Program-made: the position numbers and the translations under genes
Source of the DNA: an uncultured Candidatus Saccharibacteria bacterium
GTDB lineage: Bacteria; Patescibacteriota; Saccharimonadia; Saccharimonadales; AWTP1-31
Assembly (NCBI GenBank): GCA_964409615.1
Contig: CAYPDT010000002.1
Location: 1,226 to 65,225 of the forward strand
Direction: 5' to 3'
Length of the DNA stretch: 64,000 nt
The notes under the pieces: generated by a model
What the model was told of the DNA's origin: nothing
Seen by the model: the letters and a program-made list of their open reading frames with translations, nothing else
The model's database searches: none
Part shown: in pieces, positions 1 to 64,000 of the stretch
How the letters are laid out: each line of letters starts with the position of its first letter
Position numbering within the stretch: the stretch's first letter is position 1

Positions 1-2
1 GA

Positions 3-731
3 CAAGCACAGCGACAAGGCATAGATCCGCACCAACGCCTGAGCGAGCTGAAAGAGGCACACCAAGAACTCGAAGATGTTCTTACGGCTGCTAACGGGGA
101 TAGTTTGGTTGAGTCGGCCAGAGGAAGTCGTGGTGAGACAACACTCGAGATACCAGATACGTACATTACCGATGCTCGCCGAAGCATTACATATAAAGAA
201 GCACGTTTCATGCATAGCGTTCCGTTATTCATGGACTTCATCGCCAAGGGAGGAATCCTTCCAAACATGACAGAGGTTGCTGTCTTAAAGGCGGCAAAAT
301 CGGCATTGCAACAGGCTAGTGGTCTAAAACTTACCAAAGAAATGCACGGTCGCTTTCGTCTACTTAATGAAATAATTGCAAGCGTGCAGTATACGCGTAC
401 CGAAGATTATGTCGATAAAAATCCGCTACACAGTAGTCATGTGGCACAAAAAATACGTGCTACCTTGGCTGAAACTCTATCTCCTGCATGGCAATCGCAA
501 GGATTATGTAAAACAACTCCCGGCATTCAACACCTATTTTTCCCTCCAGGACGCTATGAAGCTAAATTCGAACGCGAGAAACAAGCAAAACAAAGTTGCG
601 AAAAATGTCCTGTTCAAAAACAGTGTCTTGAGTCTGCATTGGCGCAAGGCAAGGTGGAAGGTGTTTGGGGCAATACCAATGGGTCAGAGAGAGCCAAAAT
701 ACTTCGTACGCGACAACCTGTTGCTAATTAG
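3..731 (+). CDS. WhiB-like (Wbl) Fe-S transcription factor domain at the C-terminus of a longer protein; the reading frame is open to the left window edge, so the gene may be 5'-partial
   Basis: C-terminal CKTT..(29 aa)..CEKCPVQKQC gives the C-Xn-C-X2-C-X5-C pattern. It is followed by the GVWGNT turn (the Wbl G[VI]WGG motif) and a basic tail. The track's TTG start at 105 is arbitrary because there is no in-frame stop back to position 3. Confidence 0.6.
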   Translation, partial: QAQRQGIDPHQRLSELKEAHQELEDVLTAANGDSLVESARGSRGETTLEIPDTYITDARRSITYKEARFMHSVPLFMDFIAKGGILPNMTEVAVLKAAKSALQQASGLKLTKEMHGRFRLLNEIIASVQYTRTEDYVDKNPLHSSHVAQKIRATLAETLSPAWQSQGLCKTTPGIQHLFFPPGRYEAKFEREKQAKQSCEKCPVQKQCLESALAQGKVEGVWGNTNGSERAKILRTRQPVAN

Positions 732-757
732 TCTCGTCAAGCGAAGCTTGCTATACT

Positions 758-1042
758 GTGGCCATGGTAAAAGCTAAAACAAAAAAATCTAAAAAACCCT
801 CCGCACTAGAAATGGATAGTGTCTTTATCTTAAAGCTAGTCCTCTTTCTTATTTTAGGCTCCCAGTGGTTGCATATAGAAAGTACCAGCGGTGACTTGCC
901 GATTCCGGTTGGAGCAATCGTTGGCATCTTTTTTGCTATGCATGAGCACTTCAAGATAGATCGAAAGATTGAGTACGCTATTCTGCTACTAGCCATGTTT
1001 GTCGGCTTCTGGCTTCCAATGGGCATAACCATAGTTAACTAG
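758..1042 (+). CDS. small hypothetical membrane protein (2-3 predicted TM helices)
   Basis: 94-aa ORF with a Lys-rich N-terminus followed by hydrophobic stretches (FILKLVLFLILG, VGAIVGIFFAM, LLLAMFVGFWLPMG). No recognisable motif. Confidence 0.45.
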   Translation: MAMVKAKTKKSKKPSALEMDSVFILKLVLFLILGSQWLHIESTSGDLPIPVGAIVGIFFAMHEHFKIDRKIEYAILLLAMFVGFWLPMGITIVN

Positions 1043-1252
1043 CTTTGCTGGCAACCGAAATTTAGTGTAGTATATACAACAGCTTGACAGGGGTAATGTA
1101 TTTCTGTTAATCTGTATTGGTATATCAAATATTGTTCTTGGTAATTACGAAGGTTCACCACCAATTAACAGGGGTGAAAACCACGAGTCACCAAGTGTTT
1201 TTATGTCTGAGTCAAGATCATATCAACAATCAATAACTAAACACGGAGAACT

Positions 1253-1891
1253 ATGAAAGCATTCATCACACGCAAGATTGGGATGACCAGCATCGTCAAC
1301 GACGATGGTGTTGTCGTTGCAGTTACGTTGCTTTCCGCTAGCCCGAACACTGTCACACAGGTAAAGAATCTTGAAAAAGATGGTTATGTTGCTGTGCAGG
1401 TCGGAGCCGAGACTTCTAAGAAGTCTGGCAAAGCAATGGCGGGACATCTTAAGGCAGCACAAGCAGTCACAAAAGACGTAAACCCGAAAATTATTCGCGA
1501 ATTCCGCCTCGACAGTGACAAAGAAGTTCCCGAAGACCTCAGCGTTGGATCACAACTCACCGCAGAGGTCTTTTCAGTTGGTGACGTTGTTAAGGTAACC
1601 GGTACCTCAAAAGGTAAAGGTTTTGCTGGAACAATCAAGCGCCACAACTTCCACCGACAGCGCAAAACGCACGGTGGTAAAGGAAACACACGCAAGCCAG
1701 GTTCAATTGGCTCAATGTATCCTCAGCACATCTTTAAAGGCACTCGCATGTCCGGTCAGATGGGACACGAGCAAGTCTCGGTTAAGAACCTAAAAATCGC
1801 CCTTGTAGATCTAGAATTGAATGTTATCGGTGTTACCGGTGCCGTTCCTGGACCACGCAAGGGTATTGTTTATATAGAAGGGGCTAAATAA
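1253..1891 (+). CDS. rplC: 50S ribosomal protein L3 (uL3)
   Basis: MKAFITRKIGMT N-terminus and KGKGFAGTIKRHNF motif. GGAG lies upstream. First gene of the r-protein string. Confidence 0.97.
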   Translation: MKAFITRKIGMTSIVNDDGVVVAVTLLSASPNTVTQVKNLEKDGYVAVQVGAETSKKSGKAMAGHLKAAQAVTKDVNPKIIREFRLDSDKEVPEDLSVGSQLTAEVFSVGDVVKVTGTSKGKGFAGTIKRHNFHRQRKTHGGKGNTRKPGSIGSMYPQHIFKGTRMSGQMGHEQVSVKNLKIALVDLELNVIGVTGAVPGPRKGIVYIEGAK

Positions 1892-2553
1892 TGAGCGTTG
1901 CAACTTATACCAAGACTGGCAACAAAGCCACTGCTGCTGCGAAGCTCGACAAAGCTGTCTTCGAAGTAGAAATCAAGAATCATGAACTTATAAAGCAAGC
2001 CTATGTTGCATACCTTGCTAACGGACGTGAGAACCTTGCTGTTACCAAGACCCGAGGTCTTGTAAGTGGTGGTGGTAAGAAACCATGGAAGCAAAAGGGA
2101 ACTGGCCGAGCACGTTTCGGTTCGTCACGCGTGCCAATTTGGCGCGGTGGTGGTATTACTTTTGGTCCAACAGGTCTCGAAAACTATTCACACAAACTCA
2201 ACGTCAAAGCCAAGCGATCAGCTATTCGCCAAGCTCTAAGCATGGCAAGCCAAGATGGACGCATCAGTGTCATCGAAGCTGTTGTTGCTAAAGATGGCAA
2301 AACTAAAGAAGTACAGGCTCTTCTCAATAAGCTTGGTGCAAAACGCCAAACATTGATTGTGGTCGACACTAAAGATGCCGACATTATCCGTGCAACAAGC
2401 AACATTAGCACAGTTAAATTAGTTACCGCTAAGTACATTAATGTGTATGACATCGTTAACGCACACCACATTGTTATCAGCCAAAAAGCACTTCCTATCA
2501 TTAGTGAATGGCTTGGTGAAAGCAAAACAGACAAGAAAGAGGAGGCTAAATAA
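1891..2553 (+). CDS. rplD: 50S ribosomal protein L4 (uL4)
   Basis: GGGKKPWKQKGTGRARFGS motif. TAATG start/stop coupling with rplC. Synteny. Confidence 0.97.
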   Translation: MSVATYTKTGNKATAAAKLDKAVFEVEIKNHELIKQAYVAYLANGRENLAVTKTRGLVSGGGKKPWKQKGTGRARFGSSRVPIWRGGGITFGPTGLENYSHKLNVKAKRSAIRQALSMASQDGRISVIEAVVAKDGKTKEVQALLNKLGAKRQTLIVVDTKDADIIRATSNISTVKLVTAKYINVYDIVNAHHIVISQKALPIISEWLGESKTDKKEEAK

Positions 2554-2945
2554 TGAAAAGCTTAACTCTTAAACCACGTATGAGCGAAAAGGCTTACGCC
2601 CAAAGCTTAGAACGCAACGTCTACGTCTTTGTAGTACCAACAAATGCCAACAAGCAAACTATTGCTGAAGCAGTCGCTGCACAGTTCGACGTTACCGTAA
2701 CAAATGTTCGTACGGTCAAGCAAAACGGTAAATCAATTACGAGCCGAAGCAAACGAACACGCGGTATTACCGTCACTCGAAAAGACATCAAGAAAGCTTA
2801 TGTAACCGTTAAACAAGGCGACCACATTGCAATCTTTGATGCCCCTGAAGATGTAAAGACTGATTCGAAGGCCGACAAGAAAGCAGACAAAAAGGCTGAT
2901 AAAAAAGCCAAGTCTGCAGCAGCCGACAAGAAGGAGACCAAGTAA
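2553..2945 (+). CDS. rplW: 50S ribosomal protein L23 (uL23) with a Lys-rich C-terminal tail
   Basis: Core YVFVVPTNANKQTIAEAV. Tail KADKKADKKADKKAK. Synteny between rplD and rplB. Confidence 0.95.
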   Translation: MKSLTLKPRMSEKAYAQSLERNVYVFVVPTNANKQTIAEAVAAQFDVTVTNVRTVKQNGKSITSRSKRTRGITVTRKDIKKAYVTVKQGDHIAIFDAPEDVKTDSKADKKADKKADKKAKSAAADKKETK

Positions 2946-3781
2946 TGGCTATCCAACAATATAACCCAACTACACCTGGCCGCCGCGGCATGACCAGCCA
3001 AGACAATAGTGAAATCACCACCAAGAAGCCACTAAAGTCATTGCTCGTCAAGCAGAAGCGTGTTGCTGGTCGAAACAACCAAGGACGTATCACTACCCGA
3101 CACCGTGGTGGTGGCGCTAAGAGTTTTTACCGACTTGTTAACTTCAAGCTAGAAGCTGGTAAATCAGCAACTATCGAAGCTATCGAATATGATCCAAACC
3201 GAAGTGCACGTATCGCTCGTATCAAAGAGTCGAACGGTACATACCACTACATTATTGCTGCGAAAGGCATGAAAGTTGGACAAAACATCGTTAGTGGCGA
3301 AGAAGCTCCTGTCGAAACTGGCAACCGTCTTGCAATCAAGAACATCCCTGTTGGTAGCACTATCTATGGCATCGAACTACAGCCCGGTCGTGGCGCACAA
3401 ATGGTGCGAAGCGCCGGAACGAGCGCACAGCTGATGGCTAAAGAAGGCGACTATGCCCAGGTACGTATGCCGAGTGGCGAAGTACGCATGATTCTTATGG
3501 AGTGCATGGCTAGCATTGGCCGTATCGGTAACGAACAACATCAAAACATCAAGGTTGGTAAAGCTGGTCGTTCACGACACAAAGGCTTCCGCCCAACTGT
3601 TCGTGGTGTTGTCATGAACGCCGCAGACCACCCACACGGTGGTGGTGACGGTGGACGACACGGTACCGCAAAAGATCCTCGAACCCCTTGGGGCCAGAAG
3701 ACTTTGGGCTACAAGACTCGACGTCGTAAGAGTACAACCAAGTTTATCGTAAGAAGCCGACATGCGGCCAAGAGAAAGTAA
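2945..3781 (+). CDS. rplB: 50S ribosomal protein L2 (uL2)
   Basis: RHRGGGAK and HPHGGGDGG motifs; 278 aa; synteny. Confidence 0.98.
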   Translation: MAIQQYNPTTPGRRGMTSQDNSEITTKKPLKSLLVKQKRVAGRNNQGRITTRHRGGGAKSFYRLVNFKLEAGKSATIEAIEYDPNRSARIARIKESNGTYHYIIAAKGMKVGQNIVSGEEAPVETGNRLAIKNIPVGSTIYGIELQPGRGAQMVRSAGTSAQLMAKEGDYAQVRMPSGEVRMILMECMASIGRIGNEQHQNIKVGKAGRSRHKGFRPTVRGVVMNAADHPHGGGDGGRHGTAKDPRTPWGQKTLGYKTRRRKSTTKFIVRSRHAAKRK

Positions 3782-3801
3782 TCAGGAAGTAAGGAAATAG
3801 T

Positions 3802-4077
3802 ATGAGTCGATCGTTAAAAAAAGGACCATTCATCGACCCAAAGCTTGCTAAGAAAGTAAGCGCATTGGGCAATGAAGACCGTACCATTATCAAAACATGG
3901 GCACGTGCTTCAACCATCTCACCAGACTTTGTTGGTAAGACTATTGCTGTACATAACGGCAAAGTTCACGTACCCGTTTTCATTACCGAAAACATGGTTG
4001 GCCACAAGCTTGGCGAATTCTCACCAACCCGTAAATTCCGCTCACACGGCGGTAAACTTGCGAAAGGTAAGAAGTAA
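3802..4077 (+). CDS. rpsS: 30S ribosomal protein S19 (uS19)
   Basis: [10 protein letters not shown] start and GHKLGEF motif; synteny. Confidence 0.98.
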
Positions 4078-4472
4078 TGTCTGTTAAAGCTGTTGCAAAA
4101 GGCGTAAGTATGAGCCCACGTAAAGTTGGCGTTGTTGCTGCATTGGTCCGTGGCCGCACCGTCGAGGATGCCCTTACCATCCTTTCTCATGTACCTCGTG
4201 CTTCTGCCATTCCTGTTCGTAAAGTTATCGAGAGTGCTCGTGCTAACGCCGACCACAACCATAACTACAAGCCTGAAACATTGGTCATCACTGAAATCAG
4301 CGTTACTCCTGGGGTTCGCATCAAGCGTTTCCGCCCAGCAGCCCAAGGTCGCGCGCTTCCATTCATGCGTCGCAGCAGCCACATTCGTGTAGTTGTAGAC
4401 GGTGAAATTCGTGTATCTAAAAAAGCTCCTGCCAAAGCAGAGAAGTCAGCTGACAAGAAGGAGACTAAGTAA
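4077..4472 (+). CDS. rplV: 50S ribosomal protein L22 (uL22) with a short Lys-rich tail
   Basis: SPRKVGVVAALVRG motif; synteny. The stop overlaps the rpsC start. Confidence 0.96.
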   Translation: MSVKAVAKGVSMSPRKVGVVAALVRGRTVEDALTILSHVPRASAIPVRKVIESARANADHNHNYKPETLVITEISVTPGVRIKRFRPAAQGRALPFMRRSSHIRVVVDGEIRVSKKAPAKAEKSADKKETK

Positions 4473-5101
4473 TGGGACAAAAAGTAAATCCAATTTCAAT
4501 GCGTCTCCAGGTCAATAAAGACTGGCGGAGCAAATGGTTCGCAAACAAGCGCGAGTATGCAACCTATCTTGAAAAAGATCTGAACGTGCGCAAGATGATC
4601 CAGAACAAACTAGGTAGCCGCGCGGCTATTAACAAAGTCGACATTGAGCGTTCACCAAACCTCGTAACCGTAACTATCTATACAGCTAAAGCTGGTGTAG
4701 TAATTGGTCGTGGTGGTGCCGGTGCACAAGAGCTAAAAGCAAATATCGAGAAAATCTACCAGGCACAGACTCGCGTTAACATCGAAGAAGTTAAGAAGCC
4801 TGAATTACATGCTAAGCTCGTTGCCGAGAACATCGCTCACCAAATTGAGCGACGTATTTCATTCCGCCGTGCAGTTAAGTCAACTGCTGCCGCTACCATG
4901 CGTGCTGGTGCTAAAGGTATCCGTGTTGAGGTTGCTGGTCGACTAAACGGTGCCGAGATGAGCCGACGTGAAAAAGAAGTACAAGGCAGCGTGCCACTTC
5001 ATACACTTCGTGCCGACATCGACTACGCACACGTTGGTGCGCAAACTCCAGCTGGCATCATTGGTGTTAAGGTTTGGATTTATAAAGGAGAGGTAAGCTA
5101 G
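4472..5101 (+). CDS. rpsC: 30S ribosomal protein S3 (uS3)
   Basis: [12 protein letters not shown] start, KH-domain GVVIGRGG, synteny. Confidence 0.98.
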
Positions 5102-5102
5102 C

Positions 5103-5516
5103 ATGTTACTCCCTAAACGAACTAAGTTCCGCAAGGTCCGCAAAGGACGAATTACCGGTGTAGCTACCAGCGGTAACTACATCGCCTTCGGCGACTTCGC
5201 CCTCCAGAGTCTTGGCTCTGAGCGAATCACCAGCCGACAAATCGAAGCCTCACGTCAGGCTATGACCCGCTACATCAAGCGTGGTGGTAAAATCTGGATC
5301 CGCATCTTCCCACATACACCTGTTACGCGAAAGCCACAGGACGTAAAAATGGGTAGTGGTAAAGGTAACCCAGAATTCTTCGTAGCCAAGGTACGTCCTG
5401 GCACCATCCTGTTCGAAATGCAGGGTGTCAGCGAAGAAGTAGCCCGAGAAGCTATGCGTCTAGCCAGCCACAAGCTGCCAATCAAGACCAAGTTCTTGGT
5501 GAAAGATGAGGCATAA
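5103..5516 (+). CDS. rplP: 50S ribosomal protein L16 (uL16)
   Basis: [11 protein letters not shown] start; 137 aa; synteny. Confidence 0.98.
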
Positions 5517-5719
5517 TGATGAAAATAATTGATATCCGTAAATATTCAACCGCAGAGCTCGCAGCCGAAAGCACCAAGCTTCGGGAAGAGATTGCCGAAC
5601 TTCGTCGACGCGTCCACATGGGCGAATCAACAAATGTTCGTCAGATTCGTGCAAAGCGAAAAGACCTCGCTCGTATGTTAACCGTACTGAGTGAACAATT
5701 AGCAAAGGAGAACGCATAA
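5516..5719 (+). CDS. rpmC: 50S ribosomal protein L29 (uL29)
   Basis: 67 aa with the helical [12 protein letters not shown] pattern; lies between rplP and rpsQ. Confidence 0.93.
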
Positions 5720-6039
5720 TGGCTAAATCACTGACCGGCGTTGTCGTATCTGATAAGACCGACAAGACCATCGTAGTGTCTGTTGCTACTCACAAAAACC
5801 ATCCTTTGTACCGCAAAGCATATGTGACGAGCAAGAAATTCATGGCACACGACGAAAAGAACGAAGCGAAGCCAGGTGATACTGTTATCATCACCGAAAC
5901 TCGCCCACTAAGCGCACGCAAGCACCACACCTTAACAAAGATTGTTGAGCGAGCTGCAATTACTCAGGCCGATTCTGTCGAAGCTGTTGCTGCCCAGCCA
6001 ACACTTGATGAAGAAACCAAAGTCGAGGAGAAGGCATAA
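5719..6039 (+). CDS. rpsQ: 30S ribosomal protein S17 (uS17)
   Basis: [16 protein letters not shown] motif; synteny. Confidence 0.96.
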
Positions 6040-6407
6040 TGATCCAACAAGAATCACGTCTCGCTGTCTGCGACAACTCTGGTGCTAAAGAGATTCTTTG
6101 CATCCGTGTGCTTGGTGGTACTCGCCGCCGATATGCACACGTGGGAGATGTTATTGTCGCAACTGTTAAACAAGCAAACCCACAGGGTAATGTTAAGAAA
6201 AAATCAGTTGTTCGTGCCGTAGTTGTTCGCACCACCAACGCTATCAAGCGTAAAGATGGCTCAACGATTCGTTTCGACGATAATGCAGCTGTTATCATTG
6301 GTGACGATAAGCTACCGAAAGCAACTCGTATCTTTGGCCCGGTTCCTCGTGAACTCCGCGACCAAGGCTACGCTAAAATTATTTCCCTCGCACCGGAGGT
6401 TCTATAA
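6039..6407 (+). CDS. rplN: 50S ribosomal protein L14 (uL14)
   Basis: [17 protein letters not shown] start; 122 aa. Confidence 0.98.
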
Positions 6408-6751
6408 TGAAAAAATCTACTGTAAAAACCGTATTCAAGATTCGCCTCAAAAAGGACGACCTTGTCATGGTGCGAGCTGGTAAGTACAAAGGCAAGACCG
6501 GTAAAGTCGTAGCTACTCATCCAAGCCTTAACAAAGTTACTGTCGAAGGCATTAACATCGTTAAAAAAGCCGTTAAGCCTAACAAGCAATACCCTCAGGG
6601 TGGCATTATCGAAGTTACCAAGCCAATCGATGTATCAAAAGTTGGCATCGTCAATCCTGCTACTAAAAAAGCATCCCGTATCGCCTTCAAGGTAGATAAA
6701 GATGGTAACAAGACTCGCTTATTCGCTGGGTCTGGAAAGGAGATTAAGTAA
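6407..6751 (+). CDS. rplX: 50S ribosomal protein L24 (uL24)
   Basis: KOW motif KKDDLVMVRAGKYKGKTGKV; synteny. Confidence 0.96.
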   Translation: MKKSTVKTVFKIRLKKDDLVMVRAGKYKGKTGKVVATHPSLNKVTVEGINIVKKAVKPNKQYPQGGIIEVTKPIDVSKVGIVNPATKKASRIAFKVDKDGNKTRLFAGSGKEIK

Positions 6752-7347
6752 TGGCTACTGCAACCAAAAAAGAAACAAGCACCTATGTAGCTCGACTCAA
6801 AGCAGAGTACAACAGTAAATATGCTGCTGAACTACAGAAAGAGTTGAACCTTAAGAATCCTAACCAGGTACCACGCCTCGAAAAGATTGTTGTTAATGTT
6901 GGCCTTGGCAAAGCTAAGGACGATAAAAAGATGATTGAAACGGCTAAAAACACTATCCGTAAAATCACTGCTCAAGAACCACTAGAGACCGTGGCCAAGA
7001 ACTCAATTGCTGGCTTCAAACTTCGCGAAGGCAACAAAATCGGCATCAAAGTAACCCTTCGGGGCAACAATATGTACGAATTTGCTGATCGATTAATCAA
7101 CATCGTACTACCTCGACTCCGTGACTTCCACGGTGTTAAAGCTGGAGCTTTTGATAAGTCTGGAAACTACAGCATTGGTCTTGTTGATCAGTCAGTCTTC
7201 CCAGAACTAACCTTCGAAGAAACTACTACCGCTCACGGCCTACAGGTTGTGTTTGTAGTAACAGCGAAGGGTCCTGAAGAATCTAAAGCACTATTAACAA
7301 AATTTGGAATGCCTTTCGAGAAGAAGACCGAAAAGGAGAGCAAGTAA
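6751..7347 (+). CDS. rplE: 50S ribosomal protein L5 (uL5)
   Basis: [13 protein letters not shown] and LRDFHG motifs; synteny. Confidence 0.97.
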
Positions 7348-7616
7348 TGGCACGAAAATCAAATATCGCACGAGATAAGAAGCGCGACCGCATGATTGCA
7401 AAATATGCGGCCAAACGAGCTGAACTCAAGAAGATGGGCGACCTCGAAGGTCTCCACCTGTTGCCACGCAACTCATCTCCTACTCGTCACAAGAATCGTT
7501 GTGTCGAAACCGGACGTCCGCATGCATATATGCGAACCTTTGGTTTGAGTCGTCTATCCTTCCGAGAACATGCAAGCAAGGGCGAAATCCCTGGTGTAAC
7601 GAAAGCGAGCTGGTAA
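7347..7616 (+). CDS. rpsN: 30S ribosomal protein S14 (uS14), long Cys-less form
   Basis: 89 aa with C-terminus [21 protein letters not shown] and no CxxC pairs; synteny. Confidence 0.95.
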
Positions 7617-8017
7617 TGAGCACTACCTCTACTGATCCAATTGCAGACATGCTTAGTCGAATCCGTAACGCTATTGCCGTACGCAAGACTGAAGTATTAC
7701 TCCCACACAGCAAAGTAAAAGAAGCTGTTGCGAGCCTGCTACAAGAGAACAATTTCATCGATCGTGTTAGCGTAACTGATGCAAGCATCGGCAAAACACT
7801 ACACGTCACTATCAACGGCGAAAGCAACAACGCCCGGATTACTGAGATTAAGCGTCTTAGCACTCCAGGTCGACGTTACTACGTCGCAGCAAAAGACATC
7901 CCATCCGTCAAAAGCGGTCGCGGTATCGTCATCGTCAGTACCTCTAAGGGTATGATGACCGGCACCGAGGCAAAGGCTGCTGGCATCGGTGGCGAATTAA
8001 TATGTAAGGTGTATTAA
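7616..8017 (+). CDS. rpsH: 30S ribosomal protein S8 (uS8)
   Basis: [19 protein letters not shown] start at an ATG that overlaps the rpsN stop (TAATG). The track start at 7499 lies inside rpsN and is rejected. Confidence 0.96.
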   Translation: MSTTSTDPIADMLSRIRNAIAVRKTEVLLPHSKVKEAVASLLQENNFIDRVSVTDASIGKTLHVTINGESNNARITEIKRLSTPGRRYYVAAKDIPSVKSGRGIVIVSTSKGMMTGTEAKAAGIGGELICKVY

Positions 8018-8022
8018 ATAAT

Positions 8023-8562
8023 ATGAGTCGCGTAGGTAAATCACCAATCACAGTTCCTTCGGGAGTTTCAGTTACAATTGCAGACGATGCAATTACTGTT
8101 TCCGGCTCCAAGGGTACATTAACCCAGTTCACTATGCCCGACATCACAGTCGCGCAAGAAGGTGAGCAAATCGTTGTCACTCGTGCCAACGACGAACCAA
8201 AAATTCGTGCAAAGCACGGCCTAATGCGGGCGCTTATCAACAACATGGTTGACGGCGTTACAAAAGGCTTCAGCAAAAAACTCGAAATCAACGGTGTTGG
8301 TTATCGTGTTGCGCAACAAGGCACCGACCTCAAGTTCAACCTCGGTTTTTCGCATGATGTTATATATAAGGTTCCTGCAGGTATCACAACTACTATCGAG
8401 CAGAACACTGTTACCGTTAGCGGCATAAGCCGTCAACAAGTAGGACAAGTAGCTGCCGAAATTCGTGCCTTAAAGAAACCTGAACCATACAAGGGTAAGG
8501 GAATTAAGTACGATGACGAACGCATTATCCGTAAGAGCGGAAAGTCAGGTAAGGACAAATAA
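8023..8562 (+). CDS. rplF: 50S ribosomal protein L6 (uL6)
   Basis: MSRVGKSPITVPSGV start; 179 aa; synteny. Confidence 0.97.
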   Translation: MSRVGKSPITVPSGVSVTIADDAITVSGSKGTLTQFTMPDITVAQEGEQIVVTRANDEPKIRAKHGLMRALINNMVDGVTKGFSKKLEINGVGYRVAQQGTDLKFNLGFSHDVIYKVPAGITTTIEQNTVTVSGISRQQVGQVAAEIRALKKPEPYKGKGIKYDDERIIRKSGKSGKDK

Positions 8563-8915
8563 TGAATCGATTAACTAAAAAAATCCAGAACCTCAAGCAA
8601 CGCAAAGGCCGCGTTCGTTCTACCGTTATCGGTACGGCCGAACGACCACGTCTAAGCGTACATATCAGTAACCGTCACATTTCAGCTCAAATCATTGATG
8701 ATAGTGCCCACAAGACCTTAGCTCACGTAACAACGAGTGGCTCTAAGATTACTGGCACTATGACAGAACGAGCCGAAGCTATCGGTGAACAAATCGCTAA
8801 AAAAGCAAAGACCGCCAAAGTACACACCGTGGTGTTCGACCGTAACGGTAAGCTCTATCACGGCCGAGTACAGGCTCTTGCTGATGCAGCTCGTAAGAAT
8901 GGATTGGAATTTTAA
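8562..8915 (+). CDS. rplR: 50S ribosomal protein L18 (uL18)
   Basis: RPRLSVHISNRHISAQIIDD motif; synteny. Confidence 0.96.
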   Translation: MNRLTKKIQNLKQRKGRVRSTVIGTAERPRLSVHISNRHISAQIIDDSAHKTLAHVTTSGSKITGTMTERAEAIGEQIAKKAKTAKVHTVVFDRNGKLYHGRVQALADAARKNGLEF

Positions 8916-8917
8916 TT

Positions 8918-9553
8918 ATGCAGAACGATCAAAAATCAGACCGACGCCGACCAGCACGCGATCAAGTTGAAGTCGAAAAGCAATTCGACGAACGCGTTGT
9001 AAACATCGACCGTGTTGCTCGTGTAGTAAAGGGCGGCCGTCGTTTCCGTTTCCGTGCTCTCGCTGTAGTTGGCGACCGTAAGAACAAAATTGGTATCGGT
9101 TCTGCTAAGGGTGCCGATGTAACAAGCGCTGTAGCCAAAGCTATGGAAGTTGCCAAGAAAAACATGGTTACTGTTCACCTATACAAAGGAACTCTGCCAC
9201 ACGAATCAACTGCAAAAGTTGGCGGTGCTAACATCCTCATTAAGCCTGCAAGTCCAGGTACTGGTCTCATTGCCGGTGGTGTAGTACGAACAGTCCTAGA
9301 AGTCGCTGGTGTAAGCAACGCACTTAGCAAGTCTCTTGGCTCAACCAACAAGACTAACACTGCTTATGCAACACTCGAAGCACTCAAAAGCATGGAGCCA
9401 GCTAAAAACTGGATTACCAACAGTGCTGTTGCAAAATCAGAAGCTAAGAAAAAGGCTAATGCAACTGTCGAGAAGAAAGCAGCTGCTCCTAAAAACGAGA
9501 AGCCTGCAAGCGAAAAAGCTGACAAACCAGCTAAGAAAGCAGGGGCTAAATAA
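8918..9553 (+). CDS. rpsE: 30S ribosomal protein S5 (uS5) with a roughly 50-aa Lys/Ala-rich C-terminal extension
   Basis: VVKGGRRFRFRALAVVGD motif. Tail KSEAKKKANATVEKKAAAPKNEKPASEKADKPAKKAGAK. The stop overlaps the rplO start, leaving no room for rpmD. Confidence 0.96.
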   Translation: MQNDQKSDRRRPARDQVEVEKQFDERVVNIDRVARVVKGGRRFRFRALAVVGDRKNKIGIGSAKGADVTSAVAKAMEVAKKNMVTVHLYKGTLPHESTAKVGGANILIKPASPGTGLIAGGVVRTVLEVAGVSNALSKSLGSTNKTNTAYATLEALKSMEPAKNWITNSAVAKSEAKKKANATVEKKAAAPKNEKPASEKADKPAKKAGAK

Positions 9554-10029
9554 TGAGCTACAACCAATTAAACGTTTCAACCAAGAAGTCTCAGAAGCGT
9601 GTCGGACGCGGTATCGCAGCAGGCCAGGGTAAAACCGCTGGTCGTGGTACTAAAGGTCAGAAATCACGAACTGGTTACAGCGCAAAGGCCGGTTTTGAAG
9701 GTGGTCAAAACCCTCTCATGCAGCGTTTTCCAAAGCTTCGTGGCTTTACTTCACATCGTGTTGCAGCAGAAGTTGTTTACACCGGTCAACTTGACGCACT
9801 CGGCGCAAAAGTCGACAACGCAGCTCTTGCAGAAGCCAAGCTCATTAGCAACGCCTATGTAAAAGTAAAACTCGTTGTTAAAGGTGATGTTGCCAAGAAG
9901 CACACCGTCAGCCTACAAGGCGCAAGCGCAACTGCAATTGCTGCCATCGAAAAAGCCGGCGGTACTTTTAGCAAAGTCGCCCAACTTGGTCGCCCAAAGA
10001 CCAGCTCAAAGAAAACTGATAGCAAATAA
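9553..10029 (+). CDS. rplO: 50S ribosomal protein L15 (uL15)
   Basis: GRGIAAGQGKTAGRGTKGQKSR motif; synteny. Confidence 0.96.
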   Translation: MSYNQLNVSTKKSQKRVGRGIAAGQGKTAGRGTKGQKSRTGYSAKAGFEGGQNPLMQRFPKLRGFTSHRVAAEVVYTGQLDALGAKVDNAALAEAKLISNAYVKVKLVVKGDVAKKHTVSLQGASATAIAAIEKAGGTFSKVAQLGRPKTSSKKTDSK

Positions 10030-10047
10030 TTTCTATTAGTCCTCTTT

Positions 10048-10076
10048 ATACACCCGGTTTTACCGGGTGTATTTTA
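10048..10076 (+). terminator. Rho-independent terminator-like hairpin between rplO and secY
   Basis: ATACACCCGG-TTTTA-CCGGGTGTAT: a perfect 10-bp stem followed by TTTATT. Confidence 0.6.
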
Positions 10077-10176
10077 TTGGTGGCGTATTTTATGCAATAT
10101 GGGGTATAAAACACATCGTCGCGACCTGCATAAACTGTTATAATCTAAGTTGATTATTTGAAAGAGATTACGAAAC

Positions 10177-11655
10177 ATGAGTTGGAAAACAATTTGGAGT
10201 TCATTAAAAAATGCAGATATGCGAAAGCGTATCCTTGCAGTGCTCGGCATGTTGCTGGTATTCCGTATTTTCGCGCACATTCCTGTACCGCTTGCAGACC
10301 CAAAAACCCTACAGCAAATTCTTGAAAACATTTTTACCTCTAAAGACACTCCACAGTTGTTTAGCTTCATTAACGTTCTTTCAGGCGGGGCGTTAGCCAA
10401 CTTCTCAATCATGCTGGTTGGTATGGGGCCATACATCAACGCTTCCATCATCATGCAACTTCTTACCAAGGCTATTCCTTCACTCGAAACCCTGAACAAC
10501 GAAGGTGAATTCGGCCGTAAAAAAATCAACCAATACACTCGACTGTTGGCGTTCCCTCTGGCCATCATCCAATCGATTGGTGCTATTTATCTCGTTCGTC
10601 AATCGGCGGCAAGCATCGGTGGCTTAGGCGACATTACCGCTAACACCTCATTTATACAGTGGGTTCTTATGGTTGCAGCCCTAACAGGTGGTTCTATGAT
10701 TCTCATGTGGTTAGGTGAGTTGATTACCGAAGAAAGCATTGGTAATGGTATTTCACTGATTATTACTGTCGGTATCGTAAGCACTCTTCCAAAATCAATT
10801 GGTAGTCTTATTACCAGTGTTGTCAACAAAGACGAGAAGTGGTCAATCCTTGGCAAACAACTTCCCATAGACAAGAAGGGGCTCGTCTACACTCTTGTGA
10901 TTGTGGCCGTTGTCACTATAGTGACGATACTTATCGTTAAGCTCAATGAAGCATCACGTAAAATTACCGTTAACTATGCAAAACGAATCCAGGGCAATCG
11001 GGCATATGGTGGGGTAACAACTATTCTGCCAGTCAAGCTCATCACCGCAGGTGTTGTGCCTATTATCTTCGCCTCTGCTTTCCTAAGCGTACCGAGTTTC
11101 GCTGGCCAGCTGATGGTAGGGTCAAGTAGTGCGCGCCTACAATCAGTTGGTACTAACTTAGTGCGTTGGTTCCAACAGCCAACATCTACTTCTTTCCAGC
11201 AGCCAGGATGGGAGCCATACCTATATCCAGCAGTCTACTTCGTACTGGTCTTTATGTTCACTTTCTTCTACACCAGTATTGCTTTCAATACCAAAGAAAT
11301 TGCTGAAAACCTACAGAAACAAGGTGGCTTTATAGATAACGTCCGAGCCGGGCTTCAGACTGAGAAATACTTGGGTAAAGTCGTCAACCGACTGACACTC
11401 TTTGGTGCACTGGCACTTGGCCTATTAGCGCTATTACCAATCATTGGGCAAAAGTTCTTAACCAGCAACATTAGCTTGGGCGGTACGAGTATTCTAATCT
11501 TGGTATCAGTTGCCCTAGAAACACTTCGCCAGATAGAATCGCGTGCCCTAATGGCTACCTACGACCAATACACGCAAGAAGATTTCTTTACTGACACTGA
11601 AGAAACCTCTAAAAAACGCCGCTTTGCTTTGTCGCTTCCACGACGTAAAAAGTAA
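10177..11655 (+). CDS. secY: preprotein translocase subunit SecY
   Basis: 492 aa, about 10 TM segments, motifs GMGPYINASIIMQLL and GNGISLII; follows rplO. Confidence 0.97.
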   Translation: MSWKTIWSSLKNADMRKRILAVLGMLLVFRIFAHIPVPLADPKTLQQILENIFTSKDTPQLFSFINVLSGGALANFSIMLVGMGPYINASIIMQLLTKAIPSLETLNNEGEFGRKKINQYTRLLAFPLAIIQSIGAIYLVRQSAASIGGLGDITANTSFIQWVLMVAALTGGSMILMWLGELITEESIGNGISLIITVGIVSTLPKSIGSLITSVVNKDEKWSILGKQLPIDKKGLVYTLVIVAVVTIVTILIVKLNEASRKITVNYAKRIQGNRAYGGVTTILPVKLITAGVVPIIFASAFLSVPSFAGQLMVGSSSARLQSVGTNLVRWFQQPTSTSFQQPGWEPYLYPAVYFVLVFMFTFFYTSIAFNTKEIAENLQKQGGFIDNVRAGLQTEKYLGKVVNRLTLFGALALGLLALLPIIGQKFLTSNISLGGTSILILVSVALETLRQIESRALMATYDQYTQEDFFTDTEETSKKRRFALSLPRRKK

Positions 11656-11755
11656 CAACCCGACAACTCCTGAATAACGAATATAAAGACGAATATAAAG
11701 CAGTCCACAATCATTCATCCAGGATGAGTGCGTAAAACACAATAGAGCACGTATC

Positions 11756-11786
11756 AAAAAGCCACGTATCGCTACGTGGCTTTTTA
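11756..11786. terminator. bidirectional terminator hairpin between the convergent secY and surface-protein genes
   Basis: AAAGCCACGTA-TCGC-TACGTGGCTTT with an A-run on the 5' side and a T-run on the 3' side. Confidence 0.7.
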
Positions 11787-11817
11787 TCACAGATTAAACT
11801 ATTTGCTTGTCTAGCTT

Positions 11818-13113
11818 CTAGTTTGCGAAAACTGTCTTGCGGCGGATGCTTCGTACTCGCATTGCGAGGGCGCCAAGTGCTATCACACCTGCAGCAAATG
11901 CACCAACCTCAGTAGCGTTCACACCAGTCTCGGCTAACGCAGGAGGTAATTCTGGCTTACCAACAATGGTAGTAGTTGTACTTGTCTCTTGAGGAGGCAA
12001 GCGCCAGGTGGTTTCTGGTGGAATCATCGGAAACTCTACAATTGTGTCTGGCACAGTTGTTGCCGGTGGCAACACTGGTGGTTGCGTAGTTGTTGGGGCA
12101 GCCACCGTTGTAGAGGTAGTGGATGTTGTTGATGTTGTGCTAGTAGTTGTGGGAGCGGCAGTCGTAGATGTAGTGGTCGCAGGAATAGTTGTACTAGTGG
12201 TGCAAGGTATGGTCGTACTAGTAGTAGTTGATGTCGACGGGGTTGTCGTAGTGGTTTCGTGTGTCACTTCAATACCTTCGTCAAGCGAGCTCCAGCCAGC
12301 ACTTTCGATATTTAGCCGAAGTTCAAGGTTCTGTAACTGGGCATCGGTTGGGTTTAGACCATATTGTTCTGCAAAGAAGTTTCGTAAGTCACTAACCGTT
12401 ACGTCAGTTATCTGGCCACTGTAGCCTTCGACGTTCATCTTACGTACTATCAGGTATTCTTTGCCGTTTAGAACTGCCTGCAGAGCAGCATCGTTGCCAG
12501 CTAAGTCTAAATCTGCTTGAGTTGAACCAACCGGCAGTAGTTTAGCCTCAATCGCCTTGGCGAGTGCTTGATCTTTGGTAACACCGTCTTCAAGCACACC
12601 GTTCTGGTAGTGTGAAGAGGCCGGCTTGTCACAGTCTACAGCCTGAGCGTTCTGGTTTAAGCCACAGTTTTTGATGACCATACGGACATCACCATCTCGG
12701 GCATCAACATGATATACACGTTGCTTGATTGTCACTTTTGGAAGTGGCTTAAATGTTTCAGCAGATGCTTCAGCAAATGCTGTGCCATCGAATAATGTCT
12801 CTTGCGTATCTGCTACTGCAACTTCTGTTCCGGTATTTGCTGGGCTAGCGGTCTCGGCGGTGATAGACAGGCTGCCGACAGCTTGTACAGATTGCAGCTC
12901 ACCAGTATTTGACTGGGCAAATACCAATTGCTGATCTGCTTCAGCGCCTGCGCGAGAAGCATCTACTTCTGTAATGATACTTGCTGCACTTTGCGCGTCA
13001 GGATTACCCTCGAACTGCGCAGCACCTCCAAGAGCCAAAGACTCCTGCACGGCTGGTGGCATTAGCGCTACAGCGCCTTCGCCACTTTGTAATACAATTA
13101 CTTCATTTGACAT
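11818..13113 (-). CDS. cell-wall-anchored surface protein with an LAETG sortase signal and a Thr/Ser/Pro-rich stalk
   Basis: The C-terminus reads LAETG (11923-11937), then a hydrophobic helix (VGAFAAGVIALGALAM), then RVRSIRRK. The T/S/P-rich tract is at 12079-12258. AAGGAG lies 7 nt upstream of the ATG. Confidence 0.8.
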   Translation of the reverse strand: MSNEVIVLQSGEGAVALMPPAVQESLALGGAAQFEGNPDAQSAASIITEVDASRAGAEADQQLVFAQSNTGELQSVQAVGSLSITAETASPANTGTEVAVADTQETLFDGTAFAEASAETFKPLPKVTIKQRVYHVDARDGDVRMVIKNCGLNQNAQAVDCDKPASSHYQNGVLEDGVTKDQALAKAIEAKLLPVGSTQADLDLAGNDAALQAVLNGKEYLIVRKMNVEGYSGQITDVTVSDLRNFFAEQYGLNPTDAQLQNLELRLNIESAGWSSLDEGIEVTHETTTTTPSTSTTTSTTIPCTTSTTIPATTTSTTAAPTTTSTTSTTSTTSTTVAAPTTTQPPVLPPATTVPDTIVEFPMIPPETTWRLPPQETSTTTTIVGKPELPPALAETGVNATEVGAFAAGVIALGALAMRVRSIRRKTVFAN

Positions 13114-13387
13114 ATACTTCTCCTTGGCACATGTGCGCCATTTATCGTTAGAATATATGGGATATCTCTGAAGGATTTGTATCCTTATAAAAGAGTATCG
13201 TCCCGGTTTCGCTACTTGCTCCCCGTATATCCAAGCGACCAGATACAGATAAACGGATCATTACACGACGGTTTACGTCTATAGCATAATACTACTTTTA
13301 TAACATTTTGTCAATATATGCTGTAGTCTTTCTTGCAGACCCAACAGGGCAAGTCTGGTACCTATTTGATTAGTCCAACATTATATC

Positions 13388-13417
13388 TTTACAACCAGGG
13401 GTGTCTGCTGGTATAAT
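13388..13417 (+). promoter_or_regulatory. sigma70-type promoter candidate for infA
   Basis: TTTACA, 18-nt spacer, TATAAT, with a TGG extended -10. The -10 box ends 18 nt before the infA ATG. Confidence 0.5.
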
Positions 13418-13435
13418 TACACCTTAGTTATATTT

Positions 13436-13657
13436 ATGGCAGGCAATAAGGAAGTAATCGAATTAACAGGAACCATCGTAGAGACTCTACCGGGGACTCA
13501 GTTTCGTGTCGAACTTGAAAATGGCCATAAAATTATAGCTCACGTTGCCGGTAAGATGCGGAAACACTACATCCGAATCGTGCCAGGTGACAGCGTTACG
13601 GTTGAGTTAACCCCTTACGATCTATCTAAGGGCAGAATCACCTACCGCAAGTCCTAG
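13436..13657 (+). CDS. infA: translation initiation factor IF-1
   Basis: 73 aa; [30 protein letters not shown] is the S1-like IF-1 signature. Confidence 0.97.
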
Positions 13658-13855
13658 TCCTTTACATGACGGCACAACACGGGCGAAAAGCTCAGGTTCC
13701 CGCTTACCGTATTACAAATACGGCTCGCTACAATCTTCGCTTGTCATCCCATGCTGTACCATCCTGTAAAGCCTAGGGTTCTGGTGTAAAAACCAGAGAA
13801 CATTATCAAATTTAAGGCAGTGTGTTATGCATTCCAAGAAAGGGGCATGATCCGC

Positions 13856-13972
13856 ATGAAAGTGCGTGCAAGCGTCAAGAAAATTAGTCCTGACGATAAA
13901 ATTGTTCGACGTAAAGGTCGGATATATGTTATCAACAAACTAAAACCAAAGCATAAGCAGAGGCAGGGTTAA
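13856..13972 (+). CDS. rpmJ: 50S ribosomal protein L36 (bL36), Cys-less form; not in the ORF track because it is under 60 aa
   Basis: Translates to [38 protein letters not shown] (38 aa). Sits immediately upstream of rpsM. An alternative in-frame ATG exists at 13847. Confidence 0.9.
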
Positions 13973-13974
13973 GT

Positions 13975-14361
13975 ATGGCTCGTATTTCAGGAGTAACCAT
14001 CCCGAGTGAGAAGCAAGTACAAATTGCTCTTACTTATGTCTACGGCATTGGTCCAAAGACCAGCGTAGATGTACTCACAGCAGCTAAGGTAGAACCTACT
14101 GTGCGAGTAAAAAACCTAACCGACGACGAAGTTTCGCGCATCCAAGAGGTGATTAACGAAACACTAACCGTCGAAGGTGAATTGCAGCGAATTGTAAGCG
14201 GCAACATTAAGCGTCTGAAAGACATTAATGCTTACCGAGGACTTCGTCACAAGATGAGTCTTCCAAGCCGTGGTCAACGCACCAAAACCAACGCCCGAAC
14301 CAGGCGAGGCAAGAAAGTAACTGTCGGTGGTACCGCTAAGAAAGTAGCAAGCAAAACCTAG
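13975..14361 (+). CDS. rpsM: 30S ribosomal protein S13 (uS13)
   Basis: MARISGVTIP start and YRGLRH motif; synteny. Confidence 0.97.
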   Translation: MARISGVTIPSEKQVQIALTYVYGIGPKTSVDVLTAAKVEPTVRVKNLTDDEVSRIQEVINETLTVEGELQRIVSGNIKRLKDINAYRGLRHKMSLPSRGQRTKTNARTRRGKKVTVGGTAKKVASKT

Positions 14362-14369
14362 GAATTAAT

Positions 14370-14780
14370 ATGGCAGACGCAACTACTACAGCAAAGACTT
14401 CTTCAGTTAAGAAGAAAAAAGCAAAGCGAACCGTATCTGCTGGCCAGGTACATATCTACGCTAGCTTTAACAATACAATTATTTCATTCACCGATGCTCA
14501 AGGTGGCGCACTAACCGCCAGCAGCTCAGGGGCTTGCGGATTCCGTGGCTCCAAGAAGGGCACAGCTTACGCAGCACAAGTCGCTTGCGAAAAAGCCGGT
14601 AATGCTGCAAAACAGCAATACGGCTTCAGCAAAGCTGATGTGTTCGTAAAAGGCGTTGGCCTGGGCCGAGATGCTGCTGTTCGTACTATCAGTACACTCG
14701 GTATCGCCGTCGAAAGTATCAAAGATGTAACGGGTGTCCCACATGGTGGCGTGCGACCGAAGAAAGCACGAAGGGTCTAA
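14370..14780 (+). CDS. rpsK: 30S ribosomal protein S11 (uS11)
   Basis: HIYASFNNTIISFTD and GFRGSKKGT motifs. Confidence 0.97.
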   Translation: MADATTTAKTSSVKKKKAKRTVSAGQVHIYASFNNTIISFTDAQGGALTASSSGACGFRGSKKGTAYAAQVACEKAGNAAKQQYGFSKADVFVKGVGLGRDAAVRTISTLGIAVESIKDVTGVPHGGVRPKKARRV

Positions 14781-14782
14781 TA

Positions 14783-15406
14783 ATGGCACGTGATACACAA
14801 TCAATTGTAAAAATGAGCCGACGTGAAGGCTATGCTCTTCACCCCAAAGCTCACAAAGCGCTTCTAAAGCGCAGCACCATGCCTGGCCAATCAGCCAACA
14901 GCCGTGGCATGCGCAACAAGCCAAGCCAATACAACCTCCAACTTCGCGAAAAGCAGAAGGTGAAGCGCTTGTATGGTCTGCTCGAAAAGCAATTTAGCAA
15001 CCTAATGGCAGAGTCGACTCGCAAAGAAGGTCAGTCTGGTGAAATTCTCCTGCAACTTCTCGAACGACGTCTCGACAATGCAGTATATCGAAGTGGTCTA
15101 GCACCAAGTCGTCGTGCTGCTCGTCAGCTCGTAACTCATGGTCACTTCATGCTTAACGACCGTCGAGTTGATATTCCATCTATCCGCCTCAAAGCCGGTG
15201 ACAAGATTGTCTTACGCGATGCAAGTAAAAAGAACGAATACTTCAAGCGAATTGATGATGTCAGTCCTGCTAGCCCAGACAGCGTTCCAGCATGGCTAAA
15301 AGTCGACCGTAAGAAATTTGAAATATCCGTATCGGGTGTGCCGACTCGTGAAGAGGCAGAACCAGATATTAATGAGCAATTAATCGTAGAATACTACTCA
15401 CGCTAG
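14783..15406 (+). CDS. rpsD: 30S ribosomal protein S4 (uS4)
   Basis: LERRLDNAVYRSGLAPSRRAARQLVTHGH (S4 domain); synteny. Confidence 0.97.
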   Translation: MARDTQSIVKMSRREGYALHPKAHKALLKRSTMPGQSANSRGMRNKPSQYNLQLREKQKVKRLYGLLEKQFSNLMAESTRKEGQSGEILLQLLERRLDNAVYRSGLAPSRRAARQLVTHGHFMLNDRRVDIPSIRLKAGDKIVLRDASKKNEYFKRIDDVSPASPDSVPAWLKVDRKKFEISVSGVPTREEAEPDINEQLIVEYYSR

Positions 15407-15431
15407 AGTTACGCTAAGGAGGCGACTAAAC

Positions 15432-16379
15432 ATGTCTAAAACGATTCACACACCAGCTCTCGTCAATATCGACGACCACGGCAGTAGCTCTGCAACCTTT
15501 GCAATTGAGCCACTACACACCGGTTACGGTATGACGTTGGGCAACTCACTTCGTCGAGTACTTCTATCGTCAATTGCTGGTGCAGCTATTACTGCATTCA
15601 AAATTGAAGGTGCTACTCACGAATTCACCACTGTAAAGGGCGTTAAAGAAGATGTTGTTAACATCATGCTTAACCTCCGTGGTGTTCGATTCCGAGTTTT
15701 CAGCGAAGAAGCACAGCATCTCCGCGTTACAAAAACCGGCAAGGGCGCCATTACCGCTAAAGATATCGCTGTAAATGCCGATGTCGAAGTGGCAAACCCA
15801 GACCACGTTATCGCAACAATTGATGATGACAAAGCAAAATTTGTCATGGACATCGTTGTCGAAACTGGTCGTGGCTACCGAACTATTGATGAAGCCGCAA
15901 AGAAAAAGAGTAGCGATATGATTGCACTCGACGCTGTATTCAGCCCAGTACTTCGTGTACGCTACAAGGTTGAAAACACTCGTGTCGGCCAGATGACTGA
16001 TCTCGACCGATTACTCATCACTATCGACACCGACGAGACTATTACTCCGCGCGATGCTTTCGAAGAAGCAGCAGCAATCTTGGTTAACCAATACACTGCG
16101 CTTGCAGGTCAAACTCGCGTAGAAGTTGCGGCACCACTAACTGCTCCTTCAGCAGCTCACGGTGATGATAGCAACCTAAACGACGAGCCAGCCGAGCTTA
16201 TGACTTCAATCGAAGACCTAAACTTATCTGCACGTACTACTAATGCACTCATCAACAACGAAATTCATACCCTAAAAGACCTCTTTAGCTTGAGCGATGC
16301 TGAATTACGAGACCTTAAAGGCTTCGGCAGTAAAGCACTCGACGAAGTTAAAGATAAAATGAGCGAGTTGGAGCTTTAA
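15432..16379 (+). CDS. rpoA: DNA-directed RNA polymerase alpha subunit
   Basis: 315 aa; GNSLRRVLLSSI motif; C-terminal domain LNLSARTTNAL; synteny. Confidence 0.97.
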   Translation: MSKTIHTPALVNIDDHGSSSATFAIEPLHTGYGMTLGNSLRRVLLSSIAGAAITAFKIEGATHEFTTVKGVKEDVVNIMLNLRGVRFRVFSEEAQHLRVTKTGKGAITAKDIAVNADVEVANPDHVIATIDDDKAKFVMDIVVETGRGYRTIDEAAKKKSSDMIALDAVFSPVLRVRYKVENTRVGQMTDLDRLLITIDTDETITPRDAFEEAAAILVNQYTALAGQTRVEVAAPLTAPSAAHGDDSNLNDEPAELMTSIEDLNLSARTTNALINNEIHTLKDLFSLSDAELRDLKGFGSKALDEVKDKMSELEL

Positions 16380-16380
16380 G

Positions 16381-16860
16381 ATGCATCGTCATAGTTACCA
16401 AGGTCGTAAATTCGGACGAGAAACCGATCAGCGTCGTGCGTTAATCCGCAGCCTGGCCGAATCGTTCGTACGCGACGAATCAATTAAAACCACGCTTCAC
16501 AAGGCTAAGGAACTGGTTCCTTACATCGAGAAGCTCATCACTAAAGCAAAGAAGGGCGACCTACATAACCGTCGTCAGGTCATTGCTGGCCTGCAGACCG
16601 TCGAATCAGCGCACAAGCTAGTTGACGATATTGCACCAAAACTCAAGGGTCGTGACAGTGGTCACGTACGCATCACCAAGCTCGATAACCGACGTGGCGA
16701 CAACGCTGCAATGGCTCAAATCAGCTTTGTAGATGACCTTAAAGAAGCACCAGTTGCTAAAGCAGCTGCCAAGGCTCCTGCAAAGGCAGCACCTGCCGCA
16801 AAACCTGCAGCCGCTAAAGCAGCAAAACCTGCCGCCGCACCTGTCAAGGAGAAGAAATAA
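16381..16860 (+). CDS. rplQ: 50S ribosomal protein L17 (bL17) with an Ala/Lys/Pro-rich tail
   Basis: MHRHSYQGRKFGRETDQRRAL start; tail AKAAAKAPAKAAPAAKPAAAKAAKPAAAP. Confidence 0.96.
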   Translation: MHRHSYQGRKFGRETDQRRALIRSLAESFVRDESIKTTLHKAKELVPYIEKLITKAKKGDLHNRRQVIAGLQTVESAHKLVDDIAPKLKGRDSGHVRITKLDNRRGDNAAMAQISFVDDLKEAPVAKAAAKAPAKAAPAAKPAAAKAAKPAAAPVKEKK

Positions 16861-17318
16861 TGAAGACATTTAGCCAAAAGCCTGCAGATGTTACCCGTAA
16901 ATGGTATGTCATTGATGCTTCAACAGCACCAATTGGCCGTATCGCTACCGAAGCAGCAAGCTTGCTAATCGGTAAGGGCAAGCCATCTGTCACTTCACAT
17001 GTCGACGGCGGTGACTTTGTTGTCATCGTTAACACCGACAATCTTGTTGCAACAGGCAACAAAATGGAAGGCAAGATGTACTACAAGCACAGTGGTTTCC
17101 CTGGCGGACTCAAGACATCTGCACTAAAAGATGTCATGGCCAAGGACTCTACAATGCCACTTACTAAAGCAATCCGCGGTATGTTACCAGTCAACAAGCT
17201 TCGCGATGGTCGACTTGCTCGGCTTAAAGTATACGCAGGCCCAGAGCACAATCATGCTGCCCAGGCGCCAGAGGTGTACACCGTGAAAGCTGCTAAGACA
17301 GATAAGGAAGCAAAATAA
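16860..17318 (+). CDS. rplM: 50S ribosomal protein L13 (uL13)
   Basis: RKWYVIDASTAPIGRIAT motif; followed by rpsI. Confidence 0.96.
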   Translation: MKTFSQKPADVTRKWYVIDASTAPIGRIATEAASLLIGKGKPSVTSHVDGGDFVVIVNTDNLVATGNKMEGKMYYKHSGFPGGLKTSALKDVMAKDSTMPLTKAIRGMLPVNKLRDGRLARLKVYAGPEHNHAAQAPEVYTVKAAKTDKEAK

Positions 17319-17746
17319 TGGCAGAAGCTACCAAAACTACCGCTACTACTGCTACCAAGGGCTATTTTTACGCACTTGGTCGCCGAAAGAGTGTCACTGC
17401 CCGTGCTCGACTAATGACCGGCAAGGGTGCAATCACCATCAACAGCAAAACAGCTGAAGATTACTTTGCAAACAGCAAGTCATTGCTCAACGAGCTACAG
17501 AAGCCTTTTAACCTGCTCGAACAGAACGGCAAATTTGATGTTACCGTTATTGTTTCTGGAGGCGGCATGAGTGGTCAAGCAGCAGCTATTCGTTTAGCTA
17601 TCGCTAAGGCCCTCGTTGTCATGAACGAAGACTTCAAGCAAACACTCAAGCGAGCAGATATGCTTGGTCGTGATCCACGAGAAAAAGAACGCAAGAAGTT
17701 CGGTCTCAAGGGCGCACGAAAGCAACGTCAGTTCACAAAACGATAA
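17318..17746 (+). CDS. rpsI: 30S ribosomal protein S9 (uS9)
   Basis: C-terminal GLKGARKQRQFTKR signature; GRRKSVTARARL motif. Confidence 0.96.
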   Translation: MAEATKTTATTATKGYFYALGRRKSVTARARLMTGKGAITINSKTAEDYFANSKSLLNELQKPFNLLEQNGKFDVTVIVSGGGMSGQAAAIRLAIAKALVVMNEDFKQTLKRADMLGRDPREKERKKFGLKGARKQRQFTKR

Positions 17747-17767
17747 AGCAGCTATTTGCAACTTTTC

Positions 17768-17792
17768 AAGAGGGGTTCGCCCCTCTTTTTTA
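17768..17792 (+). terminator. Rho-independent terminator after rpsI
   Basis: AGAGGGG-TTCG-CCCCTCT followed by TTTTTT. Confidence 0.85.
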
Positions 17793-17836
17793 GTATTAAG
17801 GCGAATTATATCGCCGTTTCGTGCATAATAGCTGGC

Positions 17837-18085
17837 ATGTTGTCTTCCCTCATTCATCCTGGTGATTGGTGGTTATTAATCCCGTCCTCATTAGCAATAC
17901 TAACGTTAGGTTTGGGAAGATTACAGATAGTTGGACTGATACTACTGCTGGCAACTACGATTGTCATCGGCAACGGCTACGGCTTGCTCAGGGCAGTAAT
18001 TCATCTTGCACTCTGTCTTGCTTTCGCTAAGTTGATACGAATATTTAGCTTACGGTTTGTGGTCGCATCACCACCAAAGTCCTAA
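17837..18085 (+). CDS. possible small membrane protein (weak call)
   Basis: Hydrophobic ORF (LLIPSSLAILTLGLG, VGLILLLATTIVIG). The track start at 17756 lies across the rpsI terminator, so the internal ATG at 17837 is preferred. Confidence 0.3.
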   Translation: MLSSLIHPGDWWLLIPSSLAILTLGLGRLQIVGLILLLATTIVIGNGYGLLRAVIHLALCLAFAKLIRIFSLRFVVASPPKS

Positions 18086-18335
18086 CCAAACCCTCGTCGG
18101 TAAATTCAGGTACTCGGGCATACGTACCCGCAGCAAGCGTACCGTATGTTGCACAGCCACCCAGGCAGGCTGCTGATTCAGTTGAAACATGTGCCTGGCG
18201 CAACTCATCAGCTACTATTGTGCGGTCAGGGCAGTTAGCACCACATAGCGTCACTGTCCGGTCGTCACCAAAGTAAATACCGCCTGGAATAGCGTCTGCA
18301 ACCTGACCAACCGATACAACTTCGAGTTCTTTCAT
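18045..18335 (-). CDS. hypothetical protein, 96 aa, 4 Cys
   Basis: ORF with the Cys pattern C-X3-C ... C-X3-C (LCGANCP ... ACLGGCA). No family recognised. Confidence 0.45.
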   Translation of the reverse strand: MKELEVVSVGQVADAIPGGIYFGDDRTVTLCGANCPDRTIVADELRQAHVSTESAACLGGCATYGTLAAGTYARVPEFTDEGLVRTLVVMRPQTVS

Positions 18336-18378
18336 AAATAAGATTATATCATATTTTGCTGATTTTTCAATTTTGTGA

Positions 18379-18407
18379 TTGACATTTATTTGCCGCGGGC
18401 GTATGGT
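18379..18407 (+). promoter_or_regulatory. sigma70-type promoter candidate upstream of the aromatic-rich leader ORF
   Basis: TTGACA, 17-nt spacer, TATGGT. The -10 box ends 10 nt before the leader ATG, so the transcript would have a very short leader or none. Confidence 0.5.
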
Positions 18408-18417
18408 AAATAGCGTT

Positions 18418-18501
18418 ATGATACAACAAGCAATTAATCAGTTCTATTATTTCTGGTTTACACCGTCATTCGCATGGCGCTTTGCTTCTATATATCAATA
18501 A
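18418..18501 (+). promoter_or_regulatory. candidate 27-codon leader peptide ORF rich in aromatic codons
   Basis: Translates to MIQQAINQFYYFWFTPSFAWRFASIYQ*. That is 2 Trp, 5 Phe and 3 Tyr in 27 codons. A strong terminator follows. Confidence 0.45.
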
Positions 18502-18522
18502 TCCGTAGAAACCGCACAAGCA

Positions 18523-18546
18523 AACCGCCATTCAGGCGGTTTTTTT
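18523..18546 (+). terminator. Rho-independent terminator (candidate attenuator)
   Basis: AACCGCC-ATTCA-GGCGGTT followed by a 7-T run. It lies 21 nt after the leader ORF stop and 45 nt before the next ATG (18591). Confidence 0.75.
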
Positions 18547-18590
18547 ATATCAATTTACTATCACTAAAGAACTATTTACCGAAGAATACT

Positions 18591-18977
18591 ATGTCAGAAC
18601 TAATACCATCAAAATTACTATCAACGCCCTTACAAATACCAACCCCGTTTCATGCCAAGCATATTGAACGAATTACAGAAAGAAGGAGTGAGTTTCGTCA
18701 TGTCTTACAAGAGGTCTTGCTGACATCTGAACTAAGCCCAACAATCACCGAACTCGCCGTGCCCACATCAGATGCTGAGCACCGTTTCAGGATGGGCGCC
18801 AATATTGCGCTTCGGACTTTGCTTGATATTAGTGAAGGAGTGCCGGCCATCACTCGTCTAGGTGCTGCTGAAGCGTTTGAGAGTACAGACCCTACAGCAA
18901 GTCTAGTGCTGCACATACAACCGGCTACGGTGGTTAGAGATAATTCAGGACGCTACGTATTAGTGCAACCGCTATGA
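18591..18977 (+). CDS. hypothetical protein (128 aa)
   Basis: The ATG at 18591 is downstream of the terminator. The track start at 18474 would read through the leader and hairpin. No motif recognised. Confidence 0.5.
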   Translation: MSELIPSKLLSTPLQIPTPFHAKHIERITERRSEFRHVLQEVLLTSELSPTITELAVPTSDAEHRFRMGANIALRTLLDISEGVPAITRLGAAEAFESTDPTASLVLHIQPATVVRDNSGRYVLVQPL

Positions 18978-19066
18978 CACATGTTAGTCACTACAAATAC
19001 TGGTATTTATACGCTTCACTTGGGAGATTCTGTTGGCATTCATACATGCAACATCAAAAACACTAC

Positions 19067-19090
19067 AACCGCCTCCCGCAGGCGGTTTTT
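19067..19090 (+). terminator. second hairpin with the same stem as 18523-18546 and a weaker T-run
   Basis: AACCGCC-TCCCGCA-GGCGGTT followed by TTT, then AC. Confidence 0.5.
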
Positions 19091-19107
19091 ACATACAAGG
19101 AATAACT

Positions 19108-19356
19108 ATGAATGAAAATATAGAAAACACTAGGTCAGGGATGCAAGACACCGTTTATCGTCTGCAGGCAGAAATTGCCTATCAACTGTACCAAGAGCAA
19201 ATACAAGCAGCTCGAGCAAGACAAAGTCGTCTCGAACAATATCTGGCGAACCTGACACAAAAAGAGGTGATTGTTGGCGAATTTTACATTCCCCGCAATT
19301 TTGATGAAGCCTGTGCGATTCATGATGCAGGAGGAGCTGTATATGGCATTTGTTAA
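19108..19356 (+). CDS. hypothetical protein (82 aa) overlapping the trpB start
   Basis: The ATG at 19108 follows the hairpin. Predicted coiled-coil-like QAEIAYQLYQEQIQAARARQSRLEQYL. The 3' end overlaps trpB by 14 nt. Confidence 0.4.
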   Translation: MNENIENTRSGMQDTVYRLQAEIAYQLYQEQIQAARARQSRLEQYLANLTQKEVIVGEFYIPRNFDEACAIHDAGGAVYGIC

Positions 19357-20563
19357 GTCGAGTACGTACTTCGGTCAGTTTGGTGGGAGGTACGTACCAG
19401 AAATGTTACAACCGACATTAGAGGAGGTAGCAAAAGTCTACGATAAACTTCGGCGTTCGCCAAAATTCATTGCTGAGCTACAAGACTTGCAAACAAGTTT
19501 CAATAATCGCCCGACTCCGCTCGTGGAAGCCCAAAACATCACTCGAAAGTTAGGGGGTGCTCGGATTTTCCTCAAGAACGAAGGGCTCAACCACACAGGA
19601 GCGCACAAGATAAACCACTGTCTTGGGCAAGCTCTTGTTGCAAAACACCTGGGGAAGCGACGCTTGATAGCCGAGACCGGCGCCGGGCAGCATGGCGTAG
19701 CCACCGCGACCGTTGCAGCTAAGTTCGGGTTTGAGTGTACGGTTTACATGGGTAAAAAAGATATCCAGCGACAACGCCCGAACGTAGTCTTAATGGGGCT
19801 ACTAGGCGCTGAAGTTGTTTCTGTAGACACCGGTAGCCAAACCTTGAAAGACGCTGTAAGTGCAGCTCTAAAAGACTTGTTACAACATGCCGACACAAGC
19901 CATTACGTTATCGGGTCTTGCCTGGGGCCAGATCCATATCCACGGATGAACCGAGACTTTCAATCAATCATTGGTAAAGAAGTTGCTCAACAGATACCTG
20001 TAAAGCCAACTCATATAATTGCTTGTGTAGGTGGTGGCAGCAATGCGCTTGGTATATTTACTGAGTTTCTAGCAGATACCTCGATTAGGCTTATCGGAGT
20101 AGAGGCCGGCGGAGTTGGCTCAAAAGCAGGTCAACATGCGTGTCGCTTCCCGCATGCTTCGGTAGGTATAATGGAAGGCTATAAATCGTACTTCTTGCAA
20201 GATGACGATGGTAATCAGGGAAAAACGCACAGCATTGCTGCCGGGCTTGATTACCTCGGTATTGGACCTGAGCTTGCCGAACTTCACGATATCAAGCGGG
20301 TTGAGTTTGTCAGCATCAAGGACGAGGATGCACTTGCCGCTGTTAAAACACTCGCCACATTCGAAGGCATCGTCCCCGCACTAGAGTCTGCACATGCTGT
20401 TGCTTACGCCTTAAAACTCAGTGCCACTCTGGGCAAGAATGACGTGGTGGTTGTTAATATTTCTGGCAGAGGCGACAAAGATATGTTTGCCTTGGCACGA
20501 AATTTCGACGGAGCAAACTTTAAGAGATATCTAATAGAGGAGGTGCAAAGATATGGAAAATAA
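19343..20563 (+). CDS. trpB: tryptophan synthase beta chain
   Basis: FGQFGGRYVPE, HTGAHKINH (PLP Lys) and GGGSNALG motifs. GGAGG lies 8 nt upstream of the ATG at 19343. Confidence 0.93.
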   Translation: MAFVKSSTYFGQFGGRYVPEMLQPTLEEVAKVYDKLRRSPKFIAELQDLQTSFNNRPTPLVEAQNITRKLGGARIFLKNEGLNHTGAHKINHCLGQALVAKHLGKRRLIAETGAGQHGVATATVAAKFGFECTVYMGKKDIQRQRPNVVLMGLLGAEVVSVDTGSQTLKDAVSAALKDLLQHADTSHYVIGSCLGPDPYPRMNRDFQSIIGKEVAQQIPVKPTHIIACVGGGSNALGIFTEFLADTSIRLIGVEAGGVGSKAGQHACRFPHASVGIMEGYKSYFLQDDDGNQGKTHSIAAGLDYLGIGPELAELHDIKRVEFVSIKDEDALAAVKTLATFEGIVPALESAHAVAYALKLSATLGKNDVVVVNISGRGDKDMFALARNFDGANFKRYLIEEVQRYGK

Positions 20564-21299
20564 TGTTTTTGCACACGTTGTGGCTGGCTATCCTAGTCGT
20601 AAAGAATGCCTCGCATTTTTAAAGGGAGCGGCTCAGCTCGGCGTTGCAGCACTAGAAGTTCAAATTCCATTTTCCGACCCCAGTGCAGATGGGCCTGTCA
20701 TTATGAGAGCTAACGACCAGGCACTCGCCAACCGAACAACCATACTCGATAGCATGGCTATCATTAAACAAGTACATCAAGACTATCCGACGTTACCGCT
20801 ATATGTCATGAGTTACAGCAATAAAGTATATGCCTATGGTATCCAAAAATTCTGCATCCTGGCTAAGCAAAGTGGTGCAGCCGGGCTGATTGTGCCAGAC
20901 CTACCAATCGATTCAACGGAATATAGAATCTTGCGTGAATCGACTAAGAAGCATGGGCTACGGTTAGTGCCTGTTTTAACACCTGGAATGGCAATCTCGC
21001 GACATAAGTTATATGCACAAGAAAAGCCCAACCTAGTGTATATAACAAGCACTCGTGGAATCACTGGCAACGTGGCTGACACTCAGCAAAGTCTCAAAAA
21101 ATTTATTGCCGAGCATCGAAAAATGAACCAGTCTAGCATAGTCGTAGGCTTTGGTATCCAATCTGCTTTGCAGGTACGCGACACGTTGAAGTGCAGCGAT
21201 TACGTGGTTATCGGCAGCGCAATCACCCAGGAGCTTGGTCTCCATGGAGTAAACGGCGCGCTGGATCTATTGCAAGAATTATGTACAATAACGAATTAG
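20553..21299 (+). CDS. trpA: tryptophan synthase alpha chain
   Basis: LEVQIPFSDPSADGPVI motif; overlaps trpB by 11 nt; 248 aa. Confidence 0.88.
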   Translation: MENNVFAHVVAGYPSRKECLAFLKGAAQLGVAALEVQIPFSDPSADGPVIMRANDQALANRTTILDSMAIIKQVHQDYPTLPLYVMSYSNKVYAYGIQKFCILAKQSGAAGLIVPDLPIDSTEYRILRESTKKHGLRLVPVLTPGMAISRHKLYAQEKPNLVYITSTRGITGNVADTQQSLKKFIAEHRKMNQSSIVVGFGIQSALQVRDTLKCSDYVVIGSAITQELGLHGVNGALDLLQELCTITN

Positions 21300-21309
21300 G
21301 AGTATTACT

Positions 21310-21990
21310 ATGAAGAACAATAATATACATGGAATCATTGGAGTCGGCGACCTGGGTTCTCAGCTGAAAACATGGCTGACTGCCGTAGGAAAAACCGTCA
21401 TCGCTTTCGATACATCCGACTCATCGCTCAGCAACGTCGTCAGCCAGGCAGAAATTTTTGAGCAGGCAGATGTGGTGCACTGGTGTGCGCCACTGCATAG
21501 TATTAGCGCAGGCCTTCAGGTACGCACAAATCAGCATCTGATACTACACGCCAGCGTTATGCATGAAAGCCTGCAAACTAAGCAGGTCATACAAACGCAT
21601 GACACATCGACCAACAATATCGACATCGCCCATTTGCTCATGAACCATGCTAAACGAGTGGTCGTAGCAGCCGAATCTGATGACCCAAAGATGTGTTCTG
21701 AGATATTGGCCGACTGTGGCTTTAACCCAATTGTTAAAACCGTTCAGCAACATGACCGTATGATGGCAGTCTCTCAGGCTCCGATGGCCATGCTCCATGA
21801 GTTAATCCTGAACGAACTGGTCGAACTAGAACAAAATGAGCTCTTAACCCCATCGGGGGCTGAGCTACTCAGTGCTATTCGAGCCCGCGCAGCTAAGTGG
21901 ACTCCTGCGACCCTTCAGTCTATATTGAGCAACCCCGAAATCAACGGACTCATTAGCCAGATGCAATCGCTTATCAAAAATAAACACTAA
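21310..21990 (+). CDS. NAD(P)-binding Rossmann protein, prephenate/arogenate dehydrogenase-like (tentative)
   Basis: N-terminal GIIGVGDLGS (GxGxxG). The QQHDRMMAVSQAPMAM segment resembles the TyrA HD...SHLPH region. Divergent overall. Confidence 0.35.
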   Translation: MKNNNIHGIIGVGDLGSQLKTWLTAVGKTVIAFDTSDSSLSNVVSQAEIFEQADVVHWCAPLHSISAGLQVRTNQHLILHASVMHESLQTKQVIQTHDTSTNNIDIAHLLMNHAKRVVVAAESDDPKMCSEILADCGFNPIVKTVQQHDRMMAVSQAPMAMLHELILNELVELEQNELLTPSGAELLSAIRARAAKWTPATLQSILSNPEINGLISQMQSLIKNKH

Positions 21991-22030
21991 CACCATAATT
22001 TCGAAAGAATACCGTATAATAAGGAGTAAT

Positions 22031-23053
22031 ATGACAAAACCTGTAATCCTAACTGGCCTTCGTGCCAATAACGACCTGCAACTCGGCAACTACCTTGGTG
22101 CCATGCTACCTATGGTCGAAATGCAAAGGCAACATGCTGGCGAATATCAAATCAACATGTTCGTGCCAGACCTACACAGCTTCACAACACCAATAGATCA
22201 CTCCAAGCTCTATGAGCAGACTATGCATAACCTAAAGTTATTTGTCGCTGCTGGCCTAGATCTTGATAACCCCGACACATTTGTATATCGTCAAAGTCGC
22301 ATTTCGGCACACAGTGAATTGACTGTTATTCTTAACTGTTTCACCTACATGGGTGAACTCGGCCGTATGACGCAATATAAAGAGAAAGGTGGCGACCAAA
22401 CCAGCGTAAGTGTGGGGTTATTCGACTATCCAGTACTTATGGCAGCCGACATCTTACTGTATGGTGCAAAGTATGTCCCAGTTGGTGCCGACCAAACACA
22501 ACATGTAGAGTTAGCTCGCGATATTGCCATTCGGCTTAACAATAAGTTTGGTGAGCTATTTACGTTACCAGAAGCCGAGAAGGCACAGATTGCGTTCGCC
22601 AACAGCCAATCACGGTTACGTGTGCGTGATTTACAAAAGCCTGAAAAGAAAATGAGTAAGTCTGACGAGTCGGGCAAGGGAGTTATTTTCTTGAGCGATA
22701 GCCCAGAAAATGCCCGCAAAAAGATTATGAGTGCCACCACCGATAGTCTCGGCATTGTTGCCTACGATATCGTCAATCAACCAGGCATTACTAACCTCAT
22801 TGATATTCTGGCAGCTCTGACCAATAAGACTCCAGAAGAAGTCACGAAAGAATATGAAGGCCAAACCATGTACGGCCCCCTCAAAGCAGCTACCGCAGAC
22901 GCCGTTGTGGCCTTTCTAACTGATTTCCAGGCAAAACTGGGGGCAGTAGACGAAGCCAAGCTACAAGCTAAACTTGCGGCCTCTGAAGAAGCCATGAACG
23001 ATGTAGCTAGCAAAACTCTGACTGGTGTTCAGAAAGCCGTAGGCCTCCGTTGA
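22031..23053 (+). CDS. trpS: tryptophan--tRNA ligase
   Basis: LQLGNYLGA (TrpRS-type HIGH region), GELGRMTQYKEKG, KMSKS. Confidence 0.92.
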   Translation: MTKPVILTGLRANNDLQLGNYLGAMLPMVEMQRQHAGEYQINMFVPDLHSFTTPIDHSKLYEQTMHNLKLFVAAGLDLDNPDTFVYRQSRISAHSELTVILNCFTYMGELGRMTQYKEKGGDQTSVSVGLFDYPVLMAADILLYGAKYVPVGADQTQHVELARDIAIRLNNKFGELFTLPEAEKAQIAFANSQSRLRVRDLQKPEKKMSKSDESGKGVIFLSDSPENARKKIMSATTDSLGIVAYDIVNQPGITNLIDILAALTNKTPEEVTKEYEGQTMYGPLKAATADAVVAFLTDFQAKLGAVDEAKLQAKLAASEEAMNDVASKTLTGVQKAVGLR

Positions 23054-23117
23054 AATTAACAGATACAGTACATTACACCGCAAACACTAACAGTAAAGTA
23101 CGTCTGAGAGGCACCCT

Positions 23118-23969
23118 ATGATAACCAATACCGTTGAAGAGTCTGGCCGAGTTGACGCTACCGTTGCCAGTCAGCTGAATGTTAGCCGCTCATTCGTGAA
23201 GGTTCTTCTTGATCAAGGAAAAGTATCGGTCAATAACAACTCCGTGTACAAAGCATCGGCAAAAGTACACCCCGGCGATGTACTGCAGATAGATTTTGAA
23301 CCAACTACCTTGGCCGACATCCCTGAGATAGAGCTTGATGTACTGTACAAGGATGATGATTGTCTAGTGGTCTACAAACCTGCAGGCGTCTTGACACATA
23401 GTAAAGGCGCATTTAATCCAGAGGCTACCGTGTCGACTTTCATTCGGCAATTCACTTCTGGCATGGAAGATAACCGTGGCGGCATCGTACATCGGCTCGA
23501 CCGAGTTACATCGGGACTGTTAATTTGCGCGCGCACCGAACCAGCTCTCAAATGGCTCCAAGACCAATTCGCTGAGCGTAAAGCCAAGAAGACCTACATT
23601 GCTGTTGTCGAAGGGCACTTAGATGAACCTGAGGCTGTCATCGACATGCCCATTGAGCGCAATCCTAAAAAACCACAAACCTTCCGGGCTGGATCTAATG
23701 GTAAAGTAGCAATCACCCAATACAAAGTACTCGCAGAAAATGAAGAATATAGCCTGGTGCAACTACAACCAACAACAGGGCGAACCCATCAGCTTCGTGT
23801 TCATCTTAGCCAAATAGGTCACCCGATTGTCGGCGATGAACTCTATGGCGGCAAGCCGGCAAAACGAGTATTTCTGCATGCATTATCACTGGAACTGACT
23901 TTGCCCAACAAAGAACATCACATTTTTACCACCGACACGCCAACAGAATTCACCGACATAGTAAAATAG
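23118..23969 (+). CDS. RluA-family 23S rRNA pseudouridine synthase (RluD-like) with an N-terminal S4 domain
   Basis: HRLDRVTSGLLICART catalytic motif and GRTHQLRVHL motif. Confidence 0.88.
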   Translation: MITNTVEESGRVDATVASQLNVSRSFVKVLLDQGKVSVNNNSVYKASAKVHPGDVLQIDFEPTTLADIPEIELDVLYKDDDCLVVYKPAGVLTHSKGAFNPEATVSTFIRQFTSGMEDNRGGIVHRLDRVTSGLLICARTEPALKWLQDQFAERKAKKTYIAVVEGHLDEPEAVIDMPIERNPKKPQTFRAGSNGKVAITQYKVLAENEEYSLVQLQPTTGRTHQLRVHLSQIGHPIVGDELYGGKPAKRVFLHALSLELTLPNKEHHIFTTDTPTEFTDIVK

Positions 23970-23970
23970 A

Positions 23971-24822
23971 GTGGCTATGCTACTACACTCTGCCACACAA
24001 AAAGCACTCAATGATTTTATTGCACAACCTTCGCATGCGCTATTAATTACTGGCCCAGAGGGAAGCGGTAAGGGAAGTGTGGCCCAATTTGTAGCAAGTG
24101 AATTACTAGGCACTGATGTTTCTAAGCTCGATGCGCACCCGCGGGTATTATGGCTGCACGACCAGGCTATTTCTATAGAAGATATTCGGGCAGCACAAAA
24201 GCTAATGCAACTAAAAGTACCTGGCAGCAAAGCAATTCGGCGTGCAGTTATCGCTGAGCAAGCACAGACCATGAGCAATGAAGCACAAAATGCTTTTCTG
24301 AAATTACTCGAGGAACCTCCGGCCGATACGGTTATCATCCTAACAGCCTCTAGCACCGAGCACTTACTACCGACTATCCGGTCACGCGTTCAACAGTTAC
24401 ATGTCCGCCCCGTCGACAAAGCAAGCACTACGCAGTATTTTGAGAAAGACTACCAACCGGGCGAGATAGACAAAGCGTACTACCTCAGCGAAGGGTATAT
24501 GGGGCTAATGCAAGCCATACTCTCTGGCGATGCATCGCACCCGTTAGTTGAACAAATACAGCGAGCAAAAACCATTTTGGCTGGCAGTACATATGACCGC
24601 CTGTGCCAGATAGATGCAATCGTTAAAGACAAGCAAGTGCCAACTTTCCTGAAAGCCTTGGAGCGTATTTGTCATGCGGCGCTCGTACAGTCTGCTCTTA
24701 AAAATGCGCCCGCCACCAAGGCTTGGAAAGCTCGACTACAAGCAGTCGTCAGCACAGAAGATTTACTTAATCGTAACCCATCCGCCAAGCTACTACTCAC
24801 TGACCTTTTTTTGCACATATAA
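23971..24822 (+). CDS. holB: DNA polymerase III delta' subunit
   Basis: ITGPEGSGKGS P-loop-like segment, AQNAFLKLLEEPP and TIRSR motifs. Confidence 0.8.
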   Translation: MAMLLHSATQKALNDFIAQPSHALLITGPEGSGKGSVAQFVASELLGTDVSKLDAHPRVLWLHDQAISIEDIRAAQKLMQLKVPGSKAIRRAVIAEQAQTMSNEAQNAFLKLLEEPPADTVIILTASSTEHLLPTIRSRVQQLHVRPVDKASTTQYFEKDYQPGEIDKAYYLSEGYMGLMQAILSGDASHPLVEQIQRAKTILAGSTYDRLCQIDAIVKDKQVPTFLKALERICHAALVQSALKNAPATKAWKARLQAVVSTEDLLNRNPSAKLLLTDLFLHI

Positions 24823-24885
24823 TAACCGGTCAGGGAACATACTTAGTGGCAAGAAAGCATAACAAACTGTGAAATAGCTGATTGT

Positions 24886-25557
24886 GTGCTAAAATATAAG
24901 GTAATGCTAGAGTTAATTCTCGTATTGGTGTTTGGAGTGCTTGCACTTCGCGGATCTCATGTCAGCGACGATGAGCTCTCTGTTCTCCCCCGAAAAATAA
25001 GCGACAAAGTTGGTAAACTTTGGGATATAGCCCATCAAGGAATGCGCGAAAACCGCTTCTTACGGGCAGAGAAAGCACTACTAACCATTCTCAAGATAGA
25101 TGAGCGCAACGCGGCTGCATATAACCGTCTAGGTATTTTGTATGCTAAGCAAAAAGAGTACAAAGATGCCATCGACTGTTTCGAAATTGCCAGTAGCATA
25201 GAGTCAACTCCTTCAAGCCTTCACAACCTAGGGCTCATATATTACGAAACCGAAAACTACGAAAAAGCTGCCATAGCCTTCGAGCAGGCATTAAAGCTCG
25301 AGGACAACCTTGCGGCACGACACATCGCGTATGCCAAGGTACAAGAGCAATTAGGTAACGAGAAACTAATGCTTGGGGAGCTAGAAAAAGCTGCCGACCT
25401 GGAACCTAACAAAGAAACTTTTCAACTTCTGCATAAAGCCTACATGGACAAGGGTATGCAGCTAGAGGCAGACGAGGTAGAACAGAAACTCAAAAAACTC
25501 ATTGTTCCATCTGGCCGACCCAAAAAAGTCATTCGGCCACGTCGAGTTGTTATTTAG
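24886..25557 (+). CDS. membrane-anchored TPR-repeat protein
   Basis: N-terminal TM helix (LELILVLVFGVLAL), then 3-4 TPR-like repeats (AAAYNRLGILYAKQKEYKDAIDCFEIA ...). Confidence 0.7.
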   Translation: MLKYKVMLELILVLVFGVLALRGSHVSDDELSVLPRKISDKVGKLWDIAHQGMRENRFLRAEKALLTILKIDERNAAAYNRLGILYAKQKEYKDAIDCFEIASSIESTPSSLHNLGLIYYETENYEKAAIAFEQALKLEDNLAARHIAYAKVQEQLGNEKLMLGELEKAADLEPNKETFQLLHKAYMDKGMQLEADEVEQKLKKLIVPSGRPKKVIRPRRVVI

Positions 25558-25614
25558 TATCTTCTAAGTTGCTATTCAACCCCTGTTTTGGTACACTATT
25601 CAGGTTATTTTCAT

Positions 25615-25691
25615 GCCGCCTTAGCTCAGTTGGTTAGAGCGACGGTTTTGTAAACCGTAGGTCGTCGGTTCGAATCCGACAGGCGGCTCCA
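25615..25691 (+). tRNA. tRNA-Thr (anticodon UGU), CCA encoded
   Basis: The cloverleaf folds by eye: acceptor GCCGCCT/AGGCGGC, anticodon loop TTTGTAA, T-loop GGTTCGAATCC. Confidence 0.93.
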
Positions 25692-25701
25692 TATTTAACA
25701 A

Positions 25702-25787
25702 GCAGGGTTAGTGAAGCGGTCAAACACGGCAGACTGTAAATCTGCTGGCTTATGCCTTCGGGGGTTCGAATCCCTCACCCTGCACCA
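25702..25787 (+). tRNA. tRNA-Tyr (anticodon GUA), class II long variable arm, CCA encoded
   Basis: Acceptor GCAGGGT/ACCCTGC, anticodon loop CTGTAAA, variable arm GGCTTATGCCTTC. Confidence 0.92.
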
Positions 25788-25796
25788 AATAAATAT

Positions 25797-25821
25797 ACTC
25801 ATCTTAAAGATGAGTTTTTTA
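25797..25821 (+). terminator. Rho-independent terminator after the tRNA pair
   Basis: ACTCATC-TTAAA-GATGAGT followed by TTTTTT. Confidence 0.8.
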
Positions 25822-25957
25822 TTTGCCAGGCGACGATTCGGAGACTCGAGCCTTAATACTAAAAGTCTGTAATTTACGTCTTAATATAAACGGACTGTTT
25901 TACAACATATTAGCTATTGTAGGCTGAGCCAACTAAGCTTAAGCTTAGAGTAATACT

Positions 25958-26425
25958 ATGAATTCACTCGTCGTACCACCCGACCAGTTACATTTTATTC
26001 GTGCCGTTTTACCGGAAAGTGCCGCAAGCTTTACTATTGGCCTACCGCCCGAAGAACTAATGATGAATGGTAGTGAAGTTTCTGGTGCAACAAGAAGCAT
26101 TGCCATTGATACTATCGGTGTATTCATCGAGCAAGCTCCAGACCCACAAAGACGACTAAGGTTACCGCCGATAGCCTTTGGCGCAGAAAGGCCATTACCT
26201 GGCTTAAGTGATTTAGAGGTGCAACCCGTTTGCATGGAAGACTACAAACTACTCAGGATTCTAGCCCCATCCTGGCCGGAAATTGAACGCTTGCCAATTC
26301 GTCTCGATGGCTACCGGGAGCGCACCCATCCTGCAGATACCGGTCATCACGGAAGTCGCAGTATACGACCACATAAACCACCCGTCACTCCTGAAGTTAT
26401 ATTACCTCTGACCTTTTTCAACTAA
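25958..26425 (+). CDS. hypothetical protein (155 aa) between tRNA genes
   Basis: Pro/Arg-rich ORF with no recognisable motif. It competes with the antisense ORF 25945-26235. Confidence 0.35.
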   Translation: MNSLVVPPDQLHFIRAVLPESAASFTIGLPPEELMMNGSEVSGATRSIAIDTIGVFIEQAPDPQRRLRLPPIAFGAERPLPGLSDLEVQPVCMEDYKLLRILAPSWPEIERLPIRLDGYRERTHPADTGHHGSRSIRPHKPPVTPEVILPLTFFN

Positions 26426-26470
26426 AGCCCTCCTCAAATTGACTGTAATCTGTTAAAATAGCTCGGTTAA

Positions 26471-26545
<75 letters not shown>

Positions 26546-26555
26546 TTTACATAAA

Positions 26556-26578
26556 ACACCCGTTGCAGGTGTTTTTTT
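26556..26578 (+). terminator. terminator-like hairpin after tRNA-Thr(GGU)
   Basis: ACACC-CGTTGCA-GGTGT followed by a 7-T run. Confidence 0.6.
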
Positions 26579-26627
26579 AGTTAAACACTAGTCAGCATTA
26601 AGATAATCTGTTAAAATACTGTCTTAT

Positions 26628-26825
26628 ATGGCTAAGAAAACTGATAAACGCAAGATTGTTGGACTCGTTTCTGAAGAAACAGGGCACCGACATTACTACA
26701 CCAAGAAAAACACCATGAATACGCCGGACAAGCTGCGTCTACGAAAGTATGACCCTGTTGCTCGCAAGCATGTGTGGTACACCGAGACCAAGAAGAGCCT
26801 CGGACGAAACGAAGTCAAAAAGTAA
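26628..26825 (+). CDS. rpmG: 50S ribosomal protein L33 (bL33), Cys-less form
   Basis: [10 protein letters not shown] ... [18 protein letters not shown] matches the L33 pattern with the Zn-ribbon Cys residues replaced. Confidence 0.9.
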
Positions 26826-26836
26826 TAACTTCAAAA

Positions 26837-26859
26837 AAGCCTCCATCGGGAGGCTTTTT
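26837..26859 (+). terminator. Rho-independent terminator after rpmG
   Basis: AAGCCTCC-ATCG-GGAGGCTT followed by TTT. Confidence 0.85.
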
Positions 26860-26921
26860 AATATTGTTGACCTAATATCTGAAATAGCTTCTAAAAAGTT
26901 CTTTAAAACTTTGTAGCTATT

Positions 26922-28460
26922 TTAATTATGAATGCTACCGTTACGCAGGTCAGCGTCAAGAGGGAAGCCGGAACTAACAATACTAGCAACAGGCGCCAGT
27001 ACTACATTGCCTTCACTGAATCGAAACGCCGAGAGTGGTGAGGGCTGCAGAACAGCCGTAAGCTGAAAGTCTTCTAATTCAACCTCTCGCTCTCCGTCTG
27101 CAGGAGCTGTTTCGGTGTTCACGATAAATCCGAGTAAATTGCATTCCAAGGCATACTCCTCGCCGACTCGAATATCACCTTCGTCCATCCCGAGAAATTC
27201 AATAGCGCCATCTGCGAGAAGACTATCCCCGTCTAGCACTGTAGCTAGTTCGTAGTTCGAATCTCTACTAAGTCGTACAAATATCTGGTTGGCCATGTTG
27301 TACGTGAGATTCACCACTGTATCGGCGTTTAGTTCTTGAATCATTTCACGAGCTTTTTTCATCGCGCCATCGTAGTCGTGAGGATTATTCTGAAGTATTT
27401 CAGCAAGTGGCACACAAAAGCCCTGCAGTTGCATACCAAACAATGACTGATCAGCTTCATGAATGCCATGTTGCTCGATACTACCGTCAAGCACCTTAGA
27501 TACAGGTACGGCCACATACGATTCGCCGTCTGACGTATCTTCATCAGTCATAATCATGGCGAACATCTCTGGTGCCTCTTCACCATCTAAATCTTCATCA
27601 AACTCTACATGGTATCCCATAAACCAGCCTGCAAGGCGTTTAACCCTCGGGATATCGGTAATTTCACAATACTGTTCACTTCCAGTTAGAACACTGCGGA
27701 ATACCCCGTCCGCAATGGCAAGCTGTACGCGGCGGTGGCGGGCCGGGTTTGCCTCGGCTAGTTCTTCGGCCATCTTATCGGCTACATCCCACCGTGCAGC
27801 ATAGGATGTTTCATCATCTTCGTCATCTTCATCATGCTGACGTACTAGGTCGTGAAAAGCTGCAAATGTCTGCGAATCAGCTAAAAACGGTCCGTCGGGG
27901 TCAGTGAACAATACATAGTCGACTGCAGTATGAGGAATTTCTACATAGGCCGTATCTGGATCAAGTTGTGAATCAGGCGGCAACCTAAATGGTCTCATTT
28001 TCAGGCCCACACCAATTTGAACCGGTTTGTCATCAATATGCAGTGGGACTGCCAAACTTTCGGTGCGTATGTCAGAACGCAACACGAGCTCGTCCATTGC
28101 ATCTTCGACACTAAATAGCGTAGGACTAAGGTCAGGGGAATCGAAGTCGGCCGATACATAAACCCCTTCTAGGGTACCTACCAATGAGTTGGGGGCCGAG
28201 ACCATTTCAGCCAGTCCCGAAGCGTCCCTTAGCAATACGACTGCCTCACCGTCTTCAAAAGATGTAAAATCAATTTGCACTACCTGGCCAGCAAGGTGCG
28301 ACTCGGCGAACTCTGCTTCGAGCTGGGCTTGCACTTCGGGGTATGTCCAGCGGTAGTCGTAGCCAGTCTCTACATCTCGTAGTTCAACCCGTTGGGCTGA
28401 CTCTACAGCTAGGCGTTCGTATTCTTCGAATGCCACACAATATACTCGTAAATCATTCAC
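26922..28460 (-). CDS. hypothetical, strongly acidic 512-aa cytoplasmic protein
   Basis: Long uninterrupted ORF rich in Asp/Glu (for example QHDEDDEDDETS). No TM segment, signal peptide or known motif. Confidence 0.6.
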   Translation of the reverse strand: MNDLRVYCVAFEEYERLAVESAQRVELRDVETGYDYRWTYPEVQAQLEAEFAESHLAGQVVQIDFTSFEDGEAVVLLRDASGLAEMVSAPNSLVGTLEGVYVSADFDSPDLSPTLFSVEDAMDELVLRSDIRTESLAVPLHIDDKPVQIGVGLKMRPFRLPPDSQLDPDTAYVEIPHTAVDYVLFTDPDGPFLADSQTFAAFHDLVRQHDEDDEDDETSYAARWDVADKMAEELAEANPARHRRVQLAIADGVFRSVLTGSEQYCEITDIPRVKRLAGWFMGYHVEFDEDLDGEEAPEMFAMIMTDEDTSDGESYVAVPVSKVLDGSIEQHGIHEADQSLFGMQLQGFCVPLAEILQNNPHDYDGAMKKAREMIQELNADTVVNLTYNMANQIFVRLSRDSNYELATVLDGDSLLADGAIEFLGMDEGDIRVGEEYALECNLLGFIVNTETAPADGEREVELEDFQLTAVLQPSPLSAFRFSEGNVVLAPVASIVSSGFPLDADLRNGSIHN

Positions 28461-28563
28461 CGCAAACCTGCTTTCGGGTGGCTACAAGCATCATTTGCTG
28501 TACATTATCTGTTGCTATTGTAAGTTTTGCAAATTATTGTGCTGTACTTTTTACAAAGTCACG

Positions 28564-29880
28564 TTATTGACCAATACCTCGGTAGACTATGCCCGCAGCC
28601 ACTATTGCGTCACGATCCAGGCAATTTCGCCCATCCAGCACGTAACGCACATTATGTTTCTTGAGCTTTTTTGCACTAAAATACTCTAAATATGCAGCAT
28701 GCGCCGAAGCCACGAACAAAACATCTACTTTTTCTAACAATTCTTCAATCCCGGAAGCTATGAGTACATTGGCTACTTCGTCTTGGATGATACTATCTTC
28801 AATATATGGGTCGTGCACCAGTAGAGTTGTTTTGCCATGAAGAATTTTTGCCACTTCAATCGCCGGGCTGCGCCGCATATCGCCAACATTGGGCTTGTAC
28901 GAAAGACCAGCTAGTCCGATTTTCATATCCTGCAAGCTCCGACCGTCTGCTTGTAAAATTTTCTCTAGTGATTCAACGGCATATGCCGGCATACCGTCGT
29001 TGAGTCGGGCAGCACTGGCTAAAAAGTTGGTGTCTACGCCAGCAGAATGAGCTTTTTGAATGACATAGTGTATATCTTCCGGGATGCAATGACCTCCCGG
29101 CCCAATACCTGGCTGCGCCAGGCTCAAGCCAAATTGGTCAACCTTCGATTGTAAACCACGCATTACATTGCTTACATCCATACCCAGCGCATCACAAATG
29201 ATAGCCGCTTCGTTTGCCAGGGCAATCATAACGTTTCGATGACTATTCTCCCACGACTTGGTAAACTCAGCTTCTTCCGAAGAACCAAGCGCAATGATAC
29301 GAGCATCGATTATTGTTTCATAAAACTCAACAGCTTTTGCAGTACAAGCCTCAGTAATACCACCTACAACTCGGTTAAGATTACCGACAAACCACTGACT
29401 GTTACCAGGATCAATTCGCTCCGGACAATGGGCCAAAAATATATCCTCGCCAATAGTTAAGCCGCTCACTCGTTCTAATATTGGTGCAATCAGGTCACGA
29501 GTAACGCCGGGGTTAACGGTACTTTCTAGCACAATCAATTGACCCGACCGAGCATGTACTGCAACCGATTCTACTGCGCTTTGTACCAAACTTAAGTCTG
29601 GAACATTGTTGTTGGTAGGTGTGGGAACACAAATTATCACAACGTCGGCCTGCTGAAGTGAGTCGTAGGAATCGCTAACCGTAAAAGTCTTGGAAGATAT
29701 GTTTTCTAAAGCACTGGCGAAACGTTGGTCATTAACATACGGTGACTGCCGAGCAGAAATTTTGGTTAGCAGTTGTTTATTTTTATCGACTCCATAAACG
29801 CGATAGCCCTTTTCGGCAGCTTGTACTGCGAGTGGTAAACCAACATAACCCAAACCAACAACAGCCAAGTTTTTTGTCAT
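28564..29880 (-). CDS. nucleotide-sugar 6-dehydrogenase (UDP-glucose/GDP-mannose dehydrogenase family)
   Basis: N-terminal VVGLGYVGLPLA Rossmann motif, catalytic-Cys region GPGGHCIPED, 438 aa. Confidence 0.85.
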   Translation of the reverse strand: MTKNLAVVGLGYVGLPLAVQAAEKGYRVYGVDKNKQLLTKISARQSPYVNDQRFASALENISSKTFTVSDSYDSLQQADVVIICVPTPTNNNVPDLSLVQSAVESVAVHARSGQLIVLESTVNPGVTRDLIAPILERVSGLTIGEDIFLAHCPERIDPGNSQWFVGNLNRVVGGITEACTAKAVEFYETIIDARIIALGSSEEAEFTKSWENSHRNVMIALANEAAIICDALGMDVSNVMRGLQSKVDQFGLSLAQPGIGPGGHCIPEDIHYVIQKAHSAGVDTNFLASAARLNDGMPAYAVESLEKILQADGRSLQDMKIGLAGLSYKPNVGDMRRSPAIEVAKILHGKTTLLVHDPYIEDSIIQDEVANVLIASGIEELLEKVDVLFVASAHAAYLEYFSAKKLKKHNVRYVLDGRNCLDRDAIVAAGIVYRGIGQ

Positions 29881-29926
29881 AGAAATATAGTAACCTCTTT
29901 CAGGACTATTACCTACCGAGTAAGCT

Positions 29927-30784
29927 CTACATCAACTGCAAGATAATAATGATAGTAATGCAAAAGCCCACTAATTGATTGATTTTCATAAAGTGCCGCC
30001 AACCACCATTGGTCCGAGCAGAATGCTTGTCGCTGATAGAAAGGTAGGGTGAAACAATCAATGGATATAGCAAGCCAGCAACCGCAACTATTAGCGATGG
30101 CCATCCCTGCCATGCAATCAATACAACTGCTAAAATATACTGCACAAAGCTAATCCTCACGGTTGCCGATGCGCCGAGTGCCGTTGCAATGGAGTGTAAT
30201 CCTGCTTTACGGTCCGGAATAATATCCTGCACTGCACCAAAGGCATGACTAGCCATGCCCCATAAGAAAAATGCAGCGACGTAGGGCCACCAGCCCGCGG
30301 GCCAACCTGTTAAACTCAAAGCAAACAACAGTGGGCTTACAAAATGAAAACTAGACGAAACAGAATCAATAACCGGCCGTTCTTTAAAACGAAGCTTCGG
30401 CACACTATATGCTGCTGCATCAAAAATAGAAAGCGCCAGAACTAGCCAGCTAAAGCCACTCCCCGCAACAAGCAGATACAGCACAAAAGGAACATTACAC
30501 ACAATCACAGCCCAGAACATAAAACGGTGCAGTTCTTTCGGTAACACCGCACCTTCTACGCCACCCTTACGAGGATTTTGCATGTCTGATTCGTAATCAT
30601 AAATGTCGTTAATGACATAAATCAGCATGTTGTAGGGAATCAAAAAATAGAACGTGGCCACCCAAAACAAAACAGGAACGTCCGTTCCATGCGCCAGTAA
30701 ATATCCGGCAGCAAATGGGAAGGCAGTGTTAATCCACGAGACAGGCCTCGATGACCATAGTAGTGTTTTAAGCTTTTTTTTCAT
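29927..30784 (-). CDS. crtEb: UbiA-family prenyltransferase, lycopene elongase (CrtEb-like)
   Basis: VINDIYDYESD (NDxxDxxxD UbiA motif), about 8 TM helices, 17-nt overlap with the upstream cyclase subunit gene. Confidence 0.7.
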   Translation of the reverse strand: MKKKLKTLLWSSRPVSWINTAFPFAAGYLLAHGTDVPVLFWVATFYFLIPYNMLIYVINDIYDYESDMQNPRKGGVEGAVLPKELHRFMFWAVIVCNVPFVLYLLVAGSGFSWLVLALSIFDAAAYSVPKLRFKERPVIDSVSSSFHFVSPLLFALSLTGWPAGWWPYVAAFFLWGMASHAFGAVQDIIPDRKAGLHSIATALGASATVRISFVQYILAVVLIAWQGWPSLIVAVAGLLYPLIVSPYLSISDKHSARTNGGWRHFMKINQLVGFCITIIIILQLM

Positions 30785-31067
30785 ACGATCTCCATAGTAG
30801 CGGAATTAATAAGCCAGCCGCTAATGCATAGGCGAAATCTTCTATGGGTGCCTGGAACACATTTACACGCAAAGTGAATTCTCGGTTGTAAGCGACTATA
30901 CCGGCAGCAATTATTAACGGGTCAAAGATGGCAGTCAGTATACTTACAACCAAAGTCGAATGTAGTGCGTTGTTGGTAAATGTGTCGCGGCTGTATTTTT
31001 TTTGCCAACAAAAAATTACTACTACCGCTAACAAAACTATTCCATTTAGTAATATGTAGCGCATCAT
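30768..31067 (-). CDS. crtYf: carotenoid cyclase small subunit (lycopene cyclase domain, CrtYf-like)
   Basis: About 99-aa 3-TM protein with PIEDFAYALA (the PxE[ED] cyclase-domain motif). ATGA overlap with crtYe at 31064-31067. The track start at 31121 is rejected. Confidence 0.7.
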   Translation of the reverse strand: MMRYILLNGIVLLAVVVIFCWQKKYSRDTFTNNALHSTLVVSILTAIFDPLIIAAGIVAYNREFTLRVNVFQAPIEDFAYALAAGLLIPLLWRSYEKKA

Positions 31068-31375
31068 GATACCCGCTTTCTGGTTTCTAAGAAGCGGAAT
31101 ACAATCAAAACCGAGTAACAAAGCACCGTCAGAAAGAATAGTTCCTCGAGCGGGAATTGTCCTATGCGTATACCCGTCAGAAACCGAGTTTTACCAATGA
31201 AAAATATATTCATTACAATGCCGGCCACGTCCCAGACTACAAAAAACAACAAGCCCGACGATATTGTCTTTATGGCTCGACCCATGTCATAAAAAAATGC
31301 CAACTTGTAACGCCAATCAATCAAAGATAAGCAGCCTATCACTGAAACAAGGGCAATCAAATATGCAAGCCTCAT
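31064..31375 (-). CDS. crtYe: carotenoid cyclase small subunit (lycopene cyclase domain, CrtYe-like)
   Basis: 103-aa 3-TM protein with FPLEELFFL motif; 4-nt overlap with crtI. Confidence 0.7.
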   Translation of the reverse strand: MRLAYLIALVSVIGCLSLIDWRYKLAFFYDMGRAIKTISSGLLFFVVWDVAGIVMNIFFIGKTRFLTGIRIGQFPLEELFFLTVLCYSVLIVFRFLETRKRVS

Positions 31376-32883
31376 AGCAGCTCCGGAAGCGTCTGTAGAG
31401 GCCCAGCAGTTTTGTCACTTGCTAGTGACTTAATAACCAGCTCTGCGCTAATTAAGCACATTGGTACACCTATGCCCGGCTGCGTCATACCACCAACATA
31501 GTACAAATTCGAAACTTTTTTACTGCGAATATTCGGACGCAAAAAAGCGCTCTGAAGTAGTGTGTGATTCAGACCCAAAGCCGAACCTTGCCATGCATTA
31601 AACGCCGACTCAAATTCTGCCGGGCCACGCACTTCTTGTGTCACTATGCGTTGCCTGAAATCGGCTATACCTGACTGTTCAGCCAACTGATCTAGATACC
31701 GGGCAATCAGTTGCTCTTGTGTTTTTGCTGTCATTTTTTTACCCGGGGGTAGGGGTACAAGTACAAAAACATTTTCATGACCTTTTGGCGCAACACTTGC
31801 ATCACTGGCAGATGTCTTGCTCACATACATAGAGGCTTTCTCAGGCCACTGACTATTGTTATAAATGTCATCAAAATTCTGCCGCCATGCATCTACAAAA
31901 AATAAATTATGGTGTTTCAATTCTGGTAAAGCACCGCGTATTCCTAAGTACAGCAACAACCCGGCTGGTGCTGCTTTCTTCTTTTTCCAATAAGCTTCTG
32001 GGTATGTTTGATGCGGTGCACTCAGCAGCTTTGTTTCGGTGAAGGCAAGATCAGCGTTAGAGATAACAATATCGGCAGTGTGTAGTTTTCCGGCAACCAT
32101 CACACCTACTGCTTTACCATCTACCACTTCAATCGATTGGATTGAATTATTCAAACGATATGTAACTTCCAATTTCTTTCCTGCTGATACGAGCGCTTCG
32201 GTAACCTTGTACATACCGCCTTTTGGGAAGAAAACTCCTTGCTCGAAGTCAAGGTAACTCATTAGGCGATACAACGAAGGAGCATCGAAAGGTGATGTGC
32301 CCAAAAAGACCATGGCGTATTCCATGATTTGCTGAAGTTGCTTGGTTGCAAACTTGCGGCGCACATGGCTATGTAGAGACCCTGTTAATCCACCTAGCAA
32401 ACGTTTGGAGTGGCGGGCTATTGCACGATTCGTGACCAGCGGTTTGACCGAGCGGAATGGATTATATAAAAAATTAGCAATCGCTAATTGATAGATTGTG
32501 CGGGCCTCATCTACGTATTCTGTCAGGCGCTGCCCCGCACCAGCCTCGAGACCTTCAAACGTCTTACTGTCTGTCGCAACATCGCCTTTTACGACGATTG
32601 GCTTGGCATAGTCGAAAAATACCTTGTAGGCTGGTGACAGTTTTTGTAGTTTGTAGAAGTCATTTGGCCTATGGCCGAGCAGAGAAAAGTAATGCTCAAA
32701 GACCTCAGGCATTAGGTACCAAGACGGGCCACTGTCGAAGGTAAAACCATCTCGTTTGAGTAGCCCCATACGCCCACCGAGTCGACTATTCTTCTCAAAA
32801 ACTTCAACAGTATACCCAGCTTTAGCTAATAAATTTGCAACCGCCAATCCACCTGCACCGGCTCCAATGACAATAGCTTTCAT
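31372..32883 (-). CDS. crtI: phytoene desaturase
   Basis: MKAIVIGAGAGGLAVANLLAKAGYTVEVFEKNSRLGGR FAD fold; C-terminal YYVGGMTQPGIGVPMCLIS. Confidence 0.9.
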   Translation of the reverse strand: MKAIVIGAGAGGLAVANLLAKAGYTVEVFEKNSRLGGRMGLLKRDGFTFDSGPSWYLMPEVFEHYFSLLGHRPNDFYKLQKLSPAYKVFFDYAKPIVVKGDVATDSKTFEGLEAGAGQRLTEYVDEARTIYQLAIANFLYNPFRSVKPLVTNRAIARHSKRLLGGLTGSLHSHVRRKFATKQLQQIMEYAMVFLGTSPFDAPSLYRLMSYLDFEQGVFFPKGGMYKVTEALVSAGKKLEVTYRLNNSIQSIEVVDGKAVGVMVAGKLHTADIVISNADLAFTETKLLSAPHQTYPEAYWKKKKAAPAGLLLYLGIRGALPELKHHNLFFVDAWRQNFDDIYNNSQWPEKASMYVSKTSASDASVAPKGHENVFVLVPLPPGKKMTAKTQEQLIARYLDQLAEQSGIADFRQRIVTQEVRGPAEFESAFNAWQGSALGLNHTLLQSAFLRPNIRSKKVSNLYYVGGMTQPGIGVPMCLISAELVIKSLASDKTAGPLQTLPELL

Positions 32884-33704
32884 AGTAGCCCCGCTTTAAC
32901 TCGTACTAGTAATAGAACCTTCTGCCAGTCGGCCACTCGAATGCGCTGCTGTTTGATTCGCTCAGCTGGGGTTGCTTTTAGTTTTTGCAGGAGGGCCGAA
33001 TAATATATGTACGATGCCTTGACTGCTTTTTGTGCAGAAGCTGGCAACTGCTCAATGGCTATCTTGGCTGTAGCAAAGTCGGCAGAAATATCTGCAACAA
33101 TGGCTTCTTTGGTTGCTTCATCAAATGCCTTAAATGTACCAACGGGGAAGTAATAGCGACCTAAACGTTCGTGATCATCGTGTATATCACGTAAAAAGTT
33201 CACCTTCTGATAAGCAGCGCCCAACGCCCGGGCTCCTGGTTCAAGCTTTTTATATTCTGCGTTATCACCTTGGCAAAATACTTTCAGACACATAAGGCCC
33301 ACCACTTCGGCGGAGCCATAAATATACTGCTGATACTTATCAACCGTGTAGCGTTTTGCACCGGTGTCCATGCGCATGCTTTCGATAAATGGCGCAATCA
33401 AAGTCTTACTAATACCAAACTGTAAGCACGTGCTGACAAAGGCATGGATAACTAGATTCGTACTATAGCCTCTTGTTAGGTCTTGGTAGGTTTGTTGCTC
33501 GAAAGCGTCAAGCAGCGCCAACCGGTCTTTGCCTGTATAGGTATCGACGATTTCGTCCGCCACTCGAACAAAGCCATAAATATTATAAATATCTTGCCGA
33601 ATTTGTTTAGCAAACAAACGTGAAGCCATCCCAAACGAGGTCGAATAACGCTGTGTCATGAGCCGACTGACTTCCTCGGAAGTTGATAAGTATAAATCTG
33701 CCAT
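32880..33704 (-). CDS. crtB: phytoene synthase
   Basis: YSTSFGMASRLF, YGFVRVADEIVD and NFLRDIHDDHERLGRYYFP motifs. Confidence 0.9.
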   Translation of the reverse strand: MADLYLSTSEEVSRLMTQRYSTSFGMASRLFAKQIRQDIYNIYGFVRVADEIVDTYTGKDRLALLDAFEQQTYQDLTRGYSTNLVIHAFVSTCLQFGISKTLIAPFIESMRMDTGAKRYTVDKYQQYIYGSAEVVGLMCLKVFCQGDNAEYKKLEPGARALGAAYQKVNFLRDIHDDHERLGRYYFPVGTFKAFDEATKEAIVADISADFATAKIAIEQLPASAQKAVKASYIYYSALLQKLKATPAERIKQQRIRVADWQKVLLLVRVKAGLL

Positions 33705-34777
33705 TAGCTGTTCCTACTGAGCATTTTTGTAATCAGGTCGAGTAGTGCTTGTTTAGCATTTTCATGCATACTCAATTCCCTAATCAGCTTTTGGGCTTCT
33801 TCTGATAGCTGCTTTGCTTCATGCATAACGGCATTTTTAGCGCCCGAAATAGTCAATAATTCGAGCGCGCGCATAATATCTTGTTGGCTCATCTCATGAT
33901 GCACATCGTAAAGTGCTATAAGTTCTTGTTGCTGCTCTTTGTTCAGACGATTGCAGGCTTCTTGCACTAGCACAGTGCGCTTGCGCTCCCGTATGTCGGT
34001 AACCGTGGATTTTCCTGTTTGCTGTGCTTGGCCGAATACTCCAAGTACGTCATCGACTAGCTGGAATGCAATGCCGAGTTTTTCGCCTATTTTCCGTAGA
34101 GACCGCAAATCATCTCCATCAACACCAGCCAATACAGCTCCGCTCAGCAAGGGAAGCTGGAAGGTGTAGCCCGCCGTTTTATACAAAGCAATGGTGCGAG
34201 CATTTGTTGCGTCGAGTGGGTACAAAACCGACTCGGCATCGAGCAATTCGCCGCCTCCAACCATAAAAATAGCCTCGTTGAGGAGTTGCAAAATAGCGAC
34301 CTTGGCATCGGCGTCGAGCTTTGCATTCAATACTATTTGCTGAGAGTACGAAATCAGTAAATCACCAGCCAACAAAGCACTCGAAAGGGCGTAATGTTCG
34401 ACATTAATGGATGCTGCCTGGTTATATACTTCGCAGTAGCGACCAAATATATTAAGAGCACCGTGTCGCATATCATCACGATCTATTATGTCATCGTGCA
34501 CAAGCAGTGCAGCATGAAGCAATTCCCAAGCCGATGCTACCGGCAAAATGTCGGGAGTTTTCTGGCCGCCATAGCCCTGGTAAGTAAGAATTGCAAGGTG
34601 AGGTCGTAAATGCTTACCGCCTGCCGCCAGGTACGACTGCATGATTGCTAACATCTGTTGGTACGATGGGTCTACTACAGTTGCTCGTTGCAGTTCTGTT
34701 GCCAAAAATTCGTCAAGAAACACGTCGACCTGTGTTTTGGTCTGCGTTAACGAATACACCTTATCTGCAGTTATCAT
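33704..34777 (-). CDS. crtE: polyprenyl (geranylgeranyl) diphosphate synthase
   Basis: FARM LLVHDDIIDRDDMRHG and SARM FQLVDDVLG motifs. First gene of the crt string. Confidence 0.85.
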   Translation of the reverse strand: MITADKVYSLTQTKTQVDVFLDEFLATELQRATVVDPSYQQMLAIMQSYLAAGGKHLRPHLAILTYQGYGGQKTPDILPVASAWELLHAALLVHDDIIDRDDMRHGALNIFGRYCEVYNQAASINVEHYALSSALLAGDLLISYSQQIVLNAKLDADAKVAILQLLNEAIFMVGGGELLDAESVLYPLDATNARTIALYKTAGYTFQLPLLSGAVLAGVDGDDLRSLRKIGEKLGIAFQLVDDVLGVFGQAQQTGKSTVTDIRERKRTVLVQEACNRLNKEQQQELIALYDVHHEMSQQDIMRALELLTISGAKNAVMHEAKQLSEEAQKLIRELSMHENAKQALLDLITKMLSRNS

Positions 34778-34943
34778 ATTACTTTTACTATACCGGTATA
34801 GGGGTGGTTTTACTATAAAAATAACCTTTGGTCATTATCTAGCTTATTGCATATTTAGAATATGCTTCCGGCGAAGACCATATTGCGGATGCCCTGGCTC
34901 GAAGCAAGCCTCGTACGTAACACACTAGTGATATTCTACGTAT

Positions 34944-35423
34944 ATGGGTATTTATGTTGCACGACATGGAGTTTCTGAAGCAAATGACGCCGGCAATGCC
35001 GCTTTTGGTAGGGCCGAAGCACATCTATTACCAGAGGGCATCGAACAAGCCACTTGTCTTGGTGAGCAACTGATACCAACCTACTGCATCGACCCGAACA
35101 CCGAGCCTGTAGCTGTTTCACAGATGGCACGCACCCAAGAGACCGCTCATCACGCTGGTTTTGTGATAGCAAAACAATATGCGCAACTCGACGAAGTAAG
35201 TCATGGCCTAGACCTAGATGGTTTTATACACATGAAACAAACTCGCCAACTTCCGGCACATGTAATGCGCGCAGCTGAAGATACGCTCAACAACCCACCC
35301 GCTGAGCGATTCTGGATTTCTCACGGTTTACTAATTGCCGCCATGTGCCAGATTCTTGGCGTATACCAAGACGAGGAACGGCTATTTCAGCGATTCTGCG
35401 AGGTTAGATACCTACCAATCTAG
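34944..35423 (+). CDS. histidine phosphatase superfamily protein (phosphoglycerate mutase-like)
   Basis: N-terminal IYVARHGVSEAN (RHG motif); 159 aa. Confidence 0.6.
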   Translation: MGIYVARHGVSEANDAGNAAFGRAEAHLLPEGIEQATCLGEQLIPTYCIDPNTEPVAVSQMARTQETAHHAGFVIAKQYAQLDEVSHGLDLDGFIHMKQTRQLPAHVMRAAEDTLNNPPAERFWISHGLLIAAMCQILGVYQDEERLFQRFCEVRYLPI

Positions 35424-35519
35424 CCTGTTGGGAAGGTTAATTTTCATCTATTGCCGTGTAGGGGAATAAGTACTGGCTTTGGCGTATACTAGGTCTATAA
35501 GCAAGAGCTAAACCACGGT

Positions 35520-36806
35520 ATGAAAAAAAGCACACATAAAATTGGCGCAAAATCGCACCTTCGGAAACGACAGATTATAAGATTCCTGAAGAGCCCGATT
35601 GTCTTTGTTGGTGTGTTTGCAGTAGTTGGAATCGTACTATTAGTCGTTACCCGTGCTAGTACCAGTACAGCTAGCCTTGAAGCCGAGCAGGGTGTGCGAA
35701 CAACCAATGCGGCTCAGGTATCCGATTCTTCGGCCTCTAATCAAAAGGCAATCAAATTTACCCCTGGTGGCAGTACTGCGACGTGGTGGAAGCCTGCCCA
35801 GTTAACCCGCTGGAACTGGGTACTCGAAGGTGGAGTGAACACCACGAACACCACGGAATTAGCCCGTTACGATATGTACGATATCGATATGCAAAGCATG
35901 GTGCCAGCAGCCACGCAACAGACCATTACTTGGCCAGCAAGCGCCAGTGTTCCTGGGGGATATTCAACCACAATCACCTGGCCGAAGGGCGATAATGCAG
36001 GTTTGATTGCCGATTTGCACAACAAAGGCAAGAAAGTTATTTGCTACATAGATACTGGTGCATTCGAAGATTATCGGCCAGACGCTTCAGCATTCCCTGG
36101 TAAATGGGGCGCCGGCAATAATCGAAGCACAAGCGACAATAGCAGTGCTCAAGCCATGTTTGGCCCTAATGTGCCATACGTTGGCCCACCACAACTTGCC
36201 AATCTAGATCCTATCGGTGGGGGCTCTAGCGATGCCAATGGCCAGTCTTTCGACGGTGAGTATTGGCTCGACCAAAACGCTACCAGCACAACAGGCTGGC
36301 AGAATGTTTGGGGGCCAATCATCTGGGCACGCATGGATTTAGCTAAAAAAATTGGTTGCGATGGCGTAGAAGGCGACCAGAATAATGCTTACGACAACGA
36401 CAGCACTTTTGGTGTCACCCAAGCTGTTAGCCTACGCCTATTCCGTGAAGTGTACTACCAGTTACACACCCGCGGACTAACAGCTATAAGCAAAAATGGC
36501 GTCGAGTTAACCTCCCAGCAAGCTACTAACCCCACCGACATTGCCTATTGCACACCCGGCCTGTGCATCGCCGATGGGTTCTTAAACGAAGAGTGTGGTA
36601 TCTACCAAGAATGCTCTAGCTTCGATACCGTTACATCCCGTGGGTTCTGGGTAGGGCAAGCCGAGTACGCCGACGACCGCGATGGAGCAATACCGGCCAC
36701 AAAAGCTAATATCTGCCCAGCTGCCAATAGCGCCGGACGCATGGCCATCATCAAGCCAAAAGTCCAAAACGTCACCGAAACAAACTCAGTCTTGTGCTGG
36801 GAATAA
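35520..36806 (+). CDS. membrane-anchored glycoside hydrolase family 114-like enzyme (endo-alpha-1,4-polygalactosaminidase-like)
   Basis: N-terminal basic segment plus TM helix (VFVGVFAVVGIVLLVV). Motifs RWNWVLEG, DMYDIDM, KVICYIDTGAFEDYRPD, GEYWLD and GCDGVEGDQNNAYDN. Confidence 0.65.
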   Translation: MKKSTHKIGAKSHLRKRQIIRFLKSPIVFVGVFAVVGIVLLVVTRASTSTASLEAEQGVRTTNAAQVSDSSASNQKAIKFTPGGSTATWWKPAQLTRWNWVLEGGVNTTNTTELARYDMYDIDMQSMVPAATQQTITWPASASVPGGYSTTITWPKGDNAGLIADLHNKGKKVICYIDTGAFEDYRPDASAFPGKWGAGNNRSTSDNSSAQAMFGPNVPYVGPPQLANLDPIGGGSSDANGQSFDGEYWLDQNATSTTGWQNVWGPIIWARMDLAKKIGCDGVEGDQNNAYDNDSTFGVTQAVSLRLFREVYYQLHTRGLTAISKNGVELTSQQATNPTDIAYCTPGLCIADGFLNEECGIYQECSSFDTVTSRGFWVGQAEYADDRDGAIPATKANICPAANSAGRMAIIKPKVQNVTETNSVLCWE

Positions 36807-36921
36807 TCAGTAAAACATGATGAATCAAATACATTGATAGGACAGCCCGAGCACCATGTTCAAGCACCTATGCTGTTAATTCAGATTTAGCACCAAACTA
36901 CAAACAGGTACCATGACAAAA

Positions 36922-37500
36922 TTAACCTTCTGTGATACCCAACAATCTTAAGGCTTCCTCATTCTGCTCTTGTGAATCGCATACATGAAAAACATTGTCT
37001 ATCATGGGTAAGCATTTATTGCGATATGCCTCATCGTCCAATAGCAAATCAGAGTCATCAACCGCCATGTATGGTCTACTAAGCAATCCTCTGACTCCTG
37101 CAGCTTGTGATACGGTAAGCCCCTCAGAATTAAATGTTTCAGCAGAACCCTTTAGAGCTTCATAGAATTGTGGCATTTCTTGAGTACTCCCATGAAACAC
37201 ATAAGGTAAAAAAGCGACTCTTCCTAAGTAGCGTTCCATGATGATTGGAAAATATCGTCTATCTTGTTTATCTTCATAAAATACTTTCAGTAAAGTTTCG
37301 CCAACAGTGCAGGTTCGTAAATCTCGAATAACAGCAGGCCTTGTTTCAACCCTTCCAATAAAAATCCTAAGTGGGTCATGTTCATCCAGTCGCTCAGAAG
37401 TTTTTCCGCCATTTATAATATCGGAAACCAGCGGATCCAGTGTCGCGCTAAAGGCGTGGGGCTTCACCATTACTAGACCGGTCTGTTGCTCTCTACTCAT
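36922..37500 (-). CDS. nucleoside diphosphate kinase-fold protein (divergent, with insertions)
   Basis: LVMVKPHAF, FYEDKQDRRYFPIIMERYL and NVFHVCDSQE align by eye with NDK IIKPNAV, FYAEH..FF..LVEFM and NGTHGSDSVE. Confidence 0.5.
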   Translation of the reverse strand: MSREQQTGLVMVKPHAFSATLDPLVSDIINGGKTSERLDEHDPLRIFIGRVETRPAVIRDLRTCTVGETLLKVFYEDKQDRRYFPIIMERYLGRVAFLPYVFHGSTQEMPQFYEALKGSAETFNSEGLTVSQAAGVRGLLSRPYMAVDDSDLLLDDEAYRNKCLPMIDNVFHVCDSQEQNEEALRLLGITEG

Positions 37501-38227
37501 TACCTAAATCCCTAATCATATGGGTGAGTAACTTTCTCTCAGGCTTTAAAAATAGTGCTGTTCGTTGTTGATAGACTTTTAGTAGGTCTTTATGTTGTTT
37601 GAGCAAATCCCCGTAGTCGGTACTAATACCAATTGAAATATCGAAGCCTGCACGCTTAATAATTAGACGTAAAGCTTCCGGCGAATGGCTTTCAAATTCA
37701 ACATATACACCCATATTGTCAGGAAAGTAATCTACAGTAGCATTATCTTTACCAAGACTAAAGTTCTCGCGGTACTTAGCGAGCAAAATGCGCTGTTTTG
37801 TGAACCCTAAAAGCCTGCACGCTCGGCGAACTTCCTCAAGTGTCCTAGCATCAGTGATTGTCTTATCTAAACTCAATCCTACGTGAGATTGTAAAAGCTT
37901 ATTAATCGTTACAATCATCTCCGTATCTGGCTTATGTAGGTCGGTCTCGTATTCACGAAAGTGCAATATTTTGCCATCGTCCTGCTTAACCTTCAATGTC
38001 AGAAGGAGTTCTTGTGAACTAACATTTTCGACCTGCCTAAAGCGCAACAATATCTTTGCGTTCTTGCAAGCATCATCGGAGGTATCGGGCAGATAATCAG
38101 TTTCTATCGCACGAGTGCCCGCATGAAAGCCTACCCGCTGCAGTTTTTCACGCATTGCCGGTATGACACCTCGCTGAGTGCCAATTTTGAATTTTAACTC
38201 GTATTCATGCCTTTGTTTGCTAGACAT
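37493..38227 (-). CDS. CYTH-domain (triphosphate tunnel metalloenzyme) protein
   Basis: HEYELKFKI N-terminal ExExK signature, plus LLRFRQ, LTLKVK and REYETDL beta-strand motifs. The ATG at 38227 overlaps the upstream stop by 8 nt. Confidence 0.6.
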   Translation of the reverse strand: MSSKQRHEYELKFKIGTQRGVIPAMREKLQRVGFHAGTRAIETDYLPDTSDDACKNAKILLRFRQVENVSSQELLLTLKVKQDDGKILHFREYETDLHKPDTEMIVTINKLLQSHVGLSLDKTITDARTLEEVRRACRLLGFTKQRILLAKYRENFSLGKDNATVDYFPDNMGVYVEFESHSPEALRLIIKRAGFDISIGISTDYGDLLKQHKDLLKVYQQRTALFLKPERKLLTHMIRDLGNE

Positions 38228-40376
38228 GCACCCCACCTTTCTTGACTATGAACGGATTATACTCATCAGAATTATCAATAACAATGTCGGCGATATCAAC
38301 TGGACGGACAGCTTCTAGATAACGTTCCTGCGCCGGTATATAACGAGTCAAGTATTTTTTAAGGACATTAAAACCAAAGCGAGGTACGTCCCGTTCAATT
38401 GCCCTTAGGCGCATTTCTGACAAAGGAATATCAACAAATATTTTGGAGTCGAAGTAATCAGCCAGTTCAGGACGAAAAACGAACACCCCTTCGACTATAA
38501 CAACTGAGGGGCCATCACTAAATGCATAACTATGTTCTATTATCTCTGATGGATTGTGCGGACTCTGGTGTTTAAGCGCAACCGCACCAAGCTGATGTGA
38601 AGTTAAAGGTGCGAGTATGGATTTACGTAATGTCTCAATATCAAATGTATTATTGTAGTATCGCTCTACTGGGTCACTTGAAGTATTGCGTAACCAATCC
38701 GGTTGAGTAAAATCATCCACATGTATGACAACCACTGGCAACCCATGAGCCTCTAACTGCCTCTCTAGTCCACTTGAAAACGTCGTTTTGCCAGAACAGT
38801 CCACCCCGTTAATGCCGACCACGAAAGGTCTTTCTGAGTCGAACGCCTGCATTGCAATATTTTGCGCAACTTCTGTAGTAACTAAGTCTGTCTTATTTGG
38901 AGCCTCACTAAGCATTACATGTTGTGTCTCCTGTTCGGACATGAATCCCAGGCCCTGGTAATCAAGTGCGTGCTGATTTTCTCTGTACATGCGCTCGAGT
39001 GCCTGATATCCCCCCAAGTCTTTTGCGGCTGCTACCTTAATTGCCGAAAGTATATCTCTAATTTGACTCTTGAATTGCCGCCGAGCCTCTACAGGCTCCT
39101 CTTGGCTAATAAACCTATCAATAAGCTGGGCAAATGGTACACAAGCTCCAATTCGATAGCCTTTCTGGTCCACAATTCTATCCATATCGAGTTCAAGACC
39201 AAAAGTATCGTGGTATATAGAAAGCCACAACAAAGGTCCAATAAGTGACATGTCTAATTCATCCAGCGATTCTGTTAGATTCTGACTTGACCATTCCGCC
39301 ATCTCAGATTGCCATTCATTGTATCTTGTCCTACTCTGACCTAAATCAACAGTTTGATGCAAGTGCTCCCAATACGCACCCATATCAGTGAAGATGTAAT
39401 GGGTGCCGACATCCTGCCAATATCCCTGTTCAGTTCTTATACTATTTTCAAATGGATATAGCACTCCCCCTCGAAGTACTTCGTGGAATGGTGATTCGAG
39501 GTCAACACTTTTTATATCCGAACTTAGCGTAGTCAGACGCATATTAAGAGGGTTGCCTCCACAGGCAGTCATCAAAATTGCCAAACTATATAAGGTACGC
39601 CCGCGATAGAATAAGTCATCCAAGAAATAGATTGGCTCATCACGTCGTAGTGTCTCGGCTACTGACGTTCCGTGCATGAGTGCAGTAATAGCTCGGCAAT
39701 CAGGGATTGTTAAACCTGTTTCAATACAAGCCACAGCATCAGACAGCTCTGTTTGTAGATTTTCATCAGCTGCAGACGAGCTGAAAGGACCCTCTAGATT
39801 TACGTTACCTACGACCTGTAACAATTCCGCACGTGTCATTGTTGAAGCAGCGTCAATCATATCATTAGATAAAAAGGGAATAACCTCCCTAAGTTGCTCA
39901 ATCTCTACTAACGACAGTCGCTCTTCTGGGGTAAGTATTGTTAATAGCTGTGCGCTAAGGGGCGCCTTTTCGACAGACATGACCTTAATATCAGCGATTT
40001 TACTATCATATACATCTGCGGCATATGCATTCACATAACGATTTCCGCCCTGGATAATAAAGCGCGATTGACTATCTGTATGCGTAAGCCACTCGTCCAC
40101 CGCTCCCATTAACTCGCGACGCGATAGCCTATCACCTGGGCGAGTAGTGTACCTGCCAGGTATCGGGGGTCGTACTAGCAGTGGTCGTTGCGGAGAATAT
40201 TCACCCCGAGCTATCTCAAGTTCCATTTTTGTTGTTTCTACCAAATTTGGGAGACCAAGTTGTGTAATTTCCACTAACAATGCTTCTTCGGGAGCTTCCG
40301 ATATTTCGAGCTCAAAAGAGTCAAGTTCACCCTCTTGAAAAGATGGTAGCGAGCTCTCAAATAACTGGTCGGTCAT
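38220..40376 (-). CDS. 718-aa fusion protein: unknown N-terminal region, PRTase-like segment, and C-terminal uridine-kinase/PRK-type P-loop kinase
   Basis: C-terminal Walker A GINGVDCSGKTTF and VVIVEGVFVFRPEL (Udk/PRK-like). Central IYFLDDLFYRGRTL resembles the type I PRTase PRPP loop. Residues 1-250 are not assignable. Confidence 0.55.
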   Translation of the reverse strand: MTDQLFESSLPSFQEGELDSFELEISEAPEEALLVEITQLGLPNLVETTKMELEIARGEYSPQRPLLVRPPIPGRYTTRPGDRLSRRELMGAVDEWLTHTDSQSRFIIQGGNRYVNAYAADVYDSKIADIKVMSVEKAPLSAQLLTILTPEERLSLVEIEQLREVIPFLSNDMIDAASTMTRAELLQVVGNVNLEGPFSSSAADENLQTELSDAVACIETGLTIPDCRAITALMHGTSVAETLRRDEPIYFLDDLFYRGRTLYSLAILMTACGGNPLNMRLTTLSSDIKSVDLESPFHEVLRGGVLYPFENSIRTEQGYWQDVGTHYIFTDMGAYWEHLHQTVDLGQSRTRYNEWQSEMAEWSSQNLTESLDELDMSLIGPLLWLSIYHDTFGLELDMDRIVDQKGYRIGACVPFAQLIDRFISQEEPVEARRQFKSQIRDILSAIKVAAAKDLGGYQALERMYRENQHALDYQGLGFMSEQETQHVMLSEAPNKTDLVTTEVAQNIAMQAFDSERPFVVGINGVDCSGKTTFSSGLERQLEAHGLPVVVIHVDDFTQPDWLRNTSSDPVERYYNNTFDIETLRKSILAPLTSHQLGAVALKHQSPHNPSEIIEHSYAFSDGPSVVIVEGVFVFRPELADYFDSKIFVDIPLSEMRLRAIERDVPRFGFNVLKKYLTRYIPAQERYLEAVRPVDIADIVIDNSDEYNPFIVKKGGVHV

Positions 40377-41395
40377 GACAGAGCCTCAAGAATTGCATCA
40401 AACATAGCCTTGTTTTCAGCAGGAGAACCAATCGTTATACGCAAGCCTTGACGTGCATTTCCAAGGAGTGGCCGCGGGCGTACCAGAATGTCCTTTTGGC
40501 GCAATGCTTGATGTACGGTATGTATGTCAGGCATATCAAGCACGATGAAATTGCTATCTGTTTGGTGCGCAAGAACACCAGCTTCTATGAACTGATCTAT
40601 TAAATCGCTCTTATACTCTAAAACACGCTTCACCTGAAATCTCAACTCGTCCTGCTGATCGAGCGCAGATAGACCGATTTTGAGTGCTACCGCGTTAACA
40701 CTATATGCATTTCTATACGGTGTCAGGTATCTAATATTATCCTCACAACTAATGACATACCCGAGACGTATACCTGCTAAACCCCAAGCTTTTGAGAAGG
40801 TGCGCAGGATAATTACGTTCGGATACTCCATGGCAAGAAATTGCAACGAGTTCTGTAGCCCGGCAAATTCTATATACGCTTCGTCGATGACTACCATACC
40901 CTTTGAATTTTCAATAACCCTGCGCACTAAATTACCATCCATAAGCTTCCCAGTGGGGTTATTTGGGCTTATGAATACAACCATGCTACCTTTTTTAGCA
41001 TTCTCAATAATCCTATCCACTTGTGGTTGTGAGGATGAATCCAATGGAATCAGTTTACATTCACACCCATGAGCATCAGCTCTTAGCTTATACACATCAT
41101 ATGTGGGAGTATTGAGTATTAGAAGACTGGGGTTATATGCAGTTACAAGTAGGTCTATTGCTTCAATAGATCCAGAAGTAATGAGTATGTTTTCAGCCTG
41201 TACGTTATTGCCGCAATAATGTCCAGCTAACTTCTGGCGTAAAGCTAATGCAGAACTGTCAGGATAACGATTAAGGTCCGCAAGTATAGAATCAGGAACC
41301 TTTACCCACTGTTCATAATGCTCGTTTGCGTCAAGCATTATGCTGTTATTAACAGCCAGCCTCTCAGTCTTGTACAATTCAAGAACAGTGCTCAT
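40373..41395 (-). CDS. class I/II PLP-dependent aminotransferase (histidinol-phosphate aminotransferase-like)
   Basis: FSKAWGLAGIRLGY (PLP-Lys motif), SPNNPTG, 340 aa, GAGGA RBS. Confidence 0.75.
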   Translation of the reverse strand: MSTVLELYKTERLAVNNSIMLDANEHYEQWVKVPDSILADLNRYPDSSALALRQKLAGHYCGNNVQAENILITSGSIEAIDLLVTAYNPSLLILNTPTYDVYKLRADAHGCECKLIPLDSSSQPQVDRIIENAKKGSMVVFISPNNPTGKLMDGNLVRRVIENSKGMVVIDEAYIEFAGLQNSLQFLAMEYPNVIILRTFSKAWGLAGIRLGYVISCEDNIRYLTPYRNAYSVNAVALKIGLSALDQQDELRFQVKRVLEYKSDLIDQFIEAGVLAHQTDSNFIVLDMPDIHTVHQALRQKDILVRPRPLLGNARQGLRITIGSPAENKAMFDAILEALS

Positions 41396-41846
41396 GGTTC
41401 CTCTTCAAGTGACCCGCTCTTCACTAAATATATACTTTGCAGTAACATATATTATACAACTTTTAAATGATTAGTGCTAATTTAAATGTAATGCAATGCT
41501 ACAAACCCTAAAGTACTGGAGCATCACATAAAGATAAGTTGGTATTCTGGGACAAGCTACAATGACACCAAAGGCAATACTCCAACTACGATTTGTCCAC
41601 CTTGATAGCTTTTCGTACTATTACATCGTAACAGTTCTAATCCCTGGCATAAGGGAATTAGTCAATAAAAAGACACAAACTTGTGCTTGTGTCATTTATA
41701 TTGGCAGGAGATACAGTACGATTATATAACTTTAATAGGGGTGGAAGCGGAAAGAAATAATGTAAAAAGCACATTGCTAGACAAAGATAAAAAAGGTCTA
41801 TATTATCCTGTTTCTACACTACCAAATAGGGAGTATAGTTAAATAT

Positions 41847-42416
41847 ATGAAAGTATCCAACAAATCGCTTTGGACGACCGTAACAATTGGTTCATCTGTT
41901 GGACTTATTGCATCATTAATTCAAACAATTGAACGAATAAATAGTGCTCTAAACCCAAAAGTAGCTTTAAGTTGTGACCTGAATTCAATATTCAGCTGCA
42001 CTAATGTCTTTAATGCTTGGCAATCACGTGTTTTTGGTTTTTCCAATTCACTAATATGTATGATCTTCTTTGCGACTACTGCCGGGCTAGCGCTTGCAGC
42101 GCTTACTGGTAGCAAACTTAACTTAAAGTTGCGATACGTCTTCCAATTTTTCTCAGTTTTTTTCCTTGCTTTTGGAGCTTGGTATTTATGGCAAAGCACA
42201 TTCCGTATTGGCTACATTTGTATTTTCTGCATATTTTGCTACAGCGCAGTTATCGCTATGAACTGGGCATGGTTTAGGATTAACTACAAAGATTACAAGT
42301 TAAGTAAGAATATGAAGACAAAAATCCAACAATTTGTAGACAACGGTGGAGATATATTTATCGCCATCATTTGGGCAATAGTCATTGCTGCAATGATTAT
42401 CTTCAAGTTCTGGTAA
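41847..42416 (+). CDS. vitamin K epoxide reductase (VKOR) family membrane protein
   Basis: Four or five TM helices, a loop Cys pair (SCDLNSIFSC) and CIFC (CxxC) in a TM helix. Confidence 0.6.
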   Translation: MKVSNKSLWTTVTIGSSVGLIASLIQTIERINSALNPKVALSCDLNSIFSCTNVFNAWQSRVFGFSNSLICMIFFATTAGLALAALTGSKLNLKLRYVFQFFSVFFLAFGAWYLWQSTFRIGYICIFCIFCYSAVIAMNWAWFRINYKDYKLSKNMKTKIQQFVDNGGDIFIAIIWAIVIAAMIIFKFW

Positions 42417-42551
42417 GTGGCCTCGAATTAGCAGTAATAAAGACTTGGCTGTCTTTTTCGTGATATTTACAGCTATTCAGACAACCTAAACTCGTATCAA
42501 TTATGTAAGAATAATGGGGGACTGGGTGAATGGAATCGAACTTTTTTGTAG

Positions 42552-42582
42552 CAAAAAAGTCTACAACTCAATCTGTAGACTT
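42552..42582 (-). terminator. Rho-independent terminator downstream of tRNA-Trp (minus strand)
   Basis: Minus-strand AAGTCTACA-GATTGAGT-TGTAGACTT followed by TTTTTT. Confidence 0.75.
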
Positions 42583-42595
42583 TGTAAAAATAACG

Positions 42596-42672
42596 TGGCA
42601 GGGGAGACAGGATTCGAACCTGCGACCCTCGGTTTTGGAGACCGATGCTCTGGCCAGCTGAGCTACTCCCCT
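42596..42672 (-). tRNA. tRNA-Trp (anticodon CCA), CCA end encoded
   Basis: The reverse complement folds with acceptor AGGGGAG/CTCCCCT, anticodon loop CTCCAAA and T-loop GGTTCGAATCC. Confidence 0.93.
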
Positions 42673-42786
42673 TTATAGGCCTGAAAACAGTTTTAATAAT
42701 AACGGATACAGGTCGAACTGTCACCCCAGAAGTATTTCGGCGGCTGACTGGTGCTAAATAACGGATGATGTTATACAATATATGGA

Positions 42787-43449
42787 ATGAGTAAGATTAG
42801 TGCCCACAAGCCAGTTCTTATAATGTTGTACGGCTACCCGGGAGCAGGTAAGACGCATTTCGCGCGACAACTTAGCGAAGTCTTCAGTGCGGCTCACGTA
42901 CATGGTGACCGGATTCGGGGTGAGCTATTTTCAGAACCCCGCTACGATAAGCAAGAGAACGAGTTGGTTAATCACCTCATGCTATACATGACCGAAGAAT
43001 TCCTAGCTGCCGACATGAGTGTTATCTTCGATGCCAACGCTTCACGCCTGACTATGCGCCGCGAACTCCGTAATATTGCACGTAAGGCTAAGGCGGAGCC
43101 GCTCCTTATTTGGTTGCAGACCGACCCAGACAGCGCTTTCGCACGCTTGTCTCGCCGTGACCGCCGCCGCAGCGATGATAAATACGCAACCCCATACACT
43201 GCCGAATCTTTCCAGACACATATTCAAAGCATGCAAAACCCTAAGAATGAAGATTATGCTGTCATCAGTGGCAAGCACACCTTCAACACTCAGCGGAGTG
43301 CGGTTATTAAGAAACTCTACGAAATGGGTGTCATCGGCTCAAATCCCACAGCTGCTAACGTAGTTAAGCCCGGCCTGGTCAATCTTGTACCGAATCAGCT
43401 TAACGGTGGCCGAGTCGATAACTCTCGTCGTAACATCTTGATTCGTTAA
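42787..43449 (+). CDS. P-loop kinase/ATPase (AAA_33 / zeta-toxin-like predicted kinase)
   Basis: Walker A MLYGYPGAGKTHFARQL; 220 aa; no other motif recognised. Confidence 0.5.
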   Translation: MSKISAHKPVLIMLYGYPGAGKTHFARQLSEVFSAAHVHGDRIRGELFSEPRYDKQENELVNHLMLYMTEEFLAADMSVIFDANASRLTMRRELRNIARKAKAEPLLIWLQTDPDSAFARLSRRDRRRSDDKYATPYTAESFQTHIQSMQNPKNEDYAVISGKHTFNTQRSAVIKKLYEMGVIGSNPTAANVVKPGLVNLVPNQLNGGRVDNSRRNILIR

Positions 43450-43461
43450 AGTACCCTGGCT

Positions 43462-44151
43462 ATGAAAACTGTCACCGTAGCAGATATCGGCGAGGTGCAA
43501 ATCGTCAAACATGCCACAGCTAAATCGCTGCGCATAACCATTCGGCCAGGTGGCATCGTACGCGTAACCATTCCACGTTGGACTCCATACCAAGCTGGCA
43601 CGGCCTTTGTTCTTTCTCGGAAAGAATGGATACTACAGAATCTACAGCCTCAGTCAGACCTAAAAAATGGCATGGCCATCGGTAAGTTTCATCACCTATA
43701 TTTTGCTGCTAGCCCTACCAATAAAACTATCTCCACTCGCCAAAAGGGTAGTGAGCTTTGGGTGACGTACCCCGATTCGTTCACACAAAGCTCTCCAGCC
43801 GTACAAGAAGCTGCCGTTAAAGTAGCTATCCGAGCGTTACGCACACAGGCCGAAAACCTCTTACCTAATCGTTTGCGTACCTTGGCCGATAAGCACGGCT
43901 TCGATTTTAAAAGTGTTGAAGTTAGGCAACTCAAAGCTCGCTGGGGCAGCTGCAATAGTAAACAAGAGATTACCCTCAACCTATTCCTTATGCAGCTACC
44001 GTGGGATTTAATCGACTATGTTCTGTTGCATGAGTTGACCCACACCAAGGCGCTCCATCACGGGCCGGAGTTTTGGGAAATATTTGAAGCAGCCCTGCCT
44101 GGCGCTAAAAAACAGCGAAAAGCGCTACATTCTCATAAGCCAAACTTCTAA
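43462..44151 (+). CDS. YgjP/DUF45-like zinc metallohydrolase (SprT-like fold)
   Basis: LLHELTHTKALHHGPEFW (HExxH followed by H). Confidence 0.65.
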   Translation: MKTVTVADIGEVQIVKHATAKSLRITIRPGGIVRVTIPRWTPYQAGTAFVLSRKEWILQNLQPQSDLKNGMAIGKFHHLYFAASPTNKTISTRQKGSELWVTYPDSFTQSSPAVQEAAVKVAIRALRTQAENLLPNRLRTLADKHGFDFKSVEVRQLKARWGSCNSKQEITLNLFLMQLPWDLIDYVLLHELTHTKALHHGPEFWEIFEAALPGAKKQRKALHSHKPNF

Positions 44152-44175
44152 CAATCGGCTAGGTTGTGCCATAAT

Positions 44176-45282
44176 ATGGTTATGCCTAAAAAAACAGAAA
44201 CTGGTGTGGCCAACCTAGAACGAGAACGCCTCAAGAGTCTTATCAATAGCATGACCGACGGTGTAGTAGCTGTCGATAAAAACTTTAAAGTAGTGCTCTG
44301 CAATGGTGCCGCACTCAATTTGCTCGATATTAACAACCTTGGCGAAGGTACCAGTTTATCACGCGTGCTTAAGTTGATAGATAAAGATAATAAAGACGTA
44401 ACACTGGCACATTTAGTCGATAAGAAAAATGTGGCCAGTATCTCTCGCGATCACCGAATTAGCTACCAAGATGGTAGTTTGGTGAATCTGTATATCAGTA
44501 TTGCGCCGGTTCACTTAGGCTACGGCAAAACCGGCGACCAAGGCTTTGTAGTAGTTTTGCGCGATATTACGCACGAAAAATCGCTCGAAGAAGAGCGTGA
44601 TGAATTTATCAGCGTCATTAGCCACGAACTGCGCACGCCAGTAGCTATCGCTGAAGGTAACCTCAGTAATGCGCAGCTTATTGCCGAAAAACACATTCAA
44701 GCTCCCGAAATAACTGGTAGCTTGCAGCAAGCCTACGACCAAGTAACCTTTTTGTCTGGCATGATTAACGACCTATCGATGTTATCACGGGCCGAACGTG
44801 GCAAACTAGCCATGGAGACGGCAGATATTAACGTCCATGACCTTCTGGTCGAACTCGAACAACTCTACACGCCACAGGCCAATGAAAAAGGTCTCAAGCT
44901 CCATACCCATATAGACCCCAACTTAGCTCTACTACATACCAGTCGGTTGTACGTCCGTGAGATTCTGCAGAACTTCATAACCAATGCTATTAAATACACT
45001 GACGAAGGCAGCGTAACCGTTGGCGCCAAAGCCACCGAAAAAGGAGTACAATTCACTGTACAAGATAGTGGTATCGGCATTGGCAAGGCCGACCAAGAAA
45101 AAGTCTTTAATAAATTCTTCCGCTCCGAAGACTTCAAAACTCGCCAGCATAATGGCACTGGCCTGGGCTTGTATGTGGTAGCAAAACTGGCACGTTTGCT
45201 TGGTGCGATTATCAGTCTCGAAAGTGAAGTAGGCAAGGGCTCTACCTTTACTATTCTGGTGCCCCAGGCCAAGAAGAAGTAA
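44176..45282 (+). CDS. cytoplasmic sensor histidine kinase (PAS, HisKA, HATPase_c)
   Basis: H-box ISVISHELRTPVA, N-box QNFITNAIKYT, G-boxes DSGIGI and GTGLGL. No TM segment. No response regulator adjacent. Confidence 0.85.
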   Translation: MVMPKKTETGVANLERERLKSLINSMTDGVVAVDKNFKVVLCNGAALNLLDINNLGEGTSLSRVLKLIDKDNKDVTLAHLVDKKNVASISRDHRISYQDGSLVNLYISIAPVHLGYGKTGDQGFVVVLRDITHEKSLEEERDEFISVISHELRTPVAIAEGNLSNAQLIAEKHIQAPEITGSLQQAYDQVTFLSGMINDLSMLSRAERGKLAMETADINVHDLLVELEQLYTPQANEKGLKLHTHIDPNLALLHTSRLYVREILQNFITNAIKYTDEGSVTVGAKATEKGVQFTVQDSGIGIGKADQEKVFNKFFRSEDFKTRQHNGTGLGLYVVAKLARLLGAIISLESEVGKGSTFTILVPQAKKK

Positions 45283-45327
45283 TCCTCCTTGACCTTTGAT
45301 AGATACTCCGGTATGCTTGACATGTCG

Positions 45328-45353
45328 ACCTACTACATATAGTAGGTTTTTTA
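45328..45353 (+). terminator. Rho-independent terminator after the histidine kinase
   Basis: ACCTACTA-CATA-TAGTAGGT followed by TTTTT. Confidence 0.8.
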
Positions 45354-45369
45354 TTTGTAAGGAGTACGG

Positions 45370-45789
45370 ATGGCCAATAAACCAAAGCGCATACTTAAAA
45401 AAGCTTCACCAACCGTTCGTGAGCGGAGCGAACAGACCGCCAACGCTAACCCAAAATCACAGCGCGTACGTAATACCGCTCGCAAAGCCAGCACCCCGTT
45501 CCGTGCAGTCGGCCGTTTTATTGCTAAAATTCTTCGACCATTCCGCTTCTTGCTGTGGCCCTTCAAAACTCGCCCAGTCCGTTTTATTGGCCGTGTGATT
45601 GCAAGCATCTTATTTCTCCGATATTTCCGAGAATCATGGAAAGAACTTCGCCAAGTGAGCTGGCCCGGCCGTCGCGAGACATGGCAGCTAACATTTGCCG
45701 TGTTCATCTTTGCCCTAGTGTTTGGCCTGATGATAACAGTTGTCGACTATGGACTCGACAAATTATTCCAAAAGATATTATTGAAGTAA
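45370..45789 (+). CDS. secE: preprotein translocase subunit SecE with a long basic N-terminal extension
   Basis: C-terminal ELRQVSWPGRRETWQLTFAVFIFALVFGLMITVVD; precedes nusG. Confidence 0.88.
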   Translation: MANKPKRILKKASPTVRERSEQTANANPKSQRVRNTARKASTPFRAVGRFIAKILRPFRFLLWPFKTRPVRFIGRVIASILFLRYFRESWKELRQVSWPGRRETWQLTFAVFIFALVFGLMITVVDYGLDKLFQKILLK

Positions 45790-45817
45790 TCACCGCAAAG
45801 GAAGCAGGAGAAATACA

Positions 45818-46360
45818 ATGAGCAAACGATACGATACAACCAAACAATGGTACGCCATTCATACCTACAGTGGCTACGAAGAAAAAGTAGCAGAAAGCAT
45901 TCGTCAGCGTGCTGAGAGTCTTGATATGAAAGACAAAATCTACCAAGTACTTGTACCAAAAGAAAAAATGATTGAAATCAAGAACGGTAAACGCAAAGTT
46001 GTCGAAAAGCGCATCTTCCAAGGTTACGTTATTGTACAAATGAAACTCAGCGAAGACGCATGGTATATTGTCCGAAACACACCTGGCGTAACCGGCTTCG
46101 TAGGCACCGGCACCGAGCCAACCCCGATTGATGACGACGAGATGGAAAAAATCAACAAGCGCATGGGTCTTGAACAACCTAAGCACAAGATTGACTACAA
46201 AATCGGTGACGTGGTTAACATTACCGACGGACCATTCAAGAGTTTCGATGGTACCATCAACGAAATCGACCCAGCCAAGGGTAAGCTCAAAGTCTTGGTC
46301 AACATGTTTGGTCGTGAAACTCCTGTCGAACTCGACAGCCTCCAAGTTAAACGAGTCTAG
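45818..46360 (+). CDS. nusG: transcription termination/antitermination factor NusG
   Basis: KQWYAIHTYSGYEEKV (NGN domain) and KOW domain GDVVNITDGPFKSFDG. Confidence 0.96.
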   Translation: MSKRYDTTKQWYAIHTYSGYEEKVAESIRQRAESLDMKDKIYQVLVPKEKMIEIKNGKRKVVEKRIFQGYVIVQMKLSEDAWYIVRNTPGVTGFVGTGTEPTPIDDDEMEKINKRMGLEQPKHKIDYKIGDVVNITDGPFKSFDGTINEIDPAKGKLKVLVNMFGRETPVELDSLQVKRV

Positions 46361-46362
46361 AA

Positions 46363-46647
46363 ATGCCCACAGCCTCTCCAGAAAATCCCGGGCTGAACAT
46401 GGCAGCACACCGGTTGTTCATGGCCTGCTCAGCAGATCCCTTCGACGAGGATAATATTAGCGACGTAGCTATTGTTCTGAGTAGACTTGTTGATGAAGTT
46501 GAGCGCGCAGAGGGCACAGCTATTCAAGAGCAAATCGCCGATATTCATAACTGGGCTACCGAACACGCCTGCACGACGCTTATGGGCGAGACGCTTATGA
46601 GTGAACTACTCAAGCTTGCCGGGGTAGAATCTACGGATATAGCCTAG
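46363..46647 (+). CDS. hypothetical acidic protein (94 aa)
   Basis: ORF starting 3 nt after the nusG stop. No motif recognised. Confidence 0.45.
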   Translation: MPTASPENPGLNMAAHRLFMACSADPFDEDNISDVAIVLSRLVDEVERAEGTAIQEQIADIHNWATEHACTTLMGETLMSELLKLAGVESTDIA

Positions 46648-46734
46648 TAGAACTTGGGTTTAGTATATTTATAGAATATTATTGACTTATCTTAAATTTA
46701 GTTTAATATTCATTAAATAAGTTTAAGGAGTTCT

Positions 46735-47076
46735 ATGAACGTTTCTCGAGAAAAATTTCGACCATTTGCCGCTGGCGCCCTGCTTGGCATTAACGCATTA
46801 GCAGTCGGCTTTATGATTGCAAACCACCAAGACGAAGGTGTATTGACCGTACCAGAAGGTGACCGCGTTGTTAACGTAACCAACACCTACATCACCGAAA
46901 CCCGTACATACCAGCAACCTGGTGTTGACGAAAACAATGATGGCGCTACTGATGTGCAAAAACAAGAAGTTGATTTTGCACCAGAAGCCTATGCTGGTCT
47001 TGGTTTACTTGCTCTAGACGCAATGATGCTACCTGCCGTTACGGGTGTTACAATCCGCCTCGGTAAAGGTAACTAG
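46735..47076 (+). CDS. hypothetical membrane protein (113 aa, TM helices at the N- and C-termini)
   Basis: AAGGAG RBS 5 nt upstream. Hydrophobic segments FAAGALLGINALAVGFMIA and AYAGLGLLALDAMMLPAV. Confidence 0.55.
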   Translation: MNVSREKFRPFAAGALLGINALAVGFMIANHQDEGVLTVPEGDRVVNVTNTYITETRTYQQPGVDENNDGATDVQKQEVDFAPEAYAGLGLLALDAMMLPAVTGVTIRLGKGN

Positions 47077-47098
47077 TTTTTAGCTATTCTCCACAATA

Positions 47099-47126
47099 AA
47101 AGCCCTACTTCCGATAGGGCTTTTAT
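47099..47126 (+). terminator. Rho-independent terminator
   Basis: AAAGCCCTA-CTTCCGA-TAGGGCTTT followed by T and then ATG. Confidence 0.7.
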
Positions 47127-47143
47127 GTATTGAGGATACACAG

Positions 47144-47173
47144 TAGACAACAGGGGTAGACATGTAGTATAAT
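47144..47173 (+). promoter_or_regulatory. promoter candidate for rplK-rplA
   Basis: TAGACA, 18-nt spacer, TATAAT, about 95 nt upstream of rplK. Confidence 0.4.
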
Positions 47174-47269
47174 GCTTAGGTTACGCACAAGCCAGATGCT
47201 TCACTGGCACGCTGAGTTCAGATATGAACAAAGCGAGATGCATTTCTAATAACATAACGGAGAACTTCC

Positions 47270-47704
47270 ATGGCTAGTAAGAAACAGGTTAAAGCTAACC
47301 TGAAAATGAAAATTCCTGCCGGACGAGCAAGCGCAGCACCACCAGTTGGTAGCACACTCGGCCAGTACGGTGTGAACATGATGGATTTTATCAATCCATT
47401 TAACGACGCAACTAAAGATATGCAGGGTGCAACCGTCACTGCTCATATCACCATCTACGATGACCGTTCGATGGACTTTCGTGTAGTTGGCGCACCTACC
47501 GACGACCTTATCCGTGCTAAGCTCGGTATCAAAAAGGGTTCAGGCAAACCAAACAGCGAAAAAATTCCAAAGAAGCTCAGCGACCAAGCATTGACCGAAA
47601 TCGCAGAAGCTAAAGCACACGACATGAACACCGACGATATCCCAGCCGTCAAAAAGATGGTTGCCGGCACCGCACGTTCAATGGGCGTCGAAATCGAAGC
47701 GTAA
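47270..47704 (+). CDS. rplK: 50S ribosomal protein L11 (uL11)
   Basis: KMKIPAGRASAAPPVGSTLGQYGVNMMDF motif. Confidence 0.97.
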   Translation: MASKKQVKANLKMKIPAGRASAAPPVGSTLGQYGVNMMDFINPFNDATKDMQGATVTAHITIYDDRSMDFRVVGAPTDDLIRAKLGIKKGSGKPNSEKIPKKLSDQALTEIAEAKAHDMNTDDIPAVKKMVAGTARSMGVEIEA

Positions 47705-47759
47705 TTTTAAATAACTTGTGGGAGGCTTAACAGCCGCTTGCACCACGAAAGGATACACA

Positions 47760-48737
47760 ATGGCAGAAGCTAAGAAAGAAACCACCAAAAAGAAAACTAC
47801 CAAGGCCGAAGAGCCTGCAGTAGAAGTAGTGGAAGTGGCAGAAGTGGTCGAAACAACTCCTGAAGTTGCAGCAGAAAAAACGCCAGCGGAAACCAAGCCA
47901 AAGGCCACCGCCAAAGCTGGTAAGCGCAGCGAAAAGGCTATCAAAGAAGCTGAAGAAAAAGAAGCCAAAGAAGAGCGCAAAGCTGCCGCAAAAGCAGATG
48001 AAGAAGCTCCGAAAGCTAAGCCTGCTCCAAAGACTCGAAGCATCCTAGAGCGAAAAGGCAAGAAGTTCCGTGAAGTCGCCAAGCTTGTTGAAGCTGAAAA
48101 AGACTACACTCTCAGCGAAGCTCTCAAGCTCGCTGCTAAAACTAACCCGAGCAAATTCGATGCAACCGTGGAGTTGCACATTCGCTTGAATGTTGATCCA
48201 CGCCACGCTGACCAAAACATCCGTGGCAACCTTGTACTGCCTGCTGGTACTGGTAAGAGCGTACGTGTTGCTGTGTTTGCAGAAGCAGAAGACGCTGCAA
48301 AAGCTAAGAAAGCTGGCGCAGAGATTTCGGGGATCGAAGAAGTCACTAAAGACCTGGACAAAGGGATCATTAACTTTGACGTTCTTGTTGCTGTTCCAAC
48401 TCAAATGGCTAAGCTCGGTAAGTACGCTCGTTTGCTTGGTCCACGTGGCCTTATGCCAAACCCAAAGAGTGGTACTGTTACGCCAAACGTAGTCAAAGCC
48501 GTTGAAGAAGCTAAAGCTGGTCGTATTGAATTCCGTGTCGACAGCACTGGTATCGTACACCTCGGTATTGGTAAAGTTAGCTTTGGTGATGGTAAACTTG
48601 GCGACAACGCTAAAGCAGTTATCGCTAGCATCAAGGGCGCAAAGCCTGCGAGCGTAAAAGGTAACTACGTAAAGTCTGTATTCGTTAGCTCTAGCATGGG
48701 TCCAAGTATCCGTGTTGCAGTTTCTGAGCTGAACTAA
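47760..48737 (+). CDS. rplA: 50S ribosomal protein L1 (uL1) with a roughly 95-aa Lys/Glu/Ala-rich N-terminal extension
   Basis: The L1 core starts near [10 protein letters not shown] and includes [24 protein letters not shown]. The ATG at 47760 has an AAAGGA RBS. The track's GTG at 47718 is less likely. Confidence 0.93.
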
Positions 48738-48757
48738 AGCTAGTCACTTTCATCAAG

Positions 48758-48790
48758 AGACCGCTCATCACTACTGAGCGGTCTTTTTTG
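48758..48790 (+). terminator. Rho-independent terminator after rplA
   Basis: AGACCGCTCA-TCACTAC-TGAGCGGTCT followed by TTTTT. Confidence 0.9.
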
Positions 48791-48797
48791 TTGGTCG

Positions 48798-48862
48798 TGT
48801 CCAAGGTCCGACCTTGGAAATTCCATACCATAACTCTTGTTTCCAAGGTCGGACCTTGGACA
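48798..48862. repeat. pair of 23-bp inverted repeats in which each arm is itself a 19-bp palindrome
   Basis: TGTCCAAGGTCCGACCTTGGAAA (48798-48820) and its exact reverse complement TTTCCAAGGTCGGACCTTGGACA (48840-48862), with a 19-nt spacer. Confidence 0.9.
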
Positions 48863-48900
48863 AACAGCGATAGGTGGGTGGATGTCGTATAATAAGACTA

Positions 48901-49707
48901 ATGATAATTATTGGCATCACAGGGTCTATCGGGCATGGCAAAACAAGTTTGGCTAAAGCATTCTTACGTCAAGTCTCTCCAGCTCAACATACTGAATCAA
49001 GTATCTTAATAAGCCGTGTTGCCGACGAGCTCAATAAAAGTTTTCCTATCGCCAACCCTACTTCGGGTGATATCGCATCAATTAATGCCTGGCTAAGTGG
49101 CCTGCCTGAAATTCTTCGGCAGGTTGCTCATTTCGCTGGAACCATTAATCCAATTCGTCTGAGCGCTGAGCCGGTTGTAGTTGCTGATCAAGATTTCCAA
49201 AAACTCCATGAATACCTAGAGCTCGTTGAAAAAAATCACTCATTAATCACACAAATTATTACGCCAGATAATAAAGATGAATACCGGCCGATACTGCAAT
49301 GGTTGGGTGCCTACATTACAAAACACGTTAGTCCTACACTTTGGTACGATGAACTTATTCGACAGGCCGCAACGGCCGAAGCTAGTGGTTGTGAATTATT
49401 CGTTATCGGCGGTATCCGATTTCCTAGCGACGGCCAGGTAATTCACCAAGCGGGAGGGCTTATCGTTGCTATCGAAAGGCCAAACATCACACAACAAGAT
49501 GCCGAAGATGCCACTGAAGCGTTTCGTTCTATGGTACCTGTCGATACAACTGTTATAAATGATGGCGCTCTGGGAGCACTCGACCATGCCGTCTATACCA
49601 TTTGGCAGGATATAAAGAACGACAATCTGCAAACACGCTATCAAGTATCACGTTTGGCATTTGATGCTACGCAATCGCCCACTATACAGGGCCGCGATAT
49701 TTTATAA
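48901..49707 (+). CDS. P-loop kinase, dephospho-CoA kinase (CoaE)-like N-terminus with a long C-terminal region
   Basis: MIIIGITGSIGHGKTSLA matches the CoaE-type GxTGxxGxGKT(S) motif. At 268 aa it is longer than a typical CoaE. Confidence 0.5.
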   Translation: MIIIGITGSIGHGKTSLAKAFLRQVSPAQHTESSILISRVADELNKSFPIANPTSGDIASINAWLSGLPEILRQVAHFAGTINPIRLSAEPVVVADQDFQKLHEYLELVEKNHSLITQIITPDNKDEYRPILQWLGAYITKHVSPTLWYDELIRQAATAEASGCELFVIGGIRFPSDGQVIHQAGGLIVAIERPNITQQDAEDATEAFRSMVPVDTTVINDGALGALDHAVYTIWQDIKNDNLQTRYQVSRLAFDATQSPTIQGRDIL

Positions 49708-49713
49708 AAACCT

Positions 49714-50367
49714 TTATTCTTTGGTTGCAGGGAAGTCGGCTTTGAGCTTTTTGATGTCACCTGACGTAATGCACTCAATTTCGGTTTCTCGTTCGTTGCC
49801 CACGCTCGCCACATCCACTCCTTCGATGATATCGCGCTGGTGGTATCGGCTCTTGCGTGCAGTCACTTTGTCGCCTAAGGCTTCAAAAACGAGCTGACAG
49901 AATCGTTCGCCAGGATATAATCGGACTGTCTGTTGCTGGGTGTTATTGCGAATAGGGATAACTAACTGACCTTCATAGCCACTATCGACAATGCCTGTTT
50001 GGTCAACTGAAATTCCTTTGCGGTTAGTAGACGAACGAGGGTACATAACGGCCATAAGGTCATCGGGCACCTTAATACTCTCGAGTGAAGAAACTAAGAT
50101 ATGTTCGCCGGGCAATAAGTCAAAAAACTGACCTTTTTCTAACTCAATAATGTCGAAGTATTCTGGTTGAGTTTCGGCAAAAAAGTCTAGATGAATCTGC
50201 TCGCGCCCGCCAGCCGTAACATGCCACGACTTTGGGACTAAAAAGGTAAAACCGAGTCGTAAATCTACCGCATGAGCTTGAAGCTGAAAACTATCGAGTC
50301 CCGGCTTAAAACCTAGCGTGCCAGCCGAAACATACTCTAAAATTTGTTGTTTGGTTAGAACCGCCAT
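49714..50367 (-). CDS. dCTP deaminase/dUTPase superfamily protein (Dcd-like length, dUTPase-like motif 3)
   Basis: VDLRLG, YPRSSTNRKGI and GIVDSGYEGQLVIPIRN..YPGERFCQLVF motifs. Confidence 0.7.
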   Translation of the reverse strand: MAVLTKQQILEYVSAGTLGFKPGLDSFQLQAHAVDLRLGFTFLVPKSWHVTAGGREQIHLDFFAETQPEYFDIIELEKGQFFDLLPGEHILVSSLESIKVPDDLMAVMYPRSSTNRKGISVDQTGIVDSGYEGQLVIPIRNNTQQQTVRLYPGERFCQLVFEALGDKVTARKSRYHQRDIIEGVDVASVGNERETEIECITSGDIKKLKADFPATKE

Positions 50368-50859
50368 TTACAGTACCTCATATTCAAGCAACAGTGTATC
50401 ACGGTTAAGTTGCCGACTATTAGCAAGTTGAAGGGTGCAATCCAGAGCATCATTGAATAATGTCATGCCCGCTCCAAACAGCTTGGGCTCGAGCGTTAGG
50501 TATAATCGGTCTACTAAACCAGCTTTCATAAACAATGTATAAATTTGTTGCCCGCCACAGATTGCGATGTCTTTAAACCCGTCGCTGTGTAGCCGTGCGA
50601 TTAAAGCACCGGGTTCTTCTGTAGTTGCCTCCAGGTCCGGCAGCTGCAGTTGTTGCCGGGTCATAACAACGGTACGTCGACCTGGCAATGCTCGTCCTAT
50701 AGTCTTAAAGGTTGTGTGACCCATAATCATAACGCCCGCCTTTTTTGTAAGTTCCACAAAAACTTTCTTGTCTTCGGCGCTTGTCCAATCAGCCAGGTGC
50801 TCAGCGTCTTGTGCGATAAAACCATCGGCAGTAACGGCAGCAATAATAAATACGCTCAT
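50368..50859 (-). CDS. folA: dihydrofolate reductase (FolA/RibD_C-like)
   Basis: IIAAVTADGFIA, MIMGHTTFKTIGRALPGRRTVVMTR and ICGGQQIY align with the FolA pattern. Overlaps the ThyA-family gene by 4 nt. Confidence 0.7.
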   Translation of the reverse strand: MSVFIIAAVTADGFIAQDAEHLADWTSAEDKKVFVELTKKAGVMIMGHTTFKTIGRALPGRRTVVMTRQQLQLPDLEATTEEPGALIARLHSDGFKDIAICGGQQIYTLFMKAGLVDRLYLTLEPKLFGAGMTLFNDALDCTLQLANSRQLNRDTLLLEYEVL

Positions 50860-51692
50860 AGTACTATTTTCAACCCTTTAATTCGCTCAGCGGGTTCATA
50901 TTGAGCCACTAGCGCATCATTAATCTCTTCTACCAAACTAGTATCCCGAGCTTCTGCTCTTTGATACGAATTGGCCGGAAGTTGTATTGTGATTTTTGGC
51001 ACATCAAGTTTGCGAGATATCATTTCTTTTGCTGCCTCATAGTGGATGTCATACACATGCGCATTAGCAATAATATGAGTGTAGACGCCCGGCTCAACAC
51101 CTAGTTCTTGCGCCAAAATACATTGCAACAGTGCGAAACCTGCTACATCGTGCGGGAAGCCAAGAATCATATCATTAGATCGCACCACGTTCATCATATT
51201 CAACCGTCCGCCAATAATGTTGACGGTAAATGTATAGGGGCAAGGAACATTACCTTTACTTGTTCCGCCAAGACCATCGCTTGACGGGTCCCAGGTTACA
51301 ACCACTCCATGTCGCGAAGAAGGGTCTTTTTTAAGAAGAGCGACTAACTTGCCGAGCTGGTCACGACCGAAATGCTTGCGCCAACGATAGCCATAGGCCA
51401 CAGTAACTACATCACCAGGGTTTGTGAAGTCATCCCAAATCTTAGTGAAATCTCGAAGAAATATTTCTGGCTTGCGGGCCCCAGAAATAAACCACACTTG
51501 CTCGGCAATAAAAATTTTGGTTGGAATTTTGCGAATCGACAAGATTGGGAAGCCGTCTTTCTGCAAATCAATAGAGAACGATAGTCCTGGCAAAGCCTTT
51601 GTTTCGTGGCCGGTACGCTCATTAACTTCAGCAATACCGCGCGTCATTATGTCTTTCAGTAGACCTTGGTATATCTTGTCAAACTTCGCCAT
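50856..51692 (-). CDS. thymidylate synthase (ThyA)/dCMP hydroxymethylase superfamily enzyme with Asp at the ThyA Asn177-equivalent position
   Basis: ERTGHET, YGYRWR, DQLGKLVALLKKDPSSRH, VPCPY (catalytic Cys), VRSNDMILGFPHDVAGF and AHVYDIH motifs. Confidence 0.8.
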   Translation of the reverse strand: MAKFDKIYQGLLKDIMTRGIAEVNERTGHETKALPGLSFSIDLQKDGFPILSIRKIPTKIFIAEQVWFISGARKPEIFLRDFTKIWDDFTNPGDVVTVAYGYRWRKHFGRDQLGKLVALLKKDPSSRHGVVVTWDPSSDGLGGTSKGNVPCPYTFTVNIIGGRLNMMNVVRSNDMILGFPHDVAGFALLQCILAQELGVEPGVYTHIIANAHVYDIHYEAAKEMISRKLDVPKITIQLPANSYQRAEARDTSLVEEINDALVAQYEPAERIKGLKIVL

Positions 51693-51730
51693 TGTATTCA
51701 GATTATAAATAACTTACCCTTGAATTGACA

Positions 51731-52240
51731 ATGAATAAAGAACAAAGCCCCTCAATCGTCTACCCATACATACATCCTGAAGGCACTTTTAGGTACGTCG
51801 ATAGCACCGACGAGTTCATGCTTGCAGCCAAAGAATTTGCCCACCAGAACTCCTTAGACGACACTATGCCGACCGGAACTGTTTTGGTTAAAGACGGCGA
51901 GATTATTGGTCGTGGAGCAAATGGTAGTAATTATCACAAAGAACATGGTTGCGAGCGAGTACGACTGAACATTCCAACTGGCCAAGGCTACGATTTGTGT
52001 GAAGGTTGTAGCCCTAAAAATCATAGTGAACCCAAAGCAATCGCCGACGCCCAAGCCCACGACAAGGCGACCGATGGTGCTGAAGCATATCTGTGGGGCC
52101 ATTGGTGGTGCTGCGAGCCATGCTGGAAGGCACTTATCGGTAATGGTATTCAGGTGGTCTATCTGCAGACAGGCTCCGAAGTGTTGTTCAACAAAGAAGC
52201 CGCAGGCAATATTATTGGTCATCAGTTCGATGTACAGTAA
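51731..52240 (+). CDS. dCMP deaminase (ComEB/CDA-fold zinc deaminase)
   Basis: HSEPKAI (H[AS]E) and CCEPCWKAL (PCxxC) zinc motifs. The ATG at 51731 is preferred over the track's TTG at 51725. Confidence 0.8.
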   Translation: MNKEQSPSIVYPYIHPEGTFRYVDSTDEFMLAAKEFAHQNSLDDTMPTGTVLVKDGEIIGRGANGSNYHKEHGCERVRLNIPTGQGYDLCEGCSPKNHSEPKAIADAQAHDKATDGAEAYLWGHWWCCEPCWKALIGNGIQVVYLQTGSEVLFNKEAAGNIIGHQFDVQ

Positions 52241-52307
52241 CGAGTAATCCGGGTACAATACAAGTAACAATGTGGGGCTTAATCTTGGTTTACAGGAGGG
52301 AGTACAC

Positions 52308-54644
52308 ATGGGACAAGATGAGGAACGTACAGGCGTCTTTATAGTCATCGAGGGGACGGACGGCTCGGGCAAAGGCACTCAGTTTGCATTGCTTGCAAAA
52401 AGACTACAAGAACAGGGCTACGATGTGGCCACCTTTGATTTTCCACAGTACGATAAAGAATCCAGTTATTTTGTACGGCAATACTTAAACGGACACTACG
52501 GCACAGCTGAAGAGGTCGGACCCTACACTGGCTCACTGTTTTACGCACTCGACCGCTATGAGGCAGCGGCCAGCATCCGGCAAGCGCTTAGCGAAGGGAA
52601 GGTGGTTTTAGCCAATCGTTTTACCGGATCGAACATGGCCCATCAAGGAACAAAATTTAACAATCACGAAGAACGTCGTGGTTATTTTATATGGCTAGAT
52701 AACCTAGAGTTTGTCATGCTCAAAGTTCCACGGCCCGACAAAAGTTTCGTATTACGAGTACCGGCCGACATTGCCCAGCAGCTGGTCGACCAGAAAGAAG
52801 CACGTAGTTATACCGACAAAAAGCGAGACCTCCACGAAGCAGACTTATCCCACCTCCAACGTGCCGTAGAAGTCTACGACGACATGTGCCAGCTATTCCC
52901 ACGTGACTTTCAGCGTATCGATTGCGTACGGAGCGGTTCATTCCTCAGTATCGAAGCGGTCAGTGACCTGCTGTGGGAAACCGTTGTTCCGTTCTTACCA
53001 ACTAAACCAGGCCACTCATCCAGCAGCGCAATAGGCACAACACCCAACCCTTACATACAAAAAGATGCCTTAGGCCAGAGCAAGATTACTCAAGCAGGTA
53101 ACGACTTTCTAAACAACGCAGTAACTGATGTCAGCGGTAATATCTACGCCTTTACCAATACACTCAGTCCAACTTTAGTTGCTGCCGCCATGGCCCGACT
53201 CAGTCGACGAGGCGATGATTTACGACATATAATTTTAGAAGAGTTTGCTCAAGCTAACAACAAAGACAATGCGCTACTGCATCGTGTTATCACTGAATAT
53301 GGAGATGATTCGGTTCAGCAATTAGTCAGCTTACATTTGGTCGTCGAAAAGGCCTCGAATCTTCTGACAAAAAAATTAGAATGGGGCAGGCTAGCTGCCT
53401 ATTTGGAACAATCCACTCGCTATATTTACTTTGACCAGAAGGATGCCAGCGGAGAGTACCAATACCACACGCCAAGCACTTTCGGTCATGAACTACGTGG
53501 AGCTTATCAACTAGGAATGAACACCATTTTTGATAAATACTCTGAGTTGGTTAGTGGTCTTGTAACCTATCTGCAACAAAACTCTGCAACCCCAGAAGCT
53601 GAACGCGATACGGCATGGCGTAACGCAATCCGCGCTCAAGCCTGCGACGCAGCACGGCCAGTTTTGCCGGTTGCAACAACAGCAACAGTTGGCATCCATG
53701 CATCTGGTCAAGCTGTCGAAAACCTCATCATGAACTTACTTGGCGATGCACTTCCTGAAGCTCAGCAAGCTGGCAAAGAACTGCTTGCACAGGCTAGAAA
53801 AGTCATACCCACATTCCTCGAGCGTGCTGACGTACCCGAGCGTGGAGGGGCGACAAGTGCCTATCGAGCCACCACCCGTAATAATCTCAAACAATTAGCC
53901 AACGACCTACTGCCCGGGCAGTTTGGACAATACGAAGAACCTGTACGCCTGACAGGCGTGTGGCCGCGCAACGAGCTAGATCTTGTAGCAGACATGCTTT
54001 ATGAGCACAGTCACTTATCGCTCAAAGAAATTGAAGAACAGGTTGCTAACTGGCCCTACGATACAAAAGTTTCAGTACTAAACGCATATATGGGCGAGCG
54101 TCTTAATCGTCGCCAGCGGCCAGGTCGAGCTCTCGAAAAAGCACATTACAGTTGGGATATCGTCTGCGACTACGGTATTTTCCGCGACCTTCAACGGCAC
54201 CGCATGGTAGATGATTTACAGTGGCAACAACTTACTCCACGATATGGCTACGAAATGCCAAAACTCGTTGAAGATGCTGGCCTGAGTGAATTATTCGAAG
54301 ATTGCTTTGATATTAGCCTACGATTACACAGTGAGCTACAGGCTGCAGGCTATGACGACGAGGCACAATATGCCACACTTCTCGGCCACCGCATGCGCTG
54401 GAAAGTGACATACAACGCCCGCCAGGCATTTCATATACACGAGCTTCGCACCAGTCCACAAGGTCACCCGGGATACCGTAAACTAGTAAAAGAAATGCAT
54501 AATAAGCTTGCGGAAGCGCACCCGCTTATTGCCGAAGCAATGCGGTTTGTTAACCACGGGGACGACCCCGAACTAACCCGCTTAGCAGCAGAACGCTACA
54601 ACCAATTCAAGCAACTTCAGGCTAAACAGACTCCTCCGCAGTAA
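52308..54644 (+). CDS. fusion protein: thymidylate kinase (N-terminal) plus two tandem ThyX-like (Thy1 fold) domains with degenerate motifs
   Basis: Tmk part: VIEGTDGSGKGTQ and YALDRYEA. ThyX-like copy 1: WGRLAAYLEQSTRY and ARPVLPVATT. ThyX-like copy 2: RHRMVDDLQWQQLTPRY and HIHELRTSPQGHPGYR. GGAGGG RBS before the ATG at 52308. Confidence 0.7.
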   Translation: MGQDEERTGVFIVIEGTDGSGKGTQFALLAKRLQEQGYDVATFDFPQYDKESSYFVRQYLNGHYGTAEEVGPYTGSLFYALDRYEAAASIRQALSEGKVVLANRFTGSNMAHQGTKFNNHEERRGYFIWLDNLEFVMLKVPRPDKSFVLRVPADIAQQLVDQKEARSYTDKKRDLHEADLSHLQRAVEVYDDMCQLFPRDFQRIDCVRSGSFLSIEAVSDLLWETVVPFLPTKPGHSSSSAIGTTPNPYIQKDALGQSKITQAGNDFLNNAVTDVSGNIYAFTNTLSPTLVAAAMARLSRRGDDLRHIILEEFAQANNKDNALLHRVITEYGDDSVQQLVSLHLVVEKASNLLTKKLEWGRLAAYLEQSTRYIYFDQKDASGEYQYHTPSTFGHELRGAYQLGMNTIFDKYSELVSGLVTYLQQNSATPEAERDTAWRNAIRAQACDAARPVLPVATTATVGIHASGQAVENLIMNLLGDALPEAQQAGKELLAQARKVIPTFLERADVPERGGATSAYRATTRNNLKQLANDLLPGQFGQYEEPVRLTGVWPRNELDLVADMLYEHSHLSLKEIEEQVANWPYDTKVSVLNAYMGERLNRRQRPGRALEKAHYSWDIVCDYGIFRDLQRHRMVDDLQWQQLTPRYGYEMPKLVEDAGLSELFEDCFDISLRLHSELQAAGYDDEAQYATLLGHRMRWKVTYNARQAFHIHELRTSPQGHPGYRKLVKEMHNKLAEAHPLIAEAMRFVNHGDDPELTRLAAERYNQFKQLQAKQTPPQ

Positions 54645-54739
54645 CTAACCAATGATCGGCAATGGCTCTTTTGTGGTAATTGTTATATAATTTACTATGA
54701 TTTATCAGGTTAATTTACAAGGCTGAAGAGAGGATCATT

Positions 54740-55648
54740 ATGGCCAATCACCAAGATTACTTAGAGTTCGCATTCTTACAAGGCAAGATTATCCCATTCA
54801 AGGACGCCAATATTTCGGTGGCGACCAACGGCTTGCAATATGGTATGGGTATTTTCGGTGGCATTAAAGGCTACAAGCAAGCTGATGGTTCAATCGGTAT
54901 CTTTAGACTAGACGACCACATCGAGCGACTTCGTAAAAGTGCAAAAATTTTACGTATGCCTTTTGATTTTGATGCCGAAAAAATTAAGTCAACTTTTATT
55001 GAATTAACAAAAAAGAATGCTCCAAAAGGCAATGTCTACTACCGCCCCTTTATCTACCGAAGTGACATTGCTCTCAGCCCTGCTGTTAGTGGCGATTACG
55101 ATATGACCCTCTACATGCTAAATATGGCTGATTATTTCGATAAGTCACGCGGGCTCAAAGTTTGCGTGTCTGCCTGGACTCGTAACAGCGATAATGCACT
55201 TCCACCCCGCACAAAAGCAAGCGGTGGATATGTTAATGCCGCCCTAGCAATGCATGATGCCACTACGGCTGGCTTTGATGCCGCTGTCATGCTAGATAGC
55301 TCTGGTCATGTTGGTGAAGGTGCAGTTATGAATATCTACGTCGTTCGTGACGGCAAGATTATCACACCAAATGTCACAGCCGACATCCTAGAAGGCATAA
55401 CGCGTCGCACTGTCACTGAGCTTGCCGAGAAACTCAACATTCCAGTTGTCGAACGCGCTATAGATCGAACCGAACTATACATTGCCGATGAAATTTTCTT
55501 CTCAGGCACCGCCACTGAACTCAGTTGGGCAGAGTCAGTCGATAATGTGGCTATCTGTAGCAAACCGGGCCCGATTTTTAGCCAGCTCAACAAAGCGTTC
55601 GATGAGCTTGTTCATGACAGCAAAAATCCACACTTAACCATTGTTTAG
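54740..55648 (+). CDS. class IV (fold type IV) PLP aminotransferase (branched-chain amino acid or D-amino acid aminotransferase)
   Basis: FRLDDHIERLRKSA, TKASGGYVN and LEGITRRTV motifs; 302 aa. Confidence 0.8.
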   Translation: MANHQDYLEFAFLQGKIIPFKDANISVATNGLQYGMGIFGGIKGYKQADGSIGIFRLDDHIERLRKSAKILRMPFDFDAEKIKSTFIELTKKNAPKGNVYYRPFIYRSDIALSPAVSGDYDMTLYMLNMADYFDKSRGLKVCVSAWTRNSDNALPPRTKASGGYVNAALAMHDATTAGFDAAVMLDSSGHVGEGAVMNIYVVRDGKIITPNVTADILEGITRRTVTELAEKLNIPVVERAIDRTELYIADEIFFSGTATELSWAESVDNVAICSKPGPIFSQLNKAFDELVHDSKNPHLTIV

Positions 55649-55729
55649 TTCGGTCTTTAGCAACTCACAAGAAAAGCACGAAGCAAAGGACCTATACTAA
55701 GTTATATTTTAGTTGTATAATATACTTTT

Positions 55730-56323
55730 ATGGCACGTCCTCATTTTCCTTGCTCCAACCCAGCAGACTTACAAGCTCCAGAAGAATTCCTGGAGCAGGA
55801 GTTACAGCACGGCAATCGATTCCCAGTTTGCAACATATCTGGGCCGATTTTTGACGCTCTGTTAGCCGAGGCAATTGCTGTAAATGACTCCGCGTTCGCA
55901 CGTAATGTAGGCTTTCTTGAAGTTAATTACCAACCACAAAGTGACGAAACGATTGCGTTGACCCAGATGATGCACCGTGTTGCGCTAATGGGATTAGTCG
56001 TCAGTGCTCGTGAGCCGCGTCGTGAAATTACTCGCTTGTTTAAAAGTGGTGATGCCGGAATTCATGTCGACTACGGCTTTGGGAATTTAGTCAACCTAAC
56101 CGCAGAAGGCCAAAGAGTTACGACGCATTTTGATAATGAGGTTAGAGACTCCCAGGCAAAACTCCTCCGAGTGGGTGACATCTCGGTAATCCCAAGTCTT
56201 ACGGCGCCGTACTATTTACAATCCGTACCACACGAGGTAGCCAGTTCTACCGAAGGCGGCCTAGTCTTGCAGTGCACCGCAATCTTTCCGCTGCGTGATC
56301 AGCGAGCTGGCTTACTAGCTTGA
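55730..56323 (+). CDS. hypothetical protein (197 aa)
   Basis: ORF with a possible HxD...H arrangement (GIHVDYG ... VPHEV). The family assignment is not secure. Confidence 0.45.
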   Translation: MARPHFPCSNPADLQAPEEFLEQELQHGNRFPVCNISGPIFDALLAEAIAVNDSAFARNVGFLEVNYQPQSDETIALTQMMHRVALMGLVVSAREPRREITRLFKSGDAGIHVDYGFGNLVNLTAEGQRVTTHFDNEVRDSQAKLLRVGDISVIPSLTAPYYLQSVPHEVASSTEGGLVLQCTAIFPLRDQRAGLLA

Positions 56324-56503
56324 CGCCGTGCACCCTAAGGTTTACCATCGAAGCTATGATTATCACACAACAAGCACAACTCCTCCTCAGACTTCCACGG
56401 CTGTGCTTCAGTGTGATTGAAGCCTGAGCGAGAGCTTCAAGTACAGCTAACCAGTCAGGCTTCAGCGCCTGATTTTAACTTTACAAAAAATGAAAGAGGA
56501 GCA

Positions 56504-56728
56504 ATGGGAATTGAAGATAGCCGATTCAGGGGCTTTACAGAATCAAACCGCGCAACCGACCGACTTGAAGCAGTACGGAGCGCCGAAATCGAACGAATAC
56601 GTCGCGACGGCAGCCTGCACGGGCAATCAGGCCGGTTAGCGGTTGCGCAGCATGTCACAGAAGTGCCAGAAGCCTGCGAACAAGTACGACCCGTCGAAGT
56701 GGTAGACGTGCAAGGCGAGATATTGTAA
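56504..56728 (+). CDS. hypothetical small protein (weak call; the track start at 56417 is a TTG)
   Basis: The ATG at 56504 is preceded by AGAGGAG. No motif recognised. Confidence 0.3.
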   Translation: MGIEDSRFRGFTESNRATDRLEAVRSAEIERIRRDGSLHGQSGRLAVAQHVTEVPEACEQVRPVEVVDVQGEIL

Positions 56729-56758
56729 TCAACACTCTAAAAATGTATCACTAACAGA

Positions 56759-56788
56759 TTGACTTGTGGCCTATGTAGTTGCTATAAT
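56759..56788 (+). promoter_or_regulatory. promoter candidate for rplJ-rplL
   Basis: TTGACT, 18-nt spacer, TATAAT. Confidence 0.55.
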
Positions 56789-56978
56789 GTACTCATCGTT
56801 ACCAAAGACAGTAGCTGACAATGAGTAATCAACGTCTTAATTTGCTACCGAGGTAGAAACATTATGTTTCAGCACTCTCATTAAGTCCTTGGCACGCTCA
56901 AGGACTTTTTAGTTTAGCGGTAACGTGAAAAACAATATAGGTCGATAGTTTTTCAAAATATACAAAGGAGAATTATCC
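56789..56978 (+). promoter_or_regulatory. structured rplJ 5' leader with an internal terminator hairpin (L10-leader-type autoregulatory element, candidate)
   Basis: 190-nt untranslated leader containing AAGTCCTTG-GCACGCT-CAAGGACTT followed by TTT (56883-56910), 68 nt before the rplJ ATG. Confidence 0.45.
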
Positions 56979-57503
56979 ATGGCATTGACTAAGGATAAAA
57001 AGCAACAAGTTGTCGAAGAAGTAGCTGATTTACTCAGTGATTCTAAGCTGACTGTTGTTGCAGCCTACCAAGGTACAACCGTTAAAGCACTACAGCAATT
57101 GCGCCGTGATGCTCGTAACGACTCTACTGCGGTTAAGGTTGTAAAAAACCGCCTCGTTATCAAGGCTATCGAGAAGAACGAAGCCCTAAAAGACGTTGAT
57201 ACCAGCGCTCTTAAAGGTCAGTTGCTCTACGCTTTTAACGCAACCGATGAAGTAGCTCCTGCTAAGGTATTGGCTGAGTTTGCAAAAACCAACCCGACAC
57301 TCCAATTTGTTGGCGCAATTAGCGTTGATGGCAAATTTATGAGCGCCGAAGAAGTTACTGCACTCGCAACCCTACCAAGCAAGACACAGCTTATCGCTGG
57401 CATCATCAATACCCTTAATGGCCCAGTCAATGGCGTCATGAGTGGTCTTGGTGGCAATTTACATGGTTTGCTCAAGGCTATTGAAGCCAAGGCAGCCAAC
57501 TAA
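56979..57503 (+). CDS. rplJ: 50S ribosomal protein L10 (uL10)
   Basis: 174 aa; [20 protein letters not shown] motif; followed by rplL. Confidence 0.95.
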
Positions 57504-57519
57504 CGAAAGGAATAATCCC

Positions 57520-57894
57520 ATGGCAGATTTAAAGAAATTTGCAGAACAGCTCGTAGGTTTGACTGTTCTTGAAGTAAACGAACTCGCAACCATCCTTAAG
57601 GATGAATACGGCATCGAGCCAGCTGCTGCAGCTGTTGCTGTTGCTGGTCCTGCTGCTGACGCTGCTCCTGCAGAAGAAGCTAAGAGCGAATACGATGTTG
57701 TCCTCAAGGACGCTGGCGCTCAAAAAGTGGCTGTTATCAAGGCTGTTAAAGACGCAACTGGTCTTGGTCTTGGTGAAGCTAAAGCTCTTGTAGATGGTGC
57801 TCCAAAGACCATCCTTGAAGCTGCTAAGAAAGAAGACGCCGAAACTGCTAAGAAAGCACTCGAAGCTGCTGGCGCAACTGTAGAACTAGTCTAA
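57520..57894 (+). CDS. rplL: 50S ribosomal protein L7/L12 (bL12)
   Basis: [18 protein letters not shown] start, Ala-rich hinge, and C-terminal domain [27 protein letters not shown]. The track start at 57442 lies inside rplJ. Confidence 0.96.
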
Positions 57895-57913
57895 TCTATT
57901 TCTCAAACTTAAA

Positions 57914-57940
57914 AGAGACCTCTCGGGGTCTCTTTTTTTT
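57914..57940 (+). terminator. Rho-independent terminator after rplL
   Basis: AGAGACC-TCTCGG-GGTCTCT followed by an 8-T run. Confidence 0.9.
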
Positions 57941-57960
57941 ATTCAGAATTCAGTTTATAA

Positions 57961-58506
57961 CTACGATTCTGGAGGTGCTACTGCTGGCAAGCTGACGGCC
58001 GTCTCCGCCGACGCCTTCATGCATGCATTATGAGCGCCGTCATAACCTTCTACCGTAAAGCCACAATTGAAGTTACAGCCAATATGTGGGCAAATAAATC
58101 CTATTTGTTCGTCACTGCGCCGAACGAGCGACTCGTCGAGAAGCTCAGCTATTGCCTCAGGTTCTTCTTTTCGGCGGTCCCAAATATCGTTTACGCACAC
58201 CTCTTGCAGAGCACAGACGCCCACTAAAGAAGTTGTATCATCGCTAACATGTATCCGCGCCTCGGCAGAACACCCTTTTCGGACGCATTCTACCAAGCTT
58301 GGTACTCTAGTGTTTGAACGTTGAAATACTTCACCGTAAGAAGATAGTGCTTCCAAGGAAGCCACTCGAGGGTCCTCAAAGCCAGAAAAGCTTGTGTCGA
58401 CTGCACGAGCAGCCAATTCTGCCACACACGGAAATTCATTATTGTGCCGATTAAAGCCATCTTTAATTTTTTTACGCTCTGCTTCTGCTTCGGGTGATAT
58501 AGCCAT
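57961..58506 (-). CDS. hypothetical Cys-rich protein (about 181 aa)
   Basis: The start at MAISPEAEAERKK is preferred. The upstream 67 codons in the track ORF overlap the divergent gene's promoter region and start. Confidence 0.45.
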   Translation of the reverse strand: MAISPEAEAERKKIKDGFNRHNNEFPCVAELAARAVDTSFSGFEDPRVASLEALSSYGEVFQRSNTRVPSLVECVRKGCSAEARIHVSDDTTSLVGVCALQEVCVNDIWDRRKEEPEAIAELLDESLVRRSDEQIGFICPHIGCNFNCGFTVEGYDGAHNACMKASAETAVSLPAVAPPES

Positions 58507-58656
58507 AGCGCATAATGTATCATGCTGTCGTACATTTATCCACAGGTCATGGGTATTTTGCTTTGACACAAAATGCTGTGCATGGTACGTTTGGGGTAAG
58601 TGTAGAGAGAGACACTGGGGACAAAAAGGGCAATAGAGAAACAAAGCGAGACAAAA

Positions 58657-59166
58657 ATGGCAGATGTACCAGACAAACAAATCAAACGAATGCGGAGCCT
58701 TATTCAAGAGGCCGAAACCAGCCTAGCGGCCGCTAAAGAATTACTAATCAGCCTTGTGGGTGATGATTCCGTGGTAACGGCGACTGCAAAAGACGATAAC
58801 CTTGGCAAAATTATCGAAGGCGTCTTTGATGGTCAAAACATGGTTGGATCTGATGGCAAAATTTATCCTGTGCCAGCAAACTACGCTAGCAAGTCTAAGC
58901 TTGTACAAGGCGACATCCTAAAGCTAACTATTGCTGACGACGGCACCTTCTTATACAAACAAATCGGACCAATTCCGCGAAGACAAGTTGTCGGGACCCT
59001 CGAACTAAAAGATGGTCACTATCTTGTAACCGTCGGTGACCACTCTTACCGCGTACTCCTTGCTAGCGTTACCTACTTTAAGGCTAAGCCTGGCGACCAA
59101 GTTAGCGTCAACGTACCAGAAGAAGACCCGCAAGCAGAGTGGGCTGCCCTCGAAGCCGCTCTCTAA
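58657..59166 (+). CDS. hypothetical protein (169 aa)
   Basis: N-terminal helical segment followed by a beta-rich region (GDILKLTIADDGTFLYKQIGP). No motif recognised. Confidence 0.5.
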   Translation: MADVPDKQIKRMRSLIQEAETSLAAAKELLISLVGDDSVVTATAKDDNLGKIIEGVFDGQNMVGSDGKIYPVPANYASKSKLVQGDILKLTIADDGTFLYKQIGPIPRRQVVGTLELKDGHYLVTVGDHSYRVLLASVTYFKAKPGDQVSVNVPEEDPQAEWAALEAAL

Positions 59167-59188
59167 TACAAGCCTGAATATATTCGTT

Positions 59189-59923
59189 ATGTTCAAGCGC
59201 TCCGAAGAAAAACTACATCGATTGCAGAATAACCAGAACGACTGGGATGGCATAGCAGACGAAGATTTAAATGTTTTTCAACGTGTCGCTAAAAAGACTA
59301 AGGGTATAATCACGGTTGGTAATACCATTACCACAGTTGGAGCGGGGCTTTTTACCATGGCAATGATTGATATAGCCAATGGCCAAAAAGAAAAGGCTGC
59401 CATCGGGCTCATAGGATCACGGGTTTGTGATTTAGGTGACGGGTACGGTGCCGACATAACCGGAACCAAAGGAAAGATTGGCCGCGATTACGATCCGACT
59501 GTGGACGCCGCCGAACTGATGATTGGAGCGCCAATCTTAACAGCCTATGGAGCGATGCCGCTCATACCTACCATTGCTATGACCGTACCAAAAGTTATTG
59601 AAAGTGCAGCTTCAATCAATGCGCGAAAGCGCGGAATCGAAGTCAATCCTACCGACGAGGGCAAATTAGGCGCTGGCCTGATGTGGTTTGGCATCGGCTC
59701 ATTTATAGCGAGATTCGCTTTCGAACGTCACCTACCGGGATATATTGATACTGGCTTAGAGGGCATCGGTTGGGCAGGCACCATAGGAGGCGTTGTCATT
59801 AAGGCTCCTGCCACTATGGAATATTGGGAGGCCGGTTTTGGCCCGATGCCACAACAGATTGAGGAGTCTGGTGGTGCATTACCTCAAACGCAGCATGAAC
59901 AGATAGTCGACGAACAGGCATAA
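59189..59923 (+). CDS. CDP-alcohol phosphatidyltransferase family membrane protein (signature variant)
   Basis: CDLGDGYGADITGTKGKIGRDYDPTVD fits D-x2-DG-x2-A-[R>D]-x8-G-x3-D-x3-D. Several TM helices. The ATG at 59189 avoids overlap with the previous gene. Confidence 0.6.
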   Translation: MFKRSEEKLHRLQNNQNDWDGIADEDLNVFQRVAKKTKGIITVGNTITTVGAGLFTMAMIDIANGQKEKAAIGLIGSRVCDLGDGYGADITGTKGKIGRDYDPTVDAAELMIGAPILTAYGAMPLIPTIAMTVPKVIESAASINARKRGIEVNPTDEGKLGAGLMWFGIGSFIARFAFERHLPGYIDTGLEGIGWAGTIGGVVIKAPATMEYWEAGFGPMPQQIEESGGALPQTQHEQIVDEQA

Positions 59924-59962
59924 TCAACAACAGACGATTCGCCACGAAATAGCTATAATAGT

Positions 59963-61516
59963 ATGTCTATGGGGAAGGCACTATACCGGAAATACCGGCC
60001 GACATCACTTGCGGAAGTTGTTGGTCAAGAACACATCACCAAGACGCTTGCTAATGCAATCAAGTCTGGCAAGATTAGTCATGCGTATCTTTTAACTGGC
60101 CCTCGCGGTGTAGGCAAGACAAGCATCGCACGCATCCTGGCTCACCAGCTTAACGATTTGGCATATGATGAGACACAAGCGCATCTGGATATTATTGAAA
60201 TAGATGCTGCTAGTAATCGCCGCATCGATGAAATTCGCGACCTGCGCGATAAAGTACATGTATTACCGGCCGTTGCTAAATATAAAGTCTACATCATTGA
60301 CGAAGTTCACATGCTCACCCGTGAAGCGTTTAACGCCTTACTAAAAACACTCGAGGAACCACCGGCTCACGTCATCTTTGTACTAGCCACCACCGAAGCG
60401 CACAAACTACCAGAAACCATTGTCAGTCGTACCCAGCACTTTTCGTTCAAGCCTATCGAAATCAGTACCCTGGTTAATCATCTTAAAACCATCGCTATAT
60501 CAGAAAAAATGAATATTGATGACGATGCAATAGAGTTAGTGGCTGTGCATGGCGACGGTAGCTTCCGCGACAGTATAAGCTTGCTTGACCAAGTGCGAGG
60601 TATCAACGACCACATAACCAAGCTCGAGGTACAACAGTTGCTCGGCATCGCCCCAGCCGAAGCCCTGGAAAAACTTATTTCTCTGTTACAAGCCGGTACA
60701 GCAAGCGACTTATTTACGCTGCTATCAGAGTTACGTAGCCAAGGGCTGCAAGCAGGGTCTGTTGCAAGTCAACTCAGTGAACGACTCCGCGAGCTTATAA
60801 TTAGCGACAAGGCCTATCAAAATACACAAACAACAAAACTACTGCACGACTTACTCAGCGTTGGTAGCAGCAACCAACCCGACCGAGTACTCGAATTGGT
60901 CTTGTTAGACTTTCTGTTTGCCAACACCCCTCAGCACCAAGTCCAGGTAGCGGTACCGGCAGGGCAGCCAGTAGCGGCAAAATCGGCCTCAATTACTACT
61001 ACATCCACTTTACCTGAAACAGTAGCTGTCTCAGCTAGACAGCCAGAGGTATCTGTAGAAAAGTCACCTAAGCCAAAATCCGAAAAACCAGTCGATACCA
61101 AAGAAGCTCCTCCAAAAGTAGTCGAGAAAAAAGGTCCAGAAGCTACCTCCACCGAACCAAAAACTGCAGCACAACCAGTGGCCACGGGTACCTTTGACGT
61201 GGCAGCTTGGCCCGTTGTTTTAGCCGCGATAAAAAAGAAGTACAACACGCTATACGGAATATTACGCATGGCTATCCCAAGTTCCGAGGGCAGTACTCTT
61301 ACCTTGGCTTGTAAGTTTGCTTTTCATCAGAAGCAAATTAATGAAAGTAAAAATCGTAAAATTATTAGTGATATTATTACCGAACAAACAGGCGAAACAG
61401 TAGAAATTGTGTGCGTAATTAACAAAGACGATGCCGCTCCTGCCAAAAGCACTAATAACAACGATATTTCAAACGTAAGCGATATTTTTGGTGGCGCCGA
61501 AGTGCTAGAATCCTGA
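59963..61516 (+). CDS. dnaX: DNA polymerase III gamma/tau subunit
   Basis: YRKYRPTSLAEVVGQEH, GPRGVGKTS, IIDEVHMLT, FNALLKTLEEPP and SRTQHF motifs. Confidence 0.95.
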   Translation: MSMGKALYRKYRPTSLAEVVGQEHITKTLANAIKSGKISHAYLLTGPRGVGKTSIARILAHQLNDLAYDETQAHLDIIEIDAASNRRIDEIRDLRDKVHVLPAVAKYKVYIIDEVHMLTREAFNALLKTLEEPPAHVIFVLATTEAHKLPETIVSRTQHFSFKPIEISTLVNHLKTIAISEKMNIDDDAIELVAVHGDGSFRDSISLLDQVRGINDHITKLEVQQLLGIAPAEALEKLISLLQAGTASDLFTLLSELRSQGLQAGSVASQLSERLRELIISDKAYQNTQTTKLLHDLLSVGSSNQPDRVLELVLLDFLFANTPQHQVQVAVPAGQPVAAKSASITTTSTLPETVAVSARQPEVSVEKSPKPKSEKPVDTKEAPPKVVEKKGPEATSTEPKTAAQPVATGTFDVAAWPVVLAAIKKKYNTLYGILRMAIPSSEGSTLTLACKFAFHQKQINESKNRKIISDIITEQTGETVEIVCVINKDDAAPAKSTNNNDISNVSDIFGGAEVLES

Positions 61517-61524
61517 TAAGAACT

Positions 61525-62895
61525 ATGGACAACGGGGCACAATACAACAATAAACCAATTATCCCACCTCAAAATACCGAGGCTGAGGCGAGCTTGCTTG
61601 GCGCCATCCTTATCGACAGTGACGCCATCGTCAAAATTGCCGACTTAATTTCTGGTGAAGATTTTTATGATCCCCGGCATCAGCGTATATATGAAGCGGT
61701 CACTCAGCTGTACGAAAAGCACAGTCCTATCGATATTCTCACCTTATCCGACCAATTAAAGAGTACTGGCTTTATTGATTTTGTTGGTGGCGCATCTTAC
61801 CTAACAGAGCTTACCAACTTCGTACCAACCGCCGCTCATGCCGAACAATATGCTTCAATTATTGCCGAGAAGGCAATGCGTCGACGGCTCATTAAAGCTT
61901 CACAAGATACTGTGGAGATGGCTTACAACGAAGAACGCCCGTTGCAAGAACTTGTTGAAGATGCCGAGTCTAAACTATTCGAAGTCAGCCAGCAGCACGT
62001 TAAGCAAGACATCACCAGTATCGAAACCATCCTAGGTGAAAGCTTCGACCGCCTCGATGAGCTACACAAAGATAAAGGCACGCTTCGCGGTATTCCGACC
62101 GGTTTTAAAGATCTCGATAATATCCTGGCCGGCCTGCAACGCTCAGACCTTTTCATCCTAGCGGCTCGTCCATCTATGGGTAAGACGGCTTTCTCGCTGG
62201 GCCTGGCTCACAGTATCGCGCTGAAGGCACAAGAACCAGTACTTATTTTTAGCCTCGAAATGAGCAAAGAACAGCTGGTCGACCGTATGCTGGCAACAGA
62301 ATCCGGCGTCGATGCCTGGGCACTTCGTACCGGCAACCTCAACGACTCTGACTTTGAGAAAATTGGTCATGCCATGGGCGCCTTATCCGAAGCCCAAATT
62401 TTTATTGACGATAGCCCGGGTATCACCGTTAGCGACCTGCGTACCAAAGCCCGCCGCGAATCACATATCCGCCCACTCGGTTTAATTATCGTTGACTACT
62501 TGCAGCTTATGAGTGGTGGTTCTCGATTTGCCGGGCAGAGTAACCGCGTGCAAGAAATTTCAGAAATTTCTCGTGGGCTAAAGGGAATAGCTCGAGAACT
62601 TAACGTTCCGCTCATTGCCCTGAGTCAGTTGAGTCGTTCGGTCGAAAGTCGAACACCACAAATTCCACAGCTACAAGACTTGCGTGAATCTGGATCAATC
62701 GAGCAAGATGCCGACGTGGTAGCCTTCTTATACCGAGAAGATTACTACAACCCCGACAGTGAACGTAAGAACATTATGGATGTCTTTATCCGTAAGCATC
62801 GTAACGGTCCAACCGGTGCTGTTGAGTTGTACTTCGACCGAGAAAAACAGCGTTTCCGCAGCGTCGATACTCGTCACTCCGACCCATTTAGCTAG
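61525..62895 (+). CDS. dnaB: replicative DNA helicase DnaB
   Basis: PPQNTEAEASLLGAIL, ARPSMGKTAF (Walker A), IIVDYLQLM and LSQLSR motifs. Confidence 0.96.
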   Translation: MDNGAQYNNKPIIPPQNTEAEASLLGAILIDSDAIVKIADLISGEDFYDPRHQRIYEAVTQLYEKHSPIDILTLSDQLKSTGFIDFVGGASYLTELTNFVPTAAHAEQYASIIAEKAMRRRLIKASQDTVEMAYNEERPLQELVEDAESKLFEVSQQHVKQDITSIETILGESFDRLDELHKDKGTLRGIPTGFKDLDNILAGLQRSDLFILAARPSMGKTAFSLGLAHSIALKAQEPVLIFSLEMSKEQLVDRMLATESGVDAWALRTGNLNDSDFEKIGHAMGALSEAQIFIDDSPGITVSDLRTKARRESHIRPLGLIIVDYLQLMSGGSRFAGQSNRVQEISEISRGLKGIARELNVPLIALSQLSRSVESRTPQIPQLQDLRESGSIEQDADVVAFLYREDYYNPDSERKNIMDVFIRKHRNGPTGAVELYFDREKQRFRSVDTRHSDPFS

Positions 62896-63604
62896 CCTGC
62901 AAAATAGGTCTATCTGCATTTACAATTGTATTGCCATAGTCTGTGGAGTTCTGACCCGTTCTATATTGAATTGTAAATCGATCTTCACCAGGGTCCACCC
63001 ACGTCACAGCGTGTGGCATCCGAATATCTGACCCATCCTCACGCACGAACAATCCGTTAGCTCTAAAGACCAGTGCGCTTAAAGGCTGCATGACAATACG
63101 GGCTACGATATCTTCTGGCCGTACATCTTGGGTATTAATTTTTTCTGTAAAGGCCAGTTCGCCCGTGCCAGTAACTGCAAGTGAAATAATCAAGAAGTCG
63201 TCATTAATATTATCCCTATGCCATCCTAGTGCCTGGTGCGTACAGGCAGGATATATTTGCACAGCAGCCTCTTCTGGAACAAAATCTGCGGCCGCAGGGA
63301 AGAATGGAGCCACTTGTTTTACGACTGTAGCGCCCAAGGCTCGGCCCGTTTCAGCGACAGCTGGAAACTGGTGCTCTCTGCGTAAATCTAAATACATCCG
63401 CTCAAAAACCTGCGGTACGACCAGCTCAGTCTGGTCCCAGATAGGCTCGATTAGTCCGGAACTTCGTACTTCTTGTACAATCAGTGCTGCTTGCTCTGCC
63501 GTGATAGCATCCGGTATATACCATGCGCCTACATAAGGGTCTCCGAGGTGCTCTACACTGGTATGGCCAGGCATAATCATATTTGTAGTATAGCGTACTA
63601 CCAC
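62888..63604 (-). CDS. 2-oxoglutarate/Fe(II)-dependent dioxygenase (AlkB-like, tentative)
   Basis: GWHRDN (HxD), a later MPHAV (His), and RFTIQYR (compare AlkB RxNxTxR). The 3' end overlaps the dnaB 3' end by 8 nt (convergent). Confidence 0.5.
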   Translation of the reverse strand: MVVRYTTNMIMPGHTSVEHLGDPYVGAWYIPDAITAEQAALIVQEVRSSGLIEPIWDQTELVVPQVFERMYLDLRREHQFPAVAETGRALGATVVKQVAPFFPAAADFVPEEAAVQIYPACTHQALGWHRDNINDDFLIISLAVTGTGELAFTEKINTQDVRPEDIVARIVMQPLSALVFRANGLFVREDGSDIRMPHAVTWVDPGEDRFTIQYRTGQNSTDYGNTIVNADRPILQAS

Positions 63605-63646
63605 TGTTCAAGCATGGCCCATGGTATACTGGGCGTAAGCACTATT

Positions 63647-64000
63647 ATGGAAATTAAAAATCCTCTCCAACGCATAAATTTGCACCTTTGGCGCTTTGTA
63701 GCCGAGTGGTTAGCCGCACTGGCTGTGTGTGCTGCTATTTTTAGTTTTCGCTTACACACGCTCGTTCCTGGCTTCAGCGCCACCGAGAAAACTGCAATTC
63801 AAGCCGCTTCGAGCTTAAAGGCAATTGGCCACGACCCCTCGTTTTTACCACATAAGTTTCTACAATATCTGGGCTTAAAACTCGATCATAGCGGTTTTAT
63901 TGCCATGCGCGTGCCTTCTGTTCTTGCTGGCCTAGTCGCTGCTGCGCTGTTCTTCTATATTCTAAACAAGTGGTTCAACTTGCGCATTGCCGCAATCACA
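63647..64000 (+). CDS. integral membrane protein, 3'-truncated by the window edge (possibly a GT-C/ArnT-like glycosyltransferase)
   Basis: Open frame of 118 codons from the ATG at 63647 to the window end with no stop (my own translation: MEIKNPLQRINLHLWRFVAEWLAALAVCAAIF...). It contains hydrophobic helices. It is not in the track because no stop is present. Confidence 0.5.
   Translation, partial: MEIKNPLQRINLHLWRFVAEWLAALAVCAAIFSFRLHTLVPGFSATEKTAIQAASSLKAIGHDPSFLPHKFLQYLGLKLDHSGFIAMRVPSVLAGLVAAALFFYILNKWFNLRIAAIT

Follow-up and report, generated by a model that had tools for sequence, protein, structure and literature searches.

The tryptophanyl-tRNA synthetase gene trpS is usually regulated by a T-box riboswitch in Firmicutes. 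The TRAP-binding trp leader carries 9-11 (G/U)AG triplets that lie 2-3 nt apart, and the TnaC leader peptide is characterized by W-x3-D-x7-P, a stall at the stop codon and Rho-dependent rather than intrinsic termination. Leader peptides with aromatic codons are described in Actinobacteria: in the C. glutamicum aroR-aroF attenuator, a Phe-Tyr-Phe leader peptide precedes the DAHP synthase operon and stalling raises read-through (Neshat et al., 2014, via PMC11802643 and PMC4046766). A candidate attenuator is reported upstream of trpS2 in S. avermitilis, alongside trp-operon attenuators (PMC1262725). Finally, mycobacterial polycysteine sORFs are described as leaderless attenuators of operonic gene expression (bioRxiv 10.1101/834739), and the C. 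glutamicum ilvB leader as having no ribosome-binding site (Morbach, 2000, cited in PMC4046766).

Here we analyze a locus in a 64,000-nt stretch of DNA from an uncultured Candidatus Saccharibacteria bacterium (hereafter the window). Judged by its sequence, the leader at this locus belongs to a widespread family whose members precede aromatic amino acid genes and genes of Trp-tRNA synthetase in Saccharibacteria-like bacteria of the Candidate Phyla Radiation (CPR). As in C. glutamicum aroR, the leader peptides contain mixed consecutive aromatic codons and DAHP synthase operons are found downstream. By its published description, on which this comparison is based, aroR has no Trp codon and an actinobacterial host, whereas our family carries [Y/F]-W-F in a leaderless geometry that is fixed, and its target is mostly trpS. 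The S. avermitilis trpS2 element, an actinobacterial candidate compared by its description, would likewise be a leader-peptide attenuator and not a T-box on a tryptophanyl-tRNA synthetase gene. The actinobacterial leaderless sORFs, as described, also have a mini-ORF at or near the transcript 5' end and no ribosome-binding site, although they sense other amino acids and belong to another phylum.

The layout is that of the E. coli trpL and pheL leaders (RF00513 and RF01859), with putative regulatory codons at or before a proposed region 1, a 2:3 antiterminator, a 3:4 intrinsic terminator and a stop codon before region 3. In contrast to these, the present leaders have no Shine-Dalgarno sequence, their proposed region 1 follows shortly after the putative sensing codons, and single codons of three amino acids replace tandem repeats of one. 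Neither Rfam model gave evidence of sequence or structure homology (Trp_leader RF00513, 15.3 bits against a threshold of 41, E = 5.9; Phe_leader RF01859, 19.4 bits against a threshold of 55, E = 2.2), the matches to both in gathering and E <= 10 scans being noise-level and driven by the terminator. The T-box (RF00230) has trpS as target gene and a terminator/antiterminator output in common with our leader, but the latter is about 130 nt long and coding, has neither Stem I nor the T-box sequence, and did not match the model at either the gathering score or E <= 10. Attenuation of this kind is a known mechanism; it is the family and its lineage that appear to be new. Searches of Rfam 15 and of full-text literature returned no previous account of leader-peptide attenuation in CPR bacteria.

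Table 1. Features of the leader region and downstream genes (positions in the window).
Feature	Coordinates	Strand	Description
Sigma-70-type promoter	18379..18407	+	TTGACA 18379-18384, 17-nt spacer, TATGGT 18402-18407
Leader mini-ORF MIQQAINQFYYFWFTPSFAWRFASIYQ	18418..18501	+	27 codons plus stop; ATG 18418, TAA 18499-18501; no Shine-Dalgarno sequence
Aromatic run F-Y-Y-F-W-F	18442..18459	+	Putative regulatory codons; family core [Y/F]-W-F
Region 1 CGUCAU	18464..18469	+	Pairs with AUGGCG to give putative anti-antiterminator hairpin 18464-18479
Region 2 AUGGCGCUUUG	18474..18484	+	Antiterminator 5' strand; mimics terminator 3' arm
Region 3 CAAACCGCCAU	18521..18531	+	Common to antiterminator (with region 2) and terminator (with region 4)
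Intrinsic terminator	18522..18546	+	8-bp GC-rich stem 18522-29/18535-42, 5-nt loop, seven U 18540-46; -12.3 kcal/mol
ORF1	18591..18977	+	128 aa, first gene after leader; no Pfam match
Second, degenerate leader	18974..19093	+	ATG overlaps ORF1 stop (ATGA); peptide ...YKYWYLY...; hairpin 19067-19087, then five U
ORF2	19108..19356	+	82 aa; no Pfam match; overlaps trpB start
trpB	19343-20563	+	Part of strain-variable trpBA cassette 19343..21299
trpA	20553-21299	+	Part of strain-variable trpBA cassette
TyrA-like NAD-binding protein	21310-21990	+	JGI name prephenate dehydrogenase; syntenic in all relatives
trpS	22031-23053	+	JGI name tryptophanyl-tRNA synthetase; syntenic in all relatives

A preliminary description, made from the letters alone, had proposed a TTGACA-17-TATGGT promoter, a 27-codon ORF with ten aromatic codons including two Trp, and a terminator hairpin followed by seven T's. 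All three are found in the sequence where it placed them (Table 1). The 27-aa peptide contains 5 F, 3 Y and 2 W, and its aromatic fraction ranks first among the 354 short ATG-initiated ORFs of the window. The putative regulatory codons are the Y-Y-F-W-F stretch (18445-18459). ATGGCG, singled out earlier as holding the second Trp codon, is indeed present, but that codon belongs to the antiterminator strand and not to the regulatory run. It is confined to one reading-frame subfamily, and in one strain (L081) TGG has mutated to CGG, a change in region 2 that makes the 1:2 and the 2:3 pairing weaker, is not compensated elsewhere and speaks against attenuation.

The terminator reads AAACCGCC-ATTCA-GGCGGTTT (18522-18542), with the T run at 18540-18546. 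The motif AACCGCC-N3-8-GGCGGTT occurs twice in the window against 0.00 expected, and the fold of the leader has z = -3.0. The complementarity of ATGGCG (18474-18479) and CGCCAT (18526-18531), from which an anti-terminator pairing had been suggested, holds and is the core of the 10-bp antiterminator AUGGCGCUUUG/CAAACCGCCAU, which covaries in the family. The strongest duplex that the ORF region can form with the 5' arm of the terminator has an energy of -16.3 kcal/mol, compared with -7.8 +/- 2.0 for shuffles; it is stronger than 998 of 1000 shuffles, the other 2 attaining its energy. Folding, as the preliminary description had advised, revealed two mutually exclusive structures, a terminator state at -30.0 kcal/mol and an antiterminator state at -25.8 kcal/mol. 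In equilibrium folds of the full-length leader, whether or not a ribosome was masked on, neither the two states nor stalled and free leaders could be told apart, so nascent transcripts were folded instead: for window RNA ending at 18531-18535 the minimum free energy (MFE) structure is the antiterminator. A second copy of AAACCGC (18509-18515), suggested earlier as a possible competitor for the 3' arm, is present in the window but restricted to its lineage and unconserved elsewhere. Pairing of the start-codon region 18412-18420 with 18472-18480, part of the window MFE, was considered as region 1 and rejected, having, as a control segment, no family-wide support. Region 1 itself (CGUCAU, 18464-18469) had been overlooked at first reading; its hairpin with region 2 is weak in the window (6 bp, -4.8 kcal/mol).

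Conservation of the mini-ORF and its aromatic codons, on which the preliminary description had staked its reading beforehand, was found in relatives identified by synteny and in about 70 further leaders. The synteny-derived relatives were found without use of the leader sequence, and retain a promoter and the terminator along with a mini-ORF that encodes [Y/F]-W-F. The mini-ORF peptides are MIRKVVNQFNFYWFTPSFAWRFAYIYR in L099/L108, MSKDVQSTTYWFTDFKRAVI in L107, and MSH(I/T)KPYF(Y/N)FWFINPL(T/K)WRSTCYCQ in L101/L104, where pheA, a tyrA-like gene and trpS follow; the TyrA-like protein of distant relatives is 31-51% identical to that of the window. Changes in the aromatic part of the window-type leaders compared are synonymous or swap Y and F. 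In close strains, near-perfect conservation of the leader is weak evidence because background identity is already 96-97%. Other anchors were tried and rejected. ORF1 has two homologue clusters in all and shares 50% identity with its counterpart in a sister lineage, against 96-97% for the remainder of the sequence; the 96-aa flanking gene (one cluster) and ORF1 (two clusters) are orphans and therefore yield near-identical strains only. TrpB as an anchor in GTDB genomes led to Saccharimonadales at 63-71% identity with a different leader, a TrpR-like gene or a TrpR-TrpB fusion lying upstream of trpB. With trpBA being a mobile cassette at this locus, TrpB makes a poor anchor. A BLASTN comparison of the two leaders with every locus gave no match.

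About 70 distinct leaders were recovered by combining a metagenome pattern scan with a covariance model. The metagenome set was retrieved by TGGTTTAY plus the terminator stem, so W-F-T and the stem are invariant in it by ascertainment, and with that proviso the terminator is found in every family member. In the seven primary leaders, which are independent of the pattern, the aromatic-Trp-Phe order is nonetheless invariant (7/7). Geometry is tightly held among 69 distinct leaders: the Trp codon lies 9-12 codons from the ATG, the stop codon 20-29 nt ahead of region 3, and the GGCGG motif of region 2, a copy of the terminator 3' arm, 20-22 nt past the Trp codon in 66 of the 69. Among 75 members defined by their RNA, the reading frame is open in all, as opposed to 48 and 39 in the other two frames, and has an in-frame ATG in 69, as opposed to 1 and 7. 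The residue ahead of W is aromatic in 68 of these 75 (codons TAT 48, TTT 11, TTC 5 and TAC 4).

The start of the mini-ORF is held at a characteristic distance from the promoter. A -10-like hexamer is present in 62 leaders. Of these, 29 have exactly TTGACA as the -35 element and 11 match it at 5 of 6 positions, and in 37 the ATG follows the -10 hexamer after a gap of 7 nt. In the window this gap is 10 nt, as opposed to 7 nt in most members, implying a 5' UTR of 3-4 nt without a Shine-Dalgarno sequence. With the ATG only about 7-10 nt past the -10 hexamer, the mRNA would be leaderless or nearly so; the conserved 7-nt spacing points to leaderless initiation in this lineage, and the mini-ORF is probably translated in this way.

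The leader always lies directly upstream of, and co-oriented with, aromatic or trpS genes, 17-40 nt from the next start. Downstream genes encode a TrpS-type synthetase at 35 loci, DAHP synthase (DAHPS) at 13-15, prephenate dehydratase (PDT) at 3-4 and IGPS at 1. For example, one locus (L030) has DAHPS followed by trpE, D, C, F, B and A, and another (L005) has DAHPS-PDT-...-trpBA-trpS. A conserved family was not recovered among the small post-leader ORFs, which are almost all singletons.

Covariation, proposed earlier as a check in orthologous loci, is evident in the antiterminator helix. It is 80.2% paired across the family, compared with 35-52% for slid partners, and shows 48 double-sided changes, compared with 22.6 +/- 4.0 in shuffles (none of 500 reaches 48); for example, AU-AU in the window corresponds to GU-AC in L101. 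In L005 regions 2, 3 and 4 change jointly (GGCGAUU / AAUCGCC / GGCGAUU), and L030 has a different stem in an unchanged architecture. Region 1, situated 4-17 nt after the Trp codon, is 68.6% paired with region 2 and shows some covariation; the mean energy of the 1:2 duplex is -8.6 kcal/mol, compared with -4.4/-4.5 in control segments, and the duplex is individually significant in 18 of 69 leaders. When the Trp codon is masked by a ribosome, 72 of 72 nascent RNAs have the antiterminator as their MFE structure, and before region 3 exists the 1:2 hairpin is the MFE structure in 51 of 72. At equilibrium without a ribosome, 2:3 beats 1:2 in 59 of 72, so termination in the replete state must depend either on kinetics or on the ribosome that terminates.

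We put at roughly 80% the probability that this element is a transcription attenuator of the ribosome-mediated (leader-peptide) kind, in which Tyr, Trp and Phe codons gauge the supply of aromatic amino acids. This interpretation, already offered by the preliminary description, is supported by conservation, fixed spacing, covariation, reading frame and downstream genes, all of them properties of sequence. Transcription would start at the AUG of the 27-codon ORF or a few bases ahead of it. With charged tRNA-Tyr, tRNA-Trp and tRNA-Phe plentiful, the ribosome would pass Y-Y-F-W-F and reach the stop codon; region 1 would then pair with region 2, and/or the terminating ribosome would cover distal region 2, leaving region 3 free for region 4, and the resulting terminator would halt RNA polymerase ahead of ORF1. 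Should any of the three charged tRNAs be scarce, the ribosome would stall on the aromatic run and mask region 1, 10-15 nt downstream of the Trp codon, with region 2 just beyond its leading edge. Region 2 could then catch region 3 as it emerges, forming the 10-bp antiterminator and blocking the terminator, with read-through into ORF1, trpBA, the tyrA-like gene and trpS. Ribosome stalling on the aromatic run, the efficiency of termination and the identity of the amino acid or acids sensed are what we infer here.

The gene order given earlier (two small ORFs, trpB, trpA, a TyrA-like gene and trpS) was borne out, as was a second hairpin before the ORF that overlaps trpB, now placed at 19067-19087, where the stem motif AACCGCC/GGCGGTT makes its second appearance in the window. 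The claim of an attenuator ahead of a trp module was partly right: trpBA is downstream, but as a cassette that varies from strain to strain and is preceded by a degenerate second leader of its own, it is not the conserved target, which is the aromatic amino acid/trpS operon. Indeed, the sister lineage has the same leader without trpBA (contigs L082-L089). The second leader scores 36.7 bits with covariance model R1 (E = 2.3e-5), and its aromatic fraction ranks third of the 354 short ATG-ORFs. As a second switch, its hairpin was rejected: the fold is unexceptional (z = -1.0) and the candidate antiterminator has only 6 bp and reaches into the loop.

Some features fit codon sensing less well. The aromatic-Trp-Phe order is stricter than plain codon counting requires, and in many operons of the family trpS stands alone, where sensing Tyr or Phe has no obvious logic. 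We consider it unlikely that the aromatic-Trp-Phe run, invariant in order and fixed some 10 codons from a leaderless start, is a nascent-peptide arrest module responding to an aromatic metabolite or to the state of CPR ribosomes, with the small non-conserved ORFs between tandem leaders (the window, L144 and L220) relaying ribosomes to a second, promoter-less attenuator; if true, this would be a new two-stage, translation-relayed attenuation circuit. An arrest peptide by itself, in which [Y/F]-W-F-(T) in the exit tunnel stalls the ribosome upon sensing free Trp, indole or some other aromatic small molecule, or a ribosome state, instead of through scarcity of charged tRNA, and works the same RNA switch to antitermination, would account for the order fixed in the seven primary leaders, for the tightly held distance to Trp and for the operons with trpS alone. 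We nevertheless regard it as quite improbable: N-terminal residues are unconserved, Y and F swap ahead of Trp, second leaders have W-Y or W-R following Trp, and the aromatic-pathway genes downstream suit plain codon sensing. Moreover, the downstream codons T-D/G-T are explained by region 1 pairing, and the TnaC signature is absent, family peptides lacking the D and P spacing and having an intrinsic terminator.

Ribosome-mediated attenuation was also weighed against a switch that works without translation, in which UAUUGGUUUACC and the UGGC of region 2 bind uncharged tRNA-Trp (in T-box fashion, with UGG as specifier and UGGC facing the GCCA-3' end) or a protein, stabilizing the antiterminator, the ORF being incidental. 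The UGG and UGGC are both there, 20 nt apart, T-boxes typically have trpS among their targets in other phyla, and region 2:3 wins thermodynamically without a ribosome in those 59 of 72 nascent RNAs. However, the leader matches neither the T-box nor another Rfam model, is only ~130 nt long and has no Stem I-like domain, and UGGC is base-paired in the antiterminator, not bulged. The open frame (75/75) with its in-frame ATG (69/75), an ATG held about 7 nt past the -10 hexamer, and the Y/F and synonymous changes ahead of Trp likewise count against it, and a single (G/U)AG triplet (one UAG and no GAG in 18412-18520) leaves no TRAP site; we judge this switch very improbable. Least probable of all is an independent small gene, that is, a stand-alone sRNA or 27-aa hydrophobic peptide with the downstream genes transcribed separately: a strong promoter and a strong terminator do flank the ~130-nt unit, and trans-acting attenuator-derived RNAs and peptides are described in Sinorhizobium (rnTrpL and peTrpL; PMC6614838, PMC7298713), but the C-terminal half is read in three frames across the family (RGG, LAV and WR) over the conserved RNA GGCGGUUUG, so the peptide as such is unconserved, the unit keeps its place and orientation just ahead of aromatic/trpS genes, and no separate promoter is evident ahead of ORF1 in the window sequence.

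The family defines a cis-regulatory element class for CPR. Because attenuation requires tight coupling of transcription and translation, such coupling becomes directly testable in reduced-genome organisms. The element may serve as an annotation marker, as a starvation-responsive control part for the few cultivable Saccharibacteria, or in probing what Saccharibacteria epibionts obtain from their hosts. In some Saccharibacteria-like genomes, the regulated aromatic operon (DAHP synthase, pheA, tyrA-like, trpBA, trpS) adjoins the ribosomal protein cluster. In addition, the leader persists where trpS alone remains.

The leader is a real feature, and its interpretation as a ribosome-mediated attenuator is supported, with corrections. 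Direct reading of 18100-19400 found the elements of the preliminary description in place: a TTGACA promoter with a 17 nt spacer and a TATGGT hexamer, a 27-codon mini-ORF encoding MIQQAINQFYYFWFTPSFAWRFASIYQ and a terminator with an 8 bp stem (AAACCGCC/GGCGGTTT), a 5 nt loop and seven T's. These features exceed chance: the mini-ORF ranks first in aromatic fraction among the 354 short ATG-ORFs of the window, two copies of the stem motif are present where 0.00 are expected, and the leader folds more stably than its shuffles (z = -3.0). An Rfam scan of the leader returned nothing above noise. Downstream on the same strand lie, as had been described, ORF1, a second hairpin, ORF2, trpB, trpA, a tyrA-like gene and trpS. 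Directly behind the leader promoter, and pointing away from it, stands a strong promoter-like site (TTGAAA-16-TATAAT, with a TG upstream) that serves a 96-aa orphan gene.

Coordinates of the leader, neighbouring genes and related elements (L-numbers are other contigs compared with the window)
Feature	Contig	Position	Strand	Remarks
rpsM-rpsK-rpsD-rpoA-rplQ-rplM-rpsI cluster	window			precedes 96-aa orphan gene
96-aa orphan gene	window	18045-18335	opposite to leader	upstream of leader
Divergent promoter-like site	window	18343-18370	-	
TTGACA	window	18379-84		
TATGGT	window	18402-07		
Mini-ORF	window	ATG 18418; TAA 18499-18501		
Region 1	window	18464-69		
Region 2	window	18474-84		
Region 3	window	18521-31		
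Terminator stem	window	18522-29/18535-42		3' arm is region 4
Seven T's	window	18540-46	+	
ORF1	window	18591-18977	+	128 aa
Second leader	window	18974-19093	+	ORF starts on ORF1 stop (ATGA); Y-K-Y-W-Y-L-Y; ends in second hairpin
ORF2	window	19108-19356	+	82 aa; end overlaps trpB start
TyrA-like gene	window		+	226-aa NAD-binding protein; JGI name prephenate dehydrogenase
Replaced stretch	window; L082	18555-21314; 4530-4973		from right after terminator to tyrA-like start
Comparable second leaders	L220; L144	1102-1229; 6419-6530		L220: before DAHP synthase
Trp-only leaders	L005; L028	5597-5740; 5579-5700		
ORFs overlapping trpB start	L001; L005; L028	5658-5888; 5759-5986; 5715-6011		
PF01371 fused to TrpB	L002; L003; L004	558-2042; 3469-4965; 5710-7197		
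PF01371 separate gene	L001; L028	5220-5501; 5325-5579		
c-di-GMP-II-GAG aptamer	window	13192-13277	-	
431-aa ORF	window	11818-13113	-	
Promoter-like sites	window	13286-13417		
L10 leader	window	56784-56920	+	

Homologues of ORF1 and the 96-aa gene are almost absent among 5.8 billion proteins, and the contigs with these genes are of three kinds, from the strain of the window itself, from L081 (98.8% identical) and from a sister lineage, L082-L089, with flanks 95.6-97.5% identical to the window. The sister lineage has the same leader save one G-to-A change, but its ORF1 is only 50% identical and it is without the second hairpin and leader, ORF2, trpB and trpA. Since it keeps the leader without trpBA, these two genes look like a strain-variable cassette bounded by the terminator, to which the leader appears not to be tied. 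In L081, a T-to-C change (aligned to window 18475) turns the second Trp codon from TGG to CGG and the promoter spacer carries three changes, all uncompensated in the predicted pairings. Because background identity is so high, leader conservation in close relatives alone proves little.

More distant relatives were collected by synteny alone, as contigs holding TyrA-like homologues (31-51% identity to the window protein), in which the gene order is rpsI ... tyrA-like, trpS, rluD, holB. Every such contig that reaches far enough upstream has a TTGACA promoter, a mini-ORF and a terminator of the same type, so that the mini-ORF is conserved in related genomes. The peptides are MIRKVVNQFNFYWFTPSFAWRFAYIYR (L099/L108), MSKDVQSTTYWFTDFKRAVI (L107) and, directly before prephenate dehydratase, tyrA-like and trpS, MSHIKPYFYFWFINPLTWRSTCYCQ (L101) and MSHTKPYFNFWFINPLKWRSTCYCQ (L104). 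A pattern derived from these leaders (TGGTTTAY-N45-75-ACCGCC-N3-8-GGCGGTTTT) matched at least 120 stretches in metagenome contigs. Among the matches listed, 75 unique ones have a GGCGG-like copy as well, 19-24 nt past TGG; the remaining 45 resemble chance terminators. The search pattern itself makes W-F-T and the terminator stem invariant in this set. Among the same listed matches, the TGG frame is open across 17 codons in 75/75 (48 and 39 in the other frames) and has an upstream in-frame ATG in 69/75 (1 and 7 in the others); Trp is preceded by Tyr or Phe in 68/75, and the codon used there varies synonymously (TAT 48, TTT 11, TTC 5, TAC 4).

The geometry of 69 distinct leaders among the matches listed is tight. 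The distance from a TAnnnT -10 hexamer to ATG is 7 nt in 37/62 (range 5-10), the -35 hexamer is exactly TTGACA in 29 and agrees at 5/6 positions in 11, Trp follows ATG by 9-12 codons, region 2 lies 20-22 nt past Trp in 66/69, the stop is mostly 42-45 nt past Trp, and region 3 begins 20-29 nt after the stop. No Shine-Dalgarno sequence precedes the ATGs of these leaders. The short spacing between -10 and ATG implies that the mRNAs may well be leaderless or near-leaderless. A covariance model of the family, searched against labelled genomes, recovered two leaders without the pattern. The first (L005, peptide MSTTTQNCAYWFASFKKAIV) follows rpsI and precedes DAHP synthase, prephenate dehydratase, ..., trpB, trpA and trpS, and its regions 2, 3 and 4 are altered together (GGCGAUU / AAUCGCC / GGCGAUU). 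The second (L030, peptide MTTQHNYFDFYWFTKLRKVLDISVS) precedes DAHP synthase and trpE, D, C, F, B, A, and has a different stem, CCGGC, with a matching CCGGAA strand upstream. All seven pattern-independent primary leaders (7/7) contain [Y/F]-W-F. Assignment of the family to the CPR rests on the nearest TrpB relatives, which are Saccharimonadales MAGs, on the labels of the MAGs holding L005 (Saccharimonadales) and L030 (Patescibacteria group), and on the contigs with family members, which measure about 0.9-1.15 Mb.

The proposed pairing of ATGGCG with CGCCAT holds and grows to AUGGCGCUUUG (region 2) against CAAACCGCCAU (region 3), that is, 10 bp flanking a single C-C mismatch, at -16.3 kcal/mol, a value reached by 2/1000 dinucleotide shuffles. 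The extra AAACCGC copy, suggested earlier as a competitor, is absent from the distant relatives compared. Folding gave the mutually exclusive states that had been envisaged: nascent RNA with its 3' end at 18531-35 has the antiterminator as its minimum-energy fold, and once region 4 is made the terminator state overtakes it (-30.0 vs -25.8 kcal/mol). The pair adjoining GGCG is A-U in the window and L099 and G-C in L101 and L104. When 71 leaders were aligned with MAFFT, the antiterminator helix proved to be 80.2% paired (35-52% with slid partners) and to covary, with 48 cells of double-sided change against 22.6 +/- 4.0 in shuffles, 0/500 of which reach 48, and a covariation score of 0.140 vs 0.088. 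Past W-F-T one and the same RNA, GGCGGUUUG, is read in three frames (RGG, LAV, WR), so conservation of this segment is at the RNA and not the peptide level; the second Trp codon of the window is a by-product of the WR frame. Region 2 can also form a local hairpin with region 1, the codons right after W-F (ACCGNCAC; CGUCAU in the window), which is 68.6% paired. This complementarity amounts to -8.6 kcal/mol vs -4.4/-4.5 in control segments, and the duplex is individually significant in 18/69 leaders vs 3-5 for controls. When a ribosome footprint masks the Trp codon, 72/72 nascent RNAs have the antiterminator as their minimum-energy fold. Before region 3 is made, that fold is the 1:2 hairpin in 51/72.

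The classical four-region attenuation model fits these data, with the putative sensing codons directly upstream of region 1. Its elements, spacing, covariation, reading frame and kind of downstream genes are direct observations. The mini-ORF would be translated, the ribosome would stall at the aromatic codons and the switch would be thrown accordingly; a ribosome at the stop codon should cover distal region 2, as estimated from the leader geometry and standard, established footprint sizes.

Among the matches listed, 13-15 loci have DAHP synthase, and 3-4 have prephenate dehydratase, in first or second place behind the leader. A synthetase of class I Trp/Tyr type and TrpS length lies downstream in 35, and IGPS and a TrpR-like protein in one locus each. 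In most of these listed loci, leader and trpS are separated by a short ORF that is not conserved. Such ORFs (50-140 aa) are almost all mutually unrelated: 48 first ORFs form 38 clusters, the largest with four members, and a Pfam search of first ORFs, ORF1 of the window included, matched none.

Attenuation by leader peptides is textbook knowledge for Proteobacteria and is also known in Actinobacteria. Rfam Trp_leader and Phe_leader work in the same way, but the present family scores far below both thresholds and is a member of neither. Published work describes a candidate attenuator that precedes trpS2 in Streptomyces avermitilis (PMC1262725), the F-Y-F leader aroR preceding aroF in C. glutamicum (PMC11802643, PMC4046766) and leaderless attenuator sORFs in mycobacteria (bioRxiv 10.1101/834739). 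A full-text literature search found no attenuator report for Saccharibacteria, Patescibacteria or CPR. The mechanism is known and the form new, an apparently leaderless tri-aromatic attenuator family of which we found no report in the host lineage.

The covariance model also matches a second leader in the window (36.7 bits, E = 2.3e-5), ending in the second hairpin, which lies before ORF2 as originally noted. Its ORF is third of 354 in aromatic content and runs through the hairpin; the candidate antiterminator is weak and the fold ordinary. L220 and L144 have comparable leaders after their first small ORF. All three are promoter-less aromatic or Trp mini-ORFs with their own terminator, starting at or a few bases past the small-ORF stop, an arrangement that suggests ribosome hand-over.

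A separate, Trp-only class precedes a small ORF and trpBA in other Saccharimonadales (mini-ORFs MSKIYGNTINRSISTQTTWQNSHNVRESI and MKMFVAGITWRNSPILRESFT). Its only TGG is followed, 20-21 nt on, by the start of an ACGGGAG strand, which pairs with the 5' arm of a terminator of the form CTCCCG...GGGAG-T5; the class shares the geometry of the Y-W-F family but not its sequence. In L005 a -10-like TAGTAT lies 7 nt before the ATG. ORFs of 75-98 aa overlap the trpB start in several Saccharimonadales, ORF2 among them, and inspection of their translations revealed no recognisable sequence conservation. In three Saccharimonadales MAGs the N-terminus of TrpB carries a fused TrpR/YerC-like domain (PF01371), which two others encode as a separate gene just upstream of trpB. 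Elsewhere in the window, Rfam identified a c-di-GMP-II-GAG riboswitch aptamer barely above threshold (42.1 bits vs 40), upstream of a 431-aa ORF and adjoined by strong promoter-like sites, and a ribosomal protein L10 leader (58.4 bits, threshold 44).

Follow-up and report, generated by a model that had tools for sequence, protein, structure and literature searches.

Does a six-gene carotenoid cluster of actinobacterial layout, found in a Saccharibacterium, encode the synthesis of a cyclic C50 pigment, and is it a recent arrival from Actinobacteria? The cluster lies at positions 29927-34777 of the window, i.e. the whole 64-kb stretch of DNA that was analysed, and consists of six overlapping genes on the minus strand in the order crtE-crtB-crtI-crtYe-crtYf-crtEb. 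The junction overlaps are, in this order, 1, 4, 4, 4 and 17 bases. The first-pass annotation had described six contiguous, overlapping minus-strand genes forming an actinobacterial cluster of the cyclic C50 type. All the ORFs were recovered at their coordinates, the motifs FPLEELFF, PIEDFAY and NDIYDYESD reported there are all present, and the assignment to the C50 type is borne out by gene content, order, overlaps and likeness to characterised enzymes. We consider it likely that the locus is a translationally coupled, functional operon for a cyclic C50 carotenoid on a Saccharibacterium chromosome.

In the proposed pathway, CrtE would synthesise GGPP, CrtB would condense two GGPP molecules into phytoene, and CrtI would desaturate phytoene to lycopene. 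The UbiA-type CrtEb could then extend lycopene at both ends, each by one C5 unit derived from DMAPP, to an acyclic C50 compound of the flavuxanthin type, and a CrtYe/CrtYf heterodimer would close both end rings, yielding a pigment of the decaprenoxanthin, sarcinaxanthin or C.p.450 type. The pigment would likely reinforce the membrane, or protect against light or oxidants, in a cell unable to make its own lipids. We infer this chemistry, and with it the product, by homology with the characterised enzymes of Corynebacterium, Micrococcus and Dietzia.

The lycopene-forming part of the operon is recognised by family-level matches of crtE, crtB and crtI and by collinearity with four actinobacterial clusters. 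The crtE gene (33704..34777) encodes a predicted GGPP synthase of 357 aa from the trans-polyprenyl diphosphate synthase family (Pfam PF00348, 170 bits). It had been credited with two DDxxD motifs; the first is present (the FARM, DDIID, with small residues at -4/-5), and the second reads DDVLG (DDVLGVFG), a DDxLGVFG variant common to the CrtE proteins of syntenic actinobacterial and Saccharibacteria clusters, which leaves one DDxxD motif. CrtE is 28-41% identical to actinobacterial and 36-50% to Saccharibacteria CrtE proteins. Phytoene synthase CrtB (32880..33704, 274 aa; Pfam SQS_PSY, 147 bits), whose gene has 1 base in common with crtE and 4 with crtI, is 38-45% identical to its counterparts in the syntenic actinobacterial clusters and 52-62% identical to the Saccharibacteria copies. 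Since both CrtE and CrtB score below every NCBIfam equivalog cutoff, the chain length of the CrtE product and the specificities of the two enzymes are assigned from context. The phytoene desaturase CrtI (31372..32883, 503 aa) scores 504 bits against TIGR02734 crtI_fam (cutoff 238), contains the Amino_oxidase and NAD_binding_8 domains, and is 40-43% identical to actinobacterial CrtI proteins at the same cluster position. The window contains no other gene of the CrtI family.

The last gene, crtEb (29927..30784), encodes a UbiA-family protein of 285 aa, the candidate lycopene elongase. It scores 384 bits against NF009608 (cutoff 217), a model that is also the top match for homologues from Corynebacterium, Microbacterium and Herbiconiux. 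Over the full length it is 48.4% identical to C. glutamicum CrtEb, 48.2% to Dietzia LbtC, 45.9% to C. efficiens CrtEb and 43.9% to M. luteus CrtE2; the sequences of these four characterised elongases, as well as those of the C50 cyclase subunits, were taken from the supplement of PMC6393565. The catalytic motifs are NDIYDYESD (residues 59-67) and DIIPD (residues 187-191). Their key positions, N59-D60-xx-D63-xxx-D67 and D187-xxx-D191, are invariant in 131 sequences, 111 of them Saccharibacteria-type and 20 actinobacterial or reference sequences. A PDB search yielded only the distant AfUbiA (4TQ3, E = 5e-4).

Between crtI and crtEb, adjoining the elongase gene, lie two separate genes, one for each type of small cyclase subunit. 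When aligned to a reference set composed of C50 cyclases, the 103-aa protein (31064..31375) corresponds to CrtYe/CrtYg/LbtA and the 99-aa protein (30768..31067) to CrtYf/CrtYh/LbtB. Both pass the TIGR03462 cutoff of 39.4 bits (49.5 and 40.8 bits, respectively, the second protein also matching Pfam PF18916 with 39.6 bits), a model that does not separate CrtYe/Yf from CrtYc/Yd. The conserved motifs are WD..G and P(L/I)EE(L)FF in CrtYe, and FD and P(I/V)ED(F/L)xY in CrtYf. CrtYe is 43-44% identical to the Corynebacterium CrtYe proteins, 35% to M. luteus CrtYg and 34% to Dietzia LbtA. The best match of CrtYf is M. luteus CrtYh (50% over 60 aa), followed by Dietzia LbtB (37.5% over 88 aa) and the Corynebacterium CrtYf proteins (32-33%). 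Because one subunit is most similar to one reference system and the second to another, the ring type of the predicted product (epsilon, gamma or beta) is not readable from sequence. Translation of crtYf almost certainly begins with the ATG at 31067 (99 aa) and not with the TTG at 31121 (117 aa), since the former makes an ATGA overlap with the crtYe stop, as in Corynebacterium; the 99-aa form is also called in independent assemblies.

Could the cluster make C40 carotenoids only? The small proteins would then form a lycopene beta-cyclase of the CrtYc/Yd type, to which CrtYe/Yf are homologous (PMC2889829), and the UbiA protein would prenylate another substrate, e.g. a quinone precursor. Two existing annotations agree with this: a Saccharimonas MAG published in 2024 was annotated with crtB, crtE, crtYf and a ubiA gene labelled as ubiquinone (PMC11484240), and in JGI the UbiA protein is named 4-hydroxybenzoate polyprenyltransferase. 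The latter name, judged by the family scores, has no backing: models of 4-hydroxybenzoate and menaquinone prenyltransferases give 20-45 bits against cutoffs of 269-392, and the quinone prenyltransferase models TIGR01474 (34.9 bits, cutoff 275), NF041585 (24.4, cutoff 375) and NF009526 (21.6, cutoff 364) are all below cutoff. Both the profile scores and a neighbor-joining (NJ) tree group the protein with lycopene elongases, and not with the menaquinone or heme-O enzymes. Further arguments against a C40 product are the 44-48% identity to proven lycopene elongases and the 17-base overlap of the UbiA gene with crtYf, its position being the same in every locus examined. We regard a C40-only pathway as unlikely.

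For Patescibacteria of Lake Baikal, a bacterioruberin-type product has been proposed, in which case the C50 carotenoid would be acyclic and made with a LyeJ-like elongase/hydratase, and matches to lyeJ, crtD and cruF were listed there in Patescibacteria, including a Saccharibacteria genome (PMC9948471). The UbiA protein does match the corresponding model NF009516/PRK12875, but its 144.5 bits fall short of the cutoff of 205 and far short of its NF009608 score. Moreover, the bacterioruberin pathway would leave the two cyclase subunits between crtI and crtEb unused, the window contains no second CrtI-family gene that could serve as crtD, and no CruF-like family was detected among the scanned ORFs. 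A bacterioruberin-type product therefore seems quite improbable for this locus.

The cyclic C50 reading also bears on the literature. The presence of pigment genes had been called unexpected in the first-pass annotation, which needs softening, as Patescibacteria and Saccharimonas genomes with such genes had already been listed. They were called bacterioruberin genes in the 2023 paper (PMC9948471), and in the 2024 Saccharimonas MAG the ubiA was attributed to ubiquinone (PMC11484240). Both published readings probably describe this cluster type, and both may be mis-assigned.

The likely promoter region of the operon is the intergenic region upstream of crtE (34778..34943, minus strand), shared with a divergent gene for a His_Phos_1 phosphatase. 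It contains a promoter-like site, TAGATA-18-TATAGT (34841..34812, minus strand), that matches at 9 of 12 positions; it is a positional hint only, as promoter-like sites in this region are no more numerous than in shuffled sequences. No regulator of the MarR/CrtR type is adjacent to the cluster among the scanned neighbour genes. CrtR is a MarR-type regulator (PMC5401885); a divergently transcribed gene of this kind is common in actinobacterial C50 clusters and does not define them.

At least seven further loci of Saccharibacteria type contain the complete six-gene cluster (L007, L016/17, L018 and L019-L022), some of them on contigs of 0.38-1.29 Mb beside housekeeping genes. A scan of genome contigs with a single protein yielded only nine loci, a number too small to survey the distribution. 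The same gene order is present in four actinobacterial genomes (Corynebacterium, Microbacterium, Cryobacterium and Pengzhenrongella). An apparent CrtYf-CrtEb fusion in L021 (a 352-aa "UbiA") is explained by an ORF call that extends too far, since its two parts lie in different frames.

The NJ tree of the UbiA protein (a numpy implementation, including the characterised references and 63 cluster representatives) places the window's sequence within a clade of 111 Saccharibacteria-type members (bootstrap 63), most of them so labelled by amino-acid composition only and not by taxonomy. The sister clade has 27 members, including all four characterised enzymes (bootstrap 65), and the union of the two is supported at 52. 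After Dayhoff-6 recoding, which counters compositional bias, the two groups stay apart with a support of 11-28%. A first tree, in which Actinobacteria were nested in the Saccharibacteria-type sequences, was discarded as an artefact of sampling and rooting: it had one archaeal outgroup and only the top 120 matches. The median identity of Saccharibacteria-type CrtEb proteins is 52% among themselves and 50% to those of Actinobacteria.

The first-pass annotation had taken the layout to point to acquisition from an actinobacterial host or neighbour, which is borne out only in part; one form of this reading is a recent acquisition by this organism from its host. Cultured Saccharibacteria are known to have Actinobacteria as hosts (PMC9296517), and the nearest characterised homologues are actinobacterial. 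Pooled RSCU of the cluster also correlates only at r = 0.55 with the rest of the window (null mean 0.86). This gap follows the ribosomal, high-expression axis, with the cluster placed among the weakly expressed non-ribosomal genes, and was rejected as a sign of foreign origin. In the comparison of codon usage and GC that had been suggested, the remaining measures are native: cluster GC (0.39-0.47) and GC3 (0.38-0.48) are near the background (0.47 and 0.43, respectively) and away from the actinobacterial loci (0.57-0.72), the tetranucleotide correlation of 0.886 is typical of the window, and the codon fit of each gene is within the range of non-ribosomal genes. Each of the six proteins is more similar to its counterparts in other Saccharibacteria than to any from Actinobacteria. 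With the cluster compositionally native, present in many Saccharibacteria and not nested in Actinobacteria, a recent import from the actinobacterial host seems very improbable. Judged by composition and distribution, the cluster is native to and widespread in Saccharibacteria and no recent import. Its ancestry is shared with the actinobacterial C50 cluster via an ancient transfer in either direction, although the placement of the groups is weakly supported in the tree; this dating of any transfer follows from the native composition, the wide spread, the divergence, and the position as a separate group beside Actinobacteria.

The contig belongs to Saccharibacteria, and its source is a small bacterium that probably depends on a host. 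The S10-spc-alpha ribosomal operon and secY reside in the same 64-kb sequence as the carotenoid cluster, and SecY is 73-93% identical to Saccharibacteria sequences; the named matches (73-85% identity) are all from Saccharibacteria or Saccharimonadales. The ribosomal protein set is of the CPR type: S5 abuts L15 with no L30 gene between them. The SecY matches and the missing L30 agree with the earlier impression of a CPR-like genome. No 16S rRNA gene was found within the 64-kb window. Six independent assemblies from different samples are collinear over both cluster borders at 99.7-100% identity, which excludes mis-binning. They differ at only three sites within the cluster, too few for an SNP-based test of selection to be informative. 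Nothing except the actinobacterial flavour of the pathway speaks for an error of binning or assembly that attached a piece of actinobacterial DNA to a CPR contig, and we give it practically no credence in view of the shared 64 kb with the ribosomal operon and SecY, the borders reproduced in six assemblies, and the uniform composition along the window.

Members of the CPR are generally portrayed as almost unable to synthesise membrane components. That a six-enzyme pigment pathway is conserved, widespread and to all appearances intact suggests investment in a specialised membrane lipid, at least by environmental Saccharibacteria, and points to light, oxygen or cold exposure as one selective force. 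Published Saccharibacteria genomes were reported to have no pathway to IPP (PMC6031116, PMC9166423), and no MEP or mevalonate genes were found in the 64-kb window; the cluster thus sharpens the question of how Saccharibacteria obtain their C5 substrate and other isoprenoid precursors. We tentatively propose, as a possibility that we hold with less than even confidence, that environmental Saccharibacteria make a membrane-spanning cyclic C50 pigment without an IPP/DMAPP pathway, that the ten C5 units of each molecule are derived from the host, and that the cluster is old, vertically kept, and could equally have been donated to or received from Actinobacteria. If so, the passage of phosphorylated isoprenoid precursors (or prenols) from host to epibiont could be seen and measured by way of the pigment. 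The locus is also a specific instance in which ancient gene sharing between Saccharibacteria and the phylum of their usual hosts can be tested.

Among known systems, the decaprenoxanthin operon of C. glutamicum and C. efficiens, crtE-(cg0722)-crtB-crtI-crtYe-crtYf-crtEb, encodes all six enzymes, and in an identical order. In C. glutamicum the cyclase subunits and the elongase are likewise at the 3' end, in the Ye-Yf-Eb order with short (4-base) overlaps (PMC6393565; PMC3598387). The Corynebacterium operon differs in the MmpL-like gene cg0722 between crtE and crtB, absent from the Saccharibacteria cluster, and in its divergent crtR, the place of which is taken here by the phosphatase gene. The hosts differ as well: C. 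glutamicum derives IPP from the MEP pathway, whereas none is reported for Saccharibacteria, and the genome studied here has 45% GC.

The sarcinaxanthin genes of M. luteus, crtE2-crtYg-crtYh, encode homologues of the elongase (44%) and of the cyclase subunits; in M. luteus the gene for the elongase comes first and those for the cyclase second, the reverse of their order in the Saccharibacteria cluster. The M. luteus cluster presumably also includes the glycosyltransferase gene crtX; no glycosyltransferase gene was found among the scanned neighbours of the Saccharibacteria cluster. In Dietzia sp. CQ4, lbtA-lbtBC directs synthesis of the beta-cyclic C50 carotenoid C.p.450, and LbtC, LbtA and LbtB are 48%, 34% and 37.5% identical to their counterparts. 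Dietzia has the second cyclase subunit and the elongase as a single in-frame fusion, whereas here the two are encoded by separate genes that overlap in different frames. The bacterioruberin pathway of haloarchaea and Arthrobacter (LyeJ-CrtD-CruF) likewise takes lycopene as its starting point and extends it with a related C5 elongase of the UbiA family, but it requires CrtD and CruF and no cyclase. Finally, the C40 lycopene beta-cyclases CrtYc/CrtYd, e.g. of Brevibacterium, are also pairs of small membrane proteins belonging to this domain family (PMC2889829); their clusters have no adjacent elongase, whereas in the Saccharibacteria cluster the elongase gene directly adjoins the cyclase genes.

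The carotenoid cluster consists of six contiguous minus-strand ORFs, found in a check of the window exactly where the first-pass annotation had placed them. They encode a polyprenyl synthase (CrtE, 33704-34777; Pfam, 170 bits), a squalene/phytoene synthase family protein (CrtB, 32880-33704; Pfam, 147 bits), a CrtI-family desaturase (31372-32883; TIGR02734, 504 bits, cutoff 238), two small lycopene-cyclase-domain proteins of the CrtYe type (31064-31375; TIGR03462, 49.5 bits, cutoff 39.4) and the CrtYf type (30768-31121 as originally claimed; TIGR03462, 40.8 bits, cutoff 39.4), and a UbiA-family prenyltransferase, the crtEb product (29927-30784; NF009608, 384 bits, cutoff 217). The genes overlap at all five junctions, by 1, 4, 4, 4 and 17 bases, and thus look translationally coupled. 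The start of the second cyclase gene is most likely the ATG at 31067, giving a protein of 99 aa, since this codon overlaps the first cyclase gene's stop codon as ATGA and the protein aligns with CrtYf, CrtYh and LbtB from that point on; the 99-aa form is the version called in other assemblies. CrtE does not carry the DDxxD motif twice, as had been claimed: its motifs are DDIID and then DDVLG, and the DDxLGVFG variant is common to the CrtE proteins of all syntenic actinobacterial and Saccharibacteria clusters aligned.

The predicted product is a C50 carotenoid of some ring type. In comparisons with experimentally characterized genes, whose reference DNA was taken from the supplement of PMC6393565, the UbiA protein is identical over its full length by 48.4% to CrtEb of C. 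glutamicum, 48.2% to LbtC of Dietzia, 45.9% to CrtEb of C. efficiens and 43.9% to CrtE2 of M. luteus. The first small protein shares 43-44% identity with CrtYe, 35% with CrtYg and 34% with LbtA; the second shares 50% with CrtYh over 60 aa, 37.5% with LbtB and 32-33% with CrtYf. Both keep the subunit-specific cyclase motifs. A one-genome-per-species scan detected a CrtEb homologue in Pengzhenrongella, Cryobacterium, Microbacterium and Corynebacterium dentalis; all four genomes have the order crtE-crtB-crtI-crtYe-crtYf-crtEb, and their UbiA proteins match the same NCBIfam model as CrtEb of the window. The gene order and the identities to characterized elongases bear out the proposed actinobacterial C50-type layout.

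Following the characterized pathway (PMC6393565, PMC3598387), CrtE would form GGPP, which would be converted to phytoene and then to lycopene; a C5 unit would be added at both lycopene ends, and cyclization of the C50 ends would be the last step. MEP and mevalonate genes are absent from the 64-kb window, taken by itself and not as the whole genome. Substrate supply is the unexplained step of the pathway, since ten C5 units go into every molecule of the pigment. A complete rhizosphere Saccharibacteria genome has no route to isopentenyl diphosphate, from which its authors infer scavenging (PMC6031116), and a freshwater CPR survey described Saccharimonadia with only the C10-C20 steps (PMC9166423).

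The best 120 database homologues of CrtEb share 53-68% identity with it. About 105 of them have a low-GC, Saccharibacteria-like amino-acid composition, and every organism-named member of this set belongs to Saccharibacteria; about a dozen are actinobacterial-like (e.g. Herbiconiux, 54-55%). The complete cluster was found in the same order in 7/7 further loci inspected from the Saccharibacteria-like set, including contigs of 631 kb and 1.29 Mb from NCBI Saccharibacteria assemblies and a 382-kb JGI contig. Its housekeeping neighbors vary by locus (pyk-pgk-tpi, topA-dprA, mraY-ftsW-murG, cysS). Complete Saccharibacteria genomes that bear the cluster include GCA_003508055.1 and GCA_016789455.1. 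In a midpoint-rooted neighbor-joining tree of 195 sequences, CrtEb of the window belongs to a Saccharibacteria-type clade of 111 members (bootstrap 63). The sister group of that clade has 27 members (bootstrap 65) and takes in all four characterized enzymes along with every named actinobacterial sequence; the two clades joined together receive 52% support. Upon Dayhoff-6 recoding the groups are still apart, with support of only 11-28%. CrtEb sequences of the Saccharibacteria-type set have a median identity of 52% to one another and of 50% to the other set. All 131 aligned sequences keep the catalytic residues unchanged, which speaks for retained function. The wider elongase family is small, with 114 representatives at E <= 1e-30 in a representative search (proteins P0244-P0393). 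It contains many fusions, including N-terminal additions of ~100-145 aa, a group to which the Dietzia LbtBC reference belongs, and C-terminal additions of ~250-430 aa.

These relationships are best read as an ancient sharing of the cluster between the two phyla, in one direction or the other, followed in Saccharibacteria by a long period of vertical descent with rearrangement. The first-pass annotation had proposed acquisition from an actinobacterial host or neighbor; the link to Actinobacteria survives as ancient sharing, and the composition of the cluster speaks against a recent transfer. The six genes (GC 0.39-0.47, GC3 0.38-0.48) stay inside the range of variation of the window's other 59 genes (GC 0.468 ± 0.027, GC3 0.431 ± 0.043), except that the two short cyclase genes are low in GC (0.39 and 0.42, some two to three standard deviations under the mean); actinobacterial crt loci have 57-72% GC. 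In tetranucleotide usage the cluster correlates with the window as a whole at 0.886, a typical value. The pooled RSCU correlation is lower (0.55), with the gap running along the ribosomal-protein (expression) axis; gene by gene it vanishes, and the crt genes are on a par with their neighbors in their fit to a non-ribosomal codon model. With this native profile, and with all six proteins nearer to the copies of other Saccharibacteria than to those of any actinobacterium, recent donation by a host finds no support.

A bacterioruberin pathway was also considered. Matches to lyeJ, crtD and cruF in Patescibacteria, including a Saccharibacteria genome, were read as bacterioruberin synthesis in 2023 (PMC9948471). 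For the cluster of the window this reading fails because the NF009516 score is under its cutoff, two cyclase subunits are present, and neither a second CrtI-family gene nor CruF was found in the 64-kb window. A quinone or archaeal-lipid role of the UbiA protein is not supported by the family scores: the 4-hydroxybenzoate, menaquinone and archaeal-lipid prenyltransferase models score 20-45 bits against cutoffs of 269-392, and both NF009608 and the tree place it with lycopene elongases, not with menaquinone-type prenyltransferases.

The cluster shares its 64-kb sequence with the S10-spc-alpha ribosomal protein operon, an L10 leader and four tRNAs. SecY (10177-11655) has 73-100% identity among 120 matches listed, of which each organism-named one is Candidatus Saccharibacteria or Saccharimonadales. 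S5 (8918-9553) directly adjoins L15 (9553-10029) without an L30 gene between them, consistent with the CPR ribosomal protein set, of which L30 absence is a signature; the genome is indeed CPR-like. Six assemblies of independent origin (the JGI metagenomes 3300045347/50/52/56, SRA run SRR12404947 and ENA assembly ERZ15186094) are collinear with window positions 19927-40784 at 99.7-100% identity across both cluster borders. Together these observations exclude a chimera or a mis-binned actinobacterial fragment.

No CrtR-type actinobacterial regulator adjoins the cluster. Two different Saccharibacteria carry a shared divergent gene set ahead of their crt cluster, made up of a histidine kinase with CHASE and HisKA domains, a response regulator and a Crp/cNMP-binding regulator (L016/L017, 2422-5336; L018, 2811-5807). 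These are candidate regulators of pigment synthesis; beside the cluster of the window the set is absent. Directly downstream of crtEb on the minus strand lie genes for UDP-glucose 6-dehydrogenase (28564-29880, after a 46-bp gap) and a 512-aa acidic protein without a Pfam family (26922-28460); they are tied to the cluster in this species only, and at the other Saccharibacteria loci they are not beside it.

Elsewhere in the window, a c-di-GMP-II-GAG riboswitch match (13192-13277, minus strand; 42.1 bits, gathering score 40) lies directly 5' of a 431-aa minus-strand ORF without a Pfam family (11818-13113), which could be a gene of unassigned function under cyclic-dinucleotide control in a CPR genome. 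TrpB and TrpA (19271-21299), followed by a class Ib tRNA synthetase (Pfam labels), have no other trp genes nearby, which suggests indole salvage in an otherwise auxotrophic cell. Within a minus-strand gene string (37493-40376), the gene of a 718-aa protein, which has no domain beyond a weak C-terminal uridine-kinase/PRK match, overlaps those of a CYTH-domain protein and an aminotransferase. The presence of a protein of the VKOR (vitamin K epoxide reductase) family (41847-42416) stands out, as quinone synthesis is not expected in this organism. The 339-aa L1 ORF (47718-48737) has its L1 domain at residues 141-329 only, and either carries an N-terminal extension of ~110-140 aa or has its start called too early. 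A nucleotide-metabolism block (48874-54644) contains dNMP kinase, dCTP deaminase, DHFR and ThyA (50856-51692), adjoined by a 790-aa thymidylate kinase-ThyX fusion (52272-54644), so that both thymidylate synthase types stand side by side.

The cyclic C50 pathway itself is well known; in the searchable literature, the cluster is not described as such in Saccharibacteria. In public annotations the elongase goes under the names "4-hydroxybenzoate polyprenyltransferase" and "prenyltransferase", and crtB, crtE, crtYf and "ubiA, ubiquinone" were listed in 2024 as gains in a Saccharimonas MAG (PMC11484240). That study and PMC9948471 both probably met this cluster type and assigned it otherwise. The cluster is surprising for CPR biology, but its mechanism is not new and it had not gone entirely unnoticed. 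Among known systems, the Ye-Yf-Eb order and short overlaps described in Corynebacterium are as in the window. In M. luteus the elongase gene comes first, whereas here it follows the cyclase genes; in Dietzia the elongase is fused to a cyclase subunit, whereas here the genes are separate and overlapping.

What the first reader, a model, noticed from the sequence alone, without database searches (positions are those of the whole stretch)
49714..54644. Divergent supercluster concentrating five pyrimidine-deoxynucleotide enzymes
The minus strand carries a Dcd/Dut-family protein, DHFR and the ThyA-family enzyme. They are contiguous: 50367/50368 abut and 50856-50859 overlap. The plus strand, only 38 bp away, carries dCMP deaminase and the Tmk-ThyX-like fusion.

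A CoaE-like P-loop kinase (48901-49707) abuts the block convergently, 6 bp away.

It is unusual to find every step from dCTP/dCMP to dTDP at one locus around a shared 38-bp divergent control region. This is more striking given that three of the five proteins carry non-canonical active-site features (described in separate findings). It suggests a co-regulated and possibly horizontally acquired dTMP or modified-pyrimidine module.
Basis: partly seen in the sequence, partly recalled or inferred. Interest (0 to 1): 0.6.

Follow-up and report, generated by a model that had tools for sequence, protein, structure and literature searches.

The report
Cytosine-type thymidylate gene cassette in Saccharibacteria
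A tight cluster of DNA-precursor genes in an ultra-small (Patescibacteria) bacterium carries a "thymidylate synthase" with the active-site signature of phage enzymes that methylate dCMP rather than dUMP, so this large bacterial group may make thymidine by methylating cytosine first and deaminating it afterwards.

Summary
Coordinates, abutting and overlapping genes and the 38-bp divergent gap are as described. The flanking kinase is a T4-gp1-type dNMP kinase, not CoaE-like.

The window is a Candidatus Saccharimonadales chromosome. The cluster sits between the rplKA and rplJL operons.

The core is dCMP deaminase divergent from ThyA-like, with or without DHFR, followed by a Dcd-like gene. This core is not unusual: it recurs in 75-76 of 80 Patescibacteria loci, often with SHMT and Tmk.

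- **ThyA-like enzyme.** All 80 homologues carry Asp at E. coli Asn177, plus Pro147, Asn143 and Phe83. Xp12-family phage dCMP methyltransferases, the closest characterised relatives, share this signature.
- **Dcd-like protein.** The deaminase Glu is always Pro. A canonical Dut co-occurs in 24 loci.
- **Close relatives.** Genomes with 97-99% identical NusG and L11 carry a Glu-bearing Dcd in place of this 4-gene block, so the block is a swapped-in cassette.

Best model (inferred, not shown): dCTP → dCMP → 5-methyl-dCMP → dTMP → dTDP, alongside the ThyX route.

Rivals are canonical dUMP chemistry and 5mC-substituted DNA. I found no report of this pathway in cellular organisms.

The parts
48901..49707 (+). 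T4-gp1-type deoxynucleoside monophosphate kinase (DNMK). It is a neighbour of the cassette, not part of it.
   Evidence: It matches PHROG 139 at E 2e-17 over its full length and Pfam PF21448. Only 35 homologues were found, all in Saccharibacteria or other Patescibacteria. It always lies directly after rplA, whichever thymidylate genes follow. It is absent from all 80 D177 loci.
49714..50367 (-). Dcd/Dut-fold nucleotide triphosphate pyrophosphatase that lacks the deaminase glutamate. Predicted function: dCTP to dCMP plus PPi.
   Evidence: Pfam DCD matches at 5.7e-32 and dUTPase at 2.5e-15. The position of E. coli Dcd Glu138 is Pro in all 73 aligned Patescibacteria orthologues. The Dut-like motifs 'G.ID.GY.G.L' and 'PGER.CQ..F' are kept, the Dcd 'RSS.NR' motif is kept, and Dut motif 5 is absent. 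A separate canonical Dut is present in 24 of 80 loci.
50368..50859 (-). Dihydrofolate reductase.
   Evidence: Pfam DHFR_1 matches at 1.8e-18. It abuts the Dcd-like gene and overlaps ThyA-like by 4 bp. DHFR sits in the operon in 41 of 80 loci. folA genes from other CPR genomes complement E. coli ΔfolA (PMC11974145).
50856..51692 (-). ThyA-family enzyme with the cytosine-specific signature (Asp177, Pro147, Asn143, Phe83, Val165 in E. coli numbering). Predicted dCMP C5-methyltransferase.
   Evidence: Pfam Thymidylat_synt matches at 1.1e-51. PDB alignments show 'GFPHDVAG' against 'GVPFNIAS'. The signature is invariant in 80 of 80 homologues and shared with the Xp12-family phage enzymes. Of the nearest 150 cluster representatives, 130 have Asp177. 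blastp gives PaMx28 171 bits, E. coli ThyA 102 bits and T4 gp42 41 bits.
51693..51730 (.). 38-bp divergent intergenic region holding a sigma-70-like promoter for the minus-strand operon.
   Evidence: TTGTCA-18-TATAAT scores 11 of 12 on the minus strand at 51731..51702. The -10 box ends 9 nt before the ThyA-like ATG. TATAAT lies 6-11 nt upstream of the ATG in the 8 relatives where it is seen (L001-L006, L010, L012).
51731..52240 (+). dCMP-deaminase-family zinc deaminase of a Patescibacteria-specific subtype. Predicted to deaminate 5-methyl-dCMP to dTMP, and probably dCMP to dUMP as well.
   Evidence: Pfam dCMP_cyt_deam_1 matches at 5.8e-10. HxE and CxxC are conserved, together with a lineage-specific H..C.R...G..Y..C.GC insertion and a 'GHWW' motif, in 78 sequences. 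It is divergent and adjacent to ThyA-like in 75 of 80 loci.
52272..54644 (+). Fusion of dTMP kinase (about 52272-53036) with a tandem, divergent ThyX-like domain (about 53082-54644).
   Evidence: Pfam Thymidylate_kin matches at 9.4e-20 and Thy1 at 2.4e-33 in two stretches. The 120 best homologues listed, 67-98% identical, carry both domains (PF02223, PF02511); those with a source name are Saccharibacteria, Saccharimonadales or Patescibacteria, and many columns are invariant. The N-terminal repeat has lost RHR (now WGR) but keeps S-T-R-Y. The C-terminal repeat keeps RHR, T-P-R-Y and ELRTS. In relatives it is paired with a Glu-bearing Dcd as the only thymidylate synthase in the locus.

Best explanation
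The locus is a thymidylate-supply module made of two parts.

**Resident part.** The Saccharibacteria Tmk-ThyX fusion converts dUMP to dTMP to dTDP. A phage-type dNMP kinase lies next to it.

**Swapped-in cassette (49714-52240).** This four-gene block is the standard module of Patescibacteria. In this lineage it replaced the usual Glu-bearing dCTP deaminase.

Proposed chemistry of the cassette:
1. The Dcd/Dut-fold protein has lost the deaminase glutamate. It hydrolyses dCTP to dCMP and PPi without deaminating it.
2. The ThyA-family enzyme carries the cytosine-specific Asp177/Pro147 signature. It reductively methylates dCMP to 5-methyl-dCMP with methylene-THF.
3. DHFR recycles the dihydrofolate, with SHMT doing its part in most other lineages.
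4. The divergently transcribed deaminase converts 5-methyl-dCMP to dTMP. It can also supply dUMP to ThyX.
5. Tmk then makes dTDP.

Methylation therefore comes before deamination, the reverse of the textbook order, as recently proposed for Xp12-like phages.

**Shown:** gene content, synteny, the residue signatures and their conservation, and the cassette replacement. **Inferred:** every substrate specificity.
For: **Asp177 signature**
- Asp177, Pro147, Asn143 and Phe83 are present in 80 of 80 homologues and in the window.
- The nearest 98 or so of 150 cluster representatives, drawn from 1.84 billion proteins, are all Asp177. Canonical W/L/H/Q/N types appear only at 141 bits or below.

**Closest characterised relatives**
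- These are the Xp12-family enzymes, at 165-171 bits against 102 for E. coli ThyA and 41 for T4 gp42.
- The Xp12 enzyme makes 5mdCMP. Five of seven tested Asp177 enzymes did the same. Deaminases encoded next to them prefer 5mC, which gives dTMP from 5mdC nucleotides (bioRxiv 10.1101/2024.12.05.627091).
- Positions 177 and 147 are the top discriminators of cytosine-modified DNA (eLife PMC8670742).

**Methylase rather than hydroxymethylase**
- DHFR lies in the operon in 41 of 80 loci and SHMT occurs in 56 of 80.
- Arg21 and a TS-like C-terminal I-V-L are conserved.
- Together these point to reductive methylation that produces DHF.

**Role of the Dcd-like protein**
- Glu138 is Pro in 73 of 73 sequences.
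- A canonical Dut co-occurs in 24 loci.
- The Pro-type Dcd-like covaries with Asp177 ThyA. The Glu-type Dcd covaries with ThyX-only loci.

**Gene fusions and neighbourhood**
- Fusions exist of deaminase with Asp177 TS (P0260) and of a MazG-like NTP pyrophosphatase with Asp177 TS (P0268).
- Tmk lies directly after the deaminase in 14 loci.
Against: - No enzyme of this clade has been assayed. Specificity is inferred from residues and from phage relatives only 34-41% identical.
- This genome also has ThyX, so the ThyA-like route is not needed for dTMP here.
- A canonical Dut sits in 24 of the clusters. That fits a dUMP-using synthase at least as well.
- Dcd-like dUTPases without the Glu exist in archaea (my knowledge; weak NCBIfam PRK02253 hit), so the Dcd-like protein could be a dUTPase.
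- I could not check whole genomes for other thymidylate synthases.
- The characterised phage deaminase mSCD-B5 needs triphosphates, not monophosphates.
Confidence: 0.5

Rival explanations
1. Textbook chemistry. The Dcd-like protein is a dUTPase, the deaminase makes dUMP from dCMP, and the ThyA-like enzyme methylates dUMP despite Asp177. DHFR recycles folate and Tmk-ThyX is a redundant second route. On this reading the cluster is an ordinary thymidylate regulon.
For: - Every gene has a canonical family assignment.
- SHMT, DHFR, Tmk and often a canonical Dut lie in the same neighbourhood.
- Published CPR reconstructions annotate these genes as thyA and folA.
- Archaeal Dcd-like dUTPases lack the Glu (my knowledge).
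Against: - Asp177 with Pro147, Asn143 and Phe83 is invariant and shared with enzymes that make 5mdCMP.
- Asn-to-Asp and Asp-to-Asn swaps reverse dUMP/dCMP preference in both TS and T4 hydroxymethylase (Liu and Santi 1992; Graves 1992, cited).
- It leaves the Dcd-like protein without a role where a canonical Dut is also present.
- It does not explain why Pro-type Dcd-like tracks Asp177 ThyA.
Confidence: 0.3
2. Pre-replicative DNA modification. 5-methyl-dCMP is phosphorylated, here possibly by the adjacent gp1-type dNMP kinase, and is incorporated into DNA. The Dcd-like dCTPase depletes dCTP. The organism's own DNA then carries 5-methylcytosine in place of some or all cytosine, as in phage Xp12.
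For: - The gene set mirrors the phage toolkit: NTP pyrophosphatase, Asp177 TS, deaminase and DHFR.
- In this genome a T4-gp1-type dNMP kinase lies 6 bp away.
- In E. coli, an Asp177 TS plus gp1 is enough to put 5mC into DNA.
Against: - No cellular organism is known to do this.
- The kinase is absent from all 80 other loci. It goes with rplA, not with the cassette.
- Tmk, SHMT and the deaminase point to thymidylate as the end product.
- Many Patescibacteria genomes come from long-read sequencing, and I found no report of global 5mC in the searches I ran.
Confidence: 0.08
3. The ThyA-like enzyme is a dCMP hydroxymethylase of the T4 gp42 type. It would make 5-hydroxymethyl-dCMP for further modification or for 5hmdUMP.
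For: - Asp177 is shared with T4 gp42.
- One Saccharibacteria locus (L087) has a glycosyltransferase and a kinase near its thymidylate genes.
Against: - Similarity to T4 gp42 is only 41 bits and 23% identity.
- The TS-like C-terminus and Arg21 are kept, and both are missing in gp42.
- DHFR in the operon implies DHF production, which a hydroxymethylase does not cause.
- The thymidylate synthase of L087 is a canonical Asn177 type.
Confidence: 0.05

Closest known systems
Xp12-family / Pamexvirus phage dCMP methyltransferase module (thymidylate-synthase homologue, dCMP deaminase, nucleotide pyrophosphohydrolase, with or without DHFR)
   Same: - It shares the Asp177, Pro147, Asn143 and Phe83 signature and the 'DP..DGLG....NVPCP' insertion.
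- These are the best characterised relatives, at 34-41% identity.
- The enzyme triad and DHFR are the same.
- A route from 5mdC nucleotides to thymidine nucleotides through the neighbouring deaminase has been proposed for them.
   Different: - The present module is chromosomal, sits next to ribosomal-protein operons, and is conserved across a bacterial superphylum.
- Its pyrophosphatase has the Dcd/Dut fold, not the MazG/PRA-PH or HAD fold.
- Its deaminase is a separate subfamily with an extra Cys/His insertion.
- It is linked to SHMT and Tmk.
- Its purpose is presumably thymidylate supply rather than replacement of genomic cytosine.
Canonical ThyA-FolA thymidylate cycle (E. coli type) with Dcd/Dut or dCMP deaminase
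   Same: The fold families are the same, and Cys146, Arg166, Ser167, Asp169, Tyr94, Glu58 and His207 are conserved. The folate cycle partners are the same.
   Different: Asn177 is Asp, His147 is Pro, Gln165 is Val or Ile, Leu143 is Asn and Trp83 is Phe. The Dcd-like protein lacks Glu138. The predicted order of methylation and deamination is reversed.
Saccharibacteria Dcd(Glu) plus Tmk-ThyX pair at the same rplA-rplJ slot
   Same: The chromosomal slot, the Tmk-ThyX fusion, the DNMK neighbour and the ilvE neighbour are all the same.
   Different: The window lacks the Glu-bearing Dcd (236-237 aa). In its place is the four-gene Asp177 cassette, and it is so in otherwise nearly identical surroundings.
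T4 dNTP-synthesis genes (gp42 dCMP hydroxymethylase, gp56 dCTPase, cd, frd, td, gp1)
   Same: The logic is the same: a dCTPase feeds a cytosine-specific thymidylate-synthase homologue, with a deaminase, DHFR and a gp1-type kinase nearby.
   Different: gp42 is only distantly related (41 bits) and C-terminally truncated. gp56 did not align with the Dcd/Dut fold. No glucosyltransferases are present here.

Membership tests
Canonical thymidylate synthase ThyA (dUMP-specific, EC 2.1.1.45) | Asn177 (E. coli numbering), which reads O4/N3-H of dUMP, supported by His147 and Gln165 | tested here: not met
   The window has Asp177, Pro147 and Val165. Asp177 is present in 80 of 80 homologues.
Canonical thymidylate synthase ThyA (dUMP-specific, EC 2.1.1.45) | Catalytic Cys146 and the phosphate-binding and folate-site residues (Arg21, Arg126, Arg166, Ser167, Asp169, Tyr94, Glu58, His207, Tyr209) | tested here: met
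   All are conserved in the window and in 80 of 80 homologues. Pfam PF00303 matches at 176 bits.
Xp12-type dCMP C5-methyltransferase clade of the TS superfamily | Asp at position 177 together with a non-His residue at 147. These are the two positions that discriminate cytosine-modifying enzymes. | tested here: met
   
Xp12-type dCMP C5-methyltransferase clade of the TS superfamily | Closer in sequence to Xp12-family enzymes than to canonical ThyA or to T4 gp42 | tested here: met
   Scores are 165-171 bits against 102 and 41 bits. The nearest 98 or so cluster representatives are all Asp177.
Xp12-type dCMP C5-methyltransferase clade of the TS superfamily | Formation of 5-methyl-dCMP from dCMP and methylene-THF | not testable with these tools
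   This needs an enzyme assay or LC-MS.
T4-type dCMP hydroxymethylase | Asp177 equivalent together with loss of the TS C-terminal lid and of Arg21. No DHF is produced. | tested here: not met
   The C-terminal I-V-L and Arg21 are kept, and gp42 has Lys21 and no aligned C-terminus. DHFR is in the operon. Similarity is only 41 bits.
dCTP deaminase (Dcd / bifunctional Dcd:Dut) | Catalytic Glu138 (E. coli) in the 'VLE' strand | tested here: not met
   The position is Pro in the window and in 73 of 73 orthologues. The paralogous Dcd in relatives keeps Glu.
dCTP deaminase (Dcd / bifunctional Dcd:Dut) | Overall Dcd fold with the N-terminal extension and the Ser111/Arg115 motif | tested here: met
   TIGR02274 scores 108 bits against a cut-off of 92.8. 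Pfam DCD matches at 5.7e-32. 'RSS.NR' is conserved.
Trimeric dUTPase (Dut) | Five Dut motifs, including the C-terminal motif 5 (RGxxGFGSTG) | tested here: not met
   Equivalents of motifs 2-4 are present, but motif 5 is absent. Canonical Dut with motif 5 occurs separately in 24 loci. Substrate choice between dUTP and dCTP could not be tested.
Flavin-dependent thymidylate synthase ThyX | ThyX motif RHR(x7-8)S.RY and the Thy1 fold | tested here: inconclusive
   Pfam Thy1 matches at 2.4e-33 in two repeats. The C-terminal repeat keeps RHR, then T-P-R-Y after a 3-residue longer spacer. The N-terminal repeat has WGR. TIGR02170 is below its cut-off. phmmer found no PDB hit and the AF2 model was poor, at pLDDT 51.
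dTMP kinase (Tmk) | P-loop GxDGxGK(S/T)T and the Tmk fold | tested here: met
   'EGTDGSGKGTQ' is present. Pfam PF02223 matches at 9.4e-20. NCBIfam NF005923 scores 124 bits, below its equivalog cut-off of 193.
T4 gp1-type dNMP kinase (DNMK) | A full-length match to the phage dNMP kinase family | tested here: met
   PHROG 139 matches at E 2e-17 over residues 1-247. PF21448 scores 32.5 bits against a cut-off of 27.1. Substrate range was not tested.
dCMP deaminase (zinc-dependent, PF00383) | The HxE and (P)CxxC zinc-binding motifs | tested here: met
   HSE and C-E-P-C are conserved in 78 sequences. Pfam scores 39.4 bits against a cut-off of 25. Preference between dCMP and 5-methyl-dCMP could not be tested.

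The most novel reading that the evidence does not exclude
Patescibacteria that carry this module put 5-methylcytosine into their own DNA before replication, from a 5-methyl-dCTP pool. This could be partial or complete replacement of cytosine, as in phage Xp12. In this genome the adjacent gp1-type dNMP kinase would supply the phosphorylation step. It would be the first cellular organism with a pre-replicatively substituted canonical base.
Probability: 0.08. Interest if true: 0.97.

Novelty: new variant of a known kind. Interest (0 to 1): 0.72.

Why it matters
Thymidylate synthesis is regarded as universal chemistry: dUMP is methylated by ThyA or ThyX. If the Asp177 enzymes of Patescibacteria methylate dCMP and the neighbouring deaminase then makes dTMP, a major bacterial radiation would use a third route to thymidine. 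Until now that route has been proposed only for a few phages.

- **A route without uracil nucleotides.** It bypasses dUMP and dUTP, which is relevant to uracil avoidance and to genome reduction.
- **Annotation.** Metabolic reconstructions currently label these genes thyA, dcd and so on. Those labels would need changing.
- **Reagents.** It would be a large new source of dCMP methyltransferases and of deaminases that may be selective for 5mC, both useful in methylome sequencing.
- **Origin of the phage toolkit.** It bears on where phage cytosine-modification genes came from.
- **Gene replacement.** The swap at a fixed slot between two ribosomal-protein operons is a clean natural example of non-orthologous pathway replacement.

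Tried and rejected
- **ThyX-like structure.** The AlphaFold model of the ThyX-like half, built from a shallow 10-sequence alignment, had pLDDT 51. It was unusable, so I ran no fold search.
- **ThyX-like against PDB.** phmmer found nothing. A profile search gave only a weak hit to M. tuberculosis ThyX (E 0.03).
- **T4 gp56 as a reference for the Dcd-like protein.** It did not align with the Dcd/Dut fold, so I dropped it.
- **Defence-system reading.** I considered dCTP-depletion defence. PADLOC gave no hits, and the gene is conserved as a housekeeping gene next to the thymidylate-synthase homologue.
- **Recent foreign origin judged from composition.** GC of the cluster is 0.45-0.49, the same as the window's 0.41-0.49. 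Composition therefore gives no signal. The evidence for replacement comes from synteny.
- **Dictyostelium Dcd2.** It is reported to nest within CPR Dcd sequences and to complement E. coli Δdcd. I could not establish whether that CPR clade is the Pro type or the Glu type, so I did not use it.
- **The kinase as a 5-methyl-dCMP kinase tied to the cassette.** I rejected this as a general link. The kinase occurs with Dcd(Glu)/ThyX loci and with a canonical Asn177 locus as well.
- **Prior reports.** Literature searches for this pathway in CPR or other cellular organisms found none.
- **Canonical copies elsewhere in the genome.** I could not test this. Only the 64-kb window is available, and it holds no second copy.

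Full report
**What is there.** The window is a bacterial chromosome with long ribosomal-protein operons. Proteins identical or near-identical to those in the cluster come from Candidatus Saccharimonadales and other Patescibacteria assemblies.

The genes lie between the rplK-rplA operon, whose strong terminator-like hairpin is at 48755-48787, and the L10 leader RNA at 56784-56920, which precedes rplJ-rplL.

- kinase 48901-49707 (+)
- Dcd/Dut-family 49714-50367 (-)
- DHFR 50368-50859 (-)
- ThyA-family 50856-51692 (-)
- a 38-bp gap
- dCMP deaminase 51731-52240 (+)
- Tmk-ThyX fusion 52272-54644 (+)

Pfam and NCBIfam confirm every family. One label needs correcting. The kinase is a T4-gp1-type dNMP kinase (PHROG 139, E 2e-17 over its full length; PF21448), not a CoaE-like enzyme.

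**The ThyA-family enzyme has a cytosine-type active site.** Alignments to solved thymidylate synthases show 'GFPHDVAGFALL' opposite 'GVPFNIASYALL', and 'PCP' opposite 'PCH'.

I aligned the window protein and its 80 genomic homologues to E. coli ThyA. Its numbering checks out at C146, N177, E58, Y94, R166 and D169.
- Every homologue has Asp at Asn177 and Asn at Leu143.
- Pro at His147 occurs in 77, and Leu in the other 3.
- Every homologue has Phe at Trp83 and Val or Ile at Gln165.
- The catalytic Cys, the phosphate-binding arginines, Tyr94, Glu58, Arg21 and a C-terminal I-V-L are kept.

Positions 177 and 147 are the two residues that best separate cytosine-modifying thymidylate-synthase homologues from true thymidylate synthases. 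Asn/Asp swaps at 177 reverse dUMP/dCMP preference (eLife PMC8670742).

In a search of 1.84 billion cluster representatives, 130 of the 150 nearest have Asp177. Canonical W83/L143/H147/Q165/N177 sequences appear only from about rank 99.

The best matches among sequenced phages are the Xp12/Bosa/PaMx28 group, at 34-41% identity. Their proteins share the signature. The Xp12 protein is 78% identical to that of Bosa.

By blastp the window protein scores 171 and 165 bits against PaMx28 and Bosa, 102 against E. coli ThyA and 41 against T4 gp42.

A 2024 preprint reports three things (bioRxiv 10.1101/2024.12.05.627091). The Xp12 enzyme, and five of seven tested Asp177 enzymes, make 5-methyl-dCMP. Such enzymes co-localise with dCMP-deaminase genes in cytosine-modified phages. 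Those deaminases prefer 5-methylcytosine, which suggests that thymidine nucleotides are made from 5mdC nucleotides.

**The Dcd-like protein is neither a deaminase nor the sole dUTPase.** At the position of the catalytic Glu138 of E. coli Dcd, with the same spacing from the conserved Asp and Asn, the window protein and 73 of 73 orthologues have Pro. Dut-like motifs 3 and 4 and the Dcd 'RSS.NR' motif are kept. Dut motif 5 is missing. In 24 of the 80 related loci a separate canonical Dut, with motif 5, lies nearby. Hydrolysis of dCTP to dCMP is therefore the most economical assignment. This is an inference.

**The core arrangement is the norm in Patescibacteria.** The genome scan returned 230 relatives. 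The best 80 are 65-78% identical and carry titles from Saccharibacteria, Paceibacteria, Kaiser-, Taylor-, Adler-, Colwell-, Vogel-, Doudna- and Moraniibacteria and Minisyncoccia.

Counts across the 80 loci:
- The deaminase is divergent and adjacent in 75, with a median estimated gap of 31 bp.
- The Dcd-like gene follows ThyA-like in 76.
- DHFR lies between or after them in 41.
- SHMT is present in 56, typically as tmk, glyA and cdd in one direction, divergent from thyA.
- Tmk directly follows the deaminase in 14.

The ThyX domain is found only in the Saccharibacteria loci.

Among the Asp177 cluster representatives there are natural fusions of deaminase with thymidylate-synthase homologue (P0260) and of MazG-like pyrophosphatase with thymidylate-synthase homologue (P0268). 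These repeat the same functional triad.

**In this lineage the four-gene block is a swapped-in cassette.** The closest long contigs are L093 and L094. Their identity to the window is as follows:

| Protein | Identity to window |
|---|---|
| NusG | 97-98% |
| L11 | 97-99% |
| L10 | 89-90% |
| L7/L12 | 96-98% |
| ilvE | 82-89% |
| DNMK | 63-76% |
| Tmk | 76-83% |

Their gene order is the same as in the window, from SecE through rplL.

Between DNMK and Tmk-ThyX, however, they carry a single 236-aa Dcd that keeps the catalytic Glu ('WTMEIYN'). The same Dcd(Glu) plus Tmk-ThyX pair occupies the slot in L086, L089, L090/L091 and L092. In P0175 the two are fused into one protein.

Genomes that share the Asp177 block (L001-L006) are more distant, with L10 at 52-65% identity. 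A third variant, L087, has a canonical Asn177 ThyA with DHFR.

Two conclusions follow:
- The Pro-type Dcd-like tracks Asp177 ThyA, and the Glu-type Dcd tracks ThyX-only loci.
- The segment 49708-52271 replaced about 0.8 kb holding dcd.

Base composition gives no signal of foreign origin.

One virus-classified contig, L095, carries a Patescibacteria-type deaminase, an Asp177/Pro147 thymidylate-synthase homologue (60% identity), a HAD protein and a Dut. It is a possible vehicle for transfer.

**The Tmk-ThyX fusion.** It is conserved among Saccharibacteria-type genomes: the 120 best homologues listed, 67-98% identical, all carry both domains. Many columns are invariant.

The ThyX-like part is a tandem of two Thy1 repeats. 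The N-terminal repeat has lost RHR (now WGR) but keeps S-T-R-Y and the R..A..R..LP.AT helix. The C-terminal repeat keeps RHR, T-P-R-Y, N.R and ELRTS.

It is the only thymidylate synthase in the Dcd(Glu) loci, so it is probably a working ThyX. Membership could not be settled structurally.

**Most likely mechanism.**
1. dCTP is hydrolysed to dCMP by the Dcd-like protein.
2. dCMP is reductively methylated to 5-methyl-dCMP by ThyA(Asp177).
3. DHF is recycled by DHFR, together with SHMT in most other lineages.
4. 5-methyl-dCMP is deaminated to dTMP by the divergently encoded deaminase.
5. dTMP is phosphorylated by Tmk.

In this genome the deaminase can also feed dUMP to ThyX.

I favour a methylase over a hydroxymethylase for three reasons: DHFR in the operon, the retained Arg21 and C-terminal lid, and the much closer relation to the Xp12 enzyme than to gp42.

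All substrate assignments are inferred, and I give the whole model about 0.5.

The main rival is plain dUMP chemistry (0.3). It is favoured by the co-located Dut and by the textbook look of the gene set. The invariant cytosine-type signature counts against it.

Genome-wide 5mC substitution (about 0.08) is not excluded. It would be extraordinary.

**Regulation.** On the minus strand, TTGTCA-18-TATAAT (11 of 12) lies at 51731..51702, and its -10 box ends 9 nt before the ThyA-like ATG. TATAAT lies 6-11 nt upstream of the ATG in L001-L006, L010 and L012. A -10-like hexamer lies within 15 nt of the ATG in 58 of 75 loci. This suggests a leaderless or nearly leaderless transcript. The deaminase promoter must overlap the same AT-rich stretch or lie inside thyA-like. 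None of this has been tested.

**Novelty.** Papers on CPR metabolism treat these genes as ordinary thyA and folA. Searches for dCMP methylase or 5-methyl-dCMP pathways found only phage, mutant-enzyme and eukaryotic-salvage work. I rate the finding as a new variant of a known kind: a cellular, housekeeping version of the phage 5mdCMP route, with a different pyrophosphatase fold and linked folate-cycle genes.

Noticed in passing
window 51693-51731; L001-L006, L010, L012 upstream of the ThyA-like start: A TATAAT box lies 6-11 nt upstream of the ThyA-like ATG, with no room for a Shine-Dalgarno sequence. It is conserved in relatives. A -10-like hexamer lies within 15 nt of the ATG in 58 of 75 loci. 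The operon may be transcribed as a leaderless mRNA.
   Followed up: partly
L087 7001-14747 (GCA_039915295.1, JBDSNO010000007.1): This is a third version of the same rplA-rplJ slot. Its genes are DNMK, a cytidylyltransferase-like gene, HIT-Nudix, a 324-aa deaminase, an APH-type kinase, a GT4 glycosyltransferase, a canonical Asn177 ThyA, DHFR and Tmk-ThyX. A kinase and a glycosyltransferase beside nucleotide genes could mean a further nucleotide or DNA modification, or could be coincidence.
   Followed up: partly
window 51731-52240 and 78 orthologues: The Patescibacteria deaminase has a lineage-specific insertion with a conserved H..C.R...G..Y..C.GC pattern, possibly a second metal site. It also has 'GHWW' in place of the usual Pro before the zinc-binding CxxC. 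Neither feature occurs in the Xp12-family deaminases.
   Followed up: partly
P0175 (1047 aa; 406-kb contig): This is a single protein fusing Dcd (Glu type), Tmk and the tandem ThyX. It links dCTP deamination, thymidylate synthesis and phosphorylation in one chain.
   Followed up: partly
L095 (IMGVR_UViG_3300025858_000007) 1982-7250: This virus-classified contig carries a Patescibacteria-type deaminase overlapping an Asp177/Pro147 thymidylate-synthase homologue (60% identity to the window), a HAD_SAK_2 protein and a canonical Dut. It may be a phage of Patescibacteria that carries the pair.
   Followed up: partly
window 13192-13277 (-): Rfam matches a c-di-GMP-II-GAG riboswitch aptamer (42.1 bits, gathering score 40). 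It lies upstream of a 431-aa ORF at 11818-13113 (-), and this is a reduced-genome bacterium.
   Followed up: no
window 47718-48737 (+): Ribosomal protein L1 has a roughly 110-residue N-terminal extension rich in Lys, Ala and Glu (339 aa if read from the GVG start). Relatives have L1 of 299-336 aa.
   Followed up: no
window 36922-40376 (-): This is an operon-like run of three genes: an unassigned 192-aa protein, a CYTH-domain protein, and a 718-aa protein with a C-terminal uridine-kinase/PRK-family domain. It could be further nucleotide-salvage machinery.
   Followed up: no
L093 14339-17312; L094 16085-18325: In the closest relatives, an IS1595 transposase, a relaxase-like protein, MazEF and a bAvd gene lie just beyond rplL. 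These mobile-element genes sit near the slot where the cassette swap occurred. They are not seen at that position in the window.
   Followed up: no
window 55730-56728 (+): Two ORFs without family matches (197 aa and 103 aa) lie between ilvE and the L10 leader. The first has a 44%-identical counterpart in L093.
   Followed up: no
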